Shown: piece by piece, positions 1-64,000 of the stretch
How the letters are laid out: every line of letters begins with the position of its first letter
Position numbering within the stretch: position 1 is the stretch's first letter
Source of the DNA: Minisyncoccota bacterium
Lineage (GTDB): Bacteria > Patescibacteriota > Minisyncoccia > Phycocordibacterales > SBAW01
Length of the DNA stretch: 64,000 bases
NCBI GenBank assembly: GCA_035546575.1
Contig: DASZWN010000003.1
Location: forward strand, 1,530-65,529
Direction: 5' to 3'
Translations under genes and position numbers: made by a program
Notes under the pieces: generated by a model
The model's input: only the letters and a program-made list of their open reading frames with translations
What the model was told of the DNA's origin: nothing
The model's database searches: none

Positions 1-150
1 CGTGCACCTATGATGGTTCTGCCCTCACTATCGACCCTAAAGAATTAGAAGATATGAAATGGGTTTCGAGAGAAGAGCTAAAAACACTCCCTATGTTTGA
101 AGACGACGGCACCGTGGGGACTATACGTGCGCTCCTTGCCCAAATAAGGT
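1..150 (+). CDS. 3' end of a CDS truncated by the window edge (frame 3, stop TAA 148-150); C-terminus ...MKWVSREELKTLPMFEDDGTVGTIRALLAQIR loosely resembles NUDIX hydrolase C-termini
   Basis: Open frame from the window start to TAA at 148-150; not in the ORF track because it has no start in the window. Family assignment is weak. Confidence 0.3.
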
Positions 151-163
151 AACTTGTAGCCAA

Positions 164-249
164 GGGCACGTGGCGGAATCTGGTATACGCGTACGTCTCA
201 GAAGCGTATCCCGTAAGGGTTGGGAGTTCGAGTCTCCCCGTGCCCACCA
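164..249 (+). tRNA. tRNA-Leu, anticodon CAG, type II with long variable arm, CCA encoded
   Basis: Manual fold: acceptor GGGCACG/CGTGCCC (7 bp); D-stem GCG/CGC with a 12-nt GG-containing loop; anticodon stem TACGT/GCGTA with loop CTCAGAA (U33, anticodon CAG, A37); long variable arm CCCGTAAGGG; T-arm GGGAG-TTCGAGT-CTCCC; discriminator A; 3' CCA. Confidence 0.85.
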
Positions 250-253
250 GACT

Positions 254-1585
254 ATGGAACCATGGAAGGATTATTTTAAAGGCAAGCGCATTACCGTAAT
301 GGGCCTTGGGCTCCTCGGCCGCGGAGTGGGGGATGCTGCATTTTTGGCGCCTCTATGCGCCGAACTTATGGTGACCGACCTCAAAAGCGAGGCCGAGCTT
401 GCCGACTCGCTGAGACAGCTGAAAGATTTTAAAAATATTACGTTCCATTTAGGCGGTCACCAGCTCATAGACTTCCAGAACCGCGACCTGATACTCAAGG
501 CCGCAGGAGTACCGCTCGACTCGCTATATATCGCGGAGGCAAAGAAAAATAATACACCAGTGCGCATGAGCGCCGACCTTTTTATGGAGCTCTCTGGAGT
601 CACCTCAGTAGGTATCACCGGCACGCGCGGCAAGTCAACCGTAACGCACATGCTCGCGCATATACTCAAGACTGCCGGTAAAAAGGTTTTACTTGGCGGC
701 AATGTGCGCGGTGTCTCAACCTTGGCGCTTTTGCCGGAAGCAACACCTGAGGCAATTGCCGTACTTGAGCTGGACTCATGGCAGTGCCAAGGGCTCGCAG
801 ACGGAAAGCTGAGCCCTCATGTGGCGGTGTTTACCACTTTTCTGCCCGACCACATGAACTACTACAAAAACGACATGCGATTGTACTTTGCCGACAAGGC
901 GAACATATTTTTGTATCAAAAACCAACCGACATGCTTGTGGTAGGTGAGCAGGTTGCACCTCTTATAAAAGAGTATGGTTATCAAGACAAGGTGGTAGCA
1001 CAGACAGTTACTGCGGGAGTAAAAGATATTCCGGCGCAGTGGCATCTCAAAGTTCCCGGCGAGCATAATCGCTACGACGCCGGGGTTGCTGCAGCTGCGG
1101 CTCGCGTACTTGGTATCAATGACAACACTATTAAAGAGGCGCTGGAGTCGTTTGAGGGGGTGCCAGGCCGCTTGCAGTTTATACGAGAAGTCCGCGGAAT
1201 CAAAATCTATAACGACACTACGGCAACCGTGCCAGAGGCAACCATAGCAGCACTCGAAGCGCTTGATCCAAATGATAAAAAGAATGTCGTCCTTATCATG
1301 GGCGGTGCCGACAAAGGGCTCGATATGTCGCGACTGGTCGCGACAATCCCTAGGCACTGCAAAAAAGTGCTGCTGCTCGCAGGCACCGGGAGCGAACGTA
1401 TCAAATCTGAGCTTCCTAACAGTTTGATATATCAAACTACGACTGATGCTGTGTCCGCTGCTCTTGCAGCTGCAACAACCGGCGACATTATTCTCCTCAG
1501 TCCGGCCTTTGCCTCATTTGGCATGTTTAAGAACGAGTACGATCGCGGCGAGCAGTTTAACGCTATCGTGGCGGCACTAGCATAA
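254..1585 (+). CDS. murD: UDP-N-acetylmuramoyl-L-alanine--D-glutamate ligase
   Basis: Mur ligase family; ATP-binding GITGTRGKST motif; domain order typical of MurD. The ORF-track start at 170 overlaps the tRNA; the ATG at 254 (MEPWKDY...) is the plausible start. Confidence 0.88.
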   Translation: MEPWKDYFKGKRITVMGLGLLGRGVGDAAFLAPLCAELMVTDLKSEAELADSLRQLKDFKNITFHLGGHQLIDFQNRDLILKAAGVPLDSLYIAEAKKNNTPVRMSADLFMELSGVTSVGITGTRGKSTVTHMLAHILKTAGKKVLLGGNVRGVSTLALLPEATPEAIAVLELDSWQCQGLADGKLSPHVAVFTTFLPDHMNYYKNDMRLYFADKANIFLYQKPTDMLVVGEQVAPLIKEYGYQDKVVAQTVTAGVKDIPAQWHLKVPGEHNRYDAGVAAAAARVLGINDNTIKEALESFEGVPGRLQFIREVRGIKIYNDTTATVPEATIAALEALDPNDKKNVVLIMGGADKGLDMSRLVATIPRHCKKVLLLAGTGSERIKSELPNSLIYQTTTDAVSAALAAATTGDIILLSPAFASFGMFKNEYDRGEQFNAIVAALA

Positions 1586-2346
1586 TGATAGGCATTTTTG
1601 ACTCCGGCTCGGGCGGGCTCACAGTACTTAGGGCAATCCGCAACGTTTTGCCTTCGTGCGACGTGCTCTATTTTGGCGATATTAAACATGCACCGTACGG
1701 CTCTAAATCGCGCGAAGAGTTAAGCAATCTCACGATTGACGCCATTAAGCTTTTATACGATCGCGGCGCACGCAACATAGTGAGTGCATGCAATAGTGTC
1801 TCGGCATCGCTCGCAGTCTCTTTGCTCGATGCATCTGATATCGCACCTACGCACTTAATAGAGATGGTGGGGCCGACAGTCGCGTATTTTAAAGGCTCCG
1901 GTGCACGGATTCTTTTGTGCGCGACCCCGGCAACTATCGAATCGACAATTTACCAGAGCGCATTCCGTATGATCGGTAAAAACATTACAACAGTAGCAAT
2001 CTCCGAACTTGCAGGTGCCATTGAATTTGCAAAATCTAGAGAAGAGATACAAAAAATACTAACAGAAGCTTTTGCAAACATCTCGCTTGCCGATTTTGAC
2101 GTACTTATCTTAGGTTGTACGCACTATCCGCTTGTGCTCGACTTATTTACCCAGGTACTACCCAAAACAATTGCAGTGTTTGATCCGGCACTGGCAGTTG
2201 CGGAGCGTGTCGAGCGGCAGTTTTGGCCGCAAGAAGCAGGGGATGCCATAACCCAGTTTGTAATCAGCAAGGATTCCGAGCCTTTTAGAACTTTTGCTGC
2301 AAAGCTTTTCCCTGGGCAAAAGTATACGGTCGAAGTGATAGAGTAA
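1585..2346 (+). CDS. murI: Glutamate racemase
   Basis: N-terminal IGIFDSGSGGLTV, Cys-containing SACNS motif, and GCTHYP second catalytic Cys motif; start overlaps the murD stop (ATGA). Confidence 0.85.
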   Translation: MIGIFDSGSGGLTVLRAIRNVLPSCDVLYFGDIKHAPYGSKSREELSNLTIDAIKLLYDRGARNIVSACNSVSASLAVSLLDASDIAPTHLIEMVGPTVAYFKGSGARILLCATPATIESTIYQSAFRMIGKNITTVAISELAGAIEFAKSREEIQKILTEAFANISLADFDVLILGCTHYPLVLDLFTQVLPKTIAVFDPALAVAERVERQFWPQEAGDAITQFVISKDSEPFRTFAAKLFPGQKYTVEVIE

Positions 2347-2350
2347 TACC

Positions 2351-3655
2351 ATGCAAGGCAAGAAGATATACATCGTCGGTATCGGCGGCATAGGGCTCTC
2401 CTCGCTTGCGCAGCTCTATCTCCATGAGGGAGCGCGCGTCTCTGGCTCGGACCGTTCCGACTCCCCAACAACCGAGCTCTTGCGCTCAAAAGGCGTCGAG
2501 GTCTTTGTAGGGCACCATGCAGAGCAAGTGCCAACCGACGCCGATTTGCTTGTGTACAGCGATGCGGTTCTAGAGGGCTCCGAGGGGTTTGTGGAGCGCG
2601 TACAAGCACAAGATCTGGGGATCCCCGAACTTTCCTACGCAGAAGCGCTTGGCAAAATGACCGAAGGCAAAAAGGTTATTGCTATCGCTGGTGCGCACGG
2701 CAAGACAACCACGACCGCGATGACTATCGATGTGCTAGAGGCTGCAGGGCTCGACCCCACGGGAGTGGTGGGCTCTTTGCGCGCAAAAACCAAAAGCAAT
2801 TTCCGCGCAGGTAAAGGGGAGTACTTTGTAGTAGAGGCAGACGAGTATCTTCGGCACTTTCTTAACTACACGCCGTATATTTTGGTAATTACTAATATCG
2901 AGGCCGATCACCTCGATTACTTTAAAGACCTCGCCGATGTGCAATCAGCATTTAGAGAGCTTGCGCAAAAAATCCCAGCCGACGGATTTGTGGTGTGCGA
3001 TACCTCTAGCCATGAAGTGCAGCCGGTTATTAAAGATCTGGAGTGCAATCTCGTTGATTATCGATCGCATTTTGACCCAGACCTGGCTCTCAGAGTGTTG
3101 CCTCTTCACAGAATAAACGCTGCTGCGGTGATGGCGGTGGCCCACATTGTGGGGATAGACGAGATGGTGGCACGTAAAGCGCTTGAGGATTTTGTCGGCA
3201 CGTGGCGCCGGTTTGAATATAAAGGAAAGACAGCGAGCGGCGCCTTGGTGTACGACGACTATGGTCACCATCCGACCGAAATTTCAACAACGCTCAAAAG
3301 CGTGCGCGAGCAATTTCCAGACAAGCGGATTATTGTTGCCTTCCACCCGCACCTCTACAGCCGCACTAAGGCCCTGATGGCAGAGTTTGCAAAAGCGTTT
3401 GTTGATGCCGATGAGATTTTGATCGCACCTATCTTTGCAGCAAGAGAAAAGCCGGACCCGACAGTTACTAGTGCAATTCTTGCAGAGCGCATTAAGGCAG
3501 AAGGAAAAAACGCGCAGGCTGTAGACTCGCTCGAGGCCGTAGAGGACTATATTAAAAACAAGACACAAGAGGGAGACGTGGTAGTGACCATGGGTGCCGG
3601 AGACATATACAAAGCAGGGGAGAGAAGCCTGCCTGCCGGTAGGCAGGGCTCTTGA
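2351..3655 (+). CDS. murC: UDP-N-acetylmuramate--L-alanine ligase
   Basis: IGGIGLSSLA N-terminus, P-loop GAHGKTTTT, Mur ligase central and C-terminal domains. The C-terminal tail ...RSLPAGRQGS is encoded by the 20-nt palindromic repeat at 3628-3647. Confidence 0.9.
   Translation: MQGKKIYIVGIGGIGLSSLAQLYLHEGARVSGSDRSDSPTTELLRSKGVEVFVGHHAEQVPTDADLLVYSDAVLEGSEGFVERVQAQDLGIPELSYAEALGKMTEGKKVIAIAGAHGKTTTTAMTIDVLEAAGLDPTGVVGSLRAKTKSNFRAGKGEYFVVEADEYLRHFLNYTPYILVITNIEADHLDYFKDLADVQSAFRELAQKIPADGFVVCDTSSHEVQPVIKDLECNLVDYRSHFDPDLALRVLPLHRINAAAVMAVAHIVGIDEMVARKALEDFVGTWRRFEYKGKTASGALVYDDYGHHPTEISTTLKSVREQFPDKRIIVAFHPHLYSRTKALMAEFAKAFVDADEILIAPIFAAREKPDPTVTSAILAERIKAEGKNAQAVDSLEAVEDYIKNKTQEGDVVVTMGAGDIYKAGERSLPAGRQGS
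3628..3647. repeat. 20-nt palindromic repeat CCTGCCTGCCGGTAGGCAGG, copy 1 (inside the murC 3' coding end)
   Basis: Identical to the 20-mer at 43993-44012; close variant at 4985-5005. Stem CCTGCC/GGCAGG with loop TGCCGGTA. Confidence 0.7.
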
Positions 3656-3695
3656 AACCAAATAAAAGGTAGTAGTGTTCTATAAAAATGAAGCG

Positions 3696-3717
3696 GGCCA
3701 CCCTTAAATGGGTGGCC
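3696..3717. terminator. GC-rich hairpin between convergent murC and the small minus-strand ORF
   Basis: GGCCACCC-TTAAAT-GGGTGGCC, 8-bp stem; no clear U-tract, so it may be bidirectional or Rho-assisted. Confidence 0.4.
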
Positions 3718-3736
3718 GCGCCAATTCTGGGTGGCA

Positions 3737-3991
3737 CTAGGCCGCCTGAATTTCTTCCAGCGTCTTGAAGTACTCGCCAGGGTTTTTAGTAGTAAACGGC
3801 TTATGAGCCGTATCACTGACGCATGCCCAACGAAAAGGATCAACTGGCTCACAGAATGCAGGCTCTTTGCATGCATTCCGGTTGCAACAGAAATCCTTGC
3901 GGCTGTTCCATGTGCGACGGATCTCCTCCGCCGTTTCAGGAGAAATCTCCGTGTAGGAAAAATCATCAGCCTTAATGGCTTGGCTTTGCAT
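3737..3991 (-). CDS. Small Cys-rich hypothetical protein (about 85 aa from the internal Met; ...DFCCNRNACKEPAFCEPVDPFRWAC...)
   Basis: The ORF 3737..4078 overlaps the rsmI start head-to-head if read from 4078; the internal ATG at 3989-3991 gives a non-overlapping product. No recognisable family. Confidence 0.35.
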   Translation of the reverse strand: MQSQAIKADDFSYTEISPETAEEIRRTWNSRKDFCCNRNACKEPAFCEPVDPFRWACVSDTAHKPFTTKNPGEYFKTLEEIQAA

Positions 3992-4076
3992 TACCAACTC
4001 CTTTTCTGTGAGGAACTTTGAAAGAATTTTACTGAACTTATTTGAAAAAGTCAATATTTTGTAGTAGGGTAGAGGC

Positions 4077-4781
4077 ATGCAAAACCCCTTCGACCCTGCT
4101 CAGGGTAAACTGTTTGTAGTGGCAACCCCCATCGGCAACCTCGAGGACATTACCTTGCGGGCTCTGCGCGTACTCAAAGAGGCCGATGTTATTGCCTGTG
4201 AGGACACGCGTGTCACAAAAAAGCTCTTGGCTCATTTTGACATCCACACGCCTACCGTTGCGTTCCACGCCAACAGCGGGGTAAAAGGGTTTGAAAAAAT
4301 CGTGGCGCTTTTGGAGGAGGGCAAGCATGTGGTACTTGTGTCTGATGCCGGCACGCCGGGGGTATCCGACCCAGGGCTTGAGCTTGTCTCGGTGGTCCGC
4401 GAACGTCTGCCAGAGGCTACCGTAGAGGCAATTCCTGGACCCTCGGCGCTTGTGGCGGCCCTTTCTATCGCAGGTCTGCGGGCCTCCTCATTCACTTTTT
4501 ACGGCTTTTTGCCGCTCAAAAAGGGCCGGGAGACTATATTTAAAGAGATAGCGGCAAGCGATCGAGCAAGCGTGATGTATGAATCGCCGCACCGGATACT
4601 CAAAACGCTGGGGAGCCTCAAGACATACCTTGAGGAGGAGCGCCGTGTGGGCATTTTCCGCGAGCTCACCAAGCTGTATGAAGAGTCCATAGTCGGTTCG
4701 GCAGCCGAGGTGCTCAACTATTTTGAACAAAACCCCGACAAAATCCGCGGAGAATTTGTGGTGATAGTAGAAGGACGGTAG
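4077..4781 (+). CDS. rsmI: 16S rRNA (cytidine1402-2'-O)-methyltransferase
   Basis: Tetrapyrrole-methylase fold with the RsmI signature LFVVATPIGNLEDITLRA...IACEDTR. Confidence 0.85.
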   Translation: MQNPFDPAQGKLFVVATPIGNLEDITLRALRVLKEADVIACEDTRVTKKLLAHFDIHTPTVAFHANSGVKGFEKIVALLEEGKHVVLVSDAGTPGVSDPGLELVSVVRERLPEATVEAIPGPSALVAALSIAGLRASSFTFYGFLPLKKGRETIFKEIAASDRASVMYESPHRILKTLGSLKTYLEEERRVGIFRELTKLYEESIVGSAAEVLNYFEQNPDKIRGEFVVIVEGR

Positions 4782-4790
4782 AATAGAGAC

Positions 4791-5072
4791 ATGTCTAAAG
4801 AGATGACGGTGATCGTGCTGGGCATCTGGCTTATTGCTGTGCCGTACCTAGGTGTGCCGGGCTCATGGCGCACGGTCATTGTTATAGGAACCGGCATCAT
4901 CGTTGCCGGAGTAGGATTTTTCTTGCGCGCAGAAGCGATTGGCCGCAGTGGTGCTCGCCATCAACATAGAACATTCGTAGAAAACCTGCCTACCGGTCAG
5001 GCAGGCGCAGATATGGCTGCTTCGGAATCAATGATGCATGACCACAAAGAAAGAATCACCTCGCTCAACTAA
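4791..5072 (+). CDS. Small 2-TM membrane protein; its C-terminal tail reads through a palindromic repeat copy
   Basis: N-terminal 50 aa are hydrophobic (GIWLIAVPYLGVPGSW..., SPW-repeat-like). The ...NLPTGQAGA... segment is encoded by the repeat at 4985-5005, in the same frame as the MurC tail LPAGRQG. Overlaps the next gene by 35 nt. Confidence 0.4.
   Translation: MSKEMTVIVLGIWLIAVPYLGVPGSWRTVIVIGTGIIVAGVGFFLRAEAIGRSGARHQHRTFVENLPTGQAGADMAASESMMHDHKERITSLN
4985..5005. repeat. Variant copy of the palindromic repeat (CCTGCCTACCGGTCAGGCAGG)
   Basis: Same CCTGCC/GGCAGG arms around a (T)ACCGGT(CA) core, versus TGCCGGTA in the other two copies. Confidence 0.6.
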
Positions 5073-6198
5073 ACATGCTCTCGCTATCTTTGGCGCGTCT
5101 GCTTTTGTGGTAGGCGCGGCTTTTGTCTTTGCGTATGGGCCGCTGCCACAATTCCTTTCAGTTACATACTCAGAGGGCACGGCAACCACCACACAGTCGA
5201 ACAACCCAGATGTACCGCCGCCTCCGCCGCCGCTCGACAAAATGGCCTATGACCTAAAGCTACTCGCGCTCGCCCACGTTGCAACCTCAAGCCCGTGGTA
5301 CAGCGCATTCCTCCAAGGCACCACAACGATAATGCTAGCGGGTGCTACCACAACAACCAAAGTTACTCCGAAGCTGTGGCCGGTACATGCCGTGTATCCG
5401 GCCGATGGTCGCGCACTTTTGCCGTTTAACAGGATCGTCGCGTATTACGGGAACTTTTATTCCCGCGGCATGGGCGTATTAGGCCAATATGACCCGGAGG
5501 AGATGCTTGCGCGCTTGGCCTCAACAACCGCGCAGTGGGCTGCGGCCGACCCCTCCACACCTGTTATCCCCGCACTCCACTACATTGTTGAGGTTGCTCA
5601 AGCGTCGGCAGGCAAAGACGGTATGTATCGTGCGCGCATGCCCGATGATCAGATCGAAAAGGCTCTTGAGTTGGCAAAACAAATTAACGGCGTGGTCTTT
5701 CTCGACTTTCAGGTAGGGTTGAGCGATGTGCAGACTGAGCTCCCGATCTATGAAGAGTATCTCAAACTGCCAAACGTGCAGTTGGGTATCGACCCGGAGT
5801 TTGCGATGAAAACCAGCGGCGCCAAGCCGGGGCGCGTCATTGGCACGCTCGATGCTGCGGATATTAATTGGGCGATACAGTATCTCTCTAAACTCGTAGA
5901 AAAAGATAATCTGCCTCCAAAAATCCTGATGATCCACCGTTTTACGATGGACATGGTCACCAACTATAAACAGATAAAACCGACGCCGCAGGTGCAATTT
6001 GTCATGGATATGGATGGCTGGGGTGAGCAGGCAAGAAAAGAAAATACCTATCAGCTTGCAGTGCAGGGGCAACCAGTGCAATTTACAGGCTTTAAGTTAT
6101 TCTATAAGAACGACCTTCTTCCGCCTTCAACCGGCATGATGACGCCCGAGCAAGTACTCAAACTCACACCCGCCCCCGTCTACATTCAGTACCAATGA
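5038..6198 (+). CDS. Hypothetical membrane-anchored protein (N-terminal TM, Pro-rich linker, about 300-aa globular domain)
   Basis: Single N-terminal hydrophobic helix ALAIFGASAFVVGAAFVFAY, then a PPPPPP linker; no confident family match from sequence alone. Confidence 0.5.
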   Translation: MTTKKESPRSTKHALAIFGASAFVVGAAFVFAYGPLPQFLSVTYSEGTATTTQSNNPDVPPPPPPLDKMAYDLKLLALAHVATSSPWYSAFLQGTTTIMLAGATTTTKVTPKLWPVHAVYPADGRALLPFNRIVAYYGNFYSRGMGVLGQYDPEEMLARLASTTAQWAAADPSTPVIPALHYIVEVAQASAGKDGMYRARMPDDQIEKALELAKQINGVVFLDFQVGLSDVQTELPIYEEYLKLPNVQLGIDPEFAMKTSGAKPGRVIGTLDAADINWAIQYLSKLVEKDNLPPKILMIHRFTMDMVTNYKQIKPTPQVQFVMDMDGWGEQARKENTYQLAVQGQPVQFTGFKLFYKNDLLPPSTGMMTPEQVLKLTPAPVYIQYQ

Positions 6199-7229
6199 AA
6201 AAGGACATAGTCGTTTGGTGTTTTGTAGGAGCGCTTATTATCGCGGGTATTGTAGCTGCGATGTGGCCGAAGGCGCTCGCAGAAATTGCTACAGACACCT
6301 CACATATTTTTGGCACACCAACCATACACAACCCGTCGGTACTGTTTGTGGGCGACATTATGCTCGACCGCGACGTGGCGGTACATGCCCAGCAGGCGGG
6401 GGACGATGCGCTTTTTGCAGGCGCTGCAGACCTCTTTAGCGGCTACGATTTGCGCATTGGAAACTTGGAGGGCACTATAACCACCAACAAGTCTATAGCG
6501 CAGCAGGACCACACCATACTGCGCTTTACCTTTGACCCGCGTTTTGCAAAGGTCTTAGCGCAAGCGGGTTTTGATGCTCTGAGTCTGGCCAACAATCATT
6601 CGCTGGACTTTGGCGAGTTTGGGTATGACGACACCGTAAGCTACCTCAGCAAACAAAATATTCCTGCGTTTGGCTCGCCCTTTAATGAGCAGCATTTGGC
6701 GGTGCGCGTCTCGGCCTCGGGCCTGCGCCTTTGCATGCTGGGATACATGGACCTTTTTAAATCCGACCCAACGAGCATTATTAACAAAATACAAGATATA
6801 CGGGGTGAGTGCGACAAGGTAATCGTTATGCCGCACTGGGGGGTCGAGTATCAGCACAGCCCGACCGCGCAGCAGGTATCGCTGGCACACGAGTTTATCG
6901 ACGCCGGTGCCGATGTGATAATCGGCTCGCACCCGCATGTGGTGGAGCCGCTAGAGATATATAAAGGCAAAGCGATCTTTTATTCGCTCGGCAACTTTAT
7001 CTTCGACCAGCATTGGCAACCAGAAGTCATGCGCGGACTCGCGGTTGGCATAGAATTTGGTGAGAAATCTACGCGCTTTACGCTCACGCCGGTCTCTACC
7101 AATATGGAAGCAAAAGTAGCAGACGAGGTAGTAACAAAAGCTGTACTAAACGATGTAGTAACGCCCGACCTCTCAGTCGACATGGCTAACTCGATCCTCA
7201 CGACAAGCTCGTTTGAGCTTCCGTATTAG
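6195..7229 (+). CDS. CapA/PgsA-family metallophosphatase-like protein (poly-gamma-glutamate capsule biosynthesis family)
   Basis: N-terminal TM; motifs GDIMLDR, LANNHSLDFG, MPHWGVEY, GSHPHVVEP and FYSLGNFIFDQ are typical of CapA family proteins. Confidence 0.75.
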   Translation: MKKDIVVWCFVGALIIAGIVAAMWPKALAEIATDTSHIFGTPTIHNPSVLFVGDIMLDRDVAVHAQQAGDDALFAGAADLFSGYDLRIGNLEGTITTNKSIAQQDHTILRFTFDPRFAKVLAQAGFDALSLANNHSLDFGEFGYDDTVSYLSKQNIPAFGSPFNEQHLAVRVSASGLRLCMLGYMDLFKSDPTSIINKIQDIRGECDKVIVMPHWGVEYQHSPTAQQVSLAHEFIDAGADVIIGSHPHVVEPLEIYKGKAIFYSLGNFIFDQHWQPEVMRGLAVGIEFGEKSTRFTLTPVSTNMEAKVADEVVTKAVLNDVVTPDLSVDMANSILTTSSFELPY

Positions 7230-7233
7230 AACG

Positions 7234-7263
7234 AAAACACCACCCTCTCGGGTGGTGTTTTCT
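7234..7263 (+). terminator. Rho-independent terminator after the capA-like gene
   Basis: AAAACACCACCC-TCTC-GGGTGGTGTTTT, 12-bp stem followed by TTTTCT. Confidence 0.75.
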
Positions 7264-7292
7264 GTATTTCGTCTCTACCGGCTCCACCCATC

Positions 7293-7309
7293 GCGAGATG
7301 GGACTTGTC
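7293..7309. repeat. 17-nt perfect inverted repeat arm (GCGAGATGGGACTTGTC); partner at 7417-7433 lies inside the tRNA-like element
   Basis: Exact reverse complement of 7417-7433, 107 nt away. Locally also forms the hairpin CCCATC-GCGA-GATGGG (7287-7302). Confidence 0.7.
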
Positions 7310-7380
7310 GCTCACAAGTATAGCAAAGCAGTGATTTTGGTCAATAGCTCAAAAGAGCTTGATTAATAGGCATGTTCTGA

Positions 7381-7448
7381 AGCCGGTGGAGGGGGTCGAA
7401 CCCTCAAGACGAAAATGACAAGTCCCATCTCGCAACCATGCCACCGGC
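7381..7448 (-). ncRNA. tRNA-like element: canonical acceptor stem and T-arm, but D/anticodon region does not fold as a tRNA (possible rearranged or pseudo-tRNA)
   Basis: Minus strand: GCCGGTG...GAGGG-TTCGACC-CCCTC-CACCGGC-T. Acceptor is 7 bp perfect and the T-loop is TTCGACC, but the 36 nt between them have no 5-bp stem with a 7-nt loop. Internal positions 16-32 are the inverted-repeat arm. Confidence 0.4.
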
Positions 7449-7494
7449 TGAGGTGCACTATAGATGAAGAGAATTTGAAGTCAAATTTTAAGGA

Positions 7495-7500
7495 TATACT
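7495..7500 (+). promoter_or_regulatory. -10 hexamer TATACT 6 nt upstream of the GTG start at 7507 (leaderless-type)
   Basis: TATACT-aaagcc-GTG; part of the recurring pattern in this window. Confidence 0.35.
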
Positions 7501-7506
7501 AAAGCC

Positions 7507-8127
7507 GTGGAAGATCCCTCCCATTTCCAACCGACTTACGAACACAAACATTGGCATTGGCTGCTGTGGCTAGGCCTGTTTACTTTTGCCCTTTTAGCCG
7601 GCGGGTTTGTGTATGTGGGGTATTTCCAAAATCCTCAGGCGCCAATTATCACCACGAGTGTCGAAGATTCTAGTTTGCCCTCCGGGGCAGACCCGCAAAC
7701 TTTCCAGGTAGTAGGCATGTTCTATACGAAAGACGCAACACATGTCTGGACGACTTATACAGGTCCAGCTGATCCGGAACCTCCTCGTCTCGTGGATGCA
7801 GACCCTGCGACTTTTCAATTAGTTCAGGATGGTTTTGAGTATGGCATCCATGCCAGAGATAAAAACAATTTGTTTTGGGGAGGGGATAACGTTACGCCTG
7901 ATGGTTTTGATATTGCCTCAATGCAAATCATAGGAAACGCCGGAGGCGATATTGTAGAACATGTTTACATTAAGGATAAAGATGCGGTATATGCAGCTTT
8001 CCTTGGATCAAAATTCCAGAAAGTTTCTGACGCTGACCCGGCAACCTTTATTCTTGCCCCAGGTCAATCCACGTATGACGCACAAGACAAAAATCACAAG
8101 TATTTACGGGGCAAAATAGTTGAGTAG
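7507..8127 (+). CDS. Membrane-anchored protein with three DKNYY-like repeats (paralog 1)
   Basis: N-terminus MEDPSHFQPTYEHKHWHW plus a TM helix; repeats DPQTFQVV...KDATHVW, DADPATFQLV...DKNNLFW, DADPATFILA...DKNHKYL. Confidence 0.55.
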   Translation: MEDPSHFQPTYEHKHWHWLLWLGLFTFALLAGGFVYVGYFQNPQAPIITTSVEDSSLPSGADPQTFQVVGMFYTKDATHVWTTYTGPADPEPPRLVDADPATFQLVQDGFEYGIHARDKNNLFWGGDNVTPDGFDIASMQIIGNAGGDIVEHVYIKDKDAVYAAFLGSKFQKVSDADPATFILAPGQSTYDAQDKNHKYLRGKIVE

Positions 8128-8133
8128 TTTTAT

Positions 8134-8778
8134 ATGGAAGATCCGTCTCATTTTCAACCAACCTACGAGCACAAATATTGGCACGTTGTGCTGTGGGGTG
8201 GGCTGTTTTTAGCCGCAGTCCTAGCCGGCGGATATGTGTATGTAATCGCTCAGAATTCTGTGGACTCAGCCGCTCAGCTTACAGACGAACAAACTACCAT
8301 ACCCACGAGCAAATTTGTAAATGAGATTCAACTTCTTGCAGCTACCCAACTTACGTTTTCTTCATCAACTGAGGTGTGGTGGCTGTCCTATGGGGATTTA
8401 TTGATCTTTCCTAGACTTGAAAATGGGGAAGGTTGCTTTTTGTATCAGCGTGAAGATTTATGCAAACTCATAACTATCTCAGGTACGGAGTACACCGCAT
8501 ATATAAAGCCAGAGTCCAGCTCCGAGATAGAAAGTGCCTACAAGAAGTTCCTTAATGAACAGGGTTATGTTTTTATATATGAAATTGCAAAATCCCAGTT
8601 AAGCTCTGTATATGAAAAAATACTAGGTAGTAAGGTCCAACTAGTCGTTGTTGGCTCGGAGCTAGTACACGCCATCTCTTCGACTAATAAAAAAGATGTA
8701 AATGTTCCGCCGGACGATATGAGATTTGCGGTGTTTGTAAGTGATGTGTTTGACGTAAACGACACGACCACCCCCTAA
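8134..8778 (+). CDS. Membrane-anchored protein, paralog 2 (conserved N-terminus and TM, divergent C-terminal domain)
   Basis: N-terminus MEDPSHFQPTYEHKYWH is about 80% nt-identical to the gene at 7507 over the first ~50 nt; visibly AT-richer coding region. Confidence 0.5.
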   Translation: MEDPSHFQPTYEHKYWHVVLWGGLFLAAVLAGGYVYVIAQNSVDSAAQLTDEQTTIPTSKFVNEIQLLAATQLTFSSSTEVWWLSYGDLLIFPRLENGEGCFLYQREDLCKLITISGTEYTAYIKPESSSEIESAYKKFLNEQGYVFIYEIAKSQLSSVYEKILGSKVQLVVVGSELVHAISSTNKKDVNVPPDDMRFAVFVSDVFDVNDTTTP

Positions 8779-8792
8779 GTCTCTAATCAAAG

Positions 8793-8801
8793 TGATATAA
8801 T
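8793..8801 (+). promoter_or_regulatory. Extended -10 TGATATAAT ending 7 nt before the ATG at 8809 (leaderless-type)
   Basis: TGATATAAT-cgggcta-ATG; no Shine-Dalgarno. Confidence 0.35.
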
Positions 8802-8808
8802 CGGGCTA

Positions 8809-10638
8809 ATGCAGGATGATCAGAAAATAAACTATTTTGCGGCAACTAACAGCCGCGGGAAGCAGGCGCCTTTTGGCATCAAGAGCAAGGACCGCGCTCG
8901 CCACATGTACATTATCGGCAAAACCGGTATGGGCAAGTCGACCATGCTCGAGAACATGGCTATCCAAGACATCCGCAACGGCGAGGGTATGGCCTTTATC
9001 GACCCGCACGGCTCTACCGCCGATCGTATTTTGGAATACGTTCCCGAGCACCGCATCAAAGACGTGCTTTATTTTGCGCCGTTTGATATGGACTATCCGG
9101 TTGCGTTTAACGTGATGGAGGACGTGGGCTACGACAAACGCCACCTTGTGGTCTCGGGCTTGCTCTCGGCATTCCGCAAAATTTGGGTAGACGCGTGGAG
9201 CGCCCGCATGGAATACATTCTCTCTAACACTTTGCTTGCGCTCCTGGAGTACGACGGCTCAACCTTGCTCGATGTTAACCGCATGCTGGTTAATAAGGCA
9301 TTCCGCAAAAAAGTTGTCGACAATATTAAAGACCCGACCGTGCGCGCATTCTGGGTAGAGGAGTTTGCCAACTACACCGACCGCTACACCCAAGACGCAA
9401 CACCGGCAATCCAAAACAAGGTCGGCCAATTTACCAGCAACCCCCTGATCCGCAACATCGTCGGGCAACCGAAGTCATCTTTTGATATCCGCAAGATGAT
9501 GGATGACAAAAAGATTCTCATCATCAACCTCTCCAAAGGCCGCATGGGCGAGGTAAACGCAACGCTGCTCGGCTCGATGCTCGTCACCAAGATTTATTTG
9601 GCGGCGATGTCGCGCGCCGATGTGCCTGCGGAGACGCTTGCCAAGCTCCCGCCGTTTTACCTGTACGTAGACGAGTTCCAAAACTTTGCCAACGAGTCGT
9701 TCTCTGACATTTTGTCCGAGGCTCGCAAATACAAGCTCAACCTCATTATTGCGCACCAGTATGTAGAGCAGATGGAGGAGGAAGTGCGCGACGCCGTGTT
9801 CGGCAACGTGGGTACCACAGTGACATTCCGCGTCGGGCCCTTTGACGCCGAGACGCTGGAAAAAGTGTTTGAGCCGCAATTTACTGCAACCGATTTGGTA
9901 AACCTCGGGTTTGCGCAGATTTACTTAACGCTCATGATCGATGGGGTAGGGTCGACGCCATTTTCTGCCACGACGCTGCCGCCGTTTGATCCGCCGCCCG
10001 AGAAGCATGTCGACAAAGTGATTGAGAACTCGCGCAAAGAGTTTGGCAAACCGCGCGCCGAGGTCGAGAGTGCAATTATTAAGTGGAACGAGGCTGATAT
10101 TGATAGTCCTGCTGCCCGTTCTGCCGCTGCGCTTAAAAAAGAAACGGGAACTTCTGCGCCCGCTAGAGCAACCTCCTCCGCGCCTAAAGCGGCAGCTCCT
10201 CGCGAGAAACCAGCAGAAGTAGTGCGCGAAGTCGTTAAAGAAACTGTAGTAGTTGCCGCGCCAGTGCCAGTAGTAAGGCAAGAAGCTCCGCGCCCAAAGC
10301 GTGAGGAGCCTAGGGTGCCACGCCCGGAACCGGAGCTGCCACCGCTTGGCGGCGCTACAAGCTTGCGTGAGGCGCTTATGCAAGTAACCAGCCATAAGCC
10401 GCAAGAACCGGCGCCTAAGCCCGCTGCACCACAACCGTCAAAACCGAAGCAGCAATCGCAAGGAACAGAACTAAAAGATGTACTCCATGCGGTGGCGCCT
10501 AAAGCAGAAGCTAAACCCGCAGCATCTAACCACACAACAGAAGACAAGCCTGTAGGATTGCCAGAAGATGTTTTGCGGTCTATGCTTGCCGTCGATGAGA
10601 CAGACGACGAACCAGGCGACCCAATCGAAAGAAGGTAG
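8809..10638 (+). CDS. P-loop NTPase of the FtsK/HerA/TraD-VirD4 superfamily (DUF87/AAA_10-like) with a C-terminal Pro/Ala/Lys/Glu-rich low-complexity tail
   Basis: Walker A IIGKTGMGKST and Walker B-like FYLYVDEFQNFA...IIAHQY. The last ~180 aa are low complexity (PKAAAPREKPAEV...PRPEPELPP...). Confidence 0.65.
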   Translation: MQDDQKINYFAATNSRGKQAPFGIKSKDRARHMYIIGKTGMGKSTMLENMAIQDIRNGEGMAFIDPHGSTADRILEYVPEHRIKDVLYFAPFDMDYPVAFNVMEDVGYDKRHLVVSGLLSAFRKIWVDAWSARMEYILSNTLLALLEYDGSTLLDVNRMLVNKAFRKKVVDNIKDPTVRAFWVEEFANYTDRYTQDATPAIQNKVGQFTSNPLIRNIVGQPKSSFDIRKMMDDKKILIINLSKGRMGEVNATLLGSMLVTKIYLAAMSRADVPAETLAKLPPFYLYVDEFQNFANESFSDILSEARKYKLNLIIAHQYVEQMEEEVRDAVFGNVGTTVTFRVGPFDAETLEKVFEPQFTATDLVNLGFAQIYLTLMIDGVGSTPFSATTLPPFDPPPEKHVDKVIENSRKEFGKPRAEVESAIIKWNEADIDSPAARSAAALKKETGTSAPARATSSAPKAAAPREKPAEVVREVVKETVVVAAPVPVVRQEAPRPKREEPRVPRPEPELPPLGGATSLREALMQVTSHKPQEPAPKPAAPQPSKPKQQSQGTELKDVLHAVAPKAEAKPAASNHTTEDKPVGLPEDVLRSMLAVDETDDEPGDPIERR

Positions 10639-11401
10639 TGACAACCGCTTCCCCGCAAAAGCACAACAAAGTGAGCTCTCCGGGCCGTTAGGCCGAGTCT
10701 TACTCACTTTCTTATGCTTTTGCGGGACGCTGCTCACTCCGTGCATTGCACTTGCTGCTCTGCAGATCACCCATGTTGAGTACGATCCGCCGGGCAGTGA
10801 CACCGGCCGCGAGTGGGTAGAGATAACCAACAAAGGCGATACAGCTGTTGATGTTTCTAAATTTAAATTTCTTGAGGCGGGAGTAAACCACAAACTCACC
10901 CTTGCCTCCGGGAGCGCATTGCTCGCACCAGGCGCTGCCGCAATTATTGCGAGCGACCCAAATACCTATTTGAGCGACCATTCCGATTCTGCGGCAAACG
11001 TGTTTAAGAGCTCGTTTTCGCTCTCAAACACTGGCGAGGAGCTCGCGCTTGTAAACGCGAGCGGGACGGTTGAGTACACCATATCGTACACTGCTGCGCT
11101 GAAACCTGCCGCAGCGCCAGCTAAAAAAGCTTCTACAAAAACCACCACGACAAAGTCAAAAGCAACGTCAACAAAAGCAATTGCAGCTCAGGCAACATCG
11201 TACGACAACTCAGACAACTCCGGAGCGGTTATACAAAGTGTAAAGAATATCCCGCCGATGATCGGGTGGGCGGCTGGCCTCGCGGCTATAGTCGCTCTCG
11301 GCATAGCTGGCGCGCTGTATGCGCGAGCAGGGAGTAAGACTTTCTTGTCGGCAGAACCATCTGCAGATACTGAAGAGGAATTCAGTATCGTTGAGAACTA
11401 G
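10568..11401 (+). CDS. Lamin-tail-domain (LTD) protein with signal/TM N-terminus and C-terminal TM anchor
   Basis: LTD signature ITHVEYDPPGSDTGREWVEITNKGDTAVDVSKFKF...LAPG; Thr/Lys-rich linker; C-terminal hydrophobic segment. The only in-frame starts (ATG 10568 and 10595) lie inside the 3' end of the ATPase gene, giving a 44-71 nt overlap. Confidence 0.6.
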   Translation: MFCGLCLPSMRQTTNQATQSKEGSDNRFPAKAQQSELSGPLGRVLLTFLCFCGTLLTPCIALAALQITHVEYDPPGSDTGREWVEITNKGDTAVDVSKFKFLEAGVNHKLTLASGSALLAPGAAAIIASDPNTYLSDHSDSAANVFKSSFSLSNTGEELALVNASGTVEYTISYTAALKPAAAPAKKASTKTTTTKSKATSTKAIAAQATSYDNSDNSGAVIQSVKNIPPMIGWAAGLAAIVALGIAGALYARAGSKTFLSAEPSADTEEEFSIVEN

Positions 11402-11412
11402 CGAAAACATTG

Positions 11413-11418
11413 TAGAAT
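11413..11418 (+). promoter_or_regulatory. -10 hexamer TAGAAT 8 nt upstream of the ATG at 11427 (leaderless-type)
   Basis: TAGAAT-aagctttt-ATG; no Shine-Dalgarno. Confidence 0.35.
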
Positions 11419-11426
11419 AAGCTTTT

Positions 11427-12287
11427 ATGGGAGCTCAAGATAATCCTAAACTCGCTCTGGTAACCGGCGGCGCCGGCTTTATAGGCTCGCATCTGTGCGA
11501 GCGTTTGGTTAAAGGCGGATATCGTGTAATCAGCCTCGACAATTATTTTACCGGCTCGAAAGAGAACCACGTTGCCGGAGTCGAGTACCGAGAGGGCCAC
11601 ACAAAGGATATCGAAAAGCACATTCCAGAGACTCCGGACATCATCTATCATCTTGGAGAATACTCCCGGGTTGAGATAAGCCTCACTGAGCCTGCGCTTG
11701 TGTGGGACTTAAATAAAGATGGCACATTTGGTGTGTTGGAATTTTGGCGCAAGAAAAAGCCAAAGCTTATCTATGCAGGGTCATCTACAAAATTTGGCGA
11801 TGGAGGTTTGGGTCGCGCACAAAGTCCCTATGCATGGAGCAAAGCAAGTAACACAGAATTGGTAAAAAATTATGCAGATTGGTACGGGCTCCAATATGCG
11901 ATCACCTATTTTTATAACGTATATGGACCAAGAGAGCGTCCTGCGAACCAGTATGGGACGCTTATAGAAACATTCCGAAGACAAAAGTTGGAAGGAAAGC
12001 CGCTAACGGTAGTTGCCCCGGGCACCCAAAAGCGAAACTTTACACATGTCGGTGACATTATCGAGGGTCTGATGTTGGTGGGCGAGAAAGGGGAAGGTGA
12101 TGATTTTGGCCTAGGCAGTGAAGAGTCCTTTTCGATACTTGATGTGGCAAAGCTGTTGGGAAGCGAAATTGTTATGTTGCCAGAGCGTGCCGGAAACCGA
12201 ATGGAATCTACGCTTGATACAAGCAAAGCAGAAGCGCTTGGTTGGAAAACAGCACATAGTCTAAAGGAATACGTGGCGCAGATATGA
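11427..12287 (+). CDS. NAD-dependent epimerase/dehydratase (extended SDR; UDP-sugar epimerase or decarboxylase-like)
   Basis: Rossmann motif VTGGAGFIGSHL and catalytic YxxxK (SPYAWSK). Confidence 0.8.
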   Translation: MGAQDNPKLALVTGGAGFIGSHLCERLVKGGYRVISLDNYFTGSKENHVAGVEYREGHTKDIEKHIPETPDIIYHLGEYSRVEISLTEPALVWDLNKDGTFGVLEFWRKKKPKLIYAGSSTKFGDGGLGRAQSPYAWSKASNTELVKNYADWYGLQYAITYFYNVYGPRERPANQYGTLIETFRRQKLEGKPLTVVAPGTQKRNFTHVGDIIEGLMLVGEKGEGDDFGLGSEESFSILDVAKLLGSEIVMLPERAGNRMESTLDTSKAEALGWKTAHSLKEYVAQI

Positions 12288-13486
12288 AGCGCGTACTTAT
12301 ATTCAGCCTCGCGTACTACCCAAAGTTTGTCGGGGGAGACTCTGTTGCAATAAGAGAGATCACGGACCGCACTAACCCCGATGAACTAGAGTTCCATATG
12401 GTAACGCTGCGCTTTGACTCAACTCTGCCTAAGGTAGAGCGGGTGGGGAATGTACTTGTGCACCGCATCGGATTTACGCGGGTCAACCCCAACTCTGCCG
12501 ACCTCAAGAAGTTTCCTCTCCACTACAACAAATATTTGTTCCAGTTTACGGCAGCATTCAAGGCGGCATCTTTGCATCATCGCTACAAATACGACGGCAT
12601 CTGGGCGGTGATGGCGCACTCAGCTGGTGTGCCCGCTGCGATCTTTAAGCTATTTCACTCCAATGTGCCGTATCTACTGACCCTGCAAGAAGGGGATCCG
12701 CCGCACTATATTGAGCGAGTTATGCGCCCGGTATGGCCGCTCTTTAAGCGAGCGTTTACAAGTGCCGACATGGTGCAAGCTATTTCAGTATTCTTGAGCG
12801 ACTGGGCTCGCCGAATGGGCTACAAAGGCCCGCTTGAGATAATCCCCAATGGCGTGGATATACGACGCTTTACCGGCCCTCAGGAAAGGTTTGAGGTTCG
12901 CAAAGCGCTTAATATACGAGAGAACGAAACGATCCTTATCACCTCATCGCGCTTGGTGCGCAAAAATGCTGTCGACGACGTAATCCGTGCGATGGCGCTG
13001 CTACCGGCAACCGTGCATTTTTTGGTGCTGGGTGTAGGGCCAGATGAAGCAAAACTAAAACAACTAGCACATGACCTGGGAGTAGCGCCGCGTGTAAAAT
13101 TCCTTGGGCACATCTCCCACGATAAACTGCCAGCATATTTGCAGGCATCGACTATTTTTATCCGTCCAAGCCGCTCGGAAGGCTTTGGCAACTCTTTTGT
13201 AGAAGCGATGGCGGCCGACTTGCCGGTTATTGCCACTCAAGAAGGGGGGATTGCAGACTTTTTGTTTGACCGGAAGCGCAACCCAGATATGCCAACCACG
13301 GGCTGGGCAGTAGACAAAGACTCGCCAGAGCAAATCGCTGCCGCTGCGGAGGATATTTTGAGCAACCCTGAGCAAGTAAAAAAGGTTATCAGTACTGCAC
13401 ACAAGCTTGCGGTCGAGAAATACGACTGGGAGATTGTCGCACGTGCTATGCGTCAGCGAGTCTTCAATCTATTACTCAAACACTAG
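12284..13486 (+). CDS. Glycosyltransferase family 4 (GT-B fold)
   Basis: C-terminal GT4 motif RPSRSEGFGNSFVEAMAADLPVIAT. Confidence 0.8.
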   Translation: MKRVLIFSLAYYPKFVGGDSVAIREITDRTNPDELEFHMVTLRFDSTLPKVERVGNVLVHRIGFTRVNPNSADLKKFPLHYNKYLFQFTAAFKAASLHHRYKYDGIWAVMAHSAGVPAAIFKLFHSNVPYLLTLQEGDPPHYIERVMRPVWPLFKRAFTSADMVQAISVFLSDWARRMGYKGPLEIIPNGVDIRRFTGPQERFEVRKALNIRENETILITSSRLVRKNAVDDVIRAMALLPATVHFLVLGVGPDEAKLKQLAHDLGVAPRVKFLGHISHDKLPAYLQASTIFIRPSRSEGFGNSFVEAMAADLPVIATQEGGIADFLFDRKRNPDMPTTGWAVDKDSPEQIAAAAEDILSNPEQVKKVISTAHKLAVEKYDWEIVARAMRQRVFNLLLKH

Positions 13487-13499
13487 TTACAATAAAGGC

Positions 13500-14510
13500 A
13501 TGAAAATACTCCTGGCCACTCCTCTGTATCCGCCGGACTCGGGCGGCCCTTCAACCTACGCAAAGATGCTGGTAGACGAGTTGCCCAAACGGGGCATTGA
13601 GGTGGTGTTGTTAAAGTTTGGCGAAGTGCACAACCTACCGCCGGTTGTGCGGCATATAGTCTACTTTTTTAAATGCATCAGTCGCGCTTGGGGGGTTGAT
13701 GCGATATATGCACTCGATACTATGAGTGTCGGATGGCCTGCGTTCTTTGCTTCGGTGTGTGCGTGGAAAAAATTTGTAGTGCGTGTTCCAGGGGATCATA
13801 TCTGGGAGCAAGGGGCGCAGCGTTTTGGCATCACAGCTTCTCTTGATGAGATGCAGCGATTTTCTTTGCGGTGGCACCCGTACCTACTATTTTTAAGAGT
13901 GTTGCAGCATTTCGTCATTCGATTTGCAAACGTAGTAGTTACGCCCAGCGAATACATGAAAAAGATTGTTATAAGTTGGGGTGCTCGTCCTGAGCGCGTA
14001 CAAGTAATCTATAGCAGTGTACATTTGCCAGTTGCATTTACTTTGCCCTCAAAGAGACCCGAGGGGTTTTTAGTGGTAACCATCGCGCGTCGTGTACCGT
14101 GGAAGGGGATAGAGGCTCTTGAGCGTGTGGTTGCTCGCGAGAGCGGCTGGGCCTTTAAACTGATTGTCGACTTGCCACATGTTGAAGCCATGGGCTGGGT
14201 TAAAGCGGCCGATGTATTTGCGCTCAATTCCACATACGAGGGCCTTTCACACGCACTCGTCGAGGCTATGGCACTTGGCACCTCCGTGGTGGCCACTAAC
14301 GTGGGCGGCAATCCTGAACTTGTCACATCGGGCAAAAATGGACTGCTTATTCCGCCCAAGGATGACGAAGCGCTATATGCTGCCCTTAAAAATATTGAAA
14401 CCCATCCAGAAGAGGCCAGAAAGCGGGTTGAGCATGCTAAAGAATACACGCAGCAATTTTCAATTGATATAACTATTGAAAAGTTGGTCAATCTGCTCAA
14501 GACAATATGA
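13500..14510 (+). CDS. Glycosyltransferase family 4
   Basis: MKILLATPLYPPDSGGPSTYA...EGLSHALVEAMALGTSVVATNVGG. The ATG at 13500 is preceded by AAAGG and follows the upstream stop; the ORF-track start at 13407 overlaps the previous gene. Confidence 0.75.
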   Translation: MKILLATPLYPPDSGGPSTYAKMLVDELPKRGIEVVLLKFGEVHNLPPVVRHIVYFFKCISRAWGVDAIYALDTMSVGWPAFFASVCAWKKFVVRVPGDHIWEQGAQRFGITASLDEMQRFSLRWHPYLLFLRVLQHFVIRFANVVVTPSEYMKKIVISWGARPERVQVIYSSVHLPVAFTLPSKRPEGFLVVTIARRVPWKGIEALERVVARESGWAFKLIVDLPHVEAMGWVKAADVFALNSTYEGLSHALVEAMALGTSVVATNVGGNPELVTSGKNGLLIPPKDDEALYAALKNIETHPEEARKRVEHAKEYTQQFSIDITIEKLVNLLKTI

Positions 14511-15586
14511 GAATTTTAATGATCAGCACGGATAGAAATTTGTGTAAAGCGGGGAGCGCGGTGCGCATGCGGCTCGAGAAGTACGCTGCTGCAGCGGGGG
14601 AGATTGATGTGATTTTATACGGCCTCCGGAGTCATAATTTGACACCTGTGGATAACTCGGGTGTTCATATTTACCCGACAAACTCTTCTTGGCGAGTTTT
14701 TTACATGCGCGATGCACTTCATGTTGCGCGGCGCCTCAGTAAACCTGACGTAGTTACTGCACAGGATCCGTTTGAAACCGGATGGGCTGGTATGCGGATT
14801 GCGCAGTACTTTGGCGTACCGCTGCATGTGCAAGTGCACACTAACTTTCTTGCCCCCTCTTTTACTAAGCGCCACTTCCCTCTTAATTTCTTGCGATTTT
14901 TTATCGCCGGTTTTGTTTTGCCGCGCGCGGCGCGCGTCCGCACGGTCTCAAATGCCATTAAAAACAGGCTGCTTAAAAAGTATCGTCTGACTTCCCCACC
15001 CACGGTGCTGCCGATTTATGTTGACGTGGCAAAGTACAAACACGCGATAGCGCCGGAGTCGCTCAAGCTTAAGTTTGCCGGGTTTGAGAGGAAAGTGCTT
15101 GTGGTCTCGCGGCTCGAGAGCGAAAAGAATATCGACCTCGCGATCCATGCATTCGCAGAAGCTGCTTCAGAAGACGCCTGCCTGATTATTGTCGGCAGCG
15201 GCAGCAAACAAGCGGAGCTTGAGCGCCATGTCCGCGAGCACGATCTGCTCGAGGGCCGCGTATTTTTTGAAGGCTTTCAGGATCCGACGCCCTATTACAA
15301 GATAGCCGACGTGGCGCTCTTTCCCTCAGACTCGTACGACGGGTATGGGATGGTTATTGTGGAGGCGCTAGCAAGCGGTGTGCCGGTTATCTCAACCGAC
15401 GTAGGTGTCGCACGCGAGGCCGGTGCTATAGTCACCGCGCCGCAAAACTTTGGGCATGTACTAGCACAGCTGCTGAGCGAGCCCAAAGAAGAGATCGTGC
15501 TCAAGAACTATCCATATGCGGACGAGGTGGCATATGTACGGGAGTGGGTTGCAGACATCATAGGAGCTAGTTCGCAAAAGGTTTAA
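14507..15586 (+). CDS. Glycosyltransferase family 4
   Basis: GT4 C-terminal domain (SDSYDGYGMVIVEALASGVPVISTDVG). Confidence 0.75.
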   Translation: MRILMISTDRNLCKAGSAVRMRLEKYAAAAGEIDVILYGLRSHNLTPVDNSGVHIYPTNSSWRVFYMRDALHVARRLSKPDVVTAQDPFETGWAGMRIAQYFGVPLHVQVHTNFLAPSFTKRHFPLNFLRFFIAGFVLPRAARVRTVSNAIKNRLLKKYRLTSPPTVLPIYVDVAKYKHAIAPESLKLKFAGFERKVLVVSRLESEKNIDLAIHAFAEAASEDACLIIVGSGSKQAELERHVREHDLLEGRVFFEGFQDPTPYYKIADVALFPSDSYDGYGMVIVEALASGVPVISTDVGVAREAGAIVTAPQNFGHVLAQLLSEPKEEIVLKNYPYADEVAYVREWVADIIGASSQKV

Positions 15587-15593
15587 AAATCAC

Positions 15594-15599
15594 TATACT
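15594..15599 (+). promoter_or_regulatory. -10 hexamer TATACT 6 nt upstream of the ATG at 15606 (leaderless-type)
   Basis: TATACT-cacccc-ATG. Confidence 0.35.
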
Positions 15600-15605
15600 C
15601 ACCCC

Positions 15606-16478
15606 ATGGACGCAAAGCCCACAGTTGGATTTATTGGACAAGGATTTATCGGTAAGAATTATGCCGACGATTTTGAACGTCGCGGCTACGGTGTTGTGCG
15701 CTATGCGCTTGAGCCGCAGTTTGCCTCTAACAAAGAAAAGATCGCGGATTGCGAATTTGTGCTTATCGCGGTCCCGACACCCACTACCCCAGAAGGCTTT
15801 GACGACTCAGTGTTGCGCGCGGTCTTGCCGCTTGTAGGAATAGGCAAGACAGCTGTTATAAAGTCGACTACGTATCCCGGCACCGCAAAAAAACTGCAGG
15901 CCCTATTCCCCGACCGCACGATACTGCACTCGCCGGAATTCTTGAGGGAAAGGACCGCTGCAGAAGACGCGGCACAACCTAAGCGCAACCTTATCGGTCT
16001 CTCGCAGCACACGCCGCTCCAACGGGAGCGAGCGGAGACTCTGCTCGCGATACTACCCTCGGCGCCCTACATACGCATCGCAGACGCGACGGAAACAGAA
16101 TTGATCAAATACGCGGGGAACGCGTTCCTCTTCTTTAAAGTGCTGTACGCAAACTTTTTCTACGACTTAGCCCAGTCGCTTGGGGTCGACTACGAGACGG
16201 TTGCCGACGCGGTTGCAGCCGATCCGCGCATCGGACCGTCTCATTTACAAGTGATCGACCAAAGCGGCCATAACGGAGCTGTTTCCGGACGCGGCGCAGG
16301 CGGGCATTGTCTTATAAAAGACTTTGCGGCGCTTAGGGAGTTATACGAAGAAGTGATGCCTGGGGATAAAGAAGGCAGCGCGCTTCTGCGAGCGTTTGAG
16401 CAAAAGAACGCAGCGCTGCTAAAAAATAGTGGCAAAGATCTCGACCTGCTTAATGGAGTATACGGAGATACCCTATGA
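15606..16478 (+). CDS. Nucleotide-sugar dehydrogenase family protein (UDP-glucose/GDP-mannose 6-dehydrogenase-like), unusually short at 290 aa
   Basis: N-terminal GFIGQGFIG Rossmann motif and catalytic-Cys motif GGHCLIKD (compare GGSCFPKD). Too short to hold the usual C-terminal UDP-binding domain. Confidence 0.6.
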   Translation: MDAKPTVGFIGQGFIGKNYADDFERRGYGVVRYALEPQFASNKEKIADCEFVLIAVPTPTTPEGFDDSVLRAVLPLVGIGKTAVIKSTTYPGTAKKLQALFPDRTILHSPEFLRERTAAEDAAQPKRNLIGLSQHTPLQRERAETLLAILPSAPYIRIADATETELIKYAGNAFLFFKVLYANFFYDLAQSLGVDYETVADAVAADPRIGPSHLQVIDQSGHNGAVSGRGAGGHCLIKDFAALRELYEEVMPGDKEGSALLRAFEQKNAALLKNSGKDLDLLNGVYGDTL

Positions 16479-17500
16479 AGCTCCTCATTCTTACGCAGAT
16501 CGTTGATCAAAACGACCACAGCCTCGGGTTCTTCCATTCGTGGATAGAGGAGCTTTCTACATATTTTGAGAAGATCACGGTTATTTGTCTAAAAGAGGGA
16601 GCTCATTCGTTGCCGCAACATGTCTCTGTTGTGAGCCTGGGCAAGGAAAGAGGAACTTCGCGTCCTGTACGCCTGTGGTTGCTGTTGCGTTACTCCTTAG
16701 CCCACCGAAACGAATACGACTCTGTATTTGTGCATATGAACCAGGAGTATATTCTCGCGGCAGGTCTTCTCTGGAAGTTCCTCGGTAAGCCTATATATAT
16801 GTGGCGCAACCATTACGCAGGAAGCATCCTCACCGACATTGCGGCTACATTTTGTAAAAATGTCTTCTGTACTTCAAAGTTTTCTTATACGGCAAAGTAT
16901 CGCAAGACTATACTCATGCCGATCGGAGTGAATCTTGCGCTATACCACAATACGGGGGTGAGACGTATCCCCCGCTCAGTACTTTTCTATGCGCGCCTTT
17001 CCCCCAGCAAACGTCCTCATGTCCTTATAGAGGCCCTCGTTATGCTCAAGAAGAAAGGGGTCGTATATACTGCAGATATCTATGGTACGGCGCTTCCTAA
17101 AGATGAGGAATATCTTATGCGACTTAAACGTCGAGTTACGGAGTCCGGCCTTGATGGCCAGATAAAATTTTATCCTGGCACGCCACCCGCAGAAGGTCCT
17201 GCAATATTTTCCGCACATGAGATATTTGTAAATCTTGGAGAGAGCGGAATGTACGACAAAACGCTCTTTGAGGCTGCAGCTTGCGGATCTCTGGTGATTG
17301 CGGCAAGTAAAGATTGGGCATCCTTGGTGCACGGCCGCGTTGTAGAGAGTGAAGAGTCGCTCGCGCAAGTAATTGAGGAGACGCTCTCATTCTCGCAAGA
17401 AGAACAAGAAGCAGCAAGGGCTACTTTTCGTCGAGCAGTAGAGGAACATAGTCTCTCAGTGCTTGGTGAGCGGCTTGCAAAGACGATGTTAGCTAACTAA
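16475..17500 (+). CDS. Glycosyltransferase (GT-B fold, GT4-like)
   Basis: Two-domain GT-B architecture with a C-terminal ...LFEAAACGSLVIAAS motif. Confidence 0.55.
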   Translation: MKLLILTQIVDQNDHSLGFFHSWIEELSTYFEKITVICLKEGAHSLPQHVSVVSLGKERGTSRPVRLWLLLRYSLAHRNEYDSVFVHMNQEYILAAGLLWKFLGKPIYMWRNHYAGSILTDIAATFCKNVFCTSKFSYTAKYRKTILMPIGVNLALYHNTGVRRIPRSVLFYARLSPSKRPHVLIEALVMLKKKGVVYTADIYGTALPKDEEYLMRLKRRVTESGLDGQIKFYPGTPPAEGPAIFSAHEIFVNLGESGMYDKTLFEAAACGSLVIAASKDWASLVHGRVVESEESLAQVIEETLSFSQEEQEAARATFRRAVEEHSLSVLGERLAKTMLAN

Positions 17501-17503
17501 GAG

Positions 17504-17509
17504 TATACT
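17504..17509 (+). promoter_or_regulatory. -10 hexamer TATACT 6 nt upstream of the ATG at 17516 (leaderless-type)
   Basis: TATACT-taccct-ATG. Confidence 0.35.
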
Positions 17510-17515
17510 TACCCT

Positions 17516-17878
17516 ATGGCCTACATATATTTATTACTCGCGTTTGTCATTAACGCTCTTGCTAGCATCTTACTAAAGCTCGATGCGGCAGGGGCACCGC
17601 TCTCGTTTGAGCGGGGACTTAGTGCGACTATCTTTGAGCACAAACTACTCATGTTAGGGCTCATATCTTTTGCTGCAAATGTGATCTTTTATTGGTTGGC
17701 GCTTAAGTCGCTCCCCTTAAGCGTGGCCTACCCCACTATGGTGGGCGGTAGTTTTATTATTGTGCTTGGCTACGCAGCGTTTGCGCTGCACGAAGGAGTC
17801 TCTTTGACCCAGATTACCGGGTACGTCTTGATTTTTGTGGGGATTTTGCTCGTGCTTTTGAAGGGCGCGAACTCATAA
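17516..17878 (+). CDS. Small 4-TM DMT/SMR-superfamily transporter (EamA-like; ArnE/ArnF-like undecaprenyl-phosphate-sugar flippase subunit candidate)
   Basis: 120 aa, four predicted TM helices, the size class of ArnE/ArnF/SMR proteins, set among glycan genes. Confidence 0.55.
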   Translation: MAYIYLLLAFVINALASILLKLDAAGAPLSFERGLSATIFEHKLLMLGLISFAANVIFYWLALKSLPLSVAYPTMVGGSFIIVLGYAAFALHEGVSLTQITGYVLIFVGILLVLLKGANS

Positions 17879-18839
17879 GATCGATAATTGTCTGCGCAAA
17901 TAGAGGCGCCAGCGGCAATACCGTAACTCTTGCTTGTTTTGAGCGGAGGGCCACATGCGGGATGGTGTCGGTAAGTATAAGCCCGCTCAAAGCGCTCTGG
18001 AGATTTTTGAGTGCATTGCCGGAGAGCACTGCGTGGCTGGCAAACGCGCTTACTGTTTTTGCTCCGGCTTTTTTTGCCACTGCCGCCGCTTGTACAAGGG
18101 TGCCGCCGCTATCTATCATGTCGTCGACAAACAGCACATGCTTGCCGGTTATCTTTTCCGGAGTCGCGGTTGTCATGCTTTTAACGGCGCCATGCTCGTG
18201 ACGACTCTTTTCAAAAAATACGACGTCGCTGGCGCCAAGCAATGTTGCTAATGCTTGCGCGCGAGCAATACCGCCGCGGTCTGGCGATGCAACCGCAAAG
18301 GGTTTCTTGAGTGTCTTTTTAACATATGCCGCTGCGAGCGGCGCGGCGCTCAGGTGCAGCACCTCCAAACCGCCAAAATGCTCAAGCGTATGCTCGGCGT
18401 GTATGTCGACCACGATAACGCGCGAGGCTCCCGAGCGGGCGAGCAAGTCCATTACTACTCGTGAGCTGAGCGGCTTGCCGGGCTTGTGCTTGTCTTGTCG
18501 GTTGTAGGAGAGGTAAGGAATGATAAGCGTGACGCACTTTGCTCCGCCGCCGCGCGCCGCATCGGCCATAAACGCGAGCTCAAGCAGATTGTCCGTTGGC
18601 GCGTGGGTGGGACCTACAATAAAGACATCTTTTCCAACAACGTCGTCTAATAGTTGCGCGCGCAGCTCGCCGTCGCTAAAGCGCTCTAAACGCACTTTGC
18701 CCAGGGGTACACGCAAGAGCTTGCCTATAGCAAGCGCCATCGAGGTGCCTGGTGTGCTGGCAAACAGTGCAATAGATGCCTTATAGCTTGCTTTCCCCAT
18801 GTGTGGGCCAATCGTATCGATACAAAAGAAGCAAGTCAA
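17814..18839 (-). CDS. prs: Ribose-phosphate pyrophosphokinase (PRPP synthetase)
   Basis: Full-length match to the Prs pattern (FSDGE, DIHA, VDDMIDSGGTL PRPP-binding loop). Start is ambiguous between the ATG at 18839 and the ATG at 18800 (MGKASYKAS...). A C-terminal basic extension overlaps the convergent gene by 65 nt. Confidence 0.85.
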   Translation of the reverse strand: MTCFFCIDTIGPHMGKASYKASIALFASTPGTSMALAIGKLLRVPLGKVRLERFSDGELRAQLLDDVVGKDVFIVGPTHAPTDNLLELAFMADAARGGGAKCVTLIIPYLSYNRQDKHKPGKPLSSRVVMDLLARSGASRVIVVDIHAEHTLEHFGGLEVLHLSAAPLAAAYVKKTLKKPFAVASPDRGGIARAQALATLLGASDVVFFEKSRHEHGAVKSMTTATPEKITGKHVLFVDDMIDSGGTLVQAAAVAKKAGAKTVSAFASHAVLSGNALKNLQSALSGLILTDTIPHVALRSKQARVTVLPLAPLFAQTIIDLMSSRPSKARAKSPQKSRRTR

Positions 18840-18858
18840 TCAGTAAGATTACGAGCGG

Positions 18859-20154
18859 TTGTCAATAATGATTTTTTGTGCTAAAAATGCGCCACCTATG
18901 CGGCTCACAGATCTCGAAAAAATAGAGAACTCGACCGTTATCCTAGATATAGACGGTACGCTCACGCACCCTGGCGGCAGCACTATTGTGCCTGAGATTA
19001 TGGAGGCTGTAGAGCGCTTGCGCACTCACAACGATGTCTACCTCCTCTCAAACCGTGGCGATCATGTGCGCGATGCAGCAATCGCTCAGATACTCGGTGT
19101 CGGCTACATAGAGACATCGCACCGCAAACCCGACCCCCGCGCACTGCGCAGCCTCGAGCGCAAACGCGCCGCTCTTGTTGTCATAGGCGACAAAATACTT
19201 ACCGACGGACTCCTCGCGCTCATGACAGGCGCGCGGTTTATACACATCAGCCGTATCGTGAGCGCTCATGACTCATCTGCCGATCAATTGGCGCATGCGA
19301 TAGACGACACTGTCGCCCATGCGTTCTCTTTACTGCGCCTTTTGCGGCCGGTGCAGTGGGCTAAAAACGCGCTCGTGTTTGTGCCGCTCTTTTTTGCACG
19401 CGAGTTTTTTGATGCGGGTGCGCTGGGGAGTATTACCGCAGTATTTTTTGCCTTTTGTTTTATCGCAAGCGCCGGGTACATCATCAACGACATGCTCGAC
19501 GTCGAGGCCGACCGCGCGCACCCGCGCAAGCGCAATCGCCCGCTCGCCTCGGGCGAGGTATTGATGCCCGAAGCGCTCACAGCGGCAGCGCTTCTTCTTA
19601 TGGCATCGGCGGCGTTGTTTCTTGCATACGCTCCTGCTGCTCTATTGGTGGGAGGTGTCTACTTTGCTTCCTCCCTTGTCTACAGCTCGTATATAAAAAA
19701 GATTCCGCTCCTCGAGATGGTCGGCTTCATGTGGTTTTATTTTGCGCGGGTACTTGCAGGCAGCGTTGCGGTAAGCATACCGCTCTCCGCCTGGCTTATA
19801 CTCGCTATTCTGTTCCTCTCACTCTTTTTTATCGCCGCAAAACGCTATGCAGAAAAAACAAGCGGCCGTGGACGTAGCGTACTCGTGCACTATCCAGAAA
19901 AGTTTCTTGAAGGGCTCCTGTTCCTCAGCGCCGGTCTCGTGGTCGTGTTTTACGGACTGTACAGTATCCTGGGCGTCTCATCGCCTATCGCCGTATACTC
20001 AACGGTGCCGATACTTGCCGCAGTGATCCGCTACCTCCAGCTTTCGTTCTCAGGCCAGGGGACTGAATATCCGGAAAAACTTCTCTTTTCCGACTCGGGT
20101 ATTCGTATTGCCGGTGTCGCATGGTTCCTCCTCATGCTCGCGGTATTTTATTAG
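18859..20154 (+). CDS. Fusion protein: N-terminal HAD-superfamily phosphatase (YqeG/IIIA-like) + C-terminal UbiA-family polyprenyl-phosphate phosphoribosyltransferase (DPPR-synthase-like)
   Basis: HAD motifs I DIDGTL, II LLSN, III K (HRKPD), IV GDKILTD. Then 7-8 TM helices with the UbiA motif YIINDMLDVEADRAHPRKRNRPLASG (NDxxDxxxD...RPLxSG). Divergent from prs. Confidence 0.7.
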   Translation: MSIMIFCAKNAPPMRLTDLEKIENSTVILDIDGTLTHPGGSTIVPEIMEAVERLRTHNDVYLLSNRGDHVRDAAIAQILGVGYIETSHRKPDPRALRSLERKRAALVVIGDKILTDGLLALMTGARFIHISRIVSAHDSSADQLAHAIDDTVAHAFSLLRLLRPVQWAKNALVFVPLFFAREFFDAGALGSITAVFFAFCFIASAGYIINDMLDVEADRAHPRKRNRPLASGEVLMPEALTAAALLLMASAALFLAYAPAALLVGGVYFASSLVYSSYIKKIPLLEMVGFMWFYFARVLAGSVAVSIPLSAWLILAILFLSLFFIAAKRYAEKTSGRGRSVLVHYPEKFLEGLLFLSAGLVVVFYGLYSILGVSSPIAVYSTVPILAAVIRYLQLSFSGQGTEYPEKLLFSDSGIRIAGVAWFLLMLAVFY

Positions 20155-20190
20155 CCGCTTCGCTTATATTTTACATGTGCTCGTGGTATA

Positions 20191-20196
20191 TATAAT
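20191..20196 (+). promoter_or_regulatory. -10 hexamer TATAAT 6 nt upstream of the ATG at 20203 (leaderless-type)
   Basis: tggTATATATAAT-ccacat-ATG; no Shine-Dalgarno. Confidence 0.4.
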
Positions 20197-20202
20197 CCAC
20201 AT

Positions 20203-21237
20203 ATGCGTTTTTTTATCACAGGGGGTGCGGGGTTTTTGGGGATTAATCTAGTACGGAATCTGTTGGCAAAAGGCCATGAAGTGCGCTCCTACGATCTCCT
20301 CCCTTTTGATTATCCTGAGAAGGATCGCGTCAGTGCAGTCGAGGGCGATATACGCGACTACGATGCGCTGGTGCAGGCAATGCAGGGGGCCGACGTGGTG
20401 ATACACACGGCAGCCGCACTCCCGCTCTATAAGGCAGAAGATATCCGCACGACCGACATTGACGGCACACGCAATGTGCTCAAGGCGGCAAAGCAAAATA
20501 ACATTTCGCGAGTAGTGCATGTCTCGTCCACTGCCGTGTATGGTATCCCCGACCACCACCCGCTCTACGAGGACGACAAGCTCGACGGTGTGGGCGAGTA
20601 CGGCAAGGCAAAAATCGCCGCCGAAGATATTTGTAAGGAGTATCGCGCGCAGGGCATGATTGTGCCGATTATCCGACCAAAATCTTTTATCGGCCCGGAG
20701 CGCTTGGGAGTGTTTGCGCTCTTTTACGATTGGGCCGCAGACGGGCACAACTTCCCCACGATCGGCAACGGCAAAAACCGCTACCAGCTGCTCGATGTTG
20801 AGGATTTGTGCGACGCGATCTACCTGGTTTCCACGCTGCCAGCAGAAAAGGCTAACGACACGTTTAATATCGGTGCAAAGGAGTTTATGACGATGCGCGA
20901 AGATTATCAGGCGGTGCTCGATCGCGCTGGCTTTGGCAAGCGCGTTATCGGTTTGCCAGCTGCGCCTGCAATCTGGACGCTGCGGTTCCTCGAGATGCTG
21001 CACCTCTCGCCGCTTTACAAGTGGGTCTACGAGACTGCAAGCAAAGACAGTTTTGTATCGATAGAAAAAGCACAAAAGAAATTGGGCTATGCGCCTAAGT
21101 ACTCCAATAAAGATGCGCTTATACGCAATTACGAATGGTATCTCAGCAAGCGCGAGAGTTTTAAGGGCGAGAGTGGCGTAACGCATCGCGTCCCGTGGAA
21201 GCAAGGCATACTTTCTATCGCCAAATTGTTCTTTTAA
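20203..21237 (+). CDS. NAD-dependent epimerase/dehydratase (3-beta-HSD-like extended SDR)
   Basis: FITGGAGFLGINLV Rossmann motif and catalytic YGKAK. Confidence 0.8.
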   Translation: MRFFITGGAGFLGINLVRNLLAKGHEVRSYDLLPFDYPEKDRVSAVEGDIRDYDALVQAMQGADVVIHTAAALPLYKAEDIRTTDIDGTRNVLKAAKQNNISRVVHVSSTAVYGIPDHHPLYEDDKLDGVGEYGKAKIAAEDICKEYRAQGMIVPIIRPKSFIGPERLGVFALFYDWAADGHNFPTIGNGKNRYQLLDVEDLCDAIYLVSTLPAEKANDTFNIGAKEFMTMREDYQAVLDRAGFGKRVIGLPAAPAIWTLRFLEMLHLSPLYKWVYETASKDSFVSIEKAQKKLGYAPKYSNKDALIRNYEWYLSKRESFKGESGVTHRVPWKQGILSIAKLFF

Positions 21238-21250
21238 ACGGGATACGCCT

Positions 21251-22777
21251 ATGCCTCCAATTAAAAAGCTGGCGAGTGTAGAGGGTGCGCTGCTGGCGCT
21301 TCTGGGAGCGGGCGCTTTTCTGTCGGTTTTATTCGCGCTCGGTTTCCCTTTTGATCATAATGAGCACATGTATTTGACGGCGGGGCGCCTCCTTGCCGAA
21401 TATCCTCTATATACTGCAGTCGGATATGTACAAATGCCCTTGCTCCCCTGGATATATTCGATTTTGTTCCCCGTCGGGCATCTGTTGGGCGCTCCAGCGC
21501 TGCTGGTAGCTCGCTTGGTAACCGCCGCCGCATTTTTAGGAACGGTCTTTTTTGCCGTTCGTATCGTGTATATATGGGTGCCTGCCGCATGGTTCGCGTA
21601 TGCAATAGGTTGTCTGGTTCTTTTTGATAAGATACTCCAGTTCGCAGCACGCGAAGCAGACGCCGACATGCTGGCGCTCCTATGCTGGGCGGCTGCTCTG
21701 TATCTGTGGTCTCGAGCGATCCGCGAACATAAAGGCTCGTTATATTTTTTCAGCATAGGATCCCTGATAACGGGTGCGGCCCTGCTCCGACTTTTTTATA
21801 TGCCTCTTATTCTTCTCGCTATCGCAGCTCCTTTTTTCCTTTTGTCGGAAGGTGAAGGATTGCCTGTCGCTCTGCGACGGGCTCTATGGATTGTCGGAGG
21901 CATGGTAGTGTCGGCCACGCCATTCCTGCTTTTATATGGACCCCATGTACCCGTAGTATGGGACATGGTATTCAGCTATCACCAGCTTAACGCTGCAGAT
22001 CAAAGCGCTATTTCTGGCCTAAGCCAAAAATTAGCACTTGCATATGCGGCATTTTCAAGTCCCGCCACCTGGACGGGCGTGCTGCTTGTCATTGTTGCAC
22101 TTTGGCTTGGAAAAGCGTCGGATCTCGCCTTTGGCCTGTCACTAAGAGCCCGTTTCGGTCTTTTTGTGCTTGTGCTTGGAGGCCTAGAATGTGTGCTTGC
22201 TTTTGCGCCGACTCCGGTGTGGAGCACCTATTTTGCGCCTTTCCTTCTGTTTTCAGTCTTAGGAGGCGCAGTACTATTGCCTCAGGCGGAAGAAAGGTAT
22301 GCATCGCTTATGCAAGCATTTTGTGTTGGGCTGATCGTAATTAATCTGCCTTTTGCTCTCCAGCAAGTCGTACGCGGCGCTTATGCCTGGGTTCACCCGT
22401 CTTCTCTTCCATTTATCGCCATATCTACTGACGCGAAGCGTATCGATGATCATTTCGCCGCAGGCACCAGCTTCGCAACATTAACACCGGGCTTTCTGAT
22501 TGATACGGATATTAGGCTATTGCCTCAATTTGCTAGCGGTCCATTCCTGTATCGCGTAGGAGATACGTGGTCGCCTCAGGAGCGGACCATGCTCGGTATT
22601 GCAACCCCGTCCTCCCTGAATACCCTTTTTGCTATTCAAAAGCCGGACGCCATCATGGTCGGATGCGAAGGGGAGCTTGACGCGTCGCTTGAGCAGTACG
22701 CCTTAACAAACAGCTACCAGCGTATCCCAGGGACATATTTTGGGTGTGCGCGTATATACGAAAGAATCAAATCATGA
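21251..22777 (+). CDS. Polytopic membrane protein, putative GT-C-type glycosyltransferase
   Basis: About 12 predicted TM helices; acidic motif FDHNEH in the first extracytoplasmic loop; placement among polyprenyl-P-sugar genes. Confidence 0.45.
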   Translation: MPPIKKLASVEGALLALLGAGAFLSVLFALGFPFDHNEHMYLTAGRLLAEYPLYTAVGYVQMPLLPWIYSILFPVGHLLGAPALLVARLVTAAAFLGTVFFAVRIVYIWVPAAWFAYAIGCLVLFDKILQFAAREADADMLALLCWAAALYLWSRAIREHKGSLYFFSIGSLITGAALLRLFYMPLILLAIAAPFFLLSEGEGLPVALRRALWIVGGMVVSATPFLLLYGPHVPVVWDMVFSYHQLNAADQSAISGLSQKLALAYAAFSSPATWTGVLLVIVALWLGKASDLAFGLSLRARFGLFVLVLGGLECVLAFAPTPVWSTYFAPFLLFSVLGGAVLLPQAEERYASLMQAFCVGLIVINLPFALQQVVRGAYAWVHPSSLPFIAISTDAKRIDDHFAAGTSFATLTPGFLIDTDIRLLPQFASGPFLYRVGDTWSPQERTMLGIATPSSLNTLFAIQKPDAIMVGCEGELDASLEQYALTNSYQRIPGTYFGCARIYERIKS

Positions 22778-23847
22778 TTCGCATCTCAACACGCGTGCAG
22801 ATTACGATACTCGCGCTTCTTTACGTACTGCTTTCATGCGCGGTTTTTGCTTTTGGTGTTCATAAGAGTGTTTACTCTGTTTCCAGCACGGACCGCGTAT
22901 ATTACGAAGAGTTTTATGCTGGCGCATTAGACAAAAACTCCCCGCAACGTTTCTCCAACCCGCCACAAGGCACCAGTATTATTTTTGCCGGCCCCGATGG
23001 CGCAGCTGGCTTGCATGCGGGCATACACTTTGAGCCGATAAAGTATGCAGCCGCGGCAGTCTGGACTGTCTTTGGTGGAGCGCATGCGGTGGAGCTGTTT
23101 TACATAGCACTGTTCTTTTTGCCGCTCTTGTACGGCGGTTATATCTTGTATGCGCGAGGCGGGGACACCACACTCTTTCTTTGCCTACTTGCATACGCTT
23201 TCTCTCCGGCGGTCCTCAACACCGCAACAGACGACCTGCGCCCGTATATCGCACTTTTGCCCGGAGTACTTCTATTCTTTCTTTCAGTTCTTTATAAACG
23301 CCCTGTCTGGGAGAAATTCTTGTTTTTAAACCTCGTGCTGGCAGTCAGAGAAGAGGCGCTTTTGTTAGTGCTGCCGGTGCTCGCGTACCTGTTTGTGCGA
23401 GAGTACGCCTCGGGCATATCGCGCACTAGTTGGGCGCTACTTTTTAATTGGTGTGGCTGGTTGCTCGCTAATACTTTGTATATTGCATGGATAGCGCCGC
23501 ACTACGCGGTGCGGGGGAGTTGGTCTGCCCTTTTTAGCATCAGCGAGAGACATCTTTCTGTGGTGCTGGTTGTAATTCTGGTAGCCGCAGGGGTAACTGT
23601 CTGGGCACTAGCAAACAGAGATCGGATTTTCAGCTTTCCGTATCTGGCGGAGATTCTTTTGCTCGCCCCATTTCTGGCGCTGCTTGTTGCTTCGCCGTTT
23701 CTTACCCTCTCAGCGCCTTTCTCTTCGCTCTCCTCGGTACTTCAAAATATTTCAGGCCGCTATGGCATGATACTCACGGTCTTTCTACTTATGTTTGTGT
23801 TAGCGCAATTTGTAGATAACCATGTCAGGACCAAACTGTTTTCCTGA
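22774..23847 (+). CDS. Polytopic membrane protein, function unknown
   Basis: About 10 TM helices; start taken at the ATG at 22774 (MIRIS...), which overlaps the upstream stop (ATGA). Confidence 0.45.
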   Translation: MIRISTRVQITILALLYVLLSCAVFAFGVHKSVYSVSSTDRVYYEEFYAGALDKNSPQRFSNPPQGTSIIFAGPDGAAGLHAGIHFEPIKYAAAAVWTVFGGAHAVELFYIALFFLPLLYGGYILYARGGDTTLFLCLLAYAFSPAVLNTATDDLRPYIALLPGVLLFFLSVLYKRPVWEKFLFLNLVLAVREEALLLVLPVLAYLFVREYASGISRTSWALLFNWCGWLLANTLYIAWIAPHYAVRGSWSALFSISERHLSVVLVVILVAAGVTVWALANRDRIFSFPYLAEILLLAPFLALLVASPFLTLSAPFSSLSSVLQNISGRYGMILTVFLLMFVLAQFVDNHVRTKLFS

Positions 23848-25467
23848 AAAAAGCTCTGTAAAAGGTCCGGTAAAGGCGCTATTTTGCATCGAGTAATCGG
23901 GCAGGCCCTCCCATGAGGCTACAAGCGCGCCCTTGGCTGCAAGGGCTCTAAGCCCCTTGAGCCGCTCCGGATCAGCCGCAGCGGCGCTCGGCGAGAAGAT
24001 GAGATAGTTGTAGCCATGCGCAGCCCAGTATGCGGGCAAGGTTTCGAAGAATGCTTCTTGGTTGACCGTAAAGAGATTGAGCGCATGTATGCCGTATGAA
24101 GGATCTGTTTTGCTGAGCGACTCGTCTGCCTCATCAGTACGGCGCACTGCGGAAGCATCGATAGCGCGCAGCTCTGCAACCGCATCGGCGGTGGCAGATA
24201 TACGCATGAGCGGTGCGTCAACAATAACTTTCTCATCTGCAGTATGTGCCAGCACCCACTCCCGTGCCATTGCTCTGGTGTCGCTCTCTATTGCAAGCAT
24301 GCTAAACCGCACGGACGCCACAAGCGGGATACACAACAAAACGCAAAGTAGCGCGAGCACCCATGTGCGGCGTGCCAGGTAGTCGAAGGCAAATCCGCCA
24401 GCCAATGTGTAAAAGATGAGTAGCGGCAGCATAAAGCGAGCTTCGAGTCGGAAGGCAGAGAAAAATATCGCACAGTAGGAGAGGAAGAATCCTAAAATAA
24501 AGTAAAACATCGGCCGCTTTACTATCACCAGAGTTATAAGCCCTGCAAGGAAGAGTCCAATGAGCACTGGCTCCGAGTATGCCTGCAAGAGTAGTATGCG
24601 CACGGGGCTCAAAAGCAGTGCATGTATGTCGAGATGGGCGAGCGAGGTAAGAAACGTGCCGTCACCTGCAAAACCATTGCTATTTTTGTAGAGGAGCGAG
24701 GGCAGGGCACATAAAAGGGCAAATAACACCACTGCGCCATAGAGCAGCTTTTCTTTAAAGATCTCGCGCAGACGCATGGTCCCTTGCGTGAGCCACCACC
24801 AGAAGATGAGCACTGGTGTAAGGATCAAAATAGGCGAGACTCCCACGCCAATGCCACCCGCGACCAGCGCCCAAAAATAGCGGCGCGACTCCCCTATGTG
24901 TGTGCGCGTGAGTATATAGAGCACGAGAACAAAAAAGAATGTTGCTGGCACCCAGTGGCGCGCTACCATCGAGAGCCCAATATCGAGCAAACTTGTTGCA
25001 AACAAAAAGGCAGTGACAAGCGCGGCGCGGCGCGAGAATAACGACTGCGCAATGCGATACAAAAGCCAGACAGAGGCGAGTGTAAAGGCAATTGAGATAA
25101 GCCGTGCGGCAATAAAAAATAGCGAGAGGTCGGAGAGCAAGTGAGCGCTAAAGAGCGCCGATCCCCCATGCCAGGAAAGATACTCAAATCCGAGTATCCC
25201 GATAAAGGGAGTCAGGAATATATACGAAAGGTAGGGCGGGTAGTAGAGGATGCCCGCAAAGGGTGCTGGATTGAGCGCCGGGATAACGGTCTTGAGTTGG
25301 ATCATCTGGAGAGCTCCAAGAATAAGAGACGGTTCATCGCTAATAGACGAGGTGAGGGGTAAGGCATAGAAGATCCCTACTATGCGCAAGCCAAAGGCAA
25401 GCAAAATAATCCCAACGAGGATCAGATGCGCCGGTTGCTGTAAAAAAAGTCTTATTCGGGTAACCAT
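23800..25467 (-). CDS. GT-C glycosyltransferase of the PMT/ArnT (GT39/GT83-like) family
   Basis: N-terminal TM plus a DE-containing first loop (SSISDEPSLILGALQM), about 11 TM helices, and a C-terminal soluble domain; this architecture is typical of ArnT/PMT_2. Confidence 0.65.
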   Translation of the reverse strand: MVTRIRLFLQQPAHLILVGIILLAFGLRIVGIFYALPLTSSISDEPSLILGALQMIQLKTVIPALNPAPFAGILYYPPYLSYIFLTPFIGILGFEYLSWHGGSALFSAHLLSDLSLFFIAARLISIAFTLASVWLLYRIAQSLFSRRAALVTAFLFATSLLDIGLSMVARHWVPATFFFVLVLYILTRTHIGESRRYFWALVAGGIGVGVSPILILTPVLIFWWWLTQGTMRLREIFKEKLLYGAVVLFALLCALPSLLYKNSNGFAGDGTFLTSLAHLDIHALLLSPVRILLLQAYSEPVLIGLFLAGLITLVIVKRPMFYFILGFFLSYCAIFFSAFRLEARFMLPLLIFYTLAGGFAFDYLARRTWVLALLCVLLCIPLVASVRFSMLAIESDTRAMAREWVLAHTADEKVIVDAPLMRISATADAVAELRAIDASAVRRTDEADESLSKTDPSYGIHALNLFTVNQEAFFETLPAYWAAHGYNYLIFSPSAAAADPERLKGLRALAAKGALVASWEGLPDYSMQNSAFTGPFTELFSGKQFGPDMVIYKLR

Positions 25468-25526
25468 GCTATAACAGGCGTATGTGCGATAGGCTTACCG
25501 CCTAGCTATTATAGACTGTAACTACT

Positions 25527-27251
25527 ATGGAGCCACACACAGGCAATGCACCATATCTACGCTTCTGGACGCAGACAGTCTCCTGGACGCTGAGTTTTCT
25601 TGCGCTCGGTATTATAGCCCTCTACACATTTGTATTGATAAGCAAGGGCACCAATGTCTGGGACGACAGTTTCATGTTTGTGCGCTACGCGCGCAACCTG
25701 TTTGCGCACGGAATGATCTCCTGGGACGGAATGCAGCCATCTTACGGTCTTACCTCACTGGCGCACCTATTTGTTGTTCTGCCTTTTGTAAAAATACTCC
25801 CAAACGCTTTTGCGGCGATCATTGCGGGAAGTATTACCGGATTTTTGCTATTTCTTGCGGCAACTTTTTTTCTTGTACGAACTATAGTTGCGCATCGAAC
25901 CGCTGTGTTGCCGCTATGTCTGGCTGTTATAGCGAGTGTTCTTGCACTCGGACATGAGTCGTTGAGCATCATCATCTCTAGCGGTATGGATACCATGACA
26001 TCTACTGCCTATCTGAGCCTATATCTCGGTATGCTTGTTCGCATAATGTCCGCCTCTAGAGACTATAGTCGCAGCCTTATAGTATCAGTGGGGATTTTGG
26101 GAGGCTGCGCATATGTAGTCCGCCCCGATTTGCTCATATACAGCGTTATGGTTCCGCTTGTATGTATACTGTGGTCCGACAACGCACAACTCCGGTCAAA
26201 CGCAAAAGTTTTGCTTGCTGCGACCGGCGCCACGGTGTTGCTGTTCCTTGGTGCTGCATGGATGTATTTTGGCACTCCGCTTCCGCTTCCGTTTTATGCC
26301 AAGAGCGGCCTGCTCTACGATCCAATACTCGCACAACGATATACGTTTATTCCGATACTGCAGTTTATTATTAGTCTAGATTCTTTTACCCTGCTCTGGT
26401 TCGCCCTGCCGCTGTTCTTTATTGCGATACGGAAGCAGCTTCTACGCCGTACGCCGTACGCCCTGTATGTAGGTATAGGGCTTTCTGTTTTTGCATTGAC
26501 AGCATATTTTCTCTTTTTTGTGATTCAGGTTATGCCATATGCAGGCAGATTTTATTACCCTGCACTACCGGGGCTTATCGCCTTACTCACCCTGCTTATA
26601 TGCAAAGGCTGGGATGCTATAGAGCCGCTATATAGGGGGAAAATCGTATACGGGGGCATATTAGGTGTATGTATTATCTTGACGGCCGTGCTACTGCCTC
26701 TTTTTGTACAAGCATCCGAATATACGATATATGCGCTCACACACCAGAGAGCCCAAGTACATCTATTGCTTAAAGGGACTACTGAAGATTCGTACCTCAA
26801 TAATCCCAGCCTTTTTGCTGTATGGCCTTGTCTTGCAGTAGCGGAAAATCTTCCTTCATCCATATCCCTAGCTACTACAGAAGTGGGAGTGCCCTCGGTA
26901 CTTAACTCACCACATCCGGTTCTGGACCTCTCCGGTCTTAACGACACTCAGATTGGCCTGGGCCATATATCCGTGGTGCAGGCGGTACTGGAGGCGCACA
27001 GCGACGTGGTGTACTTGCCAAGCGCTCGCGACTATCCAGCACTGCACACATCCTTGCTTGTCCAACCAGAGTTTAGGAAGAGCTATACGGTATATCCCGC
27101 AACTTCAACCGGCGCCCTTGGAGATGTTGCGGTGCGGCGCGAAAGCTCAGCTGCTGTACCCGTGGGGGCATGCATGCAAAAAGTCAGTTTACAGCCGCCG
27201 CCTCAGGGAGGCTTTTATCACATTACGCTTCCCTTTTTACTCAATGAATGA
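25527..27251 (+). CDS. Polytopic membrane protein, putative GT-C glycosyltransferase (DDx motif in first loop)
   Basis: VWDDSFMFVRYARNL after TM1; about 12 TM helices; C-terminal soluble domain. Confidence 0.5.
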   Translation: MEPHTGNAPYLRFWTQTVSWTLSFLALGIIALYTFVLISKGTNVWDDSFMFVRYARNLFAHGMISWDGMQPSYGLTSLAHLFVVLPFVKILPNAFAAIIAGSITGFLLFLAATFFLVRTIVAHRTAVLPLCLAVIASVLALGHESLSIIISSGMDTMTSTAYLSLYLGMLVRIMSASRDYSRSLIVSVGILGGCAYVVRPDLLIYSVMVPLVCILWSDNAQLRSNAKVLLAATGATVLLFLGAAWMYFGTPLPLPFYAKSGLLYDPILAQRYTFIPILQFIISLDSFTLLWFALPLFFIAIRKQLLRRTPYALYVGIGLSVFALTAYFLFFVIQVMPYAGRFYYPALPGLIALLTLLICKGWDAIEPLYRGKIVYGGILGVCIILTAVLLPLFVQASEYTIYALTHQRAQVHLLLKGTTEDSYLNNPSLFAVWPCLAVAENLPSSISLATTEVGVPSVLNSPHPVLDLSGLNDTQIGLGHISVVQAVLEAHSDVVYLPSARDYPALHTSLLVQPEFRKSYTVYPATSTGALGDVAVRRESSAAVPVGACMQKVSLQPPPQGGFYHITLPFLLNE

Positions 27252-27266
27252 TCGCAGCATGGAGGT

Positions 27267-28400
27267 ATGGAAAGAAAATTAAAACTACTTTTTTTAACAA
27301 ATGATTTTTCTGCAGGAGGAGTACAGCGTATTATTGCTGATTTTGCTAACCGAATGCACGGCGAGCGCTTTGAGGTAGAGGTAGCTGTGCTGTGGGATAA
27401 ACCGGGATACTCTTTTACTGTTGACCAGCTGCGGCATGATGTCCCTCTGACCAACCTTGGCTTTAAAAAATTCTGGGATATCGCAGGCTGGTATCGGTTA
27501 TATCGTTTTATCCGGGCAAAACGATTCGATATTGTGTTTACGCAGCTTTTCATGGCCGATTTGTTTGGTCGCACTGCCGCTTATCTTGCGCGCACTCCGG
27601 TTATTGTGACCGAGATACAAAACCTTATTCCGCATCTCCCAAAAAAGTACATCGTGGCTGATCGCGTGCTGCGTCATATTACCGATCTGTGCCTGTCTCC
27701 CACGGCAGCTATAACGCACTATGCTCGTGATGTGATCGGCTACTCAGCTCAGGACGTAGTTGAGGTTCCTACCAATAGTATCGACGAAAAACGGTTTGAG
27801 GCTGCACCCGATGTTGCTGCAGTGCGCGCAAGTCTTAGTGTCCCCGCCGACGCGCCGTTTATTGTGAGCGTGGGCCGGCTGATAGAACAGAAGGGCCATA
27901 CGGTGTTGCTTAAAGCCATGCCACTTGTACTCAAACAGCTGCCAAACGCCCGCGCCGCAATTGTCGGAGGAGGCGACCTGCATGATGCGCTGCTGGCGGA
28001 GACAAAACAGCTAGGACTTGAAGATAGTGTTACGTTTGCGGGTATCCGAAAGGATATTCCTGCGATTATGCAAAGCGCCGACGTATTTGCTTTTCCTTCG
28101 TTATATGAAGGGCAGGGCGTGGTGTTGTTTGAGGCAATGTTTTCGCATCTGCCTATTGCAGCCTCCGGGGTAGGAGGCATTCTTGATGTGATTAAGGATA
28201 ATGAAACCGGATTGCTGGCTCCGCCTGGAGATCCTGCTGCGCTTGCGCACGCACTAGTGCGTCTGCTCACCGACGCATCTCTGCGAGCCCGTGTATGCGA
28301 ACAGGCGCTGCTGGCGTATGGGGATCGTACACTCACGCACTCTGCAGCAGTGCTAGGCGACGTGCTACTTAAGGTATATGCGCAAAAGTTGACAAAATAA
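27267..28400 (+). CDS. Glycosyltransferase family 4
   Basis: GT4 motif FPSLYEGQGVVLFEAMFSHLPIAAS. Confidence 0.8.
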   Translation: MERKLKLLFLTNDFSAGGVQRIIADFANRMHGERFEVEVAVLWDKPGYSFTVDQLRHDVPLTNLGFKKFWDIAGWYRLYRFIRAKRFDIVFTQLFMADLFGRTAAYLARTPVIVTEIQNLIPHLPKKYIVADRVLRHITDLCLSPTAAITHYARDVIGYSAQDVVEVPTNSIDEKRFEAAPDVAAVRASLSVPADAPFIVSVGRLIEQKGHTVLLKAMPLVLKQLPNARAAIVGGGDLHDALLAETKQLGLEDSVTFAGIRKDIPAIMQSADVFAFPSLYEGQGVVLFEAMFSHLPIAASGVGGILDVIKDNETGLLAPPGDPAALAHALVRLLTDASLRARVCEQALLAYGDRTLTHSAAVLGDVLLKVYAQKLTK

Positions 28401-28438
28401 AAGTGTAGGGTATTTTTAAAAAAGAAGGAGAATCCAAT

Positions 28439-29092
28439 ATGCAACTTAAGATCTCGATTTTGGTCGATAACCCAAACAGCTGGATTGTCCCGACTGCTCA
28501 AAGGCTCGTTTCGGCAATTGCAGAGCGCGGGCATACGGCTCAGCTGTTCCACACCCAGGAAGAAATTCCGGCCGGAGATATTGCATTTGTGCTGGGATGC
28601 GAAAAGATTCTTCCTGTTGAGGTGCTTCGTCGCAATACGCACAACATTGTGGTGCATCCGAGCGCGCTTCCACAGGGGCGGGGTTTCTCTCCGCTGACCT
28701 GGCAAATTTTGGATGGGAAGAACGACATTCCGGTCACGCTGTTTGAAGCTGCGGAAAAAGTCGACACCGGCCCCATATACCTTCAGGGTATGATCCACTT
28801 CGAAGGCCACGAGCTCAATCCTGAGCTTAAGGCGGCGCAGGGAGACATAACCATCAAACTCGCACTGCAGTTTCTAGATGAATATCCTCCGAAGGTTTCG
28901 CGGCTGCCCGAAGGAGAGGGCAGCTGGTATAAACGCCGATCTCCCGGAGACAGTAGGCTCGACCCGCACAAGACGTTGGCAGAGCAGTTTAATCTGCTGC
29001 GCGTGGCTGACAACGAACGGTATCCGGCCTTTTTCGAACTTGAGGGTCACCAATATGTCCTCCGCATAACCAAAACCGAGCCCGAAAAGTAA
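28439..29092 (+). CDS. Formyltransferase-family protein (Fmt/PurN/ArnA-N-like; candidate sugar N-formyltransferase)
   Basis: Formyl-transferase core NIVVHPSALPQGRGFSPLTWQILDG...VTLFEAAEKVDTGPI; good Shine-Dalgarno AAGGAG 8 nt upstream. Confidence 0.7.
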   Translation: MQLKISILVDNPNSWIVPTAQRLVSAIAERGHTAQLFHTQEEIPAGDIAFVLGCEKILPVEVLRRNTHNIVVHPSALPQGRGFSPLTWQILDGKNDIPVTLFEAAEKVDTGPIYLQGMIHFEGHELNPELKAAQGDITIKLALQFLDEYPPKVSRLPEGEGSWYKRRSPGDSRLDPHKTLAEQFNLLRVADNERYPAFFELEGHQYVLRITKTEPEK

Positions 29093-29109
29093 TTCCATGC
29101 ATTATGTAG

Positions 29110-29138
29110 AGCCCCCGCCCACGCGGGGGCTTCTTCTT
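29110..29138 (+). terminator. Rho-independent terminator after the formyltransferase gene
   Basis: GCCCCCGC-CCAC-GCGGGGGC followed by TTCTTCTT. Confidence 0.7.
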
Positions 29139-29188
29139 GGAAGAGTATTGTGAGATGGAGGAAAATATGCTTTTATTCACTACGCTAT

Positions 29189-30238
29189 ATGGTCAAATAC
29201 AAAAAACATTCAAAAACGATACTCTTTACGGGTGCGGCGGGCTTTATCGGAAGCAATGTCCTGGAGTACTTCTTCAAGAAATACCCGTCTTACAACTTTA
29301 TTGTGCTAGATGCGCTGACATATGCGGGCGACCTGGAGAATATTTCTTCTGAGTTGCGAAACAGTAACCGCTTTTCTTTTTGGTACGGAGACGTGCAAAA
29401 TGCAAAACTTGTCGACGATCTGGTTGCCAAGTCCGATATTGTGATCCACTTTGCCGCAGAGACCCATGTAACACGCTCAATTTTTGATAATTCTAAATTT
29501 TTTACTACCGATGTGCTTGGCACGCAGACTATTGCAAACGCGGTACTGGCGCATCAGGATACGATAGACCGCTTTATCCATATCTCTACCTGCGAGGTGT
29601 ATGGCGAAGGGTTAACCAAAAAGATGGACGAGTCCCACCCGCTCAATCCTCAGAGCCCGTATGCAGCAGCCAAGGCGGGAGCCGACCGGCTTGTATATTC
29701 GTATCAGCGTACCTATGGTCTCCCTGCTGTGATCGTAAGACCATTCAATATTTTGGGTCCTCGGCAGCATCTGGAAAAGGTAACGCCGCGTTTTATAACC
29801 AGCGCTTTGTTGGGTGAGGAGTTGACTGTGCATGGCAGCGGCACATACAGCCGCGACTTTATGTACGTTGAGGATCTTGCAAGAGCTCTCGATCTCATTG
29901 TGCATGCGCCGCGCGCCAAGGTGGTTGGCGAAGTGTTTAATGTCGGCTCAGGCAAAGCGCTTCCTATTATCGATCTTGCCACTATGATCGTGCAGATGAC
30001 TGGGTATAAGAAAAGCGCGATAAAACACGTAGGCGATCGACCAGGTCAGGTAAGCAACTTTGCCGCCGACTATGGAAAGATACAAAAACGTCTTAATTGG
30101 AAACCTGAAGTGTCGATACAGGAAGGTCTTGCCCGCACTATAGAGTGGTATCGTGCCAACCGACCCATTTGGGAGAAACAGATGTGGATGCGCCAAGTCC
30201 CCGTAAAGACCGCAAAAGGTAAGACAGAGCTCCACTAG
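29189..30238 (+). CDS. dTDP-glucose 4,6-dehydratase family (RmlB-like NDP-sugar 4,6-dehydratase)
   Basis: ILFTGAAGFIGSNV, catalytic S/T...YxxxK (SPYAAAKAGAD); overall RmlB-like length and motif spacing. An alternative GTG start lies at 29150. Confidence 0.8.
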   Translation: MVKYKKHSKTILFTGAAGFIGSNVLEYFFKKYPSYNFIVLDALTYAGDLENISSELRNSNRFSFWYGDVQNAKLVDDLVAKSDIVIHFAAETHVTRSIFDNSKFFTTDVLGTQTIANAVLAHQDTIDRFIHISTCEVYGEGLTKKMDESHPLNPQSPYAAAKAGADRLVYSYQRTYGLPAVIVRPFNILGPRQHLEKVTPRFITSALLGEELTVHGSGTYSRDFMYVEDLARALDLIVHAPRAKVVGEVFNVGSGKALPIIDLATMIVQMTGYKKSAIKHVGDRPGQVSNFAADYGKIQKRLNWKPEVSIQEGLARTIEWYRANRPIWEKQMWMRQVPVKTAKGKTELH

Positions 30239-30243
30239 CCTAC

Positions 30244-31374
30244 ATGAAAGTAGAATTCTTTAAACACAGTCTCGGCAAAGCGGAGCGCGATTCTCTCGAC
30301 AAGACACTGCGCTCGCTGTATCTGACCACCGGCAAGCAGGTTGATATATTTGAAAAAGGGCTTGCAGCATACTCCGGCGTGTCGCAGGCAGTAGGGCTTA
30401 CAAGCTGTACCGCGGCCATGCACCTGGCGCTTTTGGCCGCAGGTATCGGAGAGGGCGACGAGGTAATTACGACGCCGATGACTTTTGTGGCAACCTCGCA
30501 CGCAATACTCATGGCTGGTGCGACGCCGGTGTTTGTCGATGTAGAACCGGCCACAGGAAATATCGACGCAGCGCGGATCTCCGCTGCGATAACAAAAAAA
30601 ACAAAAGCCATTCTGCCGGTCCACCTATACGGACAAATGGCAGACATGAAAACAATCCTCGCGATTGCAAAAAAGCATAAGCTGGTGGTGATAGAAGATG
30701 CTGCGCATGTGCTAGAGGCAAGCCGCGACGGGGTGCGCCCGGGGGCTCGCTCATTTGGCGCGTGTCTTAGCTTTTATGCGACAAAAAGCATTACCTCGGG
30801 TGAGGGGGGCGCATTTATAACCAACAATGCTCAGGCCGCAAAAATGGTAACGCGCTTGCGCCTCCATGGAGTCAATCGCGAGCTGGTGCAGCGCGAGCGG
30901 ACCAAGCTCAATACCTATGACATAACCGAGTTGGGTTGGAAGTACAACATGGACAACATTGATGCGGCTTTGTTAACCCCGCAGTTAAAGACCATTAAGC
31001 GCAATCATGCGCGGCGCATGGCGATAGCAAAGCGCTACCGTGCGGCATTTGAGGGGTTGGTGGATATGCCGGCAATGTTGCCCAACTCGGTTCATGCGCA
31101 TCACTTGTTTCCTATCTGGGTAAACGCAAAACATCGCGACCGCATAGCGCTTGTCCTTAAGGAGAAAGGCGTGGGAGTGAGCGTGGTGCACTACCCGCCT
31201 GTTCATCTGCTCGAGTATTACAAAAAGCGCTTTGGATACAAGAAAGGCGACTTCCCACTAGCGGAGTCTATCGGGCCGCGCGCAATATCGCTGCCGCTTT
31301 ATCCTCTCCTGACCGATAAGGAAATTGAGTATGTAATCAAGGAAGTGCGTGCTGCTGTGATACAGTATTCTTAA
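30244..31374 (+). CDS. DegT/DnrJ/EryC1/StrS-family PLP-dependent sugar aminotransferase (ArnB-like)
   Basis: PLP-lysine motif SFYATKSITSGEGG and fold-type I aminotransferase layout. Confidence 0.85.
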   Translation: MKVEFFKHSLGKAERDSLDKTLRSLYLTTGKQVDIFEKGLAAYSGVSQAVGLTSCTAAMHLALLAAGIGEGDEVITTPMTFVATSHAILMAGATPVFVDVEPATGNIDAARISAAITKKTKAILPVHLYGQMADMKTILAIAKKHKLVVIEDAAHVLEASRDGVRPGARSFGACLSFYATKSITSGEGGAFITNNAQAAKMVTRLRLHGVNRELVQRERTKLNTYDITELGWKYNMDNIDAALLTPQLKTIKRNHARRMAIAKRYRAAFEGLVDMPAMLPNSVHAHHLFPIWVNAKHRDRIALVLKEKGVGVSVVHYPPVHLLEYYKKRFGYKKGDFPLAESIGPRAISLPLYPLLTDKEIEYVIKEVRAAVIQYS

Positions 31375-31378
31375 ATAT

Positions 31379-32524
31379 ATGAGTAAGAAGATCCGTATCG
31401 GGTTTATGACGCATACCATAGACGGCAGAAAAGCGAAGGGGACTGCCGTTGTTGCGCGCAAATATGTCGAGGCGCTGCTTCGGCATCGAGACGAGTTTGA
31501 TATCACGTTTGTACATTACGAAAAGACCGACGACCCTATCTATACGCATGGCGTACGCGAGGTGATACTCCCAACCTTTTGGCCAAAGTTCTTCAATCGC
31601 CACAGCCTCAGGCAGACATGGTACTTTTTTACCACTAAAGACAGATACGATATCTTCCATTGGGGGCAGCCGCGGCTGTATCCGTTTTTCTGGTATGTAC
31701 CGGCCAAGCATTTGGTAGTTGCAACCCATGGAGCAGATACCGCAAAGGCCGAGCCGTTTAACTTTATGGTGCTGGTATTTAAGTGGATGCTTATTCTTTA
31801 TAGAAAAAGAGTCGACATTTCGATTGCGGCATCCGATTTTGCCAAAGGCGAGATAGAAAGGTTTTACGGCTTTAAGCCGTCGCAGGTGCGTACCATAACC
31901 AACGGCGTAGAGCCCATGTTTGTCCCTGCAAGTGCGGAGGCGGTTGCTGCAGTAAAGAAAAAGTATAAACTTCCGGAGAAATTCTTTTTAAATGTTGCAA
32001 GGCTCAACCCCGGCAAGAACGCTTTCCGTGTTATACGCGCCTACGACCTTTTTATGCGGACGCACCCTGAGGCGGATATCAGCTTTGTGAATATTGGCGC
32101 CGACGGTTTTGAGAAAAAGGAGGTGTTTGAGTTTTTGGACAAGAGTGCGTATAAAGACCGCATTACGCTCGTAGAGTATATCGAGCAAGACGACCTGCCT
32201 GCGCTCTACACCGCCGCCTATGCGCTCGTGTTTCCGCTCCTCAACGATGGTTTTGGCCTGCCGCTTCTGGAGGCGATGGCGTGCGGCACTCCTACCGCTG
32301 CATCTGATACAGCGCTGCCGGAAATTACGAGCGAGGAGGCTATCCTCGTAAATGCTTTTAGCGAGGAAGACATTGCAAAAGCGATGGAAACCTTGCTCAC
32401 CGACCAGAACCTCCGGGCAAAACTGATCCGCAACGGTTTTGAGAAAGCCCGCGCAAGCACATGGGAAGCGGTGGGCGAGAAGATAATCGCTATCTATAAA
32501 GAGTTAGCAGCACGAGACCAATAA
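31379..32524 (+). CDS. Glycosyltransferase family 4
   Basis: GT4 C-terminal motif FPLLNDGFGLPLLEAMACGTPTAAS. Confidence 0.75.
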   Translation: MSKKIRIGFMTHTIDGRKAKGTAVVARKYVEALLRHRDEFDITFVHYEKTDDPIYTHGVREVILPTFWPKFFNRHSLRQTWYFFTTKDRYDIFHWGQPRLYPFFWYVPAKHLVVATHGADTAKAEPFNFMVLVFKWMLILYRKRVDISIAASDFAKGEIERFYGFKPSQVRTITNGVEPMFVPASAEAVAAVKKKYKLPEKFFLNVARLNPGKNAFRVIRAYDLFMRTHPEADISFVNIGADGFEKKEVFEFLDKSAYKDRITLVEYIEQDDLPALYTAAYALVFPLLNDGFGLPLLEAMACGTPTAASDTALPEITSEEAILVNAFSEEDIAKAMETLLTDQNLRAKLIRNGFEKARASTWEAVGEKIIAIYKELAARDQ

Positions 32525-32539
32525 ATTTGAAAAGTAGTA

Positions 32540-32570
32540 GGCCGCGGAATTGCTTCCGCGGCCTTTCTTA
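32540..32570. terminator. Bidirectional hairpin terminator between convergent genes
   Basis: GGCCGCGGAA-TTGC-TTCCGCGGCC followed by TTTCTTAT. Confidence 0.7.
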
Positions 32571-32579
32571 TGCCAGATC

Positions 32580-33095
32580 TCAAACGAGCGAAGCCGCCTG
32601 CTTCAGCACGTTGTTGATGAACCGGGCATGATGCCCGTGGTCGGCGATCATTCCCTTGGGTACACCGTCGAACCACTGCATCTTGTCGGTCTCAACGACG
32701 TCGCGCGCTGTGCAGATCGCAATGTGGCTGATCGGCACGTCGTACGGATGGTCGAGCCACTTCTCCCACTCGCCCTTAGCGAGCAGAGTCAGGCTTGGCT
32801 CCGGACCAAGCTCAAGCCGTGAGAGATGCGCGATACCTTGCTCGAGCGTGTGGCGCGTACGCCACATGCCGCCAGGGATATGCCAACCGCTCCAGTACTT
32901 GTCGATGCGGTGTGTCAGCAGAATCTGCACCTTTCCTTCGTACAGCCGCACGACACACAGTTCGATGTAGGGGAGCGCAAACGCTTTTTGCGCGCCCTCC
33001 CACGCTTCATCCGGAATGAAACCGGTCGGGTCTTGTGCCAGCTCTTTGAGGAGCTCGCCGAGAAGTGTTGCCCTTTCGGGACTCATTTTGGCCAA
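32580..33095 (-). CDS. Hypothetical protein with a degenerate NUDIX-like box
   Basis: GWHIPGGMWRTRHTLEQGIAHLSRLELG partially fits GX5EX7REUXEEXGU. Confidence 0.4.
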   Translation of the reverse strand: MAKMSPERATLLGELLKELAQDPTGFIPDEAWEGAQKAFALPYIELCVVRLYEGKVQILLTHRIDKYWSGWHIPGGMWRTRHTLEQGIAHLSRLELGPEPSLTLLAKGEWEKWLDHPYDVPISHIAICTARDVVETDKMQWFDGVPKGMIADHGHHARFINNVLKQAASLV

Positions 33096-33204
33096 TCTAG
33101 TACCGCCCTTTCTGGCTTAGTAACCTCGCAATATGTGGAACGTGAACGCTGCTATGCATTATAGCATAGATTGATAGAAAATGCAAGTACCCCTTAAAAA
33201 CGCC

Positions 33205-34488
33205 CTATTTTCTTATGATTTCAAAACGAGGGCAAGGGACGATAAACGCTCCTCCGCCATTGAGGAACTCCTGCTCGCGGCGCACAAACGAGTCTATAAA
33301 ATGCCACGGGAGGACAAGGAGGTAATCGGGGTTTGCTTTGCGCATATCTTCCTCGGAGCTGATCGGGATGTTGGAGCCTGGAGTCTTGAGCCCAAACTTT
33401 GGCGAGGAGCGCTCGGCGATGCCGTCGACAAGCGTGTTGTCGATGCCCCACCACTGCAGGAGTGTATTGCCCTTGGTCGAGGCGCCATACGCCCAGATTT
33501 TTTTGCCCTTCTCCTTTTCGGTGCGCAAAAACGCGAGCGTCTGGTCGCGCAGGTCGGATGCTTTTTTAAAAAAGTTGAGGTACGTGTCGACCTCGGTAAG
33601 GTTGAGCGTCTTTTCGTGCTGGAGTATTGAGTTGACGCGATACTTTGCAACATCGCGGTACGGAGCCGAGGCAAACGCCGCAGGGTCGGCTCCCGCTTTG
33701 CGTATATAGATGCGGAAGCTGCCGCCGTTAACATCGTTGAGCTGGCAGTCTACGATCTCGAGCTTGTGCGCGTCGAGGAGGAATTTGAGCGAGGAGAGGC
33801 TGTAGTACTGCAAGTGCTCATGGCAGATGTTGTCGAACGCGAGTTGCTCGAGCATGAGCGGCAGGTAGCTCATCTGGATAACCCAAAGACCGTCCTTGTC
33901 CAGCACCTCAGTAACATCTTTTACAAAAGCATGAGGGTCTTCAAGGTCGTAAAACATCGCAATCGAGGTTATTACCTTTGCTTTGCGGTTGCCGTAAACC
34001 GAGGACTTGAATGCCTTTGCATTAAAGTAATCGTTAACAATCAGGTTTGCGTGCGGTTGCGAGAGCTCCTTATAGTCGTTCGGGTCGTAGCCAATGCGGA
34101 TAGCGTCGGTAGGGAGGAAGGAAAGGAGCGTTCCGTCGTTGCAGCCGATGTCAATCCATACGTCGTCCTTGCCGACACGCATCTGCTTGGTGACCGAGGT
34201 TGCAATGTCACGCAGCTCTGCGACCATCGACTCGTTGATGCCAGAGCGGTACCAATAGCGCTCATACATCTTTTCAAATGGGGCCGTGTGCGCGAGCTGG
34301 ACCAGGCCGGAGACCGGCGCGAGGCACATATCGAGCGGCACTTTAGGCGAGGTCGGCTCCGTGCCGGCCGGCAAAAAGTCAGAAAGGTGGAGTGCGCCGA
34401 GTGAGAAAAGCGGTATGAGCGGCTCTCCGGAAATGCGGCAAGTTGTCCATCGTTTTATCTCGGCCATAGCGAGGAGATAGTAACACAT
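33205..34488 (-). CDS. NDP-hexose C-methyltransferase family (Zn-ribbon + class I SAM methyltransferase + C-methyltransferase C-terminal domain; TylCIII/Cj1420-like)
   Basis: N-terminal putative Zn-binding segment ending LAPVSGLVQL; SAM motif IDIGCNDGTLL; large C-terminal domain. Confidence 0.7.
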   Translation of the reverse strand: MCYYLLAMAEIKRWTTCRISGEPLIPLFSLGALHLSDFLPAGTEPTSPKVPLDMCLAPVSGLVQLAHTAPFEKMYERYWYRSGINESMVAELRDIATSVTKQMRVGKDDVWIDIGCNDGTLLSFLPTDAIRIGYDPNDYKELSQPHANLIVNDYFNAKAFKSSVYGNRKAKVITSIAMFYDLEDPHAFVKDVTEVLDKDGLWVIQMSYLPLMLEQLAFDNICHEHLQYYSLSSLKFLLDAHKLEIVDCQLNDVNGGSFRIYIRKAGADPAAFASAPYRDVAKYRVNSILQHEKTLNLTEVDTYLNFFKKASDLRDQTLAFLRTEKEKGKKIWAYGASTKGNTLLQWWGIDNTLVDGIAERSSPKFGLKTPGSNIPISSEEDMRKANPDYLLVLPWHFIDSFVRREQEFLNGGGAFIVPCPRFEIIRK

Positions 34489-34550
34489 TAAGGAGACTTT
34501 TTCTATAGTTTTTGAGTTATCTATCTTGCAAAAAGGCCCGAAAAAGGCGA

Positions 34551-34556
34551 TAGTAT
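34551..34556 (+). promoter_or_regulatory. -10 hexamer TAGTAT 6 nt upstream of the gmd ATG (leaderless-type)
   Basis: gaTAGTAT-cgactc-ATG. Confidence 0.35.
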
Positions 34557-34562
34557 CGACTC

Positions 34563-35600
34563 ATGAAAAAGGCGCTTATTACCGGTATCACGGGCCAGGA
34601 TGGCTCGTATTTGGCCGAGTTTCTCCTTGCTAAGGGGTACGAGGTGCACGGGCTTGTGCGTCGCTCAAGCACCTTTAACCGCCAAAACATCGAGCATTTG
34701 GGCAGCGAGGAAAACAGCATAAAGGTGCTCCACTACGGCGACATGTCCGACATCAACTCGCTAATCAGCGTGCTCGAGAAGGTGCAGCCCGACGAAATAT
34801 ATAACCTTGCGGCGCAGTCGCATGTGCGCGCCTCGTTTGATATCCCGTATTACACCGCGCAGGTAGATGCAATAGGCGTGCTCTCTCTTTTGGAAGCGGT
34901 GCGGATTTTAAAGTTGCCTGCAAAAATATATCAGGCCTCTACATCAGAGCTCTATAGCGGCGAAAAGAATCAGGCTCCGCAAAATGAGAACACTCCGTTT
35001 AAGCCGCGCAGCCCGTACGGCGTTGCAAAGCTCTATGCGTTTGAGACGGCGCGCATTTATCGCGAGAGCTACAGCATGTTTACGGTAAACGGCATTTTGT
35101 TTAACCATGAGTCTCCGCGCCGAGGCTACAACTTTGTCTCGCGCAAGATCACGCAAGGCGTCGCAAAAATAAAACTGGGTCTCCAGGAAGCGCTCCACCT
35201 CGGCAACCTCGATGCGCACCGCGATTGGGGCTATGCCAAGGAGTATGTTGAAGCTATGTGGATGATGCTCCAGCAGGAGACACCAAAAGATTTTGTTATC
35301 GCAACCGGCGAGACGCACACAGTGCGCGAGTTTGTAGAGGTTGTGTTTGCACACGCCGGCATGCCTCTGCATTGGGAAGGGACTGGTCTTGATGAAAAAG
35401 GTATCGACCAAGACGGCGTGGTGCGCGTCGCTATAGACCCCATATACTTCCGCCCCAATGAAGTTTCCTATTTATGCGGCGATCCGTCTCTTGCAGAAAA
35501 AGAACTTGGATGGAAGGCAAAGACAGATTTTGCGACTCTTGCAAAGCTTATGTACGATTCCGATTTTGCCGCAATAGAGAAGGGAGTACACTTACGTTAA
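34563..35600 (+). CDS. gmd: GDP-mannose 4,6-dehydratase
   Basis: [19 protein letters not shown], catalytic TSE...[13 protein letters not shown]. Confidence 0.9.
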
Positions 35601-36610
35601 TGAGTACAACGCAAAAACGCGCTGTTATCACAGGCATTACTGGCCAGGACGGCTCCTATCTCGCGGAATTACTTTTACAAAAAGGTTATGAGGTGGTCGG
35701 TGTCACCTTGGGCGGGAGCAGTCGCGCTAATCTTGTTGCGGTTGAGAGCAGCATTACTTTTGTAGAAGGGGACATTACCGACAAACAGTTCGTTTCCGGT
35801 CTGGTATCGAAGTATAAACCCGACGAGATTTACAATTTTGCTTCTGTGGCGACTGTGGCAAAGCCCTGGGATGATGTTGAGGGAACTATTGCCGTAACCG
35901 CCATGGCGCCTCTCTACTTTTTAGAAGCGATACGCATCTCAAGCCCTACAACCAAATTCTTTCAGGCCTCATCGGCAGAAATGTTCGGTACGCCTCAAAC
36001 AAGTCCGCAGAACGAGAGCACCCCCTTGAAGCCACGTAACCCATACGGTGCAGGAAAATTGTTTGCTCATACGATGGTGGGCATGTATCGCTCGAGCCAC
36101 AACTTGTTTGCAGTGTCCGGCATTCTCTTTAATCACGAATCTCCGCGCCGACCTGAAAGCTTTGTGACGCGCAAAATCACTTCTTCGCTCGCTAAAATAA
36201 AACTAGGATTGATGGAAAATTTTTCGATTGGCAACTTAGATGCAAAGCGCGACTGGGGATTTGCAGGAGATTATGTAGAGGCGATGTATAAGACGCTTCA
36301 GGCTGAGGAAGCAAGTGACTATGTAGTGGCTAGCGGCAAAGCGCATTCGATCAGAGAGTTTGTCGAGGCGGCATGCAAAGAACTCGACATGCCTATTGTG
36401 TGGAAGGGTAGCGGGCTCGACGAGGTAGGTGTCAGTAACGGTAAAATAATCATCACTATCAATAAAGATTTTTATCGCCCCACAGAGCCGCAGACGCTCG
36501 AGGGCGATACAACCCGTATAGAAGCGGCACTCGGGTGGTGTCCACAAGTAGGGTTTGAGGAGCTCGTTGCTATGATGGTCCGGGCAGATACTCGCGCGCT
36601 CGGCAGGTAA
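35600..36610 (+). CDS. GDP-mannose 4,6-dehydratase paralog (possible GDP-4-keto-6-deoxymannose reductase/Rmd-like role)
   Basis: [22 protein letters not shown]...YGAGK, NHESPRRP. The ATG at 35600 overlaps the gmd stop (TAATG). Confidence 0.8.
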   Translation: MSTTQKRAVITGITGQDGSYLAELLLQKGYEVVGVTLGGSSRANLVAVESSITFVEGDITDKQFVSGLVSKYKPDEIYNFASVATVAKPWDDVEGTIAVTAMAPLYFLEAIRISSPTTKFFQASSAEMFGTPQTSPQNESTPLKPRNPYGAGKLFAHTMVGMYRSSHNLFAVSGILFNHESPRRPESFVTRKITSSLAKIKLGLMENFSIGNLDAKRDWGFAGDYVEAMYKTLQAEEASDYVVASGKAHSIREFVEAACKELDMPIVWKGSGLDEVGVSNGKIIITINKDFYRPTEPQTLEGDTTRIEAALGWCPQVGFEELVAMMVRADTRALGR

Positions 36611-36616
36611 CCCGCT

Positions 36617-38209
36617 GTGCTATCATCGAAAAGCGCATACTTTTATATGCTGAATACTATAAAGACTCACTGGCTTTCTTTTTTGCTTATAGCGCTCGCT
36701 CTGCTGGCGCAGGTTTTTTTGATCACACGGTCGTTCTCGTTTTTGCTCACCAACGTTCTGCCCGACGACGCTTTTTATTACTTTCAGATCGCACACAATA
36801 TTGCGCTCGGGCTGGGCTCTACATTTGATGGCGTCAACGCAACGAACGGGTACCACCCCCTGTGGATGGTGATATTGGTAGGCATATATAAAGTATGGGG
36901 GAGCGGAGCAGTGGGAGATATGCTGCCGATACATATTGCACTCGGTATATCCATAGCGCTCAATGCGCTCACGGGTCTTATAGTCTGGCGCATACTCACA
37001 CGTTTTTCGAGCAATCAGTGGCTCGTCGCTGCGGGCGTGTTTGTCTGGTCGCTCAATCCGTTTATGCTCTTTGAGACTATCAACGGTCTCGAGACCTCCC
37101 TCTCGCTGTTTTTCTTTGCAGCCTTCTTTTTACTGGCAGTGCGCCTCCAAGAGGGCCGTGTACCGCAGAATATTGTTAGCGCTCTTGTGCTCGGCACAGT
37201 AGGAGGATTATTGGTGCTTGCGCGGCTAGACCTGGCGATTTATTTTGCCGCGTGGTGGGTGTGGTTTGTGCTGCGAGACTGGAAGAGCAACTGGGTATTT
37301 GCGGTACAGACCGGAGTTGTGGCGGCCCTTGTCGCATCGCCCTGGTTCCTATGGAATTATTCGCACTTCCATATGCTCTTTACCTCTGCCTCGCGCGCAA
37401 CCGACCTCGTAAACCACACGCTTATCTATCAAGACAACGGCACTAGTATCGTGCAAACAATCAAAGCGGTGTTCTATAGTTTGTATAATGGTGGCGAGCT
37501 TATTCTTGGTCGCACGGGAGCACCAGTGCTCGCTCTTATACTCTTGGGGCTGGGTGTTGCATACGCAGCCGGCAAGCGATTGCGCCTGCCGCGCCTAAAA
37601 GAGTTGAGTGTTGAGTACGCATTGCTGGTCGGTTTTATAGTTTTGTTTTTAGCAAACGTTGCAGTGCGGTGGGGAGGCAGACCTTGGTACTTTATGTCGC
37701 TTGAGCTGTTTATTGCGATCGGTGCCGTATTAGGATTGCAGGAATTCTTTCGCGATATATCGTATAAGCGCATGTATGCGGTTGGACTGATCGGATTAAC
37801 TCTATTTTTCTTTGCGGTTTCTTGGAGCAAAGAACTGCGCGGACAATATAGTAACCAAACCGAGATGTACGTCATGGCGCAATGGATGAATGAACATTTG
37901 CACAAAGACACAGTTGTAGGCGCGTTTAATGCGGGTGTAGAAGGATACTTTTCAAACGCGAAGGTAGTAAACCTCGACGGACTGGTCAATTACAATGCAT
38001 ACGAAGCAATGCGTATACATAAGCTGTATTCCTATATTCGCGACTCAAAGATCGCCTATATTAGCGACTGGCCGATATCGCTCAACTATCGCTACAAAAG
38101 CTTCTTAGATAATTTTGACGCGCAGATGGCATTGAGTGTTGTGCATGCCGAAGGCTCAGATATTAACGGGCGCTTTGCTGGAGGCCTCACGCTCTACAAG
38201 CTCAAATAA
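36617..38209 (+). CDS. Polytopic membrane protein, putative GT-C glycosyltransferase (DDAFYY motif)
   Basis: PDDAFYYFQIAHNIALG after TM1; about 12 TM helices; C-terminal soluble domain. The ATG at 36647 (preceded by CATACT) is an alternative start. Confidence 0.5.
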   Translation: MLSSKSAYFYMLNTIKTHWLSFLLIALALLAQVFLITRSFSFLLTNVLPDDAFYYFQIAHNIALGLGSTFDGVNATNGYHPLWMVILVGIYKVWGSGAVGDMLPIHIALGISIALNALTGLIVWRILTRFSSNQWLVAAGVFVWSLNPFMLFETINGLETSLSLFFFAAFFLLAVRLQEGRVPQNIVSALVLGTVGGLLVLARLDLAIYFAAWWVWFVLRDWKSNWVFAVQTGVVAALVASPWFLWNYSHFHMLFTSASRATDLVNHTLIYQDNGTSIVQTIKAVFYSLYNGGELILGRTGAPVLALILLGLGVAYAAGKRLRLPRLKELSVEYALLVGFIVLFLANVAVRWGGRPWYFMSLELFIAIGAVLGLQEFFRDISYKRMYAVGLIGLTLFFFAVSWSKELRGQYSNQTEMYVMAQWMNEHLHKDTVVGAFNAGVEGYFSNAKVVNLDGLVNYNAYEAMRIHKLYSYIRDSKIAYISDWPISLNYRYKSFLDNFDAQMALSVVHAEGSDINGRFAGGLTLYKLK

Positions 38210-38212
38210 TAT

Positions 38213-39268
38213 ATGACCCGCATCCACGTTGCGTCACAGATTTCCGGAGAGCAGGCGGTATTTCTGGTGCAGTCATGGAGGGGTGCCGGCCCGCAATCGG
38301 GCGATACAACTATCTTTAACAAATCTTTGCCGAGCGATTGGGGATACAGAGGTTTTACGCTTGATGCTTCACCCGAGGAGGCTCATTACATACTTGCACC
38401 GCACCCGGTGCGGCGTATGGACGAGAAGGGCAAAAAGTATGTTGACGAAATGCAGCACTACGCGGCGAAGTACGGCAAGCAGTTACTCATATTTACCGGC
38501 GGCGATTTGCAGCACAATGTGTTTATCGAGGGAGCAATCGTACTCAAGGGCTCGCAGTACCGCTCTATTATGCGCAACAACGAGATACTCGTGCCCCCGT
38601 TTGTAGAAGACTTAGGAAAGGTGGAGGCTCCAAGTGTACGGCATAAAGGCAACAAACCAGTTGTAGCTTTTTGTGGCTATGCAGGGATCGACTCCGGCCT
38701 CGGCTGGGCCAAATTTTTTGTGCGCAATATGCTGCTCGACATAGAGGCGCTTACAACCGGCAACCCGCTGAGGCAGGCCTACAAGCGGGGGATATACTTC
38801 CGCCGCAAAGCAATGCGGGCACTCGAGAAGGATCAACGCATAGAGACGCGCTTTATTGTCCGCAAAACATTCTCCGGTAATAAAAATTTAATCTCGCTTG
38901 ATCCGGCACAGGCGCGCCAGGAGTACTTGGAAAATATGCGCGACTGCGACCTTATGCTCGCCCCTAAAGGCGACGGCAACTTTTCGCTCCGGTTTTTTGA
39001 GGCGCTGAGCATGGGGCGCATACCGCTCCTTATCGACACCGACACGGTGCTCCCGCTTGAGGAGATGGTGGATTACAAAAGGTTTGTGCTAAAGGTGCCT
39101 TATACAGACATTGCGCATCTGCCGGATATTGTTGCCGATTTTTACAGCGTTCTGTCGCAAGAGGAGTTTGCCGCAATGCAGCGTGAAGCTCGGAGAGTTT
39201 TTGCAGAATACTTGCGTATAGATGCCTTCTTTAGTTATCTGTTTGGGACGGTGCTCGCTGCCTCATAA
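38213..39268 (+). CDS. Exostosin-like (GT47-like) family protein
   Basis: LAPKGDGNFSLRFFEALSMGRIPLLID resembles the exostosin C-terminal motif. Confidence 0.4.
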   Translation: MTRIHVASQISGEQAVFLVQSWRGAGPQSGDTTIFNKSLPSDWGYRGFTLDASPEEAHYILAPHPVRRMDEKGKKYVDEMQHYAAKYGKQLLIFTGGDLQHNVFIEGAIVLKGSQYRSIMRNNEILVPPFVEDLGKVEAPSVRHKGNKPVVAFCGYAGIDSGLGWAKFFVRNMLLDIEALTTGNPLRQAYKRGIYFRRKAMRALEKDQRIETRFIVRKTFSGNKNLISLDPAQARQEYLENMRDCDLMLAPKGDGNFSLRFFEALSMGRIPLLIDTDTVLPLEEMVDYKRFVLKVPYTDIAHLPDIVADFYSVLSQEEFAAMQREARRVFAEYLRIDAFFSYLFGTVLAAS

Positions 39269-40508
39269 AAAGCATTACTGCAAAGAGGCTGGTAAGCAGG
39301 GTGGAAAGTGTTTTAGCCCCCACCAAGCCCCATAAGCCAAAGAATAGTATCCCTGCAAACTGGAGCCCCAGCTGCGCCAGGGGCGCGGCGGTGTTGTATA
39401 TATAGAGCTTTCTAGTGTGTTTTTGCGCAATAAGCGCCGAGACCGCGACATTGCCCGCTACACCAAGCATCGTAAATGCATACAACATTGAGTACGCAAC
39501 CGATGTCTCGTATTGCGGAAAGAAGACGCGGAAAAACGGCAGCGCCAAAAGCGCGTAGACGCCTGCACCCAACAGACCTGCCAGAGTTAATTTAACGAGC
39601 TTTGGCCCCAAGCTCGCTCGGATCTCCTCGTCTGATTTTTCCGAGAACTTTGGCATCGCTGTAAGCGGAATGAACTTAAAGAAGTTGGCGAGCCGATCCG
39701 GGATAGCGGTGGCAAACGCGTACAGCGCCAGGTCGACAGCGCCTAAGTAGTGGAAGACAAGAATATTGTCAGCCTGGCCTACCAATGCACCAAACAGGCC
39801 CATTACACTCAGATGCTTTCCATACGTGAGTGCTTCTTCCTCAACGCGGTCGTTTGGTTTGTAGACGTTCAGTGTGCGGCGATACAACACCACCAGCATT
39901 ATCGCGTTGACGCACAGGTTTGCTGCGAGCAATAGCAAGGCCTGTTTAAAAAAGAAGGAAACAAGTATCAGTGCTGCATAAAAAGGAATATTAGTAAGCA
40001 GGTTGTAGAGAAATACGCGATAGAAGTCTTTCTTGCCGATAAGAAAAGATACGTAGGTATTGTACGTATTGATAATCGGAGTCAAGGCGCCGATTATGGC
40101 AAAGCCTCCTGCGAGCAGGTAATTACCTTGGAGTGCGTAGTAAAGCGCGCCAACAAGAGCCCCCACAAGCGGTATGAGCCCCCAGCGGAGTTGTATACCA
40201 ATTGAGGCCTTAAGTATGCCGTCGTAGCCGCGTGCTACCGATTGCGAGACGGCGGAGTTCATGCCCGAGAGCGTGAACGTGCCCGCTATGGCAAAGATCG
40301 AAAGCAGATATTGGTAATTGCCGTACACGTCTTTTGGGAGCAGATGCGCAAAAGCTATATAGAGTACTAGCGAAAATATAGAAATAGTTACGGAAGCCAG
40401 ATTGAGCCACCATCCTCCCGCAGCTAAATAGACCATATCGGTCTTGGTATAGCGCTCGCTCCAGCGTAGGAGCCGATATATATGATCGCGTAGGGCAGCC
40501 ATGGACAC
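39231..40508 (-). CDS. wzx: Polysaccharide flippase (Wzx/MOP superfamily)
   Basis: About 12 TM helices with RfbX/Wzx-like organisation; overlaps the downstream gene's 3' end by 38 nt. Confidence 0.7.
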   Translation of the reverse strand: MSMAALRDHIYRLLRWSERYTKTDMVYLAAGGWWLNLASVTISIFSLVLYIAFAHLLPKDVYGNYQYLLSIFAIAGTFTLSGMNSAVSQSVARGYDGILKASIGIQLRWGLIPLVGALVGALYYALQGNYLLAGGFAIIGALTPIINTYNTYVSFLIGKKDFYRVFLYNLLTNIPFYAALILVSFFFKQALLLLAANLCVNAIMLVVLYRRTLNVYKPNDRVEEEALTYGKHLSVMGLFGALVGQADNILVFHYLGAVDLALYAFATAIPDRLANFFKFIPLTAMPKFSEKSDEEIRASLGPKLVKLTLAGLLGAGVYALLALPFFRVFFPQYETSVAYSMLYAFTMLGVAGNVAVSALIAQKHTRKLYIYNTAAPLAQLGLQFAGILFFGLWGLVGAKTLSTLLTSLFAVMLFMRQRAPSQTDN

Positions 40509-42789
40509 CTTATACTACCAGTATACTCGTGATATAGTGTCTTCTATTATGTCGTATACCAAATATCTCAGGTGGATTCTTATTGTCGGATTGTGCCTGG
40601 TCCCTTTTGTCTCCTTTATCATCGCTTCGGGCACGATTATCCCAAACATGTTCTTTCCGTACATCACGGGCAAGAATTTTGTATTCCGTATCCTAGTCGA
40701 GCTATTACTCTTGGTATATGTGGTGCTTGCGTTGCGCGAGCCGGCGTACCGGCCAAAATCGTCGCCGCTTATGTGGGCAGTGGGCGGGTTTGTGCTGTGG
40801 ATGGGCTTGGCAACGCTGTTTAGCGTTGACCCGGTCAAGAGCTTCTGGAGCAACTTTGAGCGCATGGACGGCTACATCACCGTGCTCCATATGTTTGCCC
40901 TCTTTGTGATTGCGAGCGCGGTGCTTGCAGCAGAAAAGTGGTGGGACCGCTTCTTTAATGTAGTTATAGCCGTTGCCGCTATCCAGGGGCTCGATGCGCT
41001 CGCCCAATTGCTCCATCTATTTGGGTTTGCGCCGTCGTCGCAAAGCGGTGCGCGTATCGACACGACATTCGGCAATGCGATCTATGTTGCCGTGTTTATG
41101 CTCTTTGCGATGTTTATAACCCTCTATATGCTCACGCGCGAGCGCCGCTCCGTGATGATGCAGTCGCTCTACGGCATTGCGCTGGTGCTTGAGGGAATGG
41201 CACTCTTTTACTCGCAGACGCGCGGCGCATTGCTCGGCGTAGTGCTCGGTCTGGTGGTTGCGGGTGTATATGTTGCGGTACGCGCCAACACTCCCGAGTG
41301 GAAGACGCTGCGCATGTGGTCTATGGGGCTTCTGGCCGCACTCGTAGTGTTGGCCGGTACGTTTTATGCAATCCGCGACACCAGCTTTGTCAAAAGCAGC
41401 CCGACGCTTAACCGCATTGCTCTGATCTCGCTTACCGACACTACAACCTTGTCGCGCTTTACGCTTTGGAAGGACATGGCTCTCCCGGGCGCGATGGAAA
41501 AACCCATCTTCGGTTGGGGGCAAGAAAACTTCAGCTTTATCTTCAACAAATATTATGTGCCGAGTATGTACAACCAGGAGCAATGGTTTGATCGCACGCA
41601 CAACGAGTTTATCGACTGGCTGGTGGCAGGCGGTATCCCGGCGTTCCTGCTCTATATCTCGTTTTTTGCGCTCGCCGCATGGGCGATTGTCCGCTCAAGC
41701 CTCAACGCTCCGGAGCAGGGCATATTGCTCGGCCTCTTGGCTGCCTATGGCTTTAGCAACCTAACGGTGTTCCACGACCTGATGAGTTTTGCGTGCTTCT
41801 TCCTAATACTTGCGTTTGTGCATGCGCTCTCTTGGCGGCCGCTCCCGCGTTACATGATCCTGTACAAACCGGTACACGACCACGGTATTGCTATTGTGGC
41901 GCCCATTGCAGCGCTCGTGCTGCTTACGGGTGCATGGTTCTTTAACGCGGGCGGTCTTGCGCGCGCGCAAACACTCCTTAACGCCATACAAGGCAATGAC
42001 CCGGCCACTGGTGCCGTTATTACGCCCGAGCAGCATCTCGCATACTTTAAGCAGTCGCTTAGCTATGGTCCGTTGGGTAAACAAGAAAACGTCGAGCAGC
42101 TCTTCCAGTACGCATCGAGCGCAGTAGCGCCTTCTACCTCGGTTAATCCGGATACTAAGCAAGCTATCTATACCTTTACGCATGTCGCAGGAGATGCGCT
42201 CCTGGCCTCCCGCCCGGGCGATGCGCGCCTCGAGCTCTTTATGAGCGTGTTCTTGCTCCAGTTTGGTCAGTATAACGAAGCCCTTGAGCACCTCAAAAAG
42301 GCCGAGGCAGTTTCGCCAGATAAGCAACAGATCCTCTTCCAGCTTGGCACCACCTACCTGCAGCAAGGCGATACCACCAACGCGCTCGCTGTACTCAAGA
42401 AGGCGTTTGACCTTGACTCTAGCTACGATGATGCCCGGGTGCTCTATGCAGGTGCGCTCTATTTCGCAGGGCAGAAGTCGCAGGCAGATGCGCTCTTGAC
42501 CGAGAAGTTTGGTACGGTGCTTGTCGACAACGACCGCCTGATCCAGATCTATACCAGCATCAAACAATGGGATCGCGTTATCGGTATCTGGCTCGCTCGT
42601 GTAAACGCATCTCCAAAAGACACCAACGTGCTGCTTGGTCTTGCAGGCGCATACTTCCAGTCAGGCGATGGCGCAAAGACAATAGAAATACTGCAGAAGG
42701 TCTCGCAGCTCGACCCGGCACAAGCCGGCCAGATGCAGCAGATCATTACGCAGATCAAAAACGGCACGCTCAAACCTGGACAGCAATAG
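40501..42789 (+). CDS. Wzy_C-family membrane protein (O-antigen ligase/polymerase or O-oligosaccharyltransferase-like) fused to C-terminal TPR repeats
   Basis: Wzy_C signature THNEFIDWLVAGGIPAF; about 12 TM helices; about 250-aa C-terminal TPR-like region. Divergent 8-nt overlap with the wzx start. Confidence 0.7.
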   Translation: MDTLYYQYTRDIVSSIMSYTKYLRWILIVGLCLVPFVSFIIASGTIIPNMFFPYITGKNFVFRILVELLLLVYVVLALREPAYRPKSSPLMWAVGGFVLWMGLATLFSVDPVKSFWSNFERMDGYITVLHMFALFVIASAVLAAEKWWDRFFNVVIAVAAIQGLDALAQLLHLFGFAPSSQSGARIDTTFGNAIYVAVFMLFAMFITLYMLTRERRSVMMQSLYGIALVLEGMALFYSQTRGALLGVVLGLVVAGVYVAVRANTPEWKTLRMWSMGLLAALVVLAGTFYAIRDTSFVKSSPTLNRIALISLTDTTTLSRFTLWKDMALPGAMEKPIFGWGQENFSFIFNKYYVPSMYNQEQWFDRTHNEFIDWLVAGGIPAFLLYISFFALAAWAIVRSSLNAPEQGILLGLLAAYGFSNLTVFHDLMSFACFFLILAFVHALSWRPLPRYMILYKPVHDHGIAIVAPIAALVLLTGAWFFNAGGLARAQTLLNAIQGNDPATGAVITPEQHLAYFKQSLSYGPLGKQENVEQLFQYASSAVAPSTSVNPDTKQAIYTFTHVAGDALLASRPGDARLELFMSVFLLQFGQYNEALEHLKKAEAVSPDKQQILFQLGTTYLQQGDTTNALAVLKKAFDLDSSYDDARVLYAGALYFAGQKSQADALLTEKFGTVLVDNDRLIQIYTSIKQWDRVIGIWLARVNASPKDTNVLLGLAGAYFQSGDGAKTIEILQKVSQLDPAQAGQMQQIITQIKNGTLKPGQQ

Positions 42790-42983
42790 GGGAGGCGGTA
42801 TACTTGATGTGTGTGAGTGCTGGATATGCCAGCTGCCAGAAACATTGTTACGAGAGTCCCCAGACAATGGGGGCTTTTCGTTTCTGTTATACTCAAAGAG
42901 TGCGCATCGAGTGGGGAGCGACTGCACTCACATCATGACAATGTTTTGGAGCTCGCATCCGCTTCCCACTGGGTGCACACAAA

Positions 42984-43988
42984 GTGATGAATATACAGGA
43001 ACATGCTGCCTTAGCCCCTTTAACCACTTTTGGTATAGGAGGACCGGCAGCATATCTTGTACGTGCTGGTACGACAGAAGAAATCGCAGAAGCGCTTCAA
43101 TTTGCACAAGAGCATAGACTTAAAGTTTTTATACTCGGCGGCGGCTCCAACACGCTCTTTCCAGACAACGGCTTTGACGGACTGGTTATAAAAATAGAGA
43201 ACACAGGCATCACCCAGGAGGGAGATGTTGTTATTGCGGAAGCGGGCGAGAGTTGGGACAGGGTCGTAGAGTATGCAGTACAGCACGGGTTGTGGGGTAT
43301 CGAAAACTTGTCAGGCATACCGGGCACTGTGGGCGGCGCAGTCGTGCAGAACATCGGCGCCTATGGAGCGGCCCTCTCGCAAACGCTCACATGGGTGGAG
43401 GTATACGACACGCACGCAAAAGAAGTTACACAACTTACAGCGAGTGATTGTGCTTTTGGGTATCGCGACAGCATATTTAAACAAAAAGATGGCAAGTACA
43501 TTGTGTTGCGCGCAGCGCTTAAACTTTCGAGCACTGCTGCTCCCGATCTTTCATACAGGGACCTGAATCAGCGTTTTAAAAATGCTACTCCAGAACTCGC
43601 CGAGATCCGGAGCGCGGTTATAGAGATCCGCAACAACAAATTCCCTGATCTCGCACGCGAGGGTACTGCCGGCTCGTTCTTTAAAAACCCCGTGCTCCCT
43701 CTCGCACAGGCGCAGGCGCTCCGCGAGCAGTACCCGGATATGCCGCTGTTTGATCTGCCAGAATCGTCCGGCGTAAAAGTGCCGCTTGGTTGGATACTTG
43801 ACCATGTGCTTAAGGTCCGCGGATTGCGTATCGGTAGCGCGCGTTTGTTTGAGAAGCAGGCACTCGTGATCGTTGCCGACAATAACCGCTCCTCAAAAGA
43901 TGTGAGAGAACTTGCGCAAGAAATACAAAAAAAAGTATTTGCGACAATTGCTATTGCGATAAAACCAGAAGTAACGATTGTGCAGTGA
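42984..43988 (+). CDS. murB: UDP-N-acetylenolpyruvoylglucosamine reductase
   Basis: FAD-binding N-terminus APLTTFGIGGPAAY...FILGGGSNTLF and a MurB C-terminal domain. Confidence 0.85.
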   Translation: MMNIQEHAALAPLTTFGIGGPAAYLVRAGTTEEIAEALQFAQEHRLKVFILGGGSNTLFPDNGFDGLVIKIENTGITQEGDVVIAEAGESWDRVVEYAVQHGLWGIENLSGIPGTVGGAVVQNIGAYGAALSQTLTWVEVYDTHAKEVTQLTASDCAFGYRDSIFKQKDGKYIVLRAALKLSSTAAPDLSYRDLNQRFKNATPELAEIRSAVIEIRNNKFPDLAREGTAGSFFKNPVLPLAQAQALREQYPDMPLFDLPESSGVKVPLGWILDHVLKVRGLRIGSARLFEKQALVIVADNNRSSKDVRELAQEIQKKVFATIAIAIKPEVTIVQ

Positions 43989-43992
43989 TAAA

Positions 43993-44012
43993 CCTGCCTG
44001 CCGGTAGGCAGG
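43993..44012. repeat. 20-nt palindromic repeat CCTGCCTGCCGGTAGGCAGG, copy 3, immediately after the murB stop
   Basis: Identical to 3628-3647; 6-bp stem with a 4-nt inner loop. Confidence 0.7.
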
Positions 44013-44356
44013 AGTTATCCACACATATTTTTATTTTTTCGTTGTATGTCGCAGTGCAATCATCAATACTAGTGTGTAGGGCATCGAGCATTTGTTTTTG
44101 TGGCGTCCCTCGCGAGCGCACAACTAACAAGGTCGATCGATGCGAAACTTAATTGCGAGTCTATCGCACAAACTTTATGGCCAAGAAAAAGAAGGCAAAG
44201 GCAAAGAAAAAGAAGGCAACCAAGAAGCGCCGATAACCCGCTTCGCGGGATATTGCCGTCGCTTGCTCGGAAATAAAAAGTTTTTATTTCTCTCGCTCGC
44301 TAGGCAATAGTGGGCTTCCGCATTGGCATCTCGCCGATGCGAATCCTCTCGAAAGA

Positions 44357-44392
44357 AAAGCCGTCTTCCTGGGAGACGGCTTTTCTCTTTTT
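44357..44392 (+). terminator. Rho-independent terminator about 15 nt upstream of the secA start
   Basis: AAAGCCGTCT-TCCTGGG-AGACGGCTTT followed by TCTCTTTTT. Confidence 0.6.
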
Positions 44393-44404
44393 GTGGTATA
44401 GTAT

Positions 44405-46924
44405 TTGCTCATGTTTTCCCTCAAAAACCTGTTCGGAGTTAACAGCGCAAAAGCCCTAGGAGGGGCGAGCGGCGTTGTCGACGCTATCAACCGTTTAGAG
44501 CCTCAGATGGAAGGATTGTCCGACGAGGCTCTGCGTAAGCTCACGCACGACTTCCGCAATCGGCTCAGCGCGGGCGAGACACTCGACGACCTCCTCCCGG
44601 AGGCGTTTGCGGCGGTCCGCGAGGCATCTCGCCGCACGCTCAAACTGCGCCATTTTGATGTACAGCTTATCGGCGGGTTGGTGCTCCATCGCGGCGGCAT
44701 TGCCGAGATGAAAACCGGCGAGGGCAAGACGCTTGTGGCTACGCTGCCTGCATATTTGAATGCGCTAGAGAATCGCGGCGTACACGTAGTCACCGTCAAC
44801 GACTATCTCGCACGCCGCGACGCAGTGTGGATGGGCCAAGTGTATGCAGCGCTCGGGCTCTCGGTTGGCATCATCAATCACGACTCTTCTTATGTATACG
44901 ACGGCTCACATATACAGGCGCAGGAAGATGCAATGCGCGACCAGGAGGGGAGCTTTAGGGTATTTTATGATTTTTTGCGCCCTTGCACGCGCGCAGAGGC
45001 ATACGCCGCGGACATCACCTACGGCACCAACTCCGAATTCGGCTTTGACTATCTGCGCGACAATATTGCCTACAGCGCGCGCGAGCTGCGCCAGCGCGGC
45101 CACGCATACGCGATAGTCGACGAGATCGACTCGATCCTTATCGACGAGGCTCGTACGCCGCTTATCATCTCTGCGCCTGCGCAAGATTCCGAGAATCTCT
45201 ACACGACGTTTGCCAAAGTCGCTGCAAGCCTCAAGCCCGAGGTTGACTACACGGTCGACGAGAAGCGCAAGGCGATACAAATGACCGATGCGGGCATCAG
45301 CAGCGCCGAAAAGATGCTCGGCATAGACAATATCTATACCGAAAAGGGCATCAAATACGTGCACCACCTCGAGACGGCGGTGCGCGCCCAGGCGCTTTTT
45401 AAAGTTGATAAGGAGTATGTCGTTAAAAACGGCGAGGTGGTGATTGTTGATGAGTCGACCGGCCGCATGCAGCCGGGGCGCCGCTGGAGCGAGGGCCTCC
45501 ACCAGGCTATTGAGGCCAAAGAGGGTGTAACTATACAAAAAGAGTCGCGCACATTCGCCTCGATTACCTACCAAAACTACTTTAAACTCTACGGAAAGCT
45601 TGCTGGTATGACCGGCACTGCGGCAACATCGAGCGAAGAGTTTTATAAAGTATACGGGCTCGAGGTTGCTGATATCCCGACCAACAAGCCGGTGGTCCGC
45701 CAAGACCATGGCGACCTTATCTTCCAGACGGAGAAGGGCAAATTTAGCGCGCTCGCACGCATGATCAAAACTGTGCACGAAAAGGGCCAGCCCGTGCTTG
45801 TCGGCACCGTATCTATCGAAAAGAACGAGCTTTTGAGCGCGTATCTAAAGCGCGAGGGTATCCCGCATGAGGTACTCAACGCCAAAAACCACGAGCGCGA
45901 AGGCGAAATCATTGCTGAGGCGGGCAAGCGTGGCCGCGTAACGGTCGCAACAAACATGGCGGGCCGCGGTGTCGATATTAAGCTCGGCGGAGCGATGGCG
46001 AGCGCCGACGAGGCGGAAGCAGTACGGCAAGTTGGCGGATTGTTTGTGGTAGGTACCGAGCGGCACGAGGCGCGCCGCATCGACAACCAGCTGCGCGGCC
46101 GCTCCGGCCGCCAGGGCGATCCGGGCGAGACACAATTCCTCGTTTCTCTTGAGGATAACCTTATGCGCGTGTTTGCATCTGACACGATAAAAAATATGAT
46201 GGGCCGTTTTGGTATCCCAGAGGACGAGCCGATCCAGAACAAGCTCGTGTCTCGTGCGCTCGAGAGCGCGCAGACAAAAATAGAGGGCTTTAACTTTGAC
46301 TCGCGCAAACATGTGCTCGAGTTCGACAACGTGCTTGATAGGCAGCGCCGCGCCGTATATGCCAAGCGCCGCGCGGTGCTTGTTGGCACGTCAGACGAGG
46401 TTGCCGCGGTGCTGAGCGAGCTTGCGGGAGAGAACCCGGAGGCTCAAGCGCTCCTTGCTAAAAAAGAAGAGGAGCTGGGGCGCGAAGGCTTGCTTGCTGC
46501 TGCTCGCACCATCGTGCTCCAGACACTCGATATGCTCTGGGTGGAGCATTTGGAGAGCATGGAATATTTGCGAGGCTCGGTGAACCTGCGCGCCTATGGC
46601 CAGCGCGACCCGCTGGTGGAGTACCGCAAGGAGGGGACACAGATGTATCGCGAGCTTGAGATGGTGCTCACAAACCAGGTGTTTGAGCTGATCGAAAGGC
46701 TCACCAAAGAGGCGGCACAGAGTGCGACTTCGCTCGCGGCGGCTCCTACTACAACAAGTTTGGCAGCAATGGGTGCTGAACAGGCACAAGTGGCCGGCAT
46801 AGAGCGCAATGACCCATGCCCATGCGGTGCGATCAACCCTGCAACGGGTAAAGTATACAAATGGAAAAATTGCGGGCTCAAAAACACTCCCGAGCACCAA
46901 AAGCTCATGGCAGAGAAAAAATAA
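44405..46924 (+). CDS. secA: Preprotein translocase ATPase SecA
   Basis: DEAD motor motifs (MKTGEGKTLVATLPAYLNAL, TNMAGRGVDI), HWD/HSD domains, and a C-terminal Zn finger DPCPCGA...KWKNCG. Confidence 0.95.
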   Translation: MLMFSLKNLFGVNSAKALGGASGVVDAINRLEPQMEGLSDEALRKLTHDFRNRLSAGETLDDLLPEAFAAVREASRRTLKLRHFDVQLIGGLVLHRGGIAEMKTGEGKTLVATLPAYLNALENRGVHVVTVNDYLARRDAVWMGQVYAALGLSVGIINHDSSYVYDGSHIQAQEDAMRDQEGSFRVFYDFLRPCTRAEAYAADITYGTNSEFGFDYLRDNIAYSARELRQRGHAYAIVDEIDSILIDEARTPLIISAPAQDSENLYTTFAKVAASLKPEVDYTVDEKRKAIQMTDAGISSAEKMLGIDNIYTEKGIKYVHHLETAVRAQALFKVDKEYVVKNGEVVIVDESTGRMQPGRRWSEGLHQAIEAKEGVTIQKESRTFASITYQNYFKLYGKLAGMTGTAATSSEEFYKVYGLEVADIPTNKPVVRQDHGDLIFQTEKGKFSALARMIKTVHEKGQPVLVGTVSIEKNELLSAYLKREGIPHEVLNAKNHEREGEIIAEAGKRGRVTVATNMAGRGVDIKLGGAMASADEAEAVRQVGGLFVVGTERHEARRIDNQLRGRSGRQGDPGETQFLVSLEDNLMRVFASDTIKNMMGRFGIPEDEPIQNKLVSRALESAQTKIEGFNFDSRKHVLEFDNVLDRQRRAVYAKRRAVLVGTSDEVAAVLSELAGENPEAQALLAKKEEELGREGLLAAARTIVLQTLDMLWVEHLESMEYLRGSVNLRAYGQRDPLVEYRKEGTQMYRELEMVLTNQVFELIERLTKEAAQSATSLAAAPTTTSLAAMGAEQAQVAGIERNDPCPCGAINPATGKVYKWKNCGLKNTPEHQKLMAEKK

Positions 46925-47379
46925 TGACAGAGCGATTCAAGCTAATTCCAGAAGTCTTCCTGATTCTTATAAAAGACGGTAAAGTTTTACTCTCGCGGCG
47001 AGCTAATACCGGTTACATGGACGGGCATTACGGGCTAGTAGCTGGGCATGCTGAGGAGCATGAGCCTATGCGTACAGCACTTGCGCGCGAGGCAAAAGAA
47101 GAAGCGGGCATTACTATCAACCCGCAAAATTTGCGCCATATTGTTACCATCCACCGCTACTGTCCCGACCCAGAGAATATTCACGAGCGAATTGGTTTTT
47201 ACTTCACAACCGATAGTTGGAAAGGAGAAATACTAAATACCGAGCCGGATAAGTGCGATGATCTTTCCTGGTTTCCTATAAGCGACTTGCCACACAACAC
47301 TATCGACTACGTAAAAGAAGCGATAGGGTGCTTCGTATCAGGACAGAGTTATTTAGAATTTGGATTTGATCATGCCTAA
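46924..47379 (+). CDS. NUDIX hydrolase
   Basis: Nudix box GLVAGHAEEHEPMRTALAREAKEEAGI; the ATG at 46924 overlaps the secA stop (TAATG). Confidence 0.8.
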   Translation: MTERFKLIPEVFLILIKDGKVLLSRRANTGYMDGHYGLVAGHAEEHEPMRTALAREAKEEAGITINPQNLRHIVTIHRYCPDPENIHERIGFYFTTDSWKGEILNTEPDKCDDLSWFPISDLPHNTIDYVKEAIGCFVSGQSYLEFGFDHA

Positions 47380-47581
47380 AGTCGGAGCCACATACCAGCA
47401 CTACAAAGGTGCACACTACAAAGTGCTTTTTATTGCGCAGCATAGCGATACTGAGGAAAAGCTCGTGATCTACCAAGATGTCGACCACCCGGAAAAGGTC
47501 TGGGCGCGCTCACCCGAAGTGTTTATGGGTGAAACAGAGTGGGAGGGTAAGAAGGTCGCGCGATTTACTCTGGTTGCATAG
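47372..47581 (+). CDS. DUF1653-family small protein
   Basis: YQHYKGAHYKV...VIYQDVDHPEKVWARSPEVF matches the DUF1653 pattern. Confidence 0.55.
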   Translation: MPKVGATYQHYKGAHYKVLFIAQHSDTEEKLVIYQDVDHPEKVWARSPEVFMGETEWEGKKVARFTLVA

Positions 47582-47587
47582 TAGAAT
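47582..47587 (+). promoter_or_regulatory. -10 hexamer TAGAAT 6 nt upstream of the ccdA ATG at 47594 (leaderless-type)
   Basis: TAGAAT-aaacag-ATG. Confidence 0.35.
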
Positions 47588-47593
47588 AAACAG

Positions 47594-48352
47594 ATGCTAT
47601 CGCTCGACCCGCTTATACTCGCTCCCGCCGCTTTTTTGGCGGGCGTTTTGATGTTCTTGGCGCCTTGTACGCTGCCTATTGTGCCTGGGTATCTTGCGTT
47701 CATTTCAGGGAGCGTAGCTTCCGGAAATGAACAAATTAAAAAGCGCCGGAATAATGTAGTGCGCAATGCGATATTTTTTGTAATTGGCTTCTCATTTGTT
47801 TTTATGTTGCTCGGCACGTTTGCTGGATTCTTTGGTATGTTCTTGGCACCGTGGAAAGACTTCCTCGGAAGGCTCGCGGGGTTAGTGATTATCATCTTCG
47901 GCCTCACGATGCTCGGGTTACTGCGCTTGCCGGGGCTCGGCGGCGAGCATCATTTCCGCATGCCCAAATTTTTGGCAGTTGGACACCCGCAGAGCTCATT
48001 TTTGATTGGCGCCTTGTTTGCGCTTGGCTGGAGTCCATGCATTGGGCCGATACTCGGCACGGTACTTATCTTTGCATCAACTTCCTCCACCGCGTTTGCG
48101 GGTGCTTTATTGCTCGCGGCCTTCTCGTTCGGGCTTGGATTGCCATTTATTCTCACGGCGGTGTTTCTTGAAAGTCTGCATGCCTCTTTTGCAAAGTGGG
48201 GGACATTAGTAACCGCACTTTCCTACATCGGCGGCACAGTGCTTGTTGCGCTCGGAGTCCTGATGCTTTTTGGTGATATGGGTCTGCTCATAACGTGGGG
48301 CTACAAATTCTTTGATTTTATCGGCTACGGCCGGTTGCTTAACTATCTCTAA
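47594..48352 (+). CDS. ccdA: Cytochrome c-type biogenesis / thiol-disulfide transporter CcdA (DsbD transmembrane domain)
   Basis: Two Cys motifs in TM helices (LAPCTLP and GWSPCIGP), 6-TM layout. Confidence 0.8.
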   Translation: MLSLDPLILAPAAFLAGVLMFLAPCTLPIVPGYLAFISGSVASGNEQIKKRRNNVVRNAIFFVIGFSFVFMLLGTFAGFFGMFLAPWKDFLGRLAGLVIIIFGLTMLGLLRLPGLGGEHHFRMPKFLAVGHPQSSFLIGALFALGWSPCIGPILGTVLIFASTSSTAFAGALLLAAFSFGLGLPFILTAVFLESLHASFAKWGTLVTALSYIGGTVLVALGVLMLFGDMGLLITWGYKFFDFIGYGRLLNYL

Positions 48353-48401
48353 GCTTCACGCGCAGCGTTTTTTGTGGTATATCGGAACCAGGAACAGTTC
48401 C

Positions 48402-49076
48402 ATGAAAGGGCTGCATATGAGCAGACATGGTCGACACAGCAATCGCGCATATAGAAAAGCGCTAAGACTTCGTACGGAAGAGGCTCTTGCGATGCAGGCT
48501 CGCTTGCAGGAACAAGGCTCTCTGCCAACCAGCTACTCTGCTACCAAAAAACGCTACATCACTTTGCGGTTAGGAATTACCAGACAGACGAATCCCGAGT
48601 CATTTGCTCGCGAGTTCGATCTTCTGGAGCAATCTACTCGGATAGAAAAAATCGTTATTACCCCAGGGTGGGACGTGTTTACCATTGATACGGCTCCCAT
48701 TCTGAAAGCTTTTAATGGTGGCGTGGTCTTTGTTGCCATCTATCGTGTTAAGATCAGAGGGTTAAAGCCTAGCCGCACGGAGCTTAAAAACAAGCCTCCG
48801 GTATTTACTGTGGAGTGCTTAGAGTCAGGCAACAGGGAAGGCAAGGATCCTCCCTACATGATGGATAGGACAAGCTTTTGCTTTGGGGATAGAGGGTCAT
48901 ATATCCAAGCTCTGCTTGTGCAAGGAGAGATTGCGCAAGCGTGCCATACGATCCTCGGATCGCTTTGGCACATCAATGATACGGGTGAGAACATTCTTGA
49001 GGGGCATAAGCGTGTTCCTCAGGAGTGGCGCCCCGAAGTTATAACCCCTTACCCATCAAAAATCGAAGGAGAGTAG
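48402..49076 (+). CDS. Hypothetical protein (225 aa, 3 Cys) at the head of the E1-Ubl module
   Basis: No recognisable family. Start taken at the ATG at 48402, downstream of the ccdA stop. Confidence 0.45.
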   Translation: MKGLHMSRHGRHSNRAYRKALRLRTEEALAMQARLQEQGSLPTSYSATKKRYITLRLGITRQTNPESFAREFDLLEQSTRIEKIVITPGWDVFTIDTAPILKAFNGGVVFVAIYRVKIRGLKPSRTELKNKPPVFTVECLESGNREGKDPPYMMDRTSFCFGDRGSYIQALLVQGEIAQACHTILGSLWHINDTGENILEGHKRVPQEWRPEVITPYPSKIEGE

Positions 49077-49081
49077 CGCGC

Positions 49082-49810
49082 ATGCACGCTAGCGAAAATA
49101 AGCCCCCTCTCTTCTATCCCGACCGTCTCGGACACTCAGTCGTACTTGTTGGTGCAGGAGGTATTGGGAGTATCCTGCTCCCACTCCTGGTCAAGTGTGG
49201 TCCACGCCGCATCACGATTTGGGATGACGATACTGTCGAGCCGGTTAACTTGGCTCAGCAGGGATTCGATGCCGAGGACATAGGAGAACTTAAAGTCCGA
49301 GCACTCGCGCATCGCGCAGGTGCGATCAATCCGGACTTGGAGATCCGAGCTGTCCACGAACGTCGATTTACGCAGGATGATCTGCTTGACGGGGTAGTCG
49401 TTGCGGGCGTAGATTCAATGAAGAGCCGCCGCGCTATCTTTAGTGCAGTGCGTCGGCAAGCCGATCGAGTGCCTCTCTTTATTGATGGGCGCTTGAGTCG
49501 AAAGTTCAATGAGTATCTGGTTGTCTACTTCATCGACCCGAGCAGTCGGGAGGAAGTGGAACTCTACGAAAGCACGTTCTTTGACGACAGCGAGGTAGAA
49601 AAAGTGCCTCGGCCTGAGAAGTTGTCGGCTCATACGCCGATATTACTAGCCGGTTTCATCGGTGCAGGTCTTGCTCGGTGGATCGGCGACGGGCGTCACC
49701 CCTGGAAGGTGACATGCGATGCCGTTTCCATGCACGTAGAATCGTACTGGATCGGCAAAACCAGAGAAAGGGAAGATAATGAACTTGCGCGTTCTGGTAC
49801 CGGGACATGA
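49082..49810 (+). CDS. ThiF/MoeB/E1-like adenylyltransferase family protein (243 aa; no Zn CxxC pairs, no obvious cross-over-loop Cys)
   Basis: VVLVGAGGIGS Rossmann motif, DDDTVEPVNLAQQGF (compare D.D.VE.SNL.RQ), overall ThiF-like length. Confidence 0.7.
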   Translation: MHASENKPPLFYPDRLGHSVVLVGAGGIGSILLPLLVKCGPRRITIWDDDTVEPVNLAQQGFDAEDIGELKVRALAHRAGAINPDLEIRAVHERRFTQDDLLDGVVVAGVDSMKSRRAIFSAVRRQADRVPLFIDGRLSRKFNEYLVVYFIDPSSREEVELYESTFFDDSEVEKVPRPEKLSAHTPILLAGFIGAGLARWIGDGRHPWKVTCDAVSMHVESYWIGKTREREDNELARSGTGT

Positions 49811-49988
49811 ACCCCATGTTGCCTACTTTGCCCCCGATGTCTCGATGGGTGCGGCTATCCGTGCCGCCGGCGGCGATCCGGGCATGAAGGGCATGGCGAT
49901 CACTGCGGACGGCAAGCCCGCCTCGGCGGACACTCCCGTCGGCACGGCTACGACCGTGGCTCTCGAGCCGCTCGCCAACAACGGCTGA
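49779..49988 (+). CDS. Small beta-grasp ubiquitin-like (ThiS/MoaD-like) protein, 69 aa, C-terminal ...PLANNG
   Basis: Strong ribosome-binding site (AGAAAGGGAAG-ata-ATG). ThiS/MoaD-like pattern MNLRVLVPG...AITADGKPA..DTPV..ATTVAL. Ends in a single Gly rather than GG. Overlaps the E1 3' end by 32 nt. Confidence 0.5.
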   Translation: MNLRVLVPGHEPHVAYFAPDVSMGAAIRAAGGDPGMKGMAITADGKPASADTPVGTATTVALEPLANNG

Positions 49989-50011
49989 TCCTCTCGGTCT
50001 TCAAGTAATGG

Positions 50012-50044
50012 GGCGCCTCGCGAATGCGCGGCGCCTTTTCTTTT
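50012..50044 (+). terminator. Strong Rho-independent terminator after the Ubl gene
   Basis: GGCGCCTCGCG-AAT-GCGCGGCGCC followed by TTTTCTTTT. Confidence 0.75.
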
Positions 50045-50073
50045 ATGACATGCGGTGGGTGTACACTATAGAT

Positions 50074-50409
50074 ATGATAAAAATCTTGATTCGTATTCTT
50101 GCAACCGCTGCGGCGCTCCTTCTTATTGCAAACTATGTTCCGGGGATTGCCGTTGCGAGTTTTACTACTGCACTTATTGTAGCGGTGTTGTGGGGCATCA
50201 TGGGGCTTACGGCGCGCCCGATACTTAAGATACTTACGCTGCCTATTAACATCCTAACCTTCGGATTATTTTCGTTTGTACTCAATGCGATACTGTTTTG
50301 GATACTCGCCGTGTTTGTACCGGGCTTTACGGTTGCCGGATTTGTACCGGCACTTGAGGGTTCAGTCATCTTGATGATAGTCGCATGGGCCTTGCATGCA
50401 GCCCTGTAG
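50074..50409 (+). CDS. DUF360 / phage-holin-4_2-like small membrane protein
   Basis: About 110 aa with 3-4 TM helices (MIKILIRILATAAALLLIANYVPGI...). The ORF-track start at 50008 lies inside the terminator, so the ATG at 50074 is used. Confidence 0.55.
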   Translation: MIKILIRILATAAALLLIANYVPGIAVASFTTALIVAVLWGIMGLTARPILKILTLPINILTFGLFSFVLNAILFWILAVFVPGFTVAGFVPALEGSVILMIVAWALHAAL

Positions 50410-50426
50410 CACAGTACAACGTACTC

Positions 50427-51398
50427 ATGTCATTTGTTGATGAACTGACGATACTCGCTCGCGCCGGCCGTGGCGGCGACGGCGTTGAGCGCTGGCTGCA
50501 CGAAAAGGGCAAAGAGTACTCGGGCCCTGCAGGCGGCAACGGCGGGAACGGCGGCGACGTATATATTGAGGGTGTGCGCGACATCAACCTGCTCGCGCGC
50601 TATCGCGGCGAAAAAAAGTTTGAGGCTGGCGCAGGCAACCCGGGCGAGAACAACAACCGCACCGGGGCCGGCGGCCGCGACATGGTGATAGCGCTGCCTA
50701 TTGGCTCGGTGGTTACTAACCTCGAGACCGGAGAGGTGCACGAGCTTTTGCACGAGGGTGAGCGCAAACTCATACTCAAGGGCGGGCGCGGTGGTGCAGG
50801 CAATGCGGCGTTTAAGTCCTCGGTTAATCGCACGCCTACGGAAACTCTGCCCGGGCTCCCCGGCGAAGAGTCAGAGCTGCGCATCGAGCTGCGTCTTATC
50901 GCAGATGCAGGGCTTATTGGTTTGCCCAACGCAGGCAAGTCGTCCCTCCTTAATGCGCTTACCGGCGCTACAGCAAAAGTCGGTTCGTACGCGTTTACGA
51001 CGCTCGACCCGAACCTGGGCATGCTGTACACCTACATTCTTGCCGACATTCCGGGGCTTATCGAGGGTGCCGCCGACGGCAAAGGGCTCGGTTCCAAGTT
51101 TTTGCGCCATATCGCACGCACAAAGCTTCTTATACACTGCGTCTCGCTTGAGTCCGAGGACCCTGTGGCGGATTATCGCGCGGTGCGGGGGGAGATAGAG
51201 GCGTTCGAAGGCGGAGCGCTTGCGGACAAGCCCGAGCTGGTGCTGTTTACCAAATCGGACATCCGGGATGCGGCGTATATAGAGAAAGTGCGGAAGTCTT
51301 TCGCAAAGGAGTTCAAAAAGGAGACAGCGGTCGTTTCGGTTTTGGACGACGCGGCCGTGGAGGCGCTCAGGCAGACGCTCGTCGCGCACTTGCGCTAA
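50427..51398 (+). CDS. obg: GTPase Obg/CgtA
   Basis: Gly-rich Obg fold N-domain (GGNGGNGGDV), G1 GLIGLPNAGKSSLL, G3 DIPGLIEGA, G4 TKSD. Confidence 0.9.
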   Translation: MSFVDELTILARAGRGGDGVERWLHEKGKEYSGPAGGNGGNGGDVYIEGVRDINLLARYRGEKKFEAGAGNPGENNNRTGAGGRDMVIALPIGSVVTNLETGEVHELLHEGERKLILKGGRGGAGNAAFKSSVNRTPTETLPGLPGEESELRIELRLIADAGLIGLPNAGKSSLLNALTGATAKVGSYAFTTLDPNLGMLYTYILADIPGLIEGAADGKGLGSKFLRHIARTKLLIHCVSLESEDPVADYRAVRGEIEAFEGGALADKPELVLFTKSDIRDAAYIEKVRKSFAKEFKKETAVVSVLDDAAVEALRQTLVAHLR

Positions 51399-51407
51399 TA
51401 TAGGGGG

Positions 51408-53516
51408 ATGCGGTTCCCGTATGGGCTGGCAATATTTTTCATAGCTGGGGCATTCCTTGTGCCAGGCGGCGTACAGGCGGCAGTGCTTTCAAAGCCCGTC
51501 AATAATTTCGGCCTTGCGGCCTTCTGGCCTCTGGATGAGGGCACCGGATCGGCAGCGCGGGATGTAAGCGGAAACGGCAAGAATGGTACCCTTGTCGGCT
51601 CTCCTGCTTGGACGACAGGCCGGCGCGAAGGAGCGCTCAATTTTACCGGCTCGAATTATGTTACGACCGCGATCTCAAGCGTGCCGACGTCCGGCTCAAT
51701 ATCCCTGTGGGCGTATCCGACGTCCTACAATCTTTGGATAAGCCCGGCAGGGTGGAAGGCGACAGCGGTAACCAATACGTATCTGTTGATAGATGAGGGT
51801 GGCGGCAGTAGCCCGGGCACATGGCGCGCGGTATTCCGCAAGGGCAGTTCGGGCGAAGCCAATATCGTCGGCCCTACCATCCAGCAGAATGCGTGGACCC
51901 ATGTCGTTATGACATGGAGCCTCTCCGGTTCGGTGTACACTATTACGCTCTATATCAACGGAGTGCAATACGGCAGCCCGACCACCTATACAGACACGGG
52001 CGGAAGTACGAGCTACGGCAACTTCGCGTTCGGGACCGCAGGAGAGGCGGTGAATAATAACTACAGCGGTAAGATCGACGATGTGCGGGTGTTCAACAGA
52101 ACGCTTACGGCCACGGAGGTAAAATCGCTCTACAGCACGCAAGCGACAGTGCGCGCCCCCAATAACCTCGGGCTTGCAGGATACTGGCCGTTCGACGAAG
52201 GCTCGGGCGCGATCGCCGGCGATATGAGCGGTAACCGCAACAACGGAACGCTCTCCGGCTCGACACTGCCAAGCTGGGTGGGCGGCAAACACGGCGGAGC
52301 ATTGAGTTTCGATGGCACCGGGGGGTACGTAAGCACTCCAAGCTCCTCAGCACTCAATCTAACAAGCTCTATAACCATAGCCGCTTGGGTAAAAGTCAAC
52401 TCTAATGTAACAAATTACCGCATGATCATCTCGAAAGAGAGTACGGCGGGCACACCATGGCCATTTCGTTTTTACGTCGAGCAGACGACCGGTAAGCTCG
52501 TACTCGACTTTACTGTGAGCTCGGCCATAAAAACTTTTACTACCTCAACTGCTATAAATGACAACATGTGGCACCATGTTGTTGCAGTACGTGACGATAC
52601 GGGTAAGACGGTGACTGTATATATAGATGGTGTATCGCGCGCGTCGGGCTCCTATACTGGCACTGTTGACTCAAGTGCAACAGCGGCTCGTATCGGTATT
52701 AGCCCGTATACAGGCGGTGGCGCGGGCGGGTCGTATCCGTTTATCGGGAATATAGACGAGCTGCGTGTATATAGCCGCGCGCTTTCGGCCTCGGAGATTG
52801 CCGGACTCTATAGCCAAGGCGCGGCGCAGATAAATACTCCCTCCACAAACTCAGCCATCGACAGTACGCTCGGGACTGGCCTTGTTGGCCTCTGGACCTT
52901 CGATGGGGCTGATTTGACCGACAAAATATACGACCGCTCCGGCTCAGGCAACAACGCTTATTTTGACAGTGCGAGCGCCACGTCGTCACGGAAAGCTATC
53001 GGCAAGTTGGGCCAAGGTCTGCGATGGCCGGGCACGGCTGCATATGCGAGAGTCGCAACATTCTCCAATCCTCCTTCGTCAGCAATGAGCATATGTGCGT
53101 GGATAAAAACATCGTCGGACGGTGTACTGCTAAATATCAACCGGAACGTTGGCAACATAGTAAATGAAGGAATTTTTAAGATTGCTACAGGTAAGCTGCT
53201 CTTTTGGGACTACAACGGGTCCTCGTACGGTTTTGTGGACGGCAGCGGGTACAGTAATACTACGGTCACTAACGGTATGTGGCATCATATCTGCTTTACT
53301 AAAAACGGTACTGCAGGCACCTATTATCTTGACGGAGCTGCCGACGGAACCAAGACTGGAGGCTTAAGCATATCGTACGGCACGGCCGATTGGGTACTTG
53401 CTGCCGACTATAGGGACAGCTCCACCTACTTTTCGGGTTCTATGGATGATGTGCGTATCTATAACCGCACACTCTCGGCGGCTGAGATTAAGCAGCTCTA
53501 CCTGCTAGGGCAGTAA
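51408..53516 (+). CDS. Secreted protein with three tandem LamG/concanavalin-A-like (Laminin_G_3) domains
   Basis: Signal peptide; three repeats of the pattern LVGLW.FDG...GNG.L.G...W..G..G.AL.FDG...YV (the element-introducing variant varies per repeat)......W.HVV......YIDG....ID(D/E)VR(V/I)Y.R.L(S/T)A.E(I/V)..LY. Confidence 0.75.
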   Translation: MRFPYGLAIFFIAGAFLVPGGVQAAVLSKPVNNFGLAAFWPLDEGTGSAARDVSGNGKNGTLVGSPAWTTGRREGALNFTGSNYVTTAISSVPTSGSISLWAYPTSYNLWISPAGWKATAVTNTYLLIDEGGGSSPGTWRAVFRKGSSGEANIVGPTIQQNAWTHVVMTWSLSGSVYTITLYINGVQYGSPTTYTDTGGSTSYGNFAFGTAGEAVNNNYSGKIDDVRVFNRTLTATEVKSLYSTQATVRAPNNLGLAGYWPFDEGSGAIAGDMSGNRNNGTLSGSTLPSWVGGKHGGALSFDGTGGYVSTPSSSALNLTSSITIAAWVKVNSNVTNYRMIISKESTAGTPWPFRFYVEQTTGKLVLDFTVSSAIKTFTTSTAINDNMWHHVVAVRDDTGKTVTVYIDGVSRASGSYTGTVDSSATAARIGISPYTGGGAGGSYPFIGNIDELRVYSRALSASEIAGLYSQGAAQINTPSTNSAIDSTLGTGLVGLWTFDGADLTDKIYDRSGSGNNAYFDSASATSSRKAIGKLGQGLRWPGTAAYARVATFSNPPSSAMSICAWIKTSSDGVLLNINRNVGNIVNEGIFKIATGKLLFWDYNGSSYGFVDGSGYSNTTVTNGMWHHICFTKNGTAGTYYLDGAADGTKTGGLSISYGTADWVLAADYRDSSTYFSGSMDDVRIYNRTLSAAEIKQLYLLGQ

Positions 53517-53538
53517 TCTGCTATATTGCTCCATATAT

Positions 53539-54972
53539 ATGGCTGAGTATCGACTGACGGTGGGGCTCGAGGTGCACGCTGAGCTCAAGACCAAAACCAA
53601 AATGTTCTGCGCCTGCCTTAATAACGCAGACGAGAAAGTGCCCAACAAAAATATCTGTCCGGTGTGTATGGCGCACCCGGGCACGCTCCCGGTCATAAAC
53701 CGCGAGGCGGTACACAAAGTGTTGCTTGTTGGCGCGGCCGTAGGTGGTACACTCGCCGATTTTACCGAGTTCGACCGCAAAAACTATTTTTACCCAGATA
53801 TCCCTAAGGGCTACCAGATAAGCCAGTATAAGTATCCGCTCGTCTCGGGGGGGAATCTCGCTGGGGTTGAGCTTACCCGCATACATCTCGAGGAGGATAC
53901 CGCTCGCTCACAGCACTCAGGCGATAAATCTCTTGTGGACTACAATCGCGCCGGCGTGCCGCTCATGGAGCTCGTTACCGAGCCGGTTATCCACGACGCA
54001 GCTACAGCTGGCCGCTTTGCCAAGGAGTTACAGCTCCTTCTCCGTACACTTGGGGCAGGGGAGGCAAACATGGAGAAGGGCGAGATGCGCGTTGAAGCCA
54101 ACATTTCAATCGCACCCGCGAGCGATGCGATTGAGATCAATCAAAAAGACCATAAGCCTGTCTTGGGCACAAAAGTAGAAGTAAAAAACCTCAACTCATT
54201 CCGCTCGGTTGAGCGCGCTATTGCATACGAGTTTACTCGTCAGAGCAAGCTGCTCGACAAAGGCGAGAAGGTGGCGCAAGAGACGCGCGGATGGGATGAG
54301 GCAAAGCAAGAGACATTTAGCCAGCGCAAAAAAGAGAGCAGTCATGACTACCGCTACTTCCCGGACCCGGATTTGCCCAAACTCAAAATCTCGGAGATTG
54401 CCGAGTTCTCGGTAGAGAATTTGAAAAAAGAATTGCCAGAGTTGCCCTGGGTTGCGCGCGAGCGTTATATTGCTGAGGGTATTAACCCGGAGTACGCGGA
54501 GATGTTTGTATCAGACTTACGCTACGCAGGGCTTTTTGAGGGAGCATCTCGCGCGGCTCCTGAGGCGAAAAAACTACTCTCTAATTATCTCGGCTCAGAC
54601 ATTGTTGGGCTTGAATCCAAATTCGGCTCCGAGGGACTTCTCAACATTACTGTTGAGGGTCTGAGTGCAATTGTTGCCGCATCTATGCGCGGCGAAATCT
54701 CCTCGCGCGGCGTTAAAGAATCGCTCGCAGAAGTGTATGAGAAAGGGGGTGATCTTGTGCAGGTTTCTAAAAAGTATGCACAGCAAAGTGATGCCGGAGC
54801 GCTTACTGAAATTGCAAAGAAAGTGATAGACGCAAATCCGAGCGTCGCTGCCGACTACAAGGCGGGCAAAGAAGCTGCAATGCAATTTCTAGTAGGGCAG
54901 GGTATGAAGGAGAGTAAAGGATCGGCAAACCCGGCGGCCCTTCGCGAGGCGCTCCAAAAGGCTCTCCTCTAG
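53539..54972 (+). CDS. gatB: Aspartyl/glutamyl-tRNA(Asn/Gln) amidotransferase subunit B
   Basis: GLEVHAEL, Zn-binding CxxC...CPVC, NRAGVPLMELVTEP, and a C-terminal GatB/YqeY domain. Confidence 0.9.
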   Translation: MAEYRLTVGLEVHAELKTKTKMFCACLNNADEKVPNKNICPVCMAHPGTLPVINREAVHKVLLVGAAVGGTLADFTEFDRKNYFYPDIPKGYQISQYKYPLVSGGNLAGVELTRIHLEEDTARSQHSGDKSLVDYNRAGVPLMELVTEPVIHDAATAGRFAKELQLLLRTLGAGEANMEKGEMRVEANISIAPASDAIEINQKDHKPVLGTKVEVKNLNSFRSVERAIAYEFTRQSKLLDKGEKVAQETRGWDEAKQETFSQRKKESSHDYRYFPDPDLPKLKISEIAEFSVENLKKELPELPWVARERYIAEGINPEYAEMFVSDLRYAGLFEGASRAAPEAKKLLSNYLGSDIVGLESKFGSEGLLNITVEGLSAIVAASMRGEISSRGVKESLAEVYEKGGDLVQVSKKYAQQSDAGALTEIAKKVIDANPSVAADYKAGKEAAMQFLVGQGMKESKGSANPAALREALQKALL

Positions 54973-55030
54973 GCCATATTTTCTACTTTTACACAGACAT
55001 CTTTCCAGCCGAGATCTGGGGAGTATACTT

Positions 55031-55909
55031 ATGATATATATGGACGAATTAGAAATCTCGGGGAAGCGGTATATCTCAACTCGCCTTGCCGCGAAAGAGC
55101 ACAAATATAATGCCGATTATATCGGCCAGATGATACGTGCCAAGAAAATTCTCGGCCAGAAGGTGGGACGCTCCTGGTATGTGGAGGAGAAGTCACTCGC
55201 AGCCTACTTTAATAAAGAGGCACCAGTGCATGTGGAAGAGGCCGTAGTGGTGGCAAAAGCTCCTGAGCCGATAACTCAAACGGCAGAAGTAGCCGAGCGC
55301 GAACCTGCTGTTGCCACAGTAGCGCGAGCAGAAGCTCCTGCCACTTCGGCTAGCGAGGAGTTGCTTGCGGCAGCCGCAAAAATCTTGGAAGCGGCAAAGA
55401 ATGTTGCAGCTCCGGTACCGGAGCACACATCAGAACCGATTGTTGAAACTAGTGCAGAAGAAAATAGCGTAGAAGAAAAAGATCCAGCGCCAGTTGAAAT
55501 AAAGACAGAAGAAGTTTTACCAGAGGTAGAGCAGGAGGTGCCTGCGCGAGACTCGATACATATTCCAATACGTGTAACGCGCCCCTCGTTTGTTGCACTA
55601 AAAAACAAAGCAGGGCTTCGATATATTGACGATGATGCTCCCGCTCTCCCGGAGGTTGTAAAAAAGACAAATCGCAGATCTAAAGTTGCGGCGACAGTTA
55701 CAGCTCCAGCGCAAGTGCAAAACGAAGAAGTGGTTATTACAGAATATGCTCCCACGCAAACGTCTGCAGGAATATTAGTGCCTGCATTTAGTATTGCAGT
55801 GCTCGGAGTAGTCGCTTTTGTTGTAGTTGCGGTAAGCTCGGTGATGGTCAACTCAAATCTACTTATCGAAGCAGGGAAGGCGGCAACAGCGTGGTACTCA
55901 CTCCAATAA
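55031..55909 (+). CDS. Tail-anchored membrane protein: N-terminal HTH_17/excisionase-like domain paralogous to the giant protein's N-terminus, Glu/Ala/Pro-rich linker, C-terminal TM
   Basis: ISTRLAAKEHKYNADYIGQMIRAKKILGQKVGRSWYVEEKSL aligns with LSARNAAKRLSCAPDYIGKLLREGKLRGSQVSGAWYVEESSI of the next gene. Hydrophobic segment ILVPAFSIAVLGVVAFVVVAV near the C-terminus. Confidence 0.55.
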   Translation: MIYMDELEISGKRYISTRLAAKEHKYNADYIGQMIRAKKILGQKVGRSWYVEEKSLAAYFNKEAPVHVEEAVVVAKAPEPITQTAEVAEREPAVATVARAEAPATSASEELLAAAAKILEAAKNVAAPVPEHTSEPIVETSAEENSVEEKDPAPVEIKTEEVLPEVEQEVPARDSIHIPIRVTRPSFVALKNKAGLRYIDDDAPALPEVVKKTNRRSKVAATVTAPAQVQNEEVVITEYAPTQTSAGILVPAFSIAVLGVVAFVVVAVSSVMVNSNLLIEAGKAATAWYSLQ

Positions 55910-55950
55910 CAGATACTCGGGATCATTTATAAGAAAAATCAAATTTGATC

Positions 55951-55980
55951 AAAATCGCCCCCATCGGGGCGATTTTTTAT
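55951..55980 (+). terminator. Rho-independent terminator
   Basis: AAAATCGCCCC-CATC-GGGGCGATTTT followed by TTAT. Confidence 0.8.
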
Positions 55981-56411
55981 ATAGGTTCAAATAATGGGGT
56001 ACTAGGCTTCGGAAAGTGTTTTTATAAGGCGCTTATACTGTCGCCAATATAGGCCTATGCAGAAAGCTCTTTTAGCCGAGATCTTGGCGAAATATCGTCT
56101 CGACGATACGATATAGCCTTTGTTTAAAACACTTCTCGTCTCGGCTAAAAATATATAAAAACTCGGATATATTTTGATAAAAATTTTATAAAATATTTTT
56201 CAAAAATTCTTTATATTTTCTGCAGAAAATATTTTTTGCGAATCTATTTTATGATGCCCTGTAATGCTATTTTGATTTTTATTTTTTTATAAAAAATATT
56301 TTTTATCCACATAAAATTCATTTTTATTTTCATATATAGATGGGTTTTAGATTAAAATATATGCATACAGGGAGCCGAACTATTTGTGCAATCTAAAGTC
56401 TTTTCGTTCTA
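55981..56411 (+). promoter_or_regulatory. About 430 bp strongly AT-rich upstream region of the giant gene, with repeated AAAATATTTT(T) palindromic motifs (near 56188, 56229 and 56293)
   Basis: Visibly far more AT-rich than the rest of the window; A/T tracts; three near-identical AAAATATTTTT palindromes. Confidence 0.5.
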
Positions 56412-59400
56412 AATGACTCCCGTTAAAAAAATTATTTCGAATACTGGCGAGCCTATGCTTTCTGCGCGCAATGCAGCTAAGCGACTTTCGTGCGCGCCCG
56501 ACTATATCGGAAAACTTTTGCGAGAGGGCAAGCTCCGAGGCTCTCAGGTGTCGGGCGCCTGGTACGTGGAGGAAAGCTCGATCCACGAGTTTGAGCTATA
56601 TCGCGCAAGCGCAAAGGCTGAACGTTCTGATGAGTTGGCACGCTTGCGCCGGGAGGAGAATCGTGCCTATCGCAAAGCACAAGGTTTGCCTAGCGTACAA
56701 AACAATATCTCGGCACAGAACCCTTCTGCTCAGCCATCTTATTTCCAATACTACTTTGCGATGCTGGCGGGCAGGAATGTTGGAATCGCGCTTGGCGGAA
56801 TCATGCTTTTTGCAGCAGTTGCTTTTGCCGGCGCTGCTGTACACCAGTCAGGATCTTTTGATACGTCAGCATCCGCACAGACTGCTGCAGCGCTTGAGCA
56901 GATAGACTCGCCGTTTTTCGGTGCTCGAACCATGAGTGTTGGAACCGGTGGCAACTCAAATGTGCTTTCAAGTTTGTTTGCGTACTTTTTTGGCGGCAAG
57001 AGTGCGGCGCCAGTTGCCGCAGCGCCGCAGCCAACTCAGTCCACTGGTCCTACTAAAAGCTCAACGTCGCTTTTTGCATCAAACACTCCGGCAGTAACTC
57101 CGGTACAAGTAACTGCGCCGGTGCAGAATGTTACGCAACCAGTTATCGAACGCACCATTGAGCACACGCTCTCGGGAGTCTCGGAAGAGGAGCTCAACAC
57201 CAAACTCAATGCGCTCCAGAATTCGATCACGAGCCAGATGTACTTGGCACTCAACTCTGCACCAGCGCCGTACTCCTCCGGCGGGCCAACAAACAATCTC
57301 GCGCTCACGCAGCGCATTGACACACTCGGCAATGTCACTATCACCGGCGCTACGATCAGCGGCTCAACAATCACCGGTTACTTGCCGCTCGGCGGCGGCA
57401 CGCTCACGGGCGCGCTCAACAACGCTACAAGTGCAACCTCAACATTTGCAGGTTCGATCGAACTCACAAGCGGCTGCTTCTCGATCAACGGCACTTGCAT
57501 CGGCATTGGCGCTGGCTTCGGCTCGGTCACTTCGGTAGATGCTTCGGGCGGCACTACAGGCCTCGTGTTTACTGGCGGTGCGATAACAACATCAGGCGTT
57601 TTGACTCTTGGCGGCGTGCTTGCAACCACAAGCGGCGGTACCGGCCTTGCAAACGGCCCTTCATACGGACAAGTGCTTGTAGGCAACGCAAACGGCGGCT
57701 ATGACCTTGTGGCAACATCGAGCCTTGGTATTGCAGGCGGTACTGGCGGTACGGGCTTTTCGACGACCTCTGCGGATTATTGGAAGACCCAGAACAACTT
57801 CTTTTCGACCTCCTCGGCGTCGTACTTTGCCTCAGCGGGTCTCGCATTTTCTACCACATCGGCGGCCTACTTCCTCTCACAACAGAATGTCAGCGGTTTC
57901 TCAACCACCTCAGCAGATTACTGGAAGACGCAAAATAATTTCTTCTCGACAACCTCAAGCAACTATGCGGTTGGTGCATACATTTCTGCATCATCAACAA
58001 TCCCGCACATTGCAGGCACTGCATTTGGCGACCTGGTGTTGTGGGACGGCACAAAGTGGATAAGCGCAGCGACATCAACACTCGGTCTCGGTGGCAGCGG
58101 CGGCGGATCGGTCACCTCGGTCAATGCATCCGGCGGCACCACGGGCCTCGTGTTTACCGGCGGACCTATAACCAACTCCGGCACGCTGACGCTCTCGGGC
58201 ACGCTTGGCATCGCAAACGGCGGTACCGGTATCACCACTACGCCGACCTTCGGTCAGATTCTTATCGGCAACAACTCGGGTACCTACAACCTGGCAGCGA
58301 CATCAACACTCGGTCTCCCAACATTTGCTGATATTGCATCGGCAACTTCAGGATTTAATAAGACATGGGAGATCGTGAACGGGTACCTCGCGCCAACTAC
58401 GACGCTCGGCATTTTGGTACATGCATCGTCAACCATCGGCGGCGGTACGCAGGGTAGCGGTCTTACCATAAGCGGCGGCGCTACTACGACCGGCACGCTC
58501 GCTGTGCTCGGTACAGGAACCTCGACGTTTGCGGGCGACATCAGTATCACCGGCAACATTGTTCCGACAGTGGCCGATACGTATACCCTCGGCACCGCGG
58601 CCTTCCCGTGGCACAGCCTCTTTGTTGGCCCTGGCTCGCTCTACGTTAACGGGCAAAAAGTGGTTTCGACCGATGGCTCCAACAACGTCGTTGTTTCTTC
58701 AGATCCTAACCAGAACCTCATTCTCAAAACCACCGGCACCGCCAACCTTGAGCTCAACCCTTCGGGCACCGGCCAAATACTTTTGAAGAACACGGTCAAT
58801 GTGACGGCGGGTAAGAGCATTACCACGACAGACCTTTCGGCGCTTTCTATCCCAAGCGGTGTTGCGGCAGGTAACATCAATGTTACCGGCAACGCCATTA
58901 CGGCAACCAACCTCAATGGCGGCATCTCGATCACCCCGAACGGCTCCGGCGGTACGTACATTACCGCAGGCAACTTTGGTGTCGGTACAACCTCGCCTAC
59001 AAATAAATTTGAGGTTAACGGCAACGAGTACATCGGCGGCAACTCCAAAGTCACCGGCTCGCTTACAATCAACACGCTCAACGGGTTGCTCAGCGCAAGC
59101 AACGGCTTGGTTTCAACTATCTCGACCTCAAGCCTCGGACTCCTCGCTTCAACCTCTATCAGCGCGACCGGCCCGCTTTCGTACAATCCTTCAACAGGCA
59201 TAATCTCGATAACACAGGCAGGCACAAGCCAAGACGGCTATCTCTCGCAAGGCGACTTCAACACCTTTAACAACAAAGTCTCATCGAGCTCTCTTGCGAC
59301 CACCATTGCTGCAGCATACCCGTTCCCGGCGGCAGGGAATGCAACAACAACGCTCACGCAGTTTAATGGCGGCGCATCCTCGACGCAGATATCTGCAGGA

Positions 59401-62400
59401 ATCGCATACTTTGGTAAAACAGCAACGACTTCTATCTCTGCAAACGGTGCGCTTACCATAGGTAATATCACCGGCTCGATCCAGTGTCTCCATGTCGATT
59501 CAACCGGCAAAGTGTCGGGCACTGGTAGCGACTGCGGTGCAGGTGGTGGCGGTGGCTCAAGCACATTTCTTGGTCTCAGCGATGTGCCGGGTACCTACAT
59601 TGCCAACCAAATCTACTACACCAATGCCACTGCCGATGGAGTGACCGCATCAAACAACTTTACGTTTGACGGTTCTACCCTCAACGTGCCGGGTGTTACT
59701 ACCAACACACTTAGCGTCTCCGGCTCGTCAACCTTCGGTACCGTTACTGCTGGTATATGGCATGGTACGGCGGTTGCAGCAAACTACGGAGGCACCGGCC
59801 TTACGTCTTACACACCGGGCGATATTATCTACGCAAACTCTGCAACAACGTTTGCACGCGTAGCGTCATCAACAGGCGGCACTATACTCCAGACGTCTCG
59901 CACAACAGGTGCGCCAACATGGGTAGCTACATCAAGCCTCGGCTTGCTCGGCTCATCGTCGCTCTCGGCGCTTGCACCACTCAGCTACAACCCATCAACC
60001 GGCGTCTTCTCGGTCTCACAGGCAAATGGATCGACCGATGGCTACCTCTCCTCGACTGACTGGGACAGCTTCAACTCGCGCATCTCTACCTCAAGCCTGG
60101 CGCTGTTTGATAAAGGATACTTCTTCTCCACAACCTCGGCGTCATACTTCCTTTCGCAACAAAACCTTCAGGCCTTTTCGACCACTTCTGCAGATTACTG
60201 GAAGACGCAGAACAATTTCTTCTCCACCACCTCGGCGTCATACTTCTCGTCTCTTGGTCTTGCGTTCTCGACCACCTCCGCAGTCAACTTTGTAAACTCC
60301 TCGACCACGATCCCGAAGACCTACTCTGCAAACACCTTTACGAATACCAACACGTTTACAGGCGGCGTTACGGTCGGCTCTCTCAACGGCCCGCTCCAGG
60401 CAAATAACGGTGTGGTAAGTGCAACCTCATCAATCGGCGTCCTCTACGGCGGCACTGGCCTTATCAGCGCTCCAAGCTATGGCAACATCTTGGTAGGGAA
60501 CTCGAGCGGCGGCTATACGCTCTCGGCAACCAGCTCGCTTGGCCTCCTCGGTTCAACCTCAGTCTCGGCAGTTGCACCGCTTGCGTACAACTCGTCGACC
60601 GGCGTCTTTTCGATCTCACAAGCAGGGACGGGCGCAAATGGATATGTATCTTCAACCGACTTCAATACCTTTAACAACAAGATCTCATCAACCTCGCTCT
60701 CGGCGACCGGTCCGCTCTCGTACAACTCGTCCACGGGAGTATTTGCGATAGCGCAGGCCGGTGTCTCTACCGACGGCTATCTCTCAACTACTGACTGGAA
60801 TTCGTTCAACAGCCGTCTTTCAACCACCACGCTCGGCCTCTTCGACAAGGGGTACTTCTTCTCCACCACCTCGGCTAACTATTATCTCTCGCAGCAGTCT
60901 ATCGTCGGCTTCTCAACCACGTCAGCTAACTACTGGTCGTCGCTTGGTCTCGGATTCTCAACAACCTCATCAAATTATTGGTCGTCGCTCGGCCTTGGCT
61001 TCTCGACCACTTCCGCAGTCAACTTTGTAAACTCCTCGACCACGATCCCGAAGACCTACTCTGCAAACACCTTTACGAATACCAACACGTTTAACGGCTC
61101 ATCTGTTTTTAACGGCTCGCTGACCTTCGGCTCGCTCACCGGCCCACTGCAAGCAGTGGGGGGCGTTGTTTCTGCAACATCGACGCTCTCGACTTTCTAC
61201 GGTGGCACTGGCACATCGACCGCGCCAGGATACGGCCAAGTATTGCTCGGCCGTCTTGATGGCGGATACGACCTTGTTGCAACCTCGTCGCTCGGTATCT
61301 CGAGCCTCGGCTCATTGTTTGCAACCTCGCCGCTCTTGTATAACTCCGGCACCGGCACATTCTCTATCCAAGATGCCGTTGCGAACGGTACTACTAAGGG
61401 AGCAGCGTCGTTTGCCGCAAGCGACTTTGACTCGGCTTCCGGGAATATCTCGATTGATTACACAAATGGTCAAAAAGCGGGCTTGGGCCAGCCGGGCTTC
61501 CTCTCCTCGACAGACTTTACGACACTCAACAACAAGATCTCTTCATCGTCGCTCTCGGGCGCATCGGTTATCAGCTACACCGGTGCAACAGGCGTTATTA
61601 CCACGCAGGCAGGAACATTCGGCGGCAACTCTTCGAGCGTATATACATTCCCAGGCGACGTCATCACCACCGGCACCGCAACGACAAGCAACCTCTACAT
61701 TATCGGGAAGATAAGCGGCGCAAACCTGACGGCCTGCTCCGGCACCTCTGACAAGCTGCTCTGGAACTCCGCAACGCAGCAATTCCAGTGCGGTACCGAC
61801 GCAGGCGCATCGGGCTCCGACGTAAACTGGACGCACTTTAACGGCTCGGGTATCCGCGTTACAACCGCAACCGACCAGGTGCTGATCGGCTTTACTTCAA
61901 CCTCAACCCTCAGCAAACTCGAAGTTGTCGGCGGTGCAACAATCGACACAGCAACAACCACTAACTTCTATAACACTGGCCTTGCAAACTTTGCTGGCAA
62001 TGTAGGCTTTGGCTCAACCTCGCCATCGCAAAAACTCAGCGTCGGTGGCGGAAATATTTTACAGACTGCCGCTAACCCGGTACTCGCGTCGTCAACGTTG
62101 GTCGGCGGGCAAACCTATGCCTCATATATCGTAGGCAATTATGCGTATGTTGCAGACCACAACGGCGGTCTCAAGATACTCGACGTTACTAACCCGGCAT
62201 CATCGACCATTGTCGGTACCTACAGCGGTATCAACGGCGCGCACAGCATTGTTGTTGCCGGCAAATACGCATACGTCGGCGACTCTTCGGCCGGACTCGT
62301 GGTGCTCGATGTCTCAAACCCGGCATCAGTCACCCAAGTCGGCGCCCTCAGCGCAGGCGCGGTCGGCCACCCGCTCTCCCTTGCGCTCTCAGGCCGCTAC

Positions 62401-64000
62401 CTTGTAGTGCCGGACTCCAACACTGCGATGGTCAATATTGTCGATGTCGGCAACCCGGCTGCTCCTACTATTGTAAGCAGCTACACGACTGGCGGTGCTG
62501 CAACAGCGGTCGCGGTGCAGGGCAAATATGCGTATATCGGCGACCAAGGAGACGGCAGCATCTATGTTGAGGACATCTCAAACCCGTATAAACCGGTAAG
62601 CGTATCGAGCCTCGGCGGTTTTGTTGGGCCACAGACTATATATATATCGGGCCGCTACGCATATGTTGCTGACATCGCAGGCGGTCTCTATATAGTAAAC
62701 ATCAGCAACCCGGCTTCGCTTTCGATCGCGGGCCAGAAGAGCGGCACCGGATACTACGGTGTCTCGGTAGCGGGCGACTACGCATATGTGGTCTCGGGTT
62801 CGGGCGGCGCGATGCAGGTCCTCGATGTCCGCGACCCGGGCAACATCACGCTTGCTGGCACTATTTCGACCGGCGGCACCGCACGCCAGGTGTTTGTTGC
62901 CGGCAAATACGCATATGTTGCGACGACAAATACAAGCTTTAAAGCTATCGATATTAACGGTGCAAAACTCCCTGCGGCGAATATCGGCTCACTCCAGAGC
63001 AATACTGCAAATATTGCCGACAATCTTAATGTCGGCGGCGAGGGTTACTTTGGCGGCGGCCTCAGTGTCGGCGCATCGGGGATACTCTCTCGCGGCGGGC
63101 TTGCTGTATTGGGCACCACGACCCTCACCGACTTTATCGGTCGCAACTCGACTACGACCAACGCGACGACAACGAGCCTCTTTGCCACTACAGCATCGTC
63201 AACCAATCTCGCAGCCCTTAACGCGCGCTTTAATAACGCAACCACCACCTCACTATATATAGGTACGCTCACCGGCCTTTTGTATGGCACTAACGGCCAG
63301 GTTGGCTCTATTGCAACCAATACCCTCGGCCTCCTCGGCTCAACCTCAATCTCTGCAACTGGGCCGCTGAGCTACAACGTCGCAACAGGCGTCTTTTCGA
63401 TAGCACAGTCAGGGACCGCACAAGACGGCTATCTCTCGCAGGGTGATTGGAATAACTTCAACAGCCGCCTCTCCACCACCACGCTCGGCCTCTTTGACAA
63501 AGGATATTTCTTCTCTACCACCTCGGCTAACTATTGGTCATCAATCGGTCTCGGCTTCTCTACTACCTCGCAGAATAACTACAGCAACCTCTTCCGCGAT
63601 TGGAGCATTGTAAACGGCGCACTCACACCGACCTCAACTAATCTCGGCATCGGCGTGTATGCAAGTTCAACCATCGGCAATGGTACTGCCAACGGTGGTC
63701 TTACTATCAATGGCGGCGCAACGACGACGGGGAATTCGCTTACTCAGGGCAACCAGGTCATCTCCGGCACTCTCACGGCAGGCAATACCACACTCGCAAA
63801 TGCAACTTCGACTAACCTTGCTCTAACAAACATCACTTCGGCACTTCTCTCGACCAACGGCAACGGCTCAATAATCCCGACCACCGTTTCTTCACCACTT
63901 TTGTTCTCTGGCAACACGCTGTCGATCCAGGCTGCCAACGGATCGCAGAACGGGTACCTTGCTTCAACTGATTGGACTACGTTCAACAACAAAATTTCTT
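56412..64000 (+). CDS. Giant Ser/Thr/Gly-rich cell-surface protein (more than 2,529 aa, 3'-truncated by the window): N-terminal HTH_17-like domain, one TM helix, long repetitive extracellular region, and 8 or more LVIVD-type beta-propeller repeats
   Basis: Continuous open frame from the ATG at 56412 to the window end, translated by hand; absent from the ORF track because it has no stop. TM is LAGRNVGIALGGIMLFAAVAFAGAAV. Recurring modules: FSTTSADYWKTQNNFFSTTSASYF and SSLGLLGSTSISATGPLSYNPSTGVFSIAQAGT.QDGYLS..D(F/W)N.FN.(K/R)(I/L)S. Near 62.1-62.9 kb, repeats of (K/R)YAYVAD..GGL.I(L/V)DVSNPAS. Confidence 0.7.
60265..60358 (+). repeat. 94-nt intragenic direct repeat, copy A
   Basis: Differs from 60998-61091 by 1 nt (ttctcgaccacCtccgcagtcaactttgtaaactcctcgaccacgatcccgaag...cacgttta). 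Confidence 0.75.
60998..61091 (+). repeat. 94-nt intragenic direct repeat, copy B
   Basis: Same as copy A with one C/T difference, 733 nt downstream. Confidence 0.75.

Follow-up and report, generated by a model that had tools for sequence, protein, structure and literature searches.

In a Candidatus Paceibacterota (CPR) metagenome-assembled genome (locus tags VHD31_035xx), a 228-bp block between a CapA gene and a gene of the DKNYY family appears to be a mutational scar: with slightly better than even confidence, we read it as a redundant tRNA gene with its own promoter that was overwritten by short-range template-switch copying. We analyzed the 64,000-nt stretch of DNA in which the block lies (the window); its features are collected in Table 1. 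The NCBI (PGAP) annotation has no feature between CapA, whose locus number (...03585) we took from its neighbors ...03580 and ...03590, and the next gene (...03590). The block is base-for-base identical in two independent Logan assemblies, which rules out an assembly artefact, and ∼80% of 7263-7449 can be assigned either to tRNA parts or to local copies. The element had been described, from the sequence alone, as lying directly after a terminator and before a leaderless-type promoter, and both are in place: the CapA terminator ends at 7262, and the −10 box TATACT (7495-7500) lies six nt ahead of the GTG at 7507.

Table 1 Features of the CapA/DKNYY interval (positions in the window)
Feature	Position	Strand	Remarks
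G+C-rich hairpin, CapA terminator	7233..7262		13-bp stem, 4-nt loop
Mosaic insert, lineage-specific, 228 bp	7263..7490		between CapA terminator and DKNYY gene promoter
TTTCGTCT, inverted copy of 7407-7414 inside T	7267..7274	+	8/8
TCTCTACCGGCTCCACC, inverted copy of CapA 6941-6957	7272..7288	+	16/17; shuffles 1/200
Left arm, 17-nt inverted repeat	7293..7309	+	with 7287-7292 forms hairpin CCCATC-GCGA-GATGGG (7287-7302)
Promoter-like site P2, TTGACC-16-TGcTATACT	7317..7344	-	10/12, extended −10; hexamers overlap weak copies of DKNYY 8086-8103
Inverted copy of CapA 3' end 7204-7219	7346..7361	+	15/16; shuffles 2/200; itself a small hairpin
Direct copy of DKNYY 7709-7723	7364..7378	+	14/15, 12 contiguous; shuffles 5/200
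tRNA-like element T, 69 nt	7381..7449	-	acceptor, T-arm, central 9-bp hairpin with 8-nt loop CUUGUCAU; then TCA, not CCA
Direct copy of DKNYY 8083-8101	7405..7423	+	17/19; shuffles 0/200; inside T
Right arm, 17-nt inverted repeat	7417..7433	+	inside T, D-region to loop
Promoter-like site P1, TTGACT-16-TATAGT	7457..7484	-	10/12; back-to-back with DKNYY promoter
−10 box TATACT and GTG start of DKNYY-family gene	7495..7509	+	leaderless layout, common to relative L003

Read on the minus strand from 7449 to 7381, T runs AGCCGGUGG CAUGGUUG CGAGAUGGGA CUUGUCAU UUUCGUCUU GAGGG UUCGACC CCCUC CACCGGC U. It has the perfect 7-bp acceptor stem (GCCGGTG, 7448-7442, with CACCGGC, 7388-7382) and the canonical T-arm (GAGGG-TTCGACC-CCCTC, 7405-7389) that the sequence-only reading had recognized, the latter with a 5-bp stem and a 7-nt loop of the form TTCRANY. 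The acceptor stem can be extended to 8 to 9 bp (AGCCGGTGG/CCACCGGCT), the discriminator is T (U73) at 7381, and the 31 nt of acceptor and T-arm are undamaged. A 22-mer of T, GGGTTCGACCCCCTCCACCGGC, occurs unchanged in 14 real tRNA-Leu(CAA) genes of many different phyla and in one viral tRNA-Thr(UGU), which has the same 5' acceptor strand and U73. Because it matches 15 real tRNAs exactly, the tRNA origin of the ends is not a matter of chance: the acceptor and T-arm of T derive from genuine tRNAs. T is followed by TCA in the genome, whereas the window's real tRNA-Leu(CAG) gene (164-249) encodes its CCA end. The latter gene has no clear promoter ahead of it, unlike T, and is overlapped by the longest-ORF call of a MurD-like gene (170-1585), so the true MurD-like start must lie further downstream.

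The 36 nt between these ends had been judged unable to form D and anticodon arms. Canonical arms are indeed absent by the usual bacterial tests (based on Rfam RF00005 and ARAGORN). In place of a D-arm with a 3- to 4-bp stem, a 7- to 11-nt loop, and U8/N9 before it, T has only 2 to 3 bp closing a 4-nt loop, UGGU, and the 8-9 linker is missing; in place of an anticodon arm with a 5-bp stem, a 7-nt loop, U33, and a purine at 37, it offers 9 bp closing an 8-nt loop or, alternatively, C37 and a 4-bp stem made of G-U pairs. A noncanonical fold is nevertheless possible. The same 36 nt allow a 3-bp mini D hairpin (UGGU loop) and the 9-bp stem with the 8-nt loop, the central hairpin being a clean 9 to 10 bp, and a compact cloverleaf with the T-arm enforced (8-bp acceptor, four arms) comes to −30.6 kcal/mol, compared with −30.7 for the minimum free energy (MFE) fold. 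T alone folds stably (z = −2.8).

No detector accepts T as a tRNA by its standard settings. ARAGORN made no call at T in its default and -ps modes; with -ps80, it reported "tRNA-?(Thr|Asp)(tgtc)", the loop being 8 nt long, and in its metazoan-mitochondrial mode (-mt), it reported a D-replacement-loop tRNA. No Rfam family matched T at gathering thresholds, the best subthreshold hit being tRNA-Sec (RF01852) at 24.2 bits against a gathering score of 47. We rejected tRNA-Sec, which is characterized by an 8/5 fold, a 6-bp D-stem, a long variable arm, and a UCA anticodon: besides the low score, the D stem and variable arm are unaligned and there is no UCA. A tmRNA or permuted tmRNA, with a tRNA-Ala-like domain carrying G3:U70, a tag reading frame, and pseudoknots, was also rejected, as the ARAGORN tmRNA modes and Rfam were negative and the third pair is C-G, with no G3:U70. 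An intron-containing, split, or permuted tRNA, proposed in the sequence-only reading, fared no better: apart from a spurious tRNA-Stop(tta) call containing a 62-nt intron, ARAGORN -i found nothing, and the Rfam score stayed far below threshold. The ARAGORN and Rfam searches that the same reading had recommended called no standard cloverleaf, no credible intron-containing tRNA, and no tmRNA. Its idea of a degenerate or rearranged tRNA gene fits best, the ends being genuine, no detector accepting the whole, and relatives having no tRNA at the site, but the integration attached to it left no sign, with no integrase in 0-19 kb; flipping the repeat-bounded segment, as in a single inversion, restores no tRNA either.

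The inverted repeat was correctly described before, including the hairpin beside its left arm. The 17-mer GCGAGATGGGACTTGTC lies at 7293-7309 on the plus strand and, perfectly matched, at 7433-7417 on the minus strand, the arms being 107 nt apart. No other perfect inverted repeat with a gap of 20 to 300 nt in the window is as long, and none of 200 Markov shuffles reached 17 nt (maximum, 15). Two more blocks to the left match T: TTTCGTCT and ACCGGCT at 7277-7283, the latter a 7-nt direct repeat of 7443-7449. These T/left-copy matches (17 + 8 + 7 nt) contain no mismatch, whereas the patches derived from the flanks differ at ∼7% of positions. The shared blocks are collinear rather than nested, and therefore not all of them can be helices of one RNA; we rejected a single RNA with all pairings, which would need a pseudoknot whose 2- and 6-nt linkers span helices of ∼20 and 17 bp. 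The left copy was also considered as a retro-copy of a circularly permuted tRNA with a CCA tail (TTTCGTCT-ACCGGCT-CCA-...-17mer), a reading that we likewise rejected. The patch at 7272-7288, which overlaps the one at 7267-7274 by TCT, includes the "ACCGGCT-CCA" resembling the 3' end of a tRNA; since this patch is an inverted copy of CapA, the tRNA-like end is CapA sequence.

Much of the remaining block is likewise matched by nearby sequence. We counted two inverted CapA pieces and two to four DKNYY pieces in addition to the 17-mer, the range reflecting two weaker matches that are individually not significant (7312-7321, identical to DKNYY 8094-8103 at 10/10, and 7331-7342, inverted relative to 8086-8097 at 11/12). 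Each of the four stronger flank-derived copies (Table 1) is rare in shuffles, its score being reached by 0 to 5 of 200. One 21-nt stretch of the DKNYY gene is matched by three patches whose orientation alternates. The strongest, at 7405-7423, covers the loop and 3' strand of the central hairpin of T and with them the apparent TGT anticodon. Counted by a uniform blastn criterion, the block has four local pairs, compared with none in 177 of 214 control tiles, and tiles with at least four are confined to a repeat-rich coding stretch at 57 to 61 kb. Five local pairs in all (four by blastn) exceed the number of copies expected by chance, as template switching would predict; these patch statistics are local and post hoc, having been designed after the first matches were seen, and at the scale of the whole window, 12-mer matches are at chance level. 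The CapA patches are sense in a minus-strand RNA, so the orientation of the patches follows no antisense or regulatory logic.

The block is specific to one lineage. It is absent from the eight relatives examined that have the same gene order (rsmI, a small ORF, a 380-aa ORF, CapA, a TrwB-like ATPase, an LTD protein, an epimerase, and glycosyltransferases; L012 and L013, two contigs with the same CapA protein, were counted once). In five of the eight, the ATPase gene follows CapA after 9 to 40 nt; the other three carry other inserts, a 67-aa ORF with a DKNYY-family gene (L003) or an unrelated 187-aa gene (L012, L013). None of the eight has a tRNA or tRNA-like block at this site, which answers the earlier proposal to look for an intact tRNA in syntenic regions. 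The closest relatives are ∼64 to 66% identical in CapA, and the region is missing there. The genes at 7.5 to 11.4 kb had been thought to look accessory, a view that does not hold: only the DKNYY genes (7507-8778) vary among relatives, within a variable stretch of ∼7230-8808, and the genes at 8809-11401, including those for the ATPase and the LTD protein, are in conserved synteny. One genome carries the element.

The junction between CapA and the TrwB-like ATPase (7229-8808, compared with L003, L004, L007, L009, L011, L012, L031, and L032) is a hotspot for differing small inserts; in Paceibacterota it holds nothing, the 67-aa ORF with a DKNYY gene, the unrelated 187-aa gene, or the 228-bp block. 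The two DKNYY-type genes here, 7507-8127 and 8134-8778, are tandem paralogues with a nearly identical N-terminus (MEDPSHFQPTYEHK...) and a transmembrane segment, and the first alone keeps the DKNYY-family C-terminus. L003 (1883-2427) has one DKNYY orthologue at the same site, and the closest other homologues are at most 41% identical, so the family is fast-evolving.

No homologue of the element turned up in exact-pattern searches of genome, metagenome, and viral collections. The T-arm 22-mer gave none in genome contigs and viral scans, the 17-mer gave none in metagenome and viral scans (the two metagenome matches lie in coding DNA and are due to chance), and BLAST against phages and plasmids was negative for such a homologue. 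A viral contig (L028) with an identical acceptor, T-arm, and U73 was considered as evidence of a phage origin and dismissed: it is 65% G+C, its D and anticodon arms are unrelated, and it shows no significant protein similarity to seven window ORFs at 4791-11401 (best E value, about 0.05). Three further candidates were weighed on their anatomy and rejected: a T-box-like UGGA:UCCA pairing, as there is no regulated downstream gene; a DGR template/variable repeat, as there is no reverse transcriptase and the patches are too short; and a MITE with target duplication, as there are no other copies. A literature search for D-arm-less tRNAs in CPR returned nothing relevant.

The anatomy, the tRNA derivation of the ends, the absence from the relatives, and the statistical excess of local copies are shown; how the copying worked, in what order its steps came, and that no function was selected, we infer as follows. 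T would be what is left of a genuine tRNA gene that had a promoter of its own, P1, and ends resembling tRNA-Thr or tRNA-Leu(CAA), with U73. This gene would have arrived in, or been duplicated into, the variable spot between CapA and the next gene in one Paceibacterota lineage only, and its redundancy would have left the interior free to be overwritten. Template switching during replication or repair may then have copied nearby stretches of 10 to 20 nt into the spacer in either orientation, drawing on CapA, the 3' end of the DKNYY gene, and the tRNA remnant itself. One event would have copied 17 nt of the T interior, inverted, 107 nt away, to give the perfect repeat; others would have turned the anticodon and variable region of T into DKNYY sequence and assembled P2.

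Published work documents template switching as a one-step source of perfect nearby hairpins (PMC8794818, PMC10710096, PMC5941160) and also of new hairpin-RNA genes (PMC10710096, de novo miRNA birth). The block resembles the template-switch mutations described by Monttinen and Loytynoja (PMC8794818), those behind de novo miRNA birth (PMC10710096), and those underlying bacterial inverted repeats (PMC5941160) in its perfect inverted copy ∼100 nt away, its short local copies in both orientations, and its new long helix and promoter-like site, gained in one or a few steps; it differs in that some patches are direct, the events cannot be replayed on a phylogeny for want of close relatives, and a tRNA gene in a CPR bacterium is involved. 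Like tRNA pseudogenes and truncated remnants, T has a genuine acceptor and T-arm, falls below detector thresholds, is lineage-specific, and is presumably redundant, but its interior was apparently replaced by a stretch copied out of a neighboring protein gene, rather than deleted or point-mutated, and it keeps a near-consensus promoter that would start at its first base. If the scar reading is true, the locus offers a clean bacterial (CPR) example of short-range template switching with three outcomes in one place: the interior of a tRNA destroyed, a perfect 17-bp helix created, and a near-consensus promoter built from coding fragments. Such outcomes are the proposed raw material for the birth of noncoding RNA genes, and they carry a practical warning against taking every perfect inverted repeat or tRNA-like half between genes for a functional RNA. 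As a single locus in one metagenome-assembled genome, its importance is modest.

The promoters give reason for hesitation. Sites matching the sigma-70 consensus at 10/12 or better number eight in the window (both strands, 128 kb), and two of them fall in these 228 bp, both on the minus strand. The predicted start of P1, 7 to 8 nt downstream, is the first base of T (A7449), and P2 is predicted to start (∼7310-7309) where the 17-mer complement begins. Genes at 7495-7509, 8795-8811, 11413-11429, and L003:2425-2460 start 6 to 9 nt past a TATAAT-like box with no Shine-Dalgarno sequence, a layout which suggests that leaderless mRNAs are widespread in the lineage; since genes typically start at this distance from the −10 box, the spacings of P1 and P2 are meaningful. 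On the minus strand, the CapA terminator has a shorter stem and a U-rich tail (TTTTCGTT), as read off the sequence, and could also end minus-strand transcripts. Transcription from the predicted P1 and P2 to this shared terminator is likely. The best promoter match in the window lies elsewhere (55116-55143, minus strand, TTGGCA-16-TATAAT, 11/12), antisense inside a plus-strand gene at 55031-55909.

Two near-consensus promoters, each placed to start at a module boundary, are unexpected for junk, and an undamaged acceptor and T-arm, a clean central hairpin, a compact cloverleaf isoenergetic with the MFE fold, and mismatch-free T/left-copy blocks also weigh against the scar reading. The promoters, the terminator, the intact minihelix, and the mismatch-free blocks would fit a functional small-RNA locus, the main rival, which we regard as unlikely. 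P1 would drive a leaderless T with a trailer and P2 an RNA of ∼75 nt, both ending at the shared terminator. The tRNA-like end would serve stability or processing, the body and trailer would pair with mRNA of the divergent DKNYY gene, and the P2 RNA would sequester T over 17 to 20 bp. The predicted T:P2-RNA duplex is worth −53.5 kcal/mol. In the predicted 7449→7233 transcript (−96.7 kcal/mol, z = −7.6), the 5' half of T pairs with the left copy over ∼33 nt, 20 of them contiguous pairs, in competition with the tRNA-like fold; the 17-bp helix that had been expected of a transcript across both arms is thus predicted, but as part of this longer, imperfect pairing. The minus-strand RNA is complementary to DKNYY mRNA at 8083-8101 (17/19), 7709-7723 (14/15), and 8094-8103 (10/10), the second of these making the trailer antisense, as it is a direct copy of the gene. 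RNAduplex runs of the RNA against all window mRNAs were uninformative, giving unrealistic full-length duplexes.

Against such a locus, the best mRNA match is broken into 6 + 5 + 6 bp, and its target is the 3' end of the ORF rather than the start. The CapA patches have the wrong sense for antisense action, and the hexamers of P2 are by-products of patches. The element is carried by one species and has no conservation or covariation in its favor, and the relative L003 has the DKNYY gene without it. The earlier candidate of a structured tRNA-like RNA, framed as it is by two strong promoters and a terminator, keeps a low probability. T mimics an acceptor and T-arm within a larger structured RNA, as do the tRNA-like domain of tmRNA and the YrlA Y RNAs (PMC4201824). 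Unlike tmRNA, it has no Rfam match, G3:U70, tag ORF, or pseudoknots, and unlike Y RNAs, it lacks the Ro-binding-stem layout of the ends.

A variant that combines copying with function, to which we give little credence, is a newly born, tRNA-scaffolded regulatory RNA: template switching would have turned the redundant tRNA gene into a leaderless RNA driven by a promoter. The intact acceptor/T-arm minihelix would recruit tRNA-processing or CCA-adding enzymes or stabilize the RNA, the copied-in segments would be antisense to the adjacent DKNYY surface-protein mRNA, and a second promoter from the same process would yield a 17- to 20-nt anti-RNA that titrates it.

We consider it improbable that the block is an inverton, in which a site-specific recombinase would flip 7310-7416 between the 17-bp repeats and turn P2 toward the DKNYY surface-protein genes. 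As in fimS, short perfect inverted repeats bracket a strong promoter beside surface-protein genes, here pointing away from them, and the downstream genes are fast-evolving, membrane-anchored paralogues. However, the ORFs scanned at 170-18839 include no recombinase (nor a reverse transcriptase or integrase); three independent assemblies show one orientation, the Logan contigs running through without a break; and the DKNYY gene already has a conserved leaderless promoter of its own and lacks the Shine-Dalgarno sequence that a leadered transcript would call for. Moreover, the repeat is one of several local copies, the rest of which a switch would leave unexplained.

A working reduced tRNA, D-arm-poor with an 8-nt anticodon loop and charged for decoding or for a non-ribosomal aminoacyl transfer by the cell-envelope genes around it, strikes us as very improbable. 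Charging might be, for example, by ThrRS, whose identity elements in E. coli include G1-C72, C2-G71, G35, and U36. T was first taken as Thr(UGU) from the loop CTTGTCA, an assignment now weakened; the UGU lies within the DKNYY copy, and consequently the isotype cannot be read from the anticodon. The remaining Thr hints are U73, G1-C72, and C2-G71, with the 22-mer matching tRNA-Leu(CAA) too. The relaxed and mitochondrial ARAGORN calls favor this reading, together with the intact acceptor and T-loop, a UGGU loop that could supply the elbow GG, the strong promoter, and neighbors that include Mur ligases, a racemase, CapA, and glycosyltransferases. T also resembles the D-arm-lacking mitochondrial tRNAs (ARWEN "D-replacement loop" class) in having an acceptor, a long anticodon-type stem, a T-arm, and a short connector for the D-arm. 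Yet its host is bacterial, its loop is 8 nt long (or has C37 on a stem made of G-U pairs) and lacks a proper U33/R37 setting, it fails every standard tRNA threshold, relatives do without it, and CCA is not encoded.

Just as improbable is the footprint of a mobile element or prophage in a tRNA gene (an att remnant or MITE): the tRNA fragment does adjoin variable genes, and the ACCGGCT direct repeat does lie outside the inverted repeats, but neither an integrase or transposase nor a direct att duplication was found, phages and plasmids showed no similarity, there is no second copy of the 17-mer or T-arm in the window, viral contigs, or metagenome scan, nor any integrase paired with a direct repeat of a tRNA 3' end or second piece of T elsewhere in the window, nine unmatched nt separate the direct from the inverted repeats, and the left ACCGGCT is explained by the CapA patch. 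The inverton, the reduced tRNA, and this footprint thus each lack one or more of the defining features that were tested.

Three minor observations concern the surroundings. In L032 (2306-3756), several short ORFs stand in place of intact CapA and ATPase genes, and the breaks look like assembly frameshift errors and not biology. At 57500-61600, several diverged direct-repeat families (55 to 144 nt, 60 to 87% identity) lie in a stretch of short ORFs, which resembles a repeat-module surface protein gene or what decay or frameshifting has left of one. Finally, the start region of the DKNYY gene (CTAAAGCC-GTGGAAG, 7499-7511) resembles the plus-strand end of T (CTGAAGCCGGTGGAGG, 7376-7389) at about 12/14 positions with one gap, a resemblance that may reflect microhomology serving to join the tRNA piece here.

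What the first reader, a model, noticed from the sequence alone, without database searches (positions are those of the whole stretch)
17814..27251. Prs + HAD-phosphatase::UbiA fusion + SDR + three GT-C-like proteins: candidate polyprenyl-phospho-pentose (DPA-like) donor pathway
Seen in sequence: the PRPP synthetase gene (prs) is transcribed divergently, 19-58 bp away, from a single ORF that fuses a complete HAD phosphatase (DIDGTL / LLSN / K / GDKILTD) to a UbiA-family integral-membrane prenyltransferase carrying the NDxxDxxxD...RPLASG motif. An extended-SDR epimerase/dehydratase follows, then up to three polytopic membrane proteins, one confidently GT-C (PMT/ArnT-like), two GT-C-like by topology and loop motifs, plus an uncharacterised polytopic protein at 22774..23847.

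Established knowledge: in Corynebacterineae, decaprenyl-phospho-arabinose is made by UbiA-family DPPR synthase (Rv3806c) transferring 5-phosphoribose from PRPP to decaprenyl phosphate, then a phosphatase (Rv3807c), then 2'-epimerisation by DprE1/DprE2 (DprE2 is an SDR). GT-C arabinofuranosyltransferases then use that lipid-linked donor.

Inference: this locus encodes the same logic in a compact form (PRPP source, phosphoribosyl transfer to polyprenyl-P and 5'-dephosphorylation in one polypeptide, SDR epimerase, GT-C consumers). That would imply a pentofuranose-containing surface glycan in a lineage where none is described. The HAD fusion in place of a PAP2 phosphatase and the lack of a DprE1-like flavoenzyme would be novel.
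Basis: partly seen in the sequence, partly recalled or inferred. Interest (0 to 1): 0.8.

Follow-up and report, generated by a model that had tools for sequence, protein, structure and literature searches.

The report
Lipid-linked pentofuranose donor pathway in Patescibacteria
This gene cluster from an uncultivated ultra-small bacterium (Candidatus Paceibacterota) very probably makes a lipid-linked five-carbon furanose sugar from PRPP and attaches it to a surface glycan outside the cell; this kind of system was described in 2024 in Citrobacter, so it is a new variant in a new lineage, not a new pathway.

Summary

The "novel" points are already published. Kelly et al. 2024 (PMC11127046) showed that Citrobacter youngae ORF15 is a HAD-phosphatase::PPPRS fusion making undecaprenyl-P-ribofuranose. 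They also showed that a single GalE-like SDR (ORF13), without DprE1, converts the side chain to xylofuranose, and that MATE or SMR flippases and GT-C transferases complete the system.

- The arabinose (DPA) reading is not specifically supported.
- prs linkage is not conserved (window plus 1 of 51 loci).

New here are the lineage, an independently fused HAD subfamily and an AftB-like GT-C.

The parts
17516..17878 (+). SMR/ArnE-ArnF-like four-helix membrane protein (120 aa). Candidate flippase for the lipid-linked pentofuranose.
   Evidence: NCBIfam ArnF E = 4.5e-8 and ArnE E = 1.2e-5; Pfam Multi_Drug_Res and EamA match weakly. All are below the curated cut-offs. A homologue lies within 3.5 kb of the UbiA gene in 32 of 51 related loci. 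A profile of the CPR copies hits the annotated SMR transporter next to the SDR homologue on Rhizobium sp. CCGE531 pRCCGE531b at E = 8e-22.
17814..18800 (-). prs, ribose-phosphate diphosphokinase (PRPP synthase). A local, non-conserved accessory to the module.
   Evidence: TIGR01251 scores 263 bits against a cut-off of 113. It is adjacent to the fusion only in this window and in L051, an Adlerbacteria MAG.
18898..19308 (+). N-terminal capless HAD phosphatase domain of the fusion protein. Predicted polyprenyl-P-ribose-5-P 5'-phosphatase.
   Evidence: Motifs D30xD32GT, S64N65, K90 and G110D111..D116 are invariant in 16 CPR orthologues. YqeG TIGR01668 scores 60 bits (cut-off 89); PGP_phosphatase PF09419 gives E = 1e-6. 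It is about 75 aa shorter than the capped PF12710-type HAD of the proteobacterial fusions.
19321..20154 (+). UbiA-family polyprenyl-phosphate 5-phosphoribosyltransferase domain (DPPRS/PPPRS-like).
   Evidence: NF008978 DPPRS scores 190 bits (cut-off 207); every non-DPPRS prenyltransferase model scores 41 bits or less. It aligns over its full length with Rv3806c (8J8J), E = 1e-34. Of the 13 PRPP/decaprenyl-P contact residues of Rv3806c (PMC10994848), 11 are identical, including the 5-phosphate ligands K169, Y207 and Y294.
20203..21237 (+). Extended (GalE-like) SDR with a conserved C-terminal tail. Predicted epimerase acting on polyprenyl-P-ribofuranose.
   Evidence: Pfam Epimerase E = 4e-41. 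It has TGGAGFLG, SST and YGKAK. It lies within 3.5 kb of the UbiA gene in 47 of 51 HAD-linked loci but in only 1 of 29 UbiA-only loci. Identity is 66-77% across CPR classes, 51-53% to haloarchaeal copies and 44% to a Streptomyces copy, each of these next to a DPPRS gene.
21251..22777 (+). Polytopic membrane protein (508 aa), near-orphan. Possibly a distant PMT_2-like GT-C.
   Evidence: Only 4 homologous clusters among 5.8 billion proteins. A DHNEHMY motif after TM1 is conserved. hhalign to the PMT_2-type cluster gives 83.7% probability, E = 8e-6. The AF2 model is unreliable, pLDDT 52.6.
22774..23847 (+). Polytopic membrane protein (357 aa), a short member of a DUF2079-related family. Role unknown.
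   Evidence: 133 representative homologues, mostly about 500 aa, align to their N-terminal 350 aa. 6 of 30 relatives hit Pfam DUF2079, best E = 1.7e-13. A homologue is present only in L003 and L051 among the related loci.
23800..25467 (-). PMT_2-family GT-C glycosyltransferase (555 aa).
   Evidence: Pfam PF13231 PMT_2 scores 38.4 bits against a cut-off of 26.1. Homologues occur in 4 related CPR loci.
25527..27251 (+). AftB-like GT-C glycosyltransferase (574 aa). The conserved transferase partner of the module.
16475..17500 (+). GT4 glycosyltransferase that travels with the module in many CPR loci. Probably builds the acceptor.
   Evidence: Pfam Glycos_transf_1. A homologue lies upstream of the module in 22 of the 33 N-terminally fused loci.

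Best explanation
The locus encodes a polyprenyl-phosphate-linked pentofuranose donor pathway. It is of the "three-component" type described for Citrobacter youngae O antigens, and it sits inside a large Wzx/Wzy-type surface-polysaccharide locus of a Candidatus Paceibacterota bacterium.

Proposed steps:
1. On the cytoplasmic face, the UbiA/DPPRS-like domain transfers 5-phosphoribose from PRPP to a polyprenyl phosphate. Here PRPP is supplied by the adjacent prs.
2. The fused capless HAD domain removes the 5-phosphate, giving polyprenyl-P-ribofuranose.
3. The tightly linked extended SDR epimerises the lipid-linked ribose by transient NAD-dependent oxidation and reduction. By analogy with ORF13 the most likely product is xylofuranose (C3). 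Arabinofuranose (C2) is the alternative.
4. The SMR-like protein flips the donor across the membrane.
5. The AftB-like GT-C (25527-27251) transfers the pentofuranose to an extracytoplasmic glycan acceptor. The PMT_2-type GT-C probably does so too, and the two other polytopic proteins possibly. The acceptor would be made by the flanking GT4/Wzx/Wzy genes.

Shown here: domain identities, conserved catalytic and substrate-binding residues, gene co-occurrence, and the fold of the AftB-like GT-C. Inferred: every catalytic activity, the identity of the pentose, the flippase role and the acceptor.
For: - UbiA domain is DPPRS-type. 11 of 13 Rv3806c PRPP/lipid-P ligands are conserved, including the three 5-phosphate ligands.
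- HAD catalytic motifs are invariant in 16 orthologues.
- In 51 related loci the same HAD is N-fused (33) or split/adjacent (18) to the UbiA gene, so the pairing survives rearrangement.
- The SDR is present in 47 of 51 of these loci against 1 of 29 UbiA-only loci. It is also adjacent to DPPRS genes in haloarchaea and Streptomyces.
- An SMR-like gene is present in 32 of 51 loci. Its profile matches the SMR transporter beside the SDR homologue in the Rhizobium CCGE531 system that Kelly et al. list.
- GT-C 25527-27251 matches AftB best by three independent methods and keeps the DD and R199 residues.
- There is published biochemical precedent for the same architecture: ORF15 HAD::PPPRS makes farnesyl-P-Ribf, the ORF13 SDR gives Xylf, and SMR or MATE flippases and GT-C enzymes complete the system (PMC11127046).
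- The flanks encode GT4s, a Wzx-like flippase and a Wzy_C protein.
Against: - There is no biochemical or glycan-composition evidence for this organism.
- The DPPRS equivalog model falls just below its cut-off (190 bits against 207), and the SMR matches are below curated cut-offs.
- Orthology of the SDR to C. youngae ORF13 could not be tested because that sequence is not in any accessible collection. C3 versus C2 epimerisation, or another redox role, therefore stays open.
- The HAD is of a different subfamily from the characterised PRP domain, so its substrate is inferred from the fusion alone.
- Two of the four polytopic proteins are not established as glycosyltransferases.
- prs linkage is not conserved.
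Confidence: 0.75

Rival explanations
1. One reading: the product is polyprenyl-P-arabinofuranose (DPA-like). The SDR acts as a 2'-epimerase that replaces DprE1/DprE2, and the donor feeds arabinofuranosyltransferases.
For: The conserved GT-C is closest to AftB, a DPA-using arabinofuranosyltransferase. A GalE-type SDR could in principle epimerise C2 on its own.
Against: There is no DprE1, DprE2 or GMC oxidase homologue in the 64-kb window, and the only locus among those searched that has DprE1/DprE2 homologues is a Desulfocapsaceae one. In the published survey every Araf system had DprE1/E2, while the Xylf systems had the ORF13-type SDR. GT-C donor specificity is loose: ORF12 uses both Ribf and Xylf donors. 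At 16% identity to AftB the donor sugar cannot be inferred.
Confidence: 0.2
2. The donor stays polyprenyl-P-ribofuranose. The SDR serves another step of the surrounding polysaccharide locus, such as a nucleotide-sugar epimerase or dehydratase.
For: The SDR's nearest solved relatives are nucleotide-sugar 4,6-dehydratases and epimerases. The locus holds several other nucleotide-sugar enzymes.
Against: The SDR is the gene most tightly linked to HAD-UbiA, 47 of 51 loci. It is also more conserved than the fusion itself, 66-77% against about 35-50% identity. It sits beside DPPRS genes in Archaea and Actinobacteria whose flanks differ. Its family-specific C-terminal tail HRVPWKQGIL..AK.FF is absent from the other SDR-type oxidoreductase of the Rhizobium system; the window's RmlB-like SDR is only 25% identical.
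Confidence: 0.12
3. The UbiA domain is an ordinary prenyltransferase (quinone, haem O, chlorophyll or ether-lipid synthesis) that happens to lie next to a generic YqeG-like HAD. There is no sugar-donor pathway.
For: Public annotation is only "UbiA family prenyltransferase". The HAD resembles YqeG and PGP phosphatases.
Against: DPPRS models score 138-190 bits against 41 or less for all other UbiA subfamilies. PDB Rv3806c scores 124 bits against 34 for DGGGP synthase and 23 for UbiA. The phosphoribose-specific ligands are conserved. The module is consistently linked to GT-C, SDR and SMR genes.
Confidence: 0.02

Closest known systems
Citrobacter youngae O1/O2 three-component pentofuranose side-chain system: ORF15 PRP::PPPRS, ORF14 flippase, ORF12 GT-C (GT136) and ORF13 SDR epimerase. 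Kelly et al., PNAS 2024, PMC11127046.
   Same: An N-terminal HAD phosphatase is fused to a DPPRS-like UbiA domain. A single cytoplasmic GalE-like SDR stands in for DprE1/DprE2. A small flippase is present (SMR in some published systems). GT-C transferase(s) are present. The module is embedded in a polysaccharide locus. Published "elaborate" versions also have several GT-Cs or epimerases.
   Different: The HAD here is a capless HAD-IIIA (YqeG/PGP-phosphatase-like) domain of about 125 aa. It is not the capped PF12710-type seen in the proteobacterial fusions compared here (taken as ORF15-like; ORF15 itself was not available), which implies an independent fusion. The conserved GT-C is AftB-like rather than the ArnT-like GT136 founder. 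There are up to four polytopic proteins and an adjacent prs. The lineage is Patescibacteria, which the paper does not mention. Orthology of the SDR to ORF13 was not tested.
Mycobacterial decaprenyl-phospho-arabinose pathway and arabinan assembly: Rv3806c, Rv3807c, DprE1/DprE2, Rv3789, and AftA/B/C/D with Emb.
   Same: A DPPRS-type first enzyme with conserved PRPP and lipid-phosphate ligands. The GT-C is homologous to AftB and keeps the catalytic DD motif. From my own knowledge, aftB (Rv3805c) lies next to ubiA (Rv3806c) in M. tuberculosis.
   Different: The phosphatase is a fused HAD, not a PAP2 enzyme. There is no DprE1 or DprE2. The flippase candidate is SMR-like, whereas many related systems use a GtrA-type protein, so the sugar need not be arabinose.
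Rhizobium sp. CCGE531 pRCCGE531b and haloarchaeal plasmid loci (Haloterrigena, Natronococcus, Halostagnicola): uncharacterised DPPRS + SDR + GT-C clusters.
   Same: They carry the same SDR family, at 37.6% and 51-53% identity, next to a DPPRS-type gene. In Rhizobium an SMR transporter matches the CPR SMR profile. In Haloterrigena there are two GT-C genes and a DMT transporter.
   Different: Rhizobium has a capped-HAD fusion plus a GMC oxidoreductase and a second oxidoreductase. Haloterrigena has an unfused DPPRS with a PHP-domain protein in place of a HAD. None of these loci has been characterised experimentally.
ArnT/ArnE/ArnF lipid A L-Ara4N modification system.
   Different: The Arn donor is made from a UDP-sugar by a GT2 enzyme, not from PRPP. 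The sugar is a pyranose and the acceptor is lipid A.

Membership tests
Three-component extracytoplasmic pentofuranosylation system (Kelly et al. 2024) | UbiA-family polyprenyl-phosphate 5-phosphoribosyltransferase (PPPRS/DPPRS-like) | tested here: met
   DPPRS models are the best hits, at 190, 162 and 138 bits. Full-length alignment to Rv3806c gives E = 1e-34. 11 of 13 substrate ligands are conserved.
Three-component extracytoplasmic pentofuranosylation system (Kelly et al. 2024) | A phosphoribose 5'-phosphatase, fused or adjacent to the PPPRS, with intact catalytic residues | tested here: met
   HAD motifs I-IV are invariant in 16 orthologues. The HAD is fused or adjacent to the UbiA gene in 51 loci.
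Three-component extracytoplasmic pentofuranosylation system (Kelly et al. 2024) | The phosphatase belongs to the characterised capped PRP-type HAD subfamily | tested here: not met
   The domain is capless: only 34 aa separate motif I from motif II. It matches YqeG and PGP_phosphatase. The proteobacterial fusions carry a HAD about 75 aa longer, of the PF12710 type.
Three-component extracytoplasmic pentofuranosylation system (Kelly et al. 2024) | MATE- or SMR-family flippase encoded with the synthase | tested here: met
   A 120-aa SMR/ArnE/F-like gene is present, though its scores are below curated cut-offs. It is conserved in 32 of 51 loci. Its profile matches the Rhizobium SMR transporter at E = 8e-22. 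Flippase activity itself cannot be tested with these tools.
Three-component extracytoplasmic pentofuranosylation system (Kelly et al. 2024) | GT-C fold glycosyltransferase encoded with the synthase | tested here: met
   PMT_2 passes its Pfam threshold for 23800-25467. For 25527-27251 a high-confidence AF2 model has AftB, ArnT and PMT as top structural matches.
Three-component extracytoplasmic pentofuranosylation system (Kelly et al. 2024) | The auxiliary epimerase is an orthologue of ORF13 (Ribf to Xylf) | not testable with these tools
   The SDR has the TGxxGxxG and YxxxK motifs, as ORF13 does. The ORF13 sequence (MH325884.1) is not in any collection reachable here.
CAZy GT136 (C. youngae ORF12) | Sequence similarity to ORF12 and its conserved D31/E34/H106/R349 set | not tested
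The best sequence and structure match of the conserved GT-C is AftB, which argues against GT136 membership.
Mycobacterial DPA pathway | DprE1-type FAD oxidase plus DprE2-type classical SDR for 2'-epimerisation | tested here: not met
   phmmer with the rhizobial DprE1-like, DprE2-like and GMC proteins finds nothing in the six-frame ORFs of the window. Clear DprE1/DprE2 homologues appear only in a Desulfocapsaceae locus; two CPR loci give only weak generic SDR matches to the DprE2-like query.
Mycobacterial DPA pathway | PAP2-type phosphatase (Rv3807c) and GtrA-type flippase (Rv3789) | tested here: not met
   No PAP2 or GtrA family appears among the Pfam assignments of the locus genes. A GtrA query finds hits only in two Peregrinibacteria loci.
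AftB-type (GT89-like) GT-C arabinofuranosyltransferases | GT-C-A fold with the catalytic Asp of a DD motif at the first juxtamembrane helix, and the phosphate-binding Arg (AftB D62, R221) | tested here: met
AftB-type (GT89-like) GT-C arabinofuranosyltransferases | Family-level sequence similarity over the whole protein, and use of a DPA donor with retention | tested here: inconclusive
   The profile match covers only the N-terminal 250 residues or so. Identity is 16% and TM-score about 0.5. Donor and stereochemistry cannot be tested here.
NCBIfam NF008978 decaprenyl-phosphate phosphoribosyltransferase (equivalog) | Score at or above the curated cut-off of 207 bits | tested here: not met
   190 bits. 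This is just below the cut-off, as expected for a divergent fused member.
YqeG family HAD-IIIA phosphatase (TIGR01668) | Score at or above the curated cut-off of 89.1 bits | tested here: not met
   60.4 bits. The domain is related to YqeG and PGP phosphatases but is not a YqeG equivalog.

The most novel reading that the evidence does not exclude
The highly conserved extended SDR is a stand-alone epimerase that makes polyprenyl-P-arabinofuranose or -xylofuranose without a DprE1-type flavoenzyme. The three or four GT-C-type proteins, AftB-like among them, then build a pentofuranose-rich envelope polymer rather than a single side-chain decoration. This would be an arabinan- or xylofuranan-like structure. 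It would be widespread in Patescibacteria and shared with haloarchaea through gene transfer, as the 51-53% identity of the SDR hints.
Probability: 0.15. Interest if true: 0.7.

Novelty: new variant of a known kind. Interest (0 to 1): 0.4.

Why it matters
Nothing experimental is known about the surface glycans of Patescibacteria/CPR, which are ultra-small bacteria that mostly live attached to other microbes. About 50 CPR species share a conserved module consisting of a HAD::DPPRS, an SDR, an SMR-like protein and an AftB-like GT-C. This predicts a pentofuranose-bearing envelope glycan in these organisms, and the prediction can be tested.

The locus extends the 2024 "three-component" pathway to a new phylum-level lineage. 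It shows that the synthase-phosphatase fusion arose at least twice, from different HAD subfamilies.

It also singles out an SDR family that accompanies DPPRS genes in Bacteria and Archaea and whose reaction (C2 or C3 epimerisation) has never been assayed for this clade.

It does not reveal a new kind of pathway.

Tried and rejected
- Reference sequences. I tried to obtain C. youngae ORF12, ORF13 and ORF15 or a published example. tblastn of the phage collection found only MT837543.1, not BK026208.1. E. coli RHB45-C06 cannot be searched by protein. I used Rhizobium sp. CCGE531 (cited in the paper's SI) and other plasmid loci as stand-ins.
- Direct phmmer of the four polytopic proteins against 80 related loci found few homologues. 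Clustering all the polytopic neighbours was needed to see that 25527-27251 belongs to the conserved partner family.
- The AF2 model of 21251-22777, built from a 5-sequence alignment, gave pLDDT 52.6. I did not use it for fold search.
- A PDB sequence search with 23800-25467 found nothing. A PDB profile search with the 22774-23847 family found only chance matches.
- hhalign between the 21251-22777 and 25527-27251 families found no relationship.
- Rejected: the UbiA domain as a quinone, haem, chlorophyll or ether-lipid prenyltransferase.
- Rejected: prs as a conserved member of the module.
- Rejected: a DprE1/E2-type epimerase hidden elsewhere in the window.
- Not done: a structure prediction of the fusion to see how the HAD faces the UbiA active site.

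Full report
**Observation**

The ORFs are as described.

- Pfam and NCBIfam identify prs at 17814-18839 (-), with TIGR01251 at 263 bits.
- The 18859-20154 (+) ORF combines HAD-family matches (YqeG TIGR01668 60 bits; PGP_phosphatase) with a UbiA domain (PF01040, 87.6 bits).
- An extended SDR lies at 20203-21237.
- A PMT_2 GT-C lies at 23800-25467 (-).
- Three further polytopic ORFs have no Pfam hit.

An exact-match look-up and a homologue search place the window in a Candidatus Paceibacterota (Patescibacteria/CPR) MAG. The fusion is publicly annotated only as "UbiA family prenyltransferase", with a 418- or 428-aa start. The prs-fusion gap is 19-97 bp depending on the start codons chosen. It converges on prs and overlaps its 3' end.

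**The fusion protein**

The UbiA part scores 190, 162 and 138 bits on the three NCBIfam decaprenyl-phosphate phosphoribosyltransferase models. It scores 41 bits or less on every quinone, haem O, chlorophyll or ether-lipid prenyltransferase model. It aligns over its whole length with M. tuberculosis Rv3806c (PDB 8J8J, E = 1e-34). DGGGP synthase and UbiA score 34 and 23 bits.

I mapped the residues that contact PRPP and decaprenyl phosphate in the Rv3806c structures (PMC10994848) through that alignment.

- R22, K28, Y70, N73, D77, K87, R90, Y138, K143, Y157 and K191 correspond to R163, K169, Y207, N210, D214, K224, R227, Y275, K280, Y294 and K328.
- Ten of these are invariant and Y294 nearly invariant among 16 CPR orthologues.
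- Only Q135 (here S272) and K208 (here S340, next to the invariant R339) differ.
- The three ligands of the ribose 5-phosphate are kept. This implies a 5-phosphorylated product, and therefore a need for a phosphatase.

The HAD motifs are also invariant: D30xD32GT, S64N65, K90 and G110D111xxxT115D116.

**Prior art**

Kelly, Duong, Nothof, Lowary and Whitfield (PNAS 2024, PMC11127046) established the following for Citrobacter youngae.

- O1 ORF15 is an N-terminal HAD "PRP" phosphatase fused to a DPPRS-like PPPRS. It makes farnesyl-P-ribofuranose from PRPP in vitro, and a D18A mutant accumulates the 5-phosphate intermediate.
- A single cytoplasmic GalE-like SDR, ORF13, switches the side chain from Ribf to Xylf, with no DprE1.
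- A MATE flippase (SMR in other systems) and a GT-C (GT136) complete the system. Araf-type systems carry DprE1/E2 instead. "Elaborate" versions have several epimerases or GT-Cs.

The paper lists Gram-negative, Gram-positive and phage examples but no Patescibacteria. A full-text search found no paper linking DPPRS-type enzymes to CPR.

**Comparative genomics**

A scan of one genome per GTDB species returned 80 loci. I called ORFs in them and searched with the window's proteins.

| Locus class | n | SDR within 3.5 kb | SMR-like within 3.5 kb | >=1 polytopic protein within 6 kb | prs |
|---|---|---|---|---|---|
| This HAD fused or adjacent to UbiA | 51 | 47 | 32 | 44 | 1 |
| UbiA only (mostly other phyla) | 29 | 1 | 1 | 18 | 0 |

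- Nearly all of the 51 HAD-linked loci are labelled as Patescibacteria/CPR MAGs. The capless HAD is N-terminally fused in 33 and split or adjacent in 18. Thirteen of the 18 have the HAD downstream of the UbiA gene.
- The single locus with prs is L051 (Adlerbacteria), in the same divergent position as in the window.
- The typical gene order is GT4, polytopic "c0", SMR, HAD::UbiA, SDR, polytopic "c1".
- prs is therefore a local addition, not part of the conserved module. It is not needed for the pathway, because PRPP is a universal metabolite.

**The SDR**

- It has the TGGAGFLG, SST and YGKAK motifs.
- It is 66-77% identical across CPR classes whose fusions are only about 35-50% identical.
- It carries a family-specific C-terminal tail, HRVPWKQGIL..AK.FF.
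- tblastn of plasmids found homologues at 51-53% identity in three haloarchaea and 44% in Streptomyces sp. SAT1. Each lies directly beside a DPPRS-type gene.
- In Haloterrigena the neighbours are a PHP-domain protein, two GT-C genes and a DMT transporter.
- A 37.6%-identical copy lies in the Rhizobium sp. CCGE531 system cited by Kelly et al., next to an SMR transporter. The CPR SMR profile matches that transporter at E = 8e-22.
- No DprE1-, DprE2- or GMC-type protein is encoded in the window. In the CPR loci there were only two weak SDR-type matches to the DprE2-like query; clear DprE1/DprE2 homologues occur only in a Desulfocapsaceae locus.

I could not obtain ORF13, so orthology is untested. 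By enzyme class and by the published rule, xylofuranose is the most likely product and arabinofuranose the main alternative.

**The HAD subfamily**

When aligned with the proteobacterial fusions (Rhizobium, Nevskia, Jannaschia, Myxococcota; PF12710-type), the CPR HAD lacks the cap insertion of about 75 residues after motif I. It resembles the capless HAD-IIIA, YqeG and PGP phosphatases. The same architecture therefore arose independently from a different HAD lineage.

**The polytopic proteins**

I clustered all the polytopic neighbours in the related loci.

*25527-27251.*
- It belongs to the largest cluster (29 members), which usually lies directly upstream of SMR/HAD::UbiA or downstream of the SDR.
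- Profiles of this family hit PDB AftB (9DLF) at E = 6e-15 and 1.4e-7. One profile gave two further marginal hits (E >= 0.002); for the other, AftB was the only hit at E <= 1.
- The AF2 model is confident, with pLDDT 91.7 and pTM 0.92.
- D46-D47 and R199 align with AftB's DD motif (catalytic D62) and with R221.

*23800-25467.* It is a PMT_2 GT-C.

*21251-22777.* It is almost an orphan, with 4 homologue clusters among 5.8 billion proteins. A profile link to the PMT_2-type cluster reaches 83.7% probability, and the model is unusable.

*22774-23847.* It is a short member of a family whose members are mostly about 500 aa, partly recognised as DUF2079. From memory, Pfam places DUF2079 in the GT-C clan; I did not check this here.

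**Context**

The module sits inside a polysaccharide locus of more than 30 kb. The locus encodes several GT4s, a formyltransferase, a dTDP-glucose-4,6-dehydratase-like SDR, a DegT aminotransferase, a sugar C-methyltransferase, a GT47-like protein, a Wzx-type flippase and a Wzy_C-TPR protein. This fits extracytoplasmic decoration or extension of a Wzx/Wzy-made glycan.

**Verdict**

It is wrong in its novelty claims, in singling out arabinose, and in treating prs as integral.

The locus is a new variant of the published three-component pentofuranose pathway. It has a different HAD subfamily, an AftB-like GT-C and extra GT-C candidates. It is widespread in a lineage where no such glycan has been described.

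My confidence in the system-level mechanism is about 0.75. Within it I rate Xylf at about 0.4-0.45, Araf at about 0.2, and unchanged Ribf or another product for the remainder.

Noticed in passing
window 20203-21237; L085:8959-10050; plasmids NZ_CP132295.1, NZ_CP099392.1, NZ_CP007056.1: The SDR is 51-53% identical to haloarchaeal plasmid genes that sit beside DPPRS-type genes. That is higher than its 37.6% identity to the rhizobial copy and suggests transfer between domains. In Haloterrigena the neighbouring phosphatase candidate is a PHP-domain protein rather than a HAD.
   Followed up: partly
L040, L041, L043, L045, L064, L070, L081, L082 (Peregrinibacteria, Kerfeldbacteria, Gracilibacteria loci): In these CPR lineages the same capless HAD lies downstream of the UbiA gene as a separate or C-terminal piece. 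In L064 and L070 the ORF that carries the HAD also matches a GtrA-family protein, and no SMR gene is detected there.
   Followed up: partly
window 15606-16478 (+): A 290-aa protein of the UDP-glucose/GDP-mannose dehydrogenase family has the N-terminal and central domains but no C-terminal domain hit. Similar genes recur upstream of the module in L003, L004, L008, L015 and L016.
   Followed up: no
window 17814-17878: The SMR-like gene and prs converge and overlap by 65 bp at their 3' ends. A shorter overlap of the same kind occurs in L051.
   Followed up: no
window 21251-22777 (+): This 508-aa polytopic protein has only four homologue clusters in 5.8 billion proteins, one of them from a Phycisphaerae MAG. 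It is absent even from the closest related locus, L003, where the fusion is 63% identical.
   Followed up: partly
window 28439-31374 and 33205-36610: A formyltransferase, a 4,6-dehydratase-like SDR, a DegT aminotransferase, a sugar C-methyltransferase and two further epimerase/reductase genes lie together. They suggest synthesis of a formamido- and/or C-methyl-branched deoxyhexose for the same glycan.
   Followed up: no
L083 (Rhizobium sp. SRDI969 plasmid) 7410-13156: A capped-HAD::UbiA fusion is followed by GtrA, a DprE1-like FAD oxidoreductase, a DprE2-like SDR and a 519-aa hypothetical membrane protein. This is an apparent arabinofuranose-type version of the system on a symbiotic plasmid.
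   Followed up: no
window 6195-7229 and 10568-11401: Upstream of the glycan locus are a PGA_cap (poly-gamma-glutamate capsule synthesis-like) protein and a lamin-tail-domain (LTD) protein.
   Followed up: no
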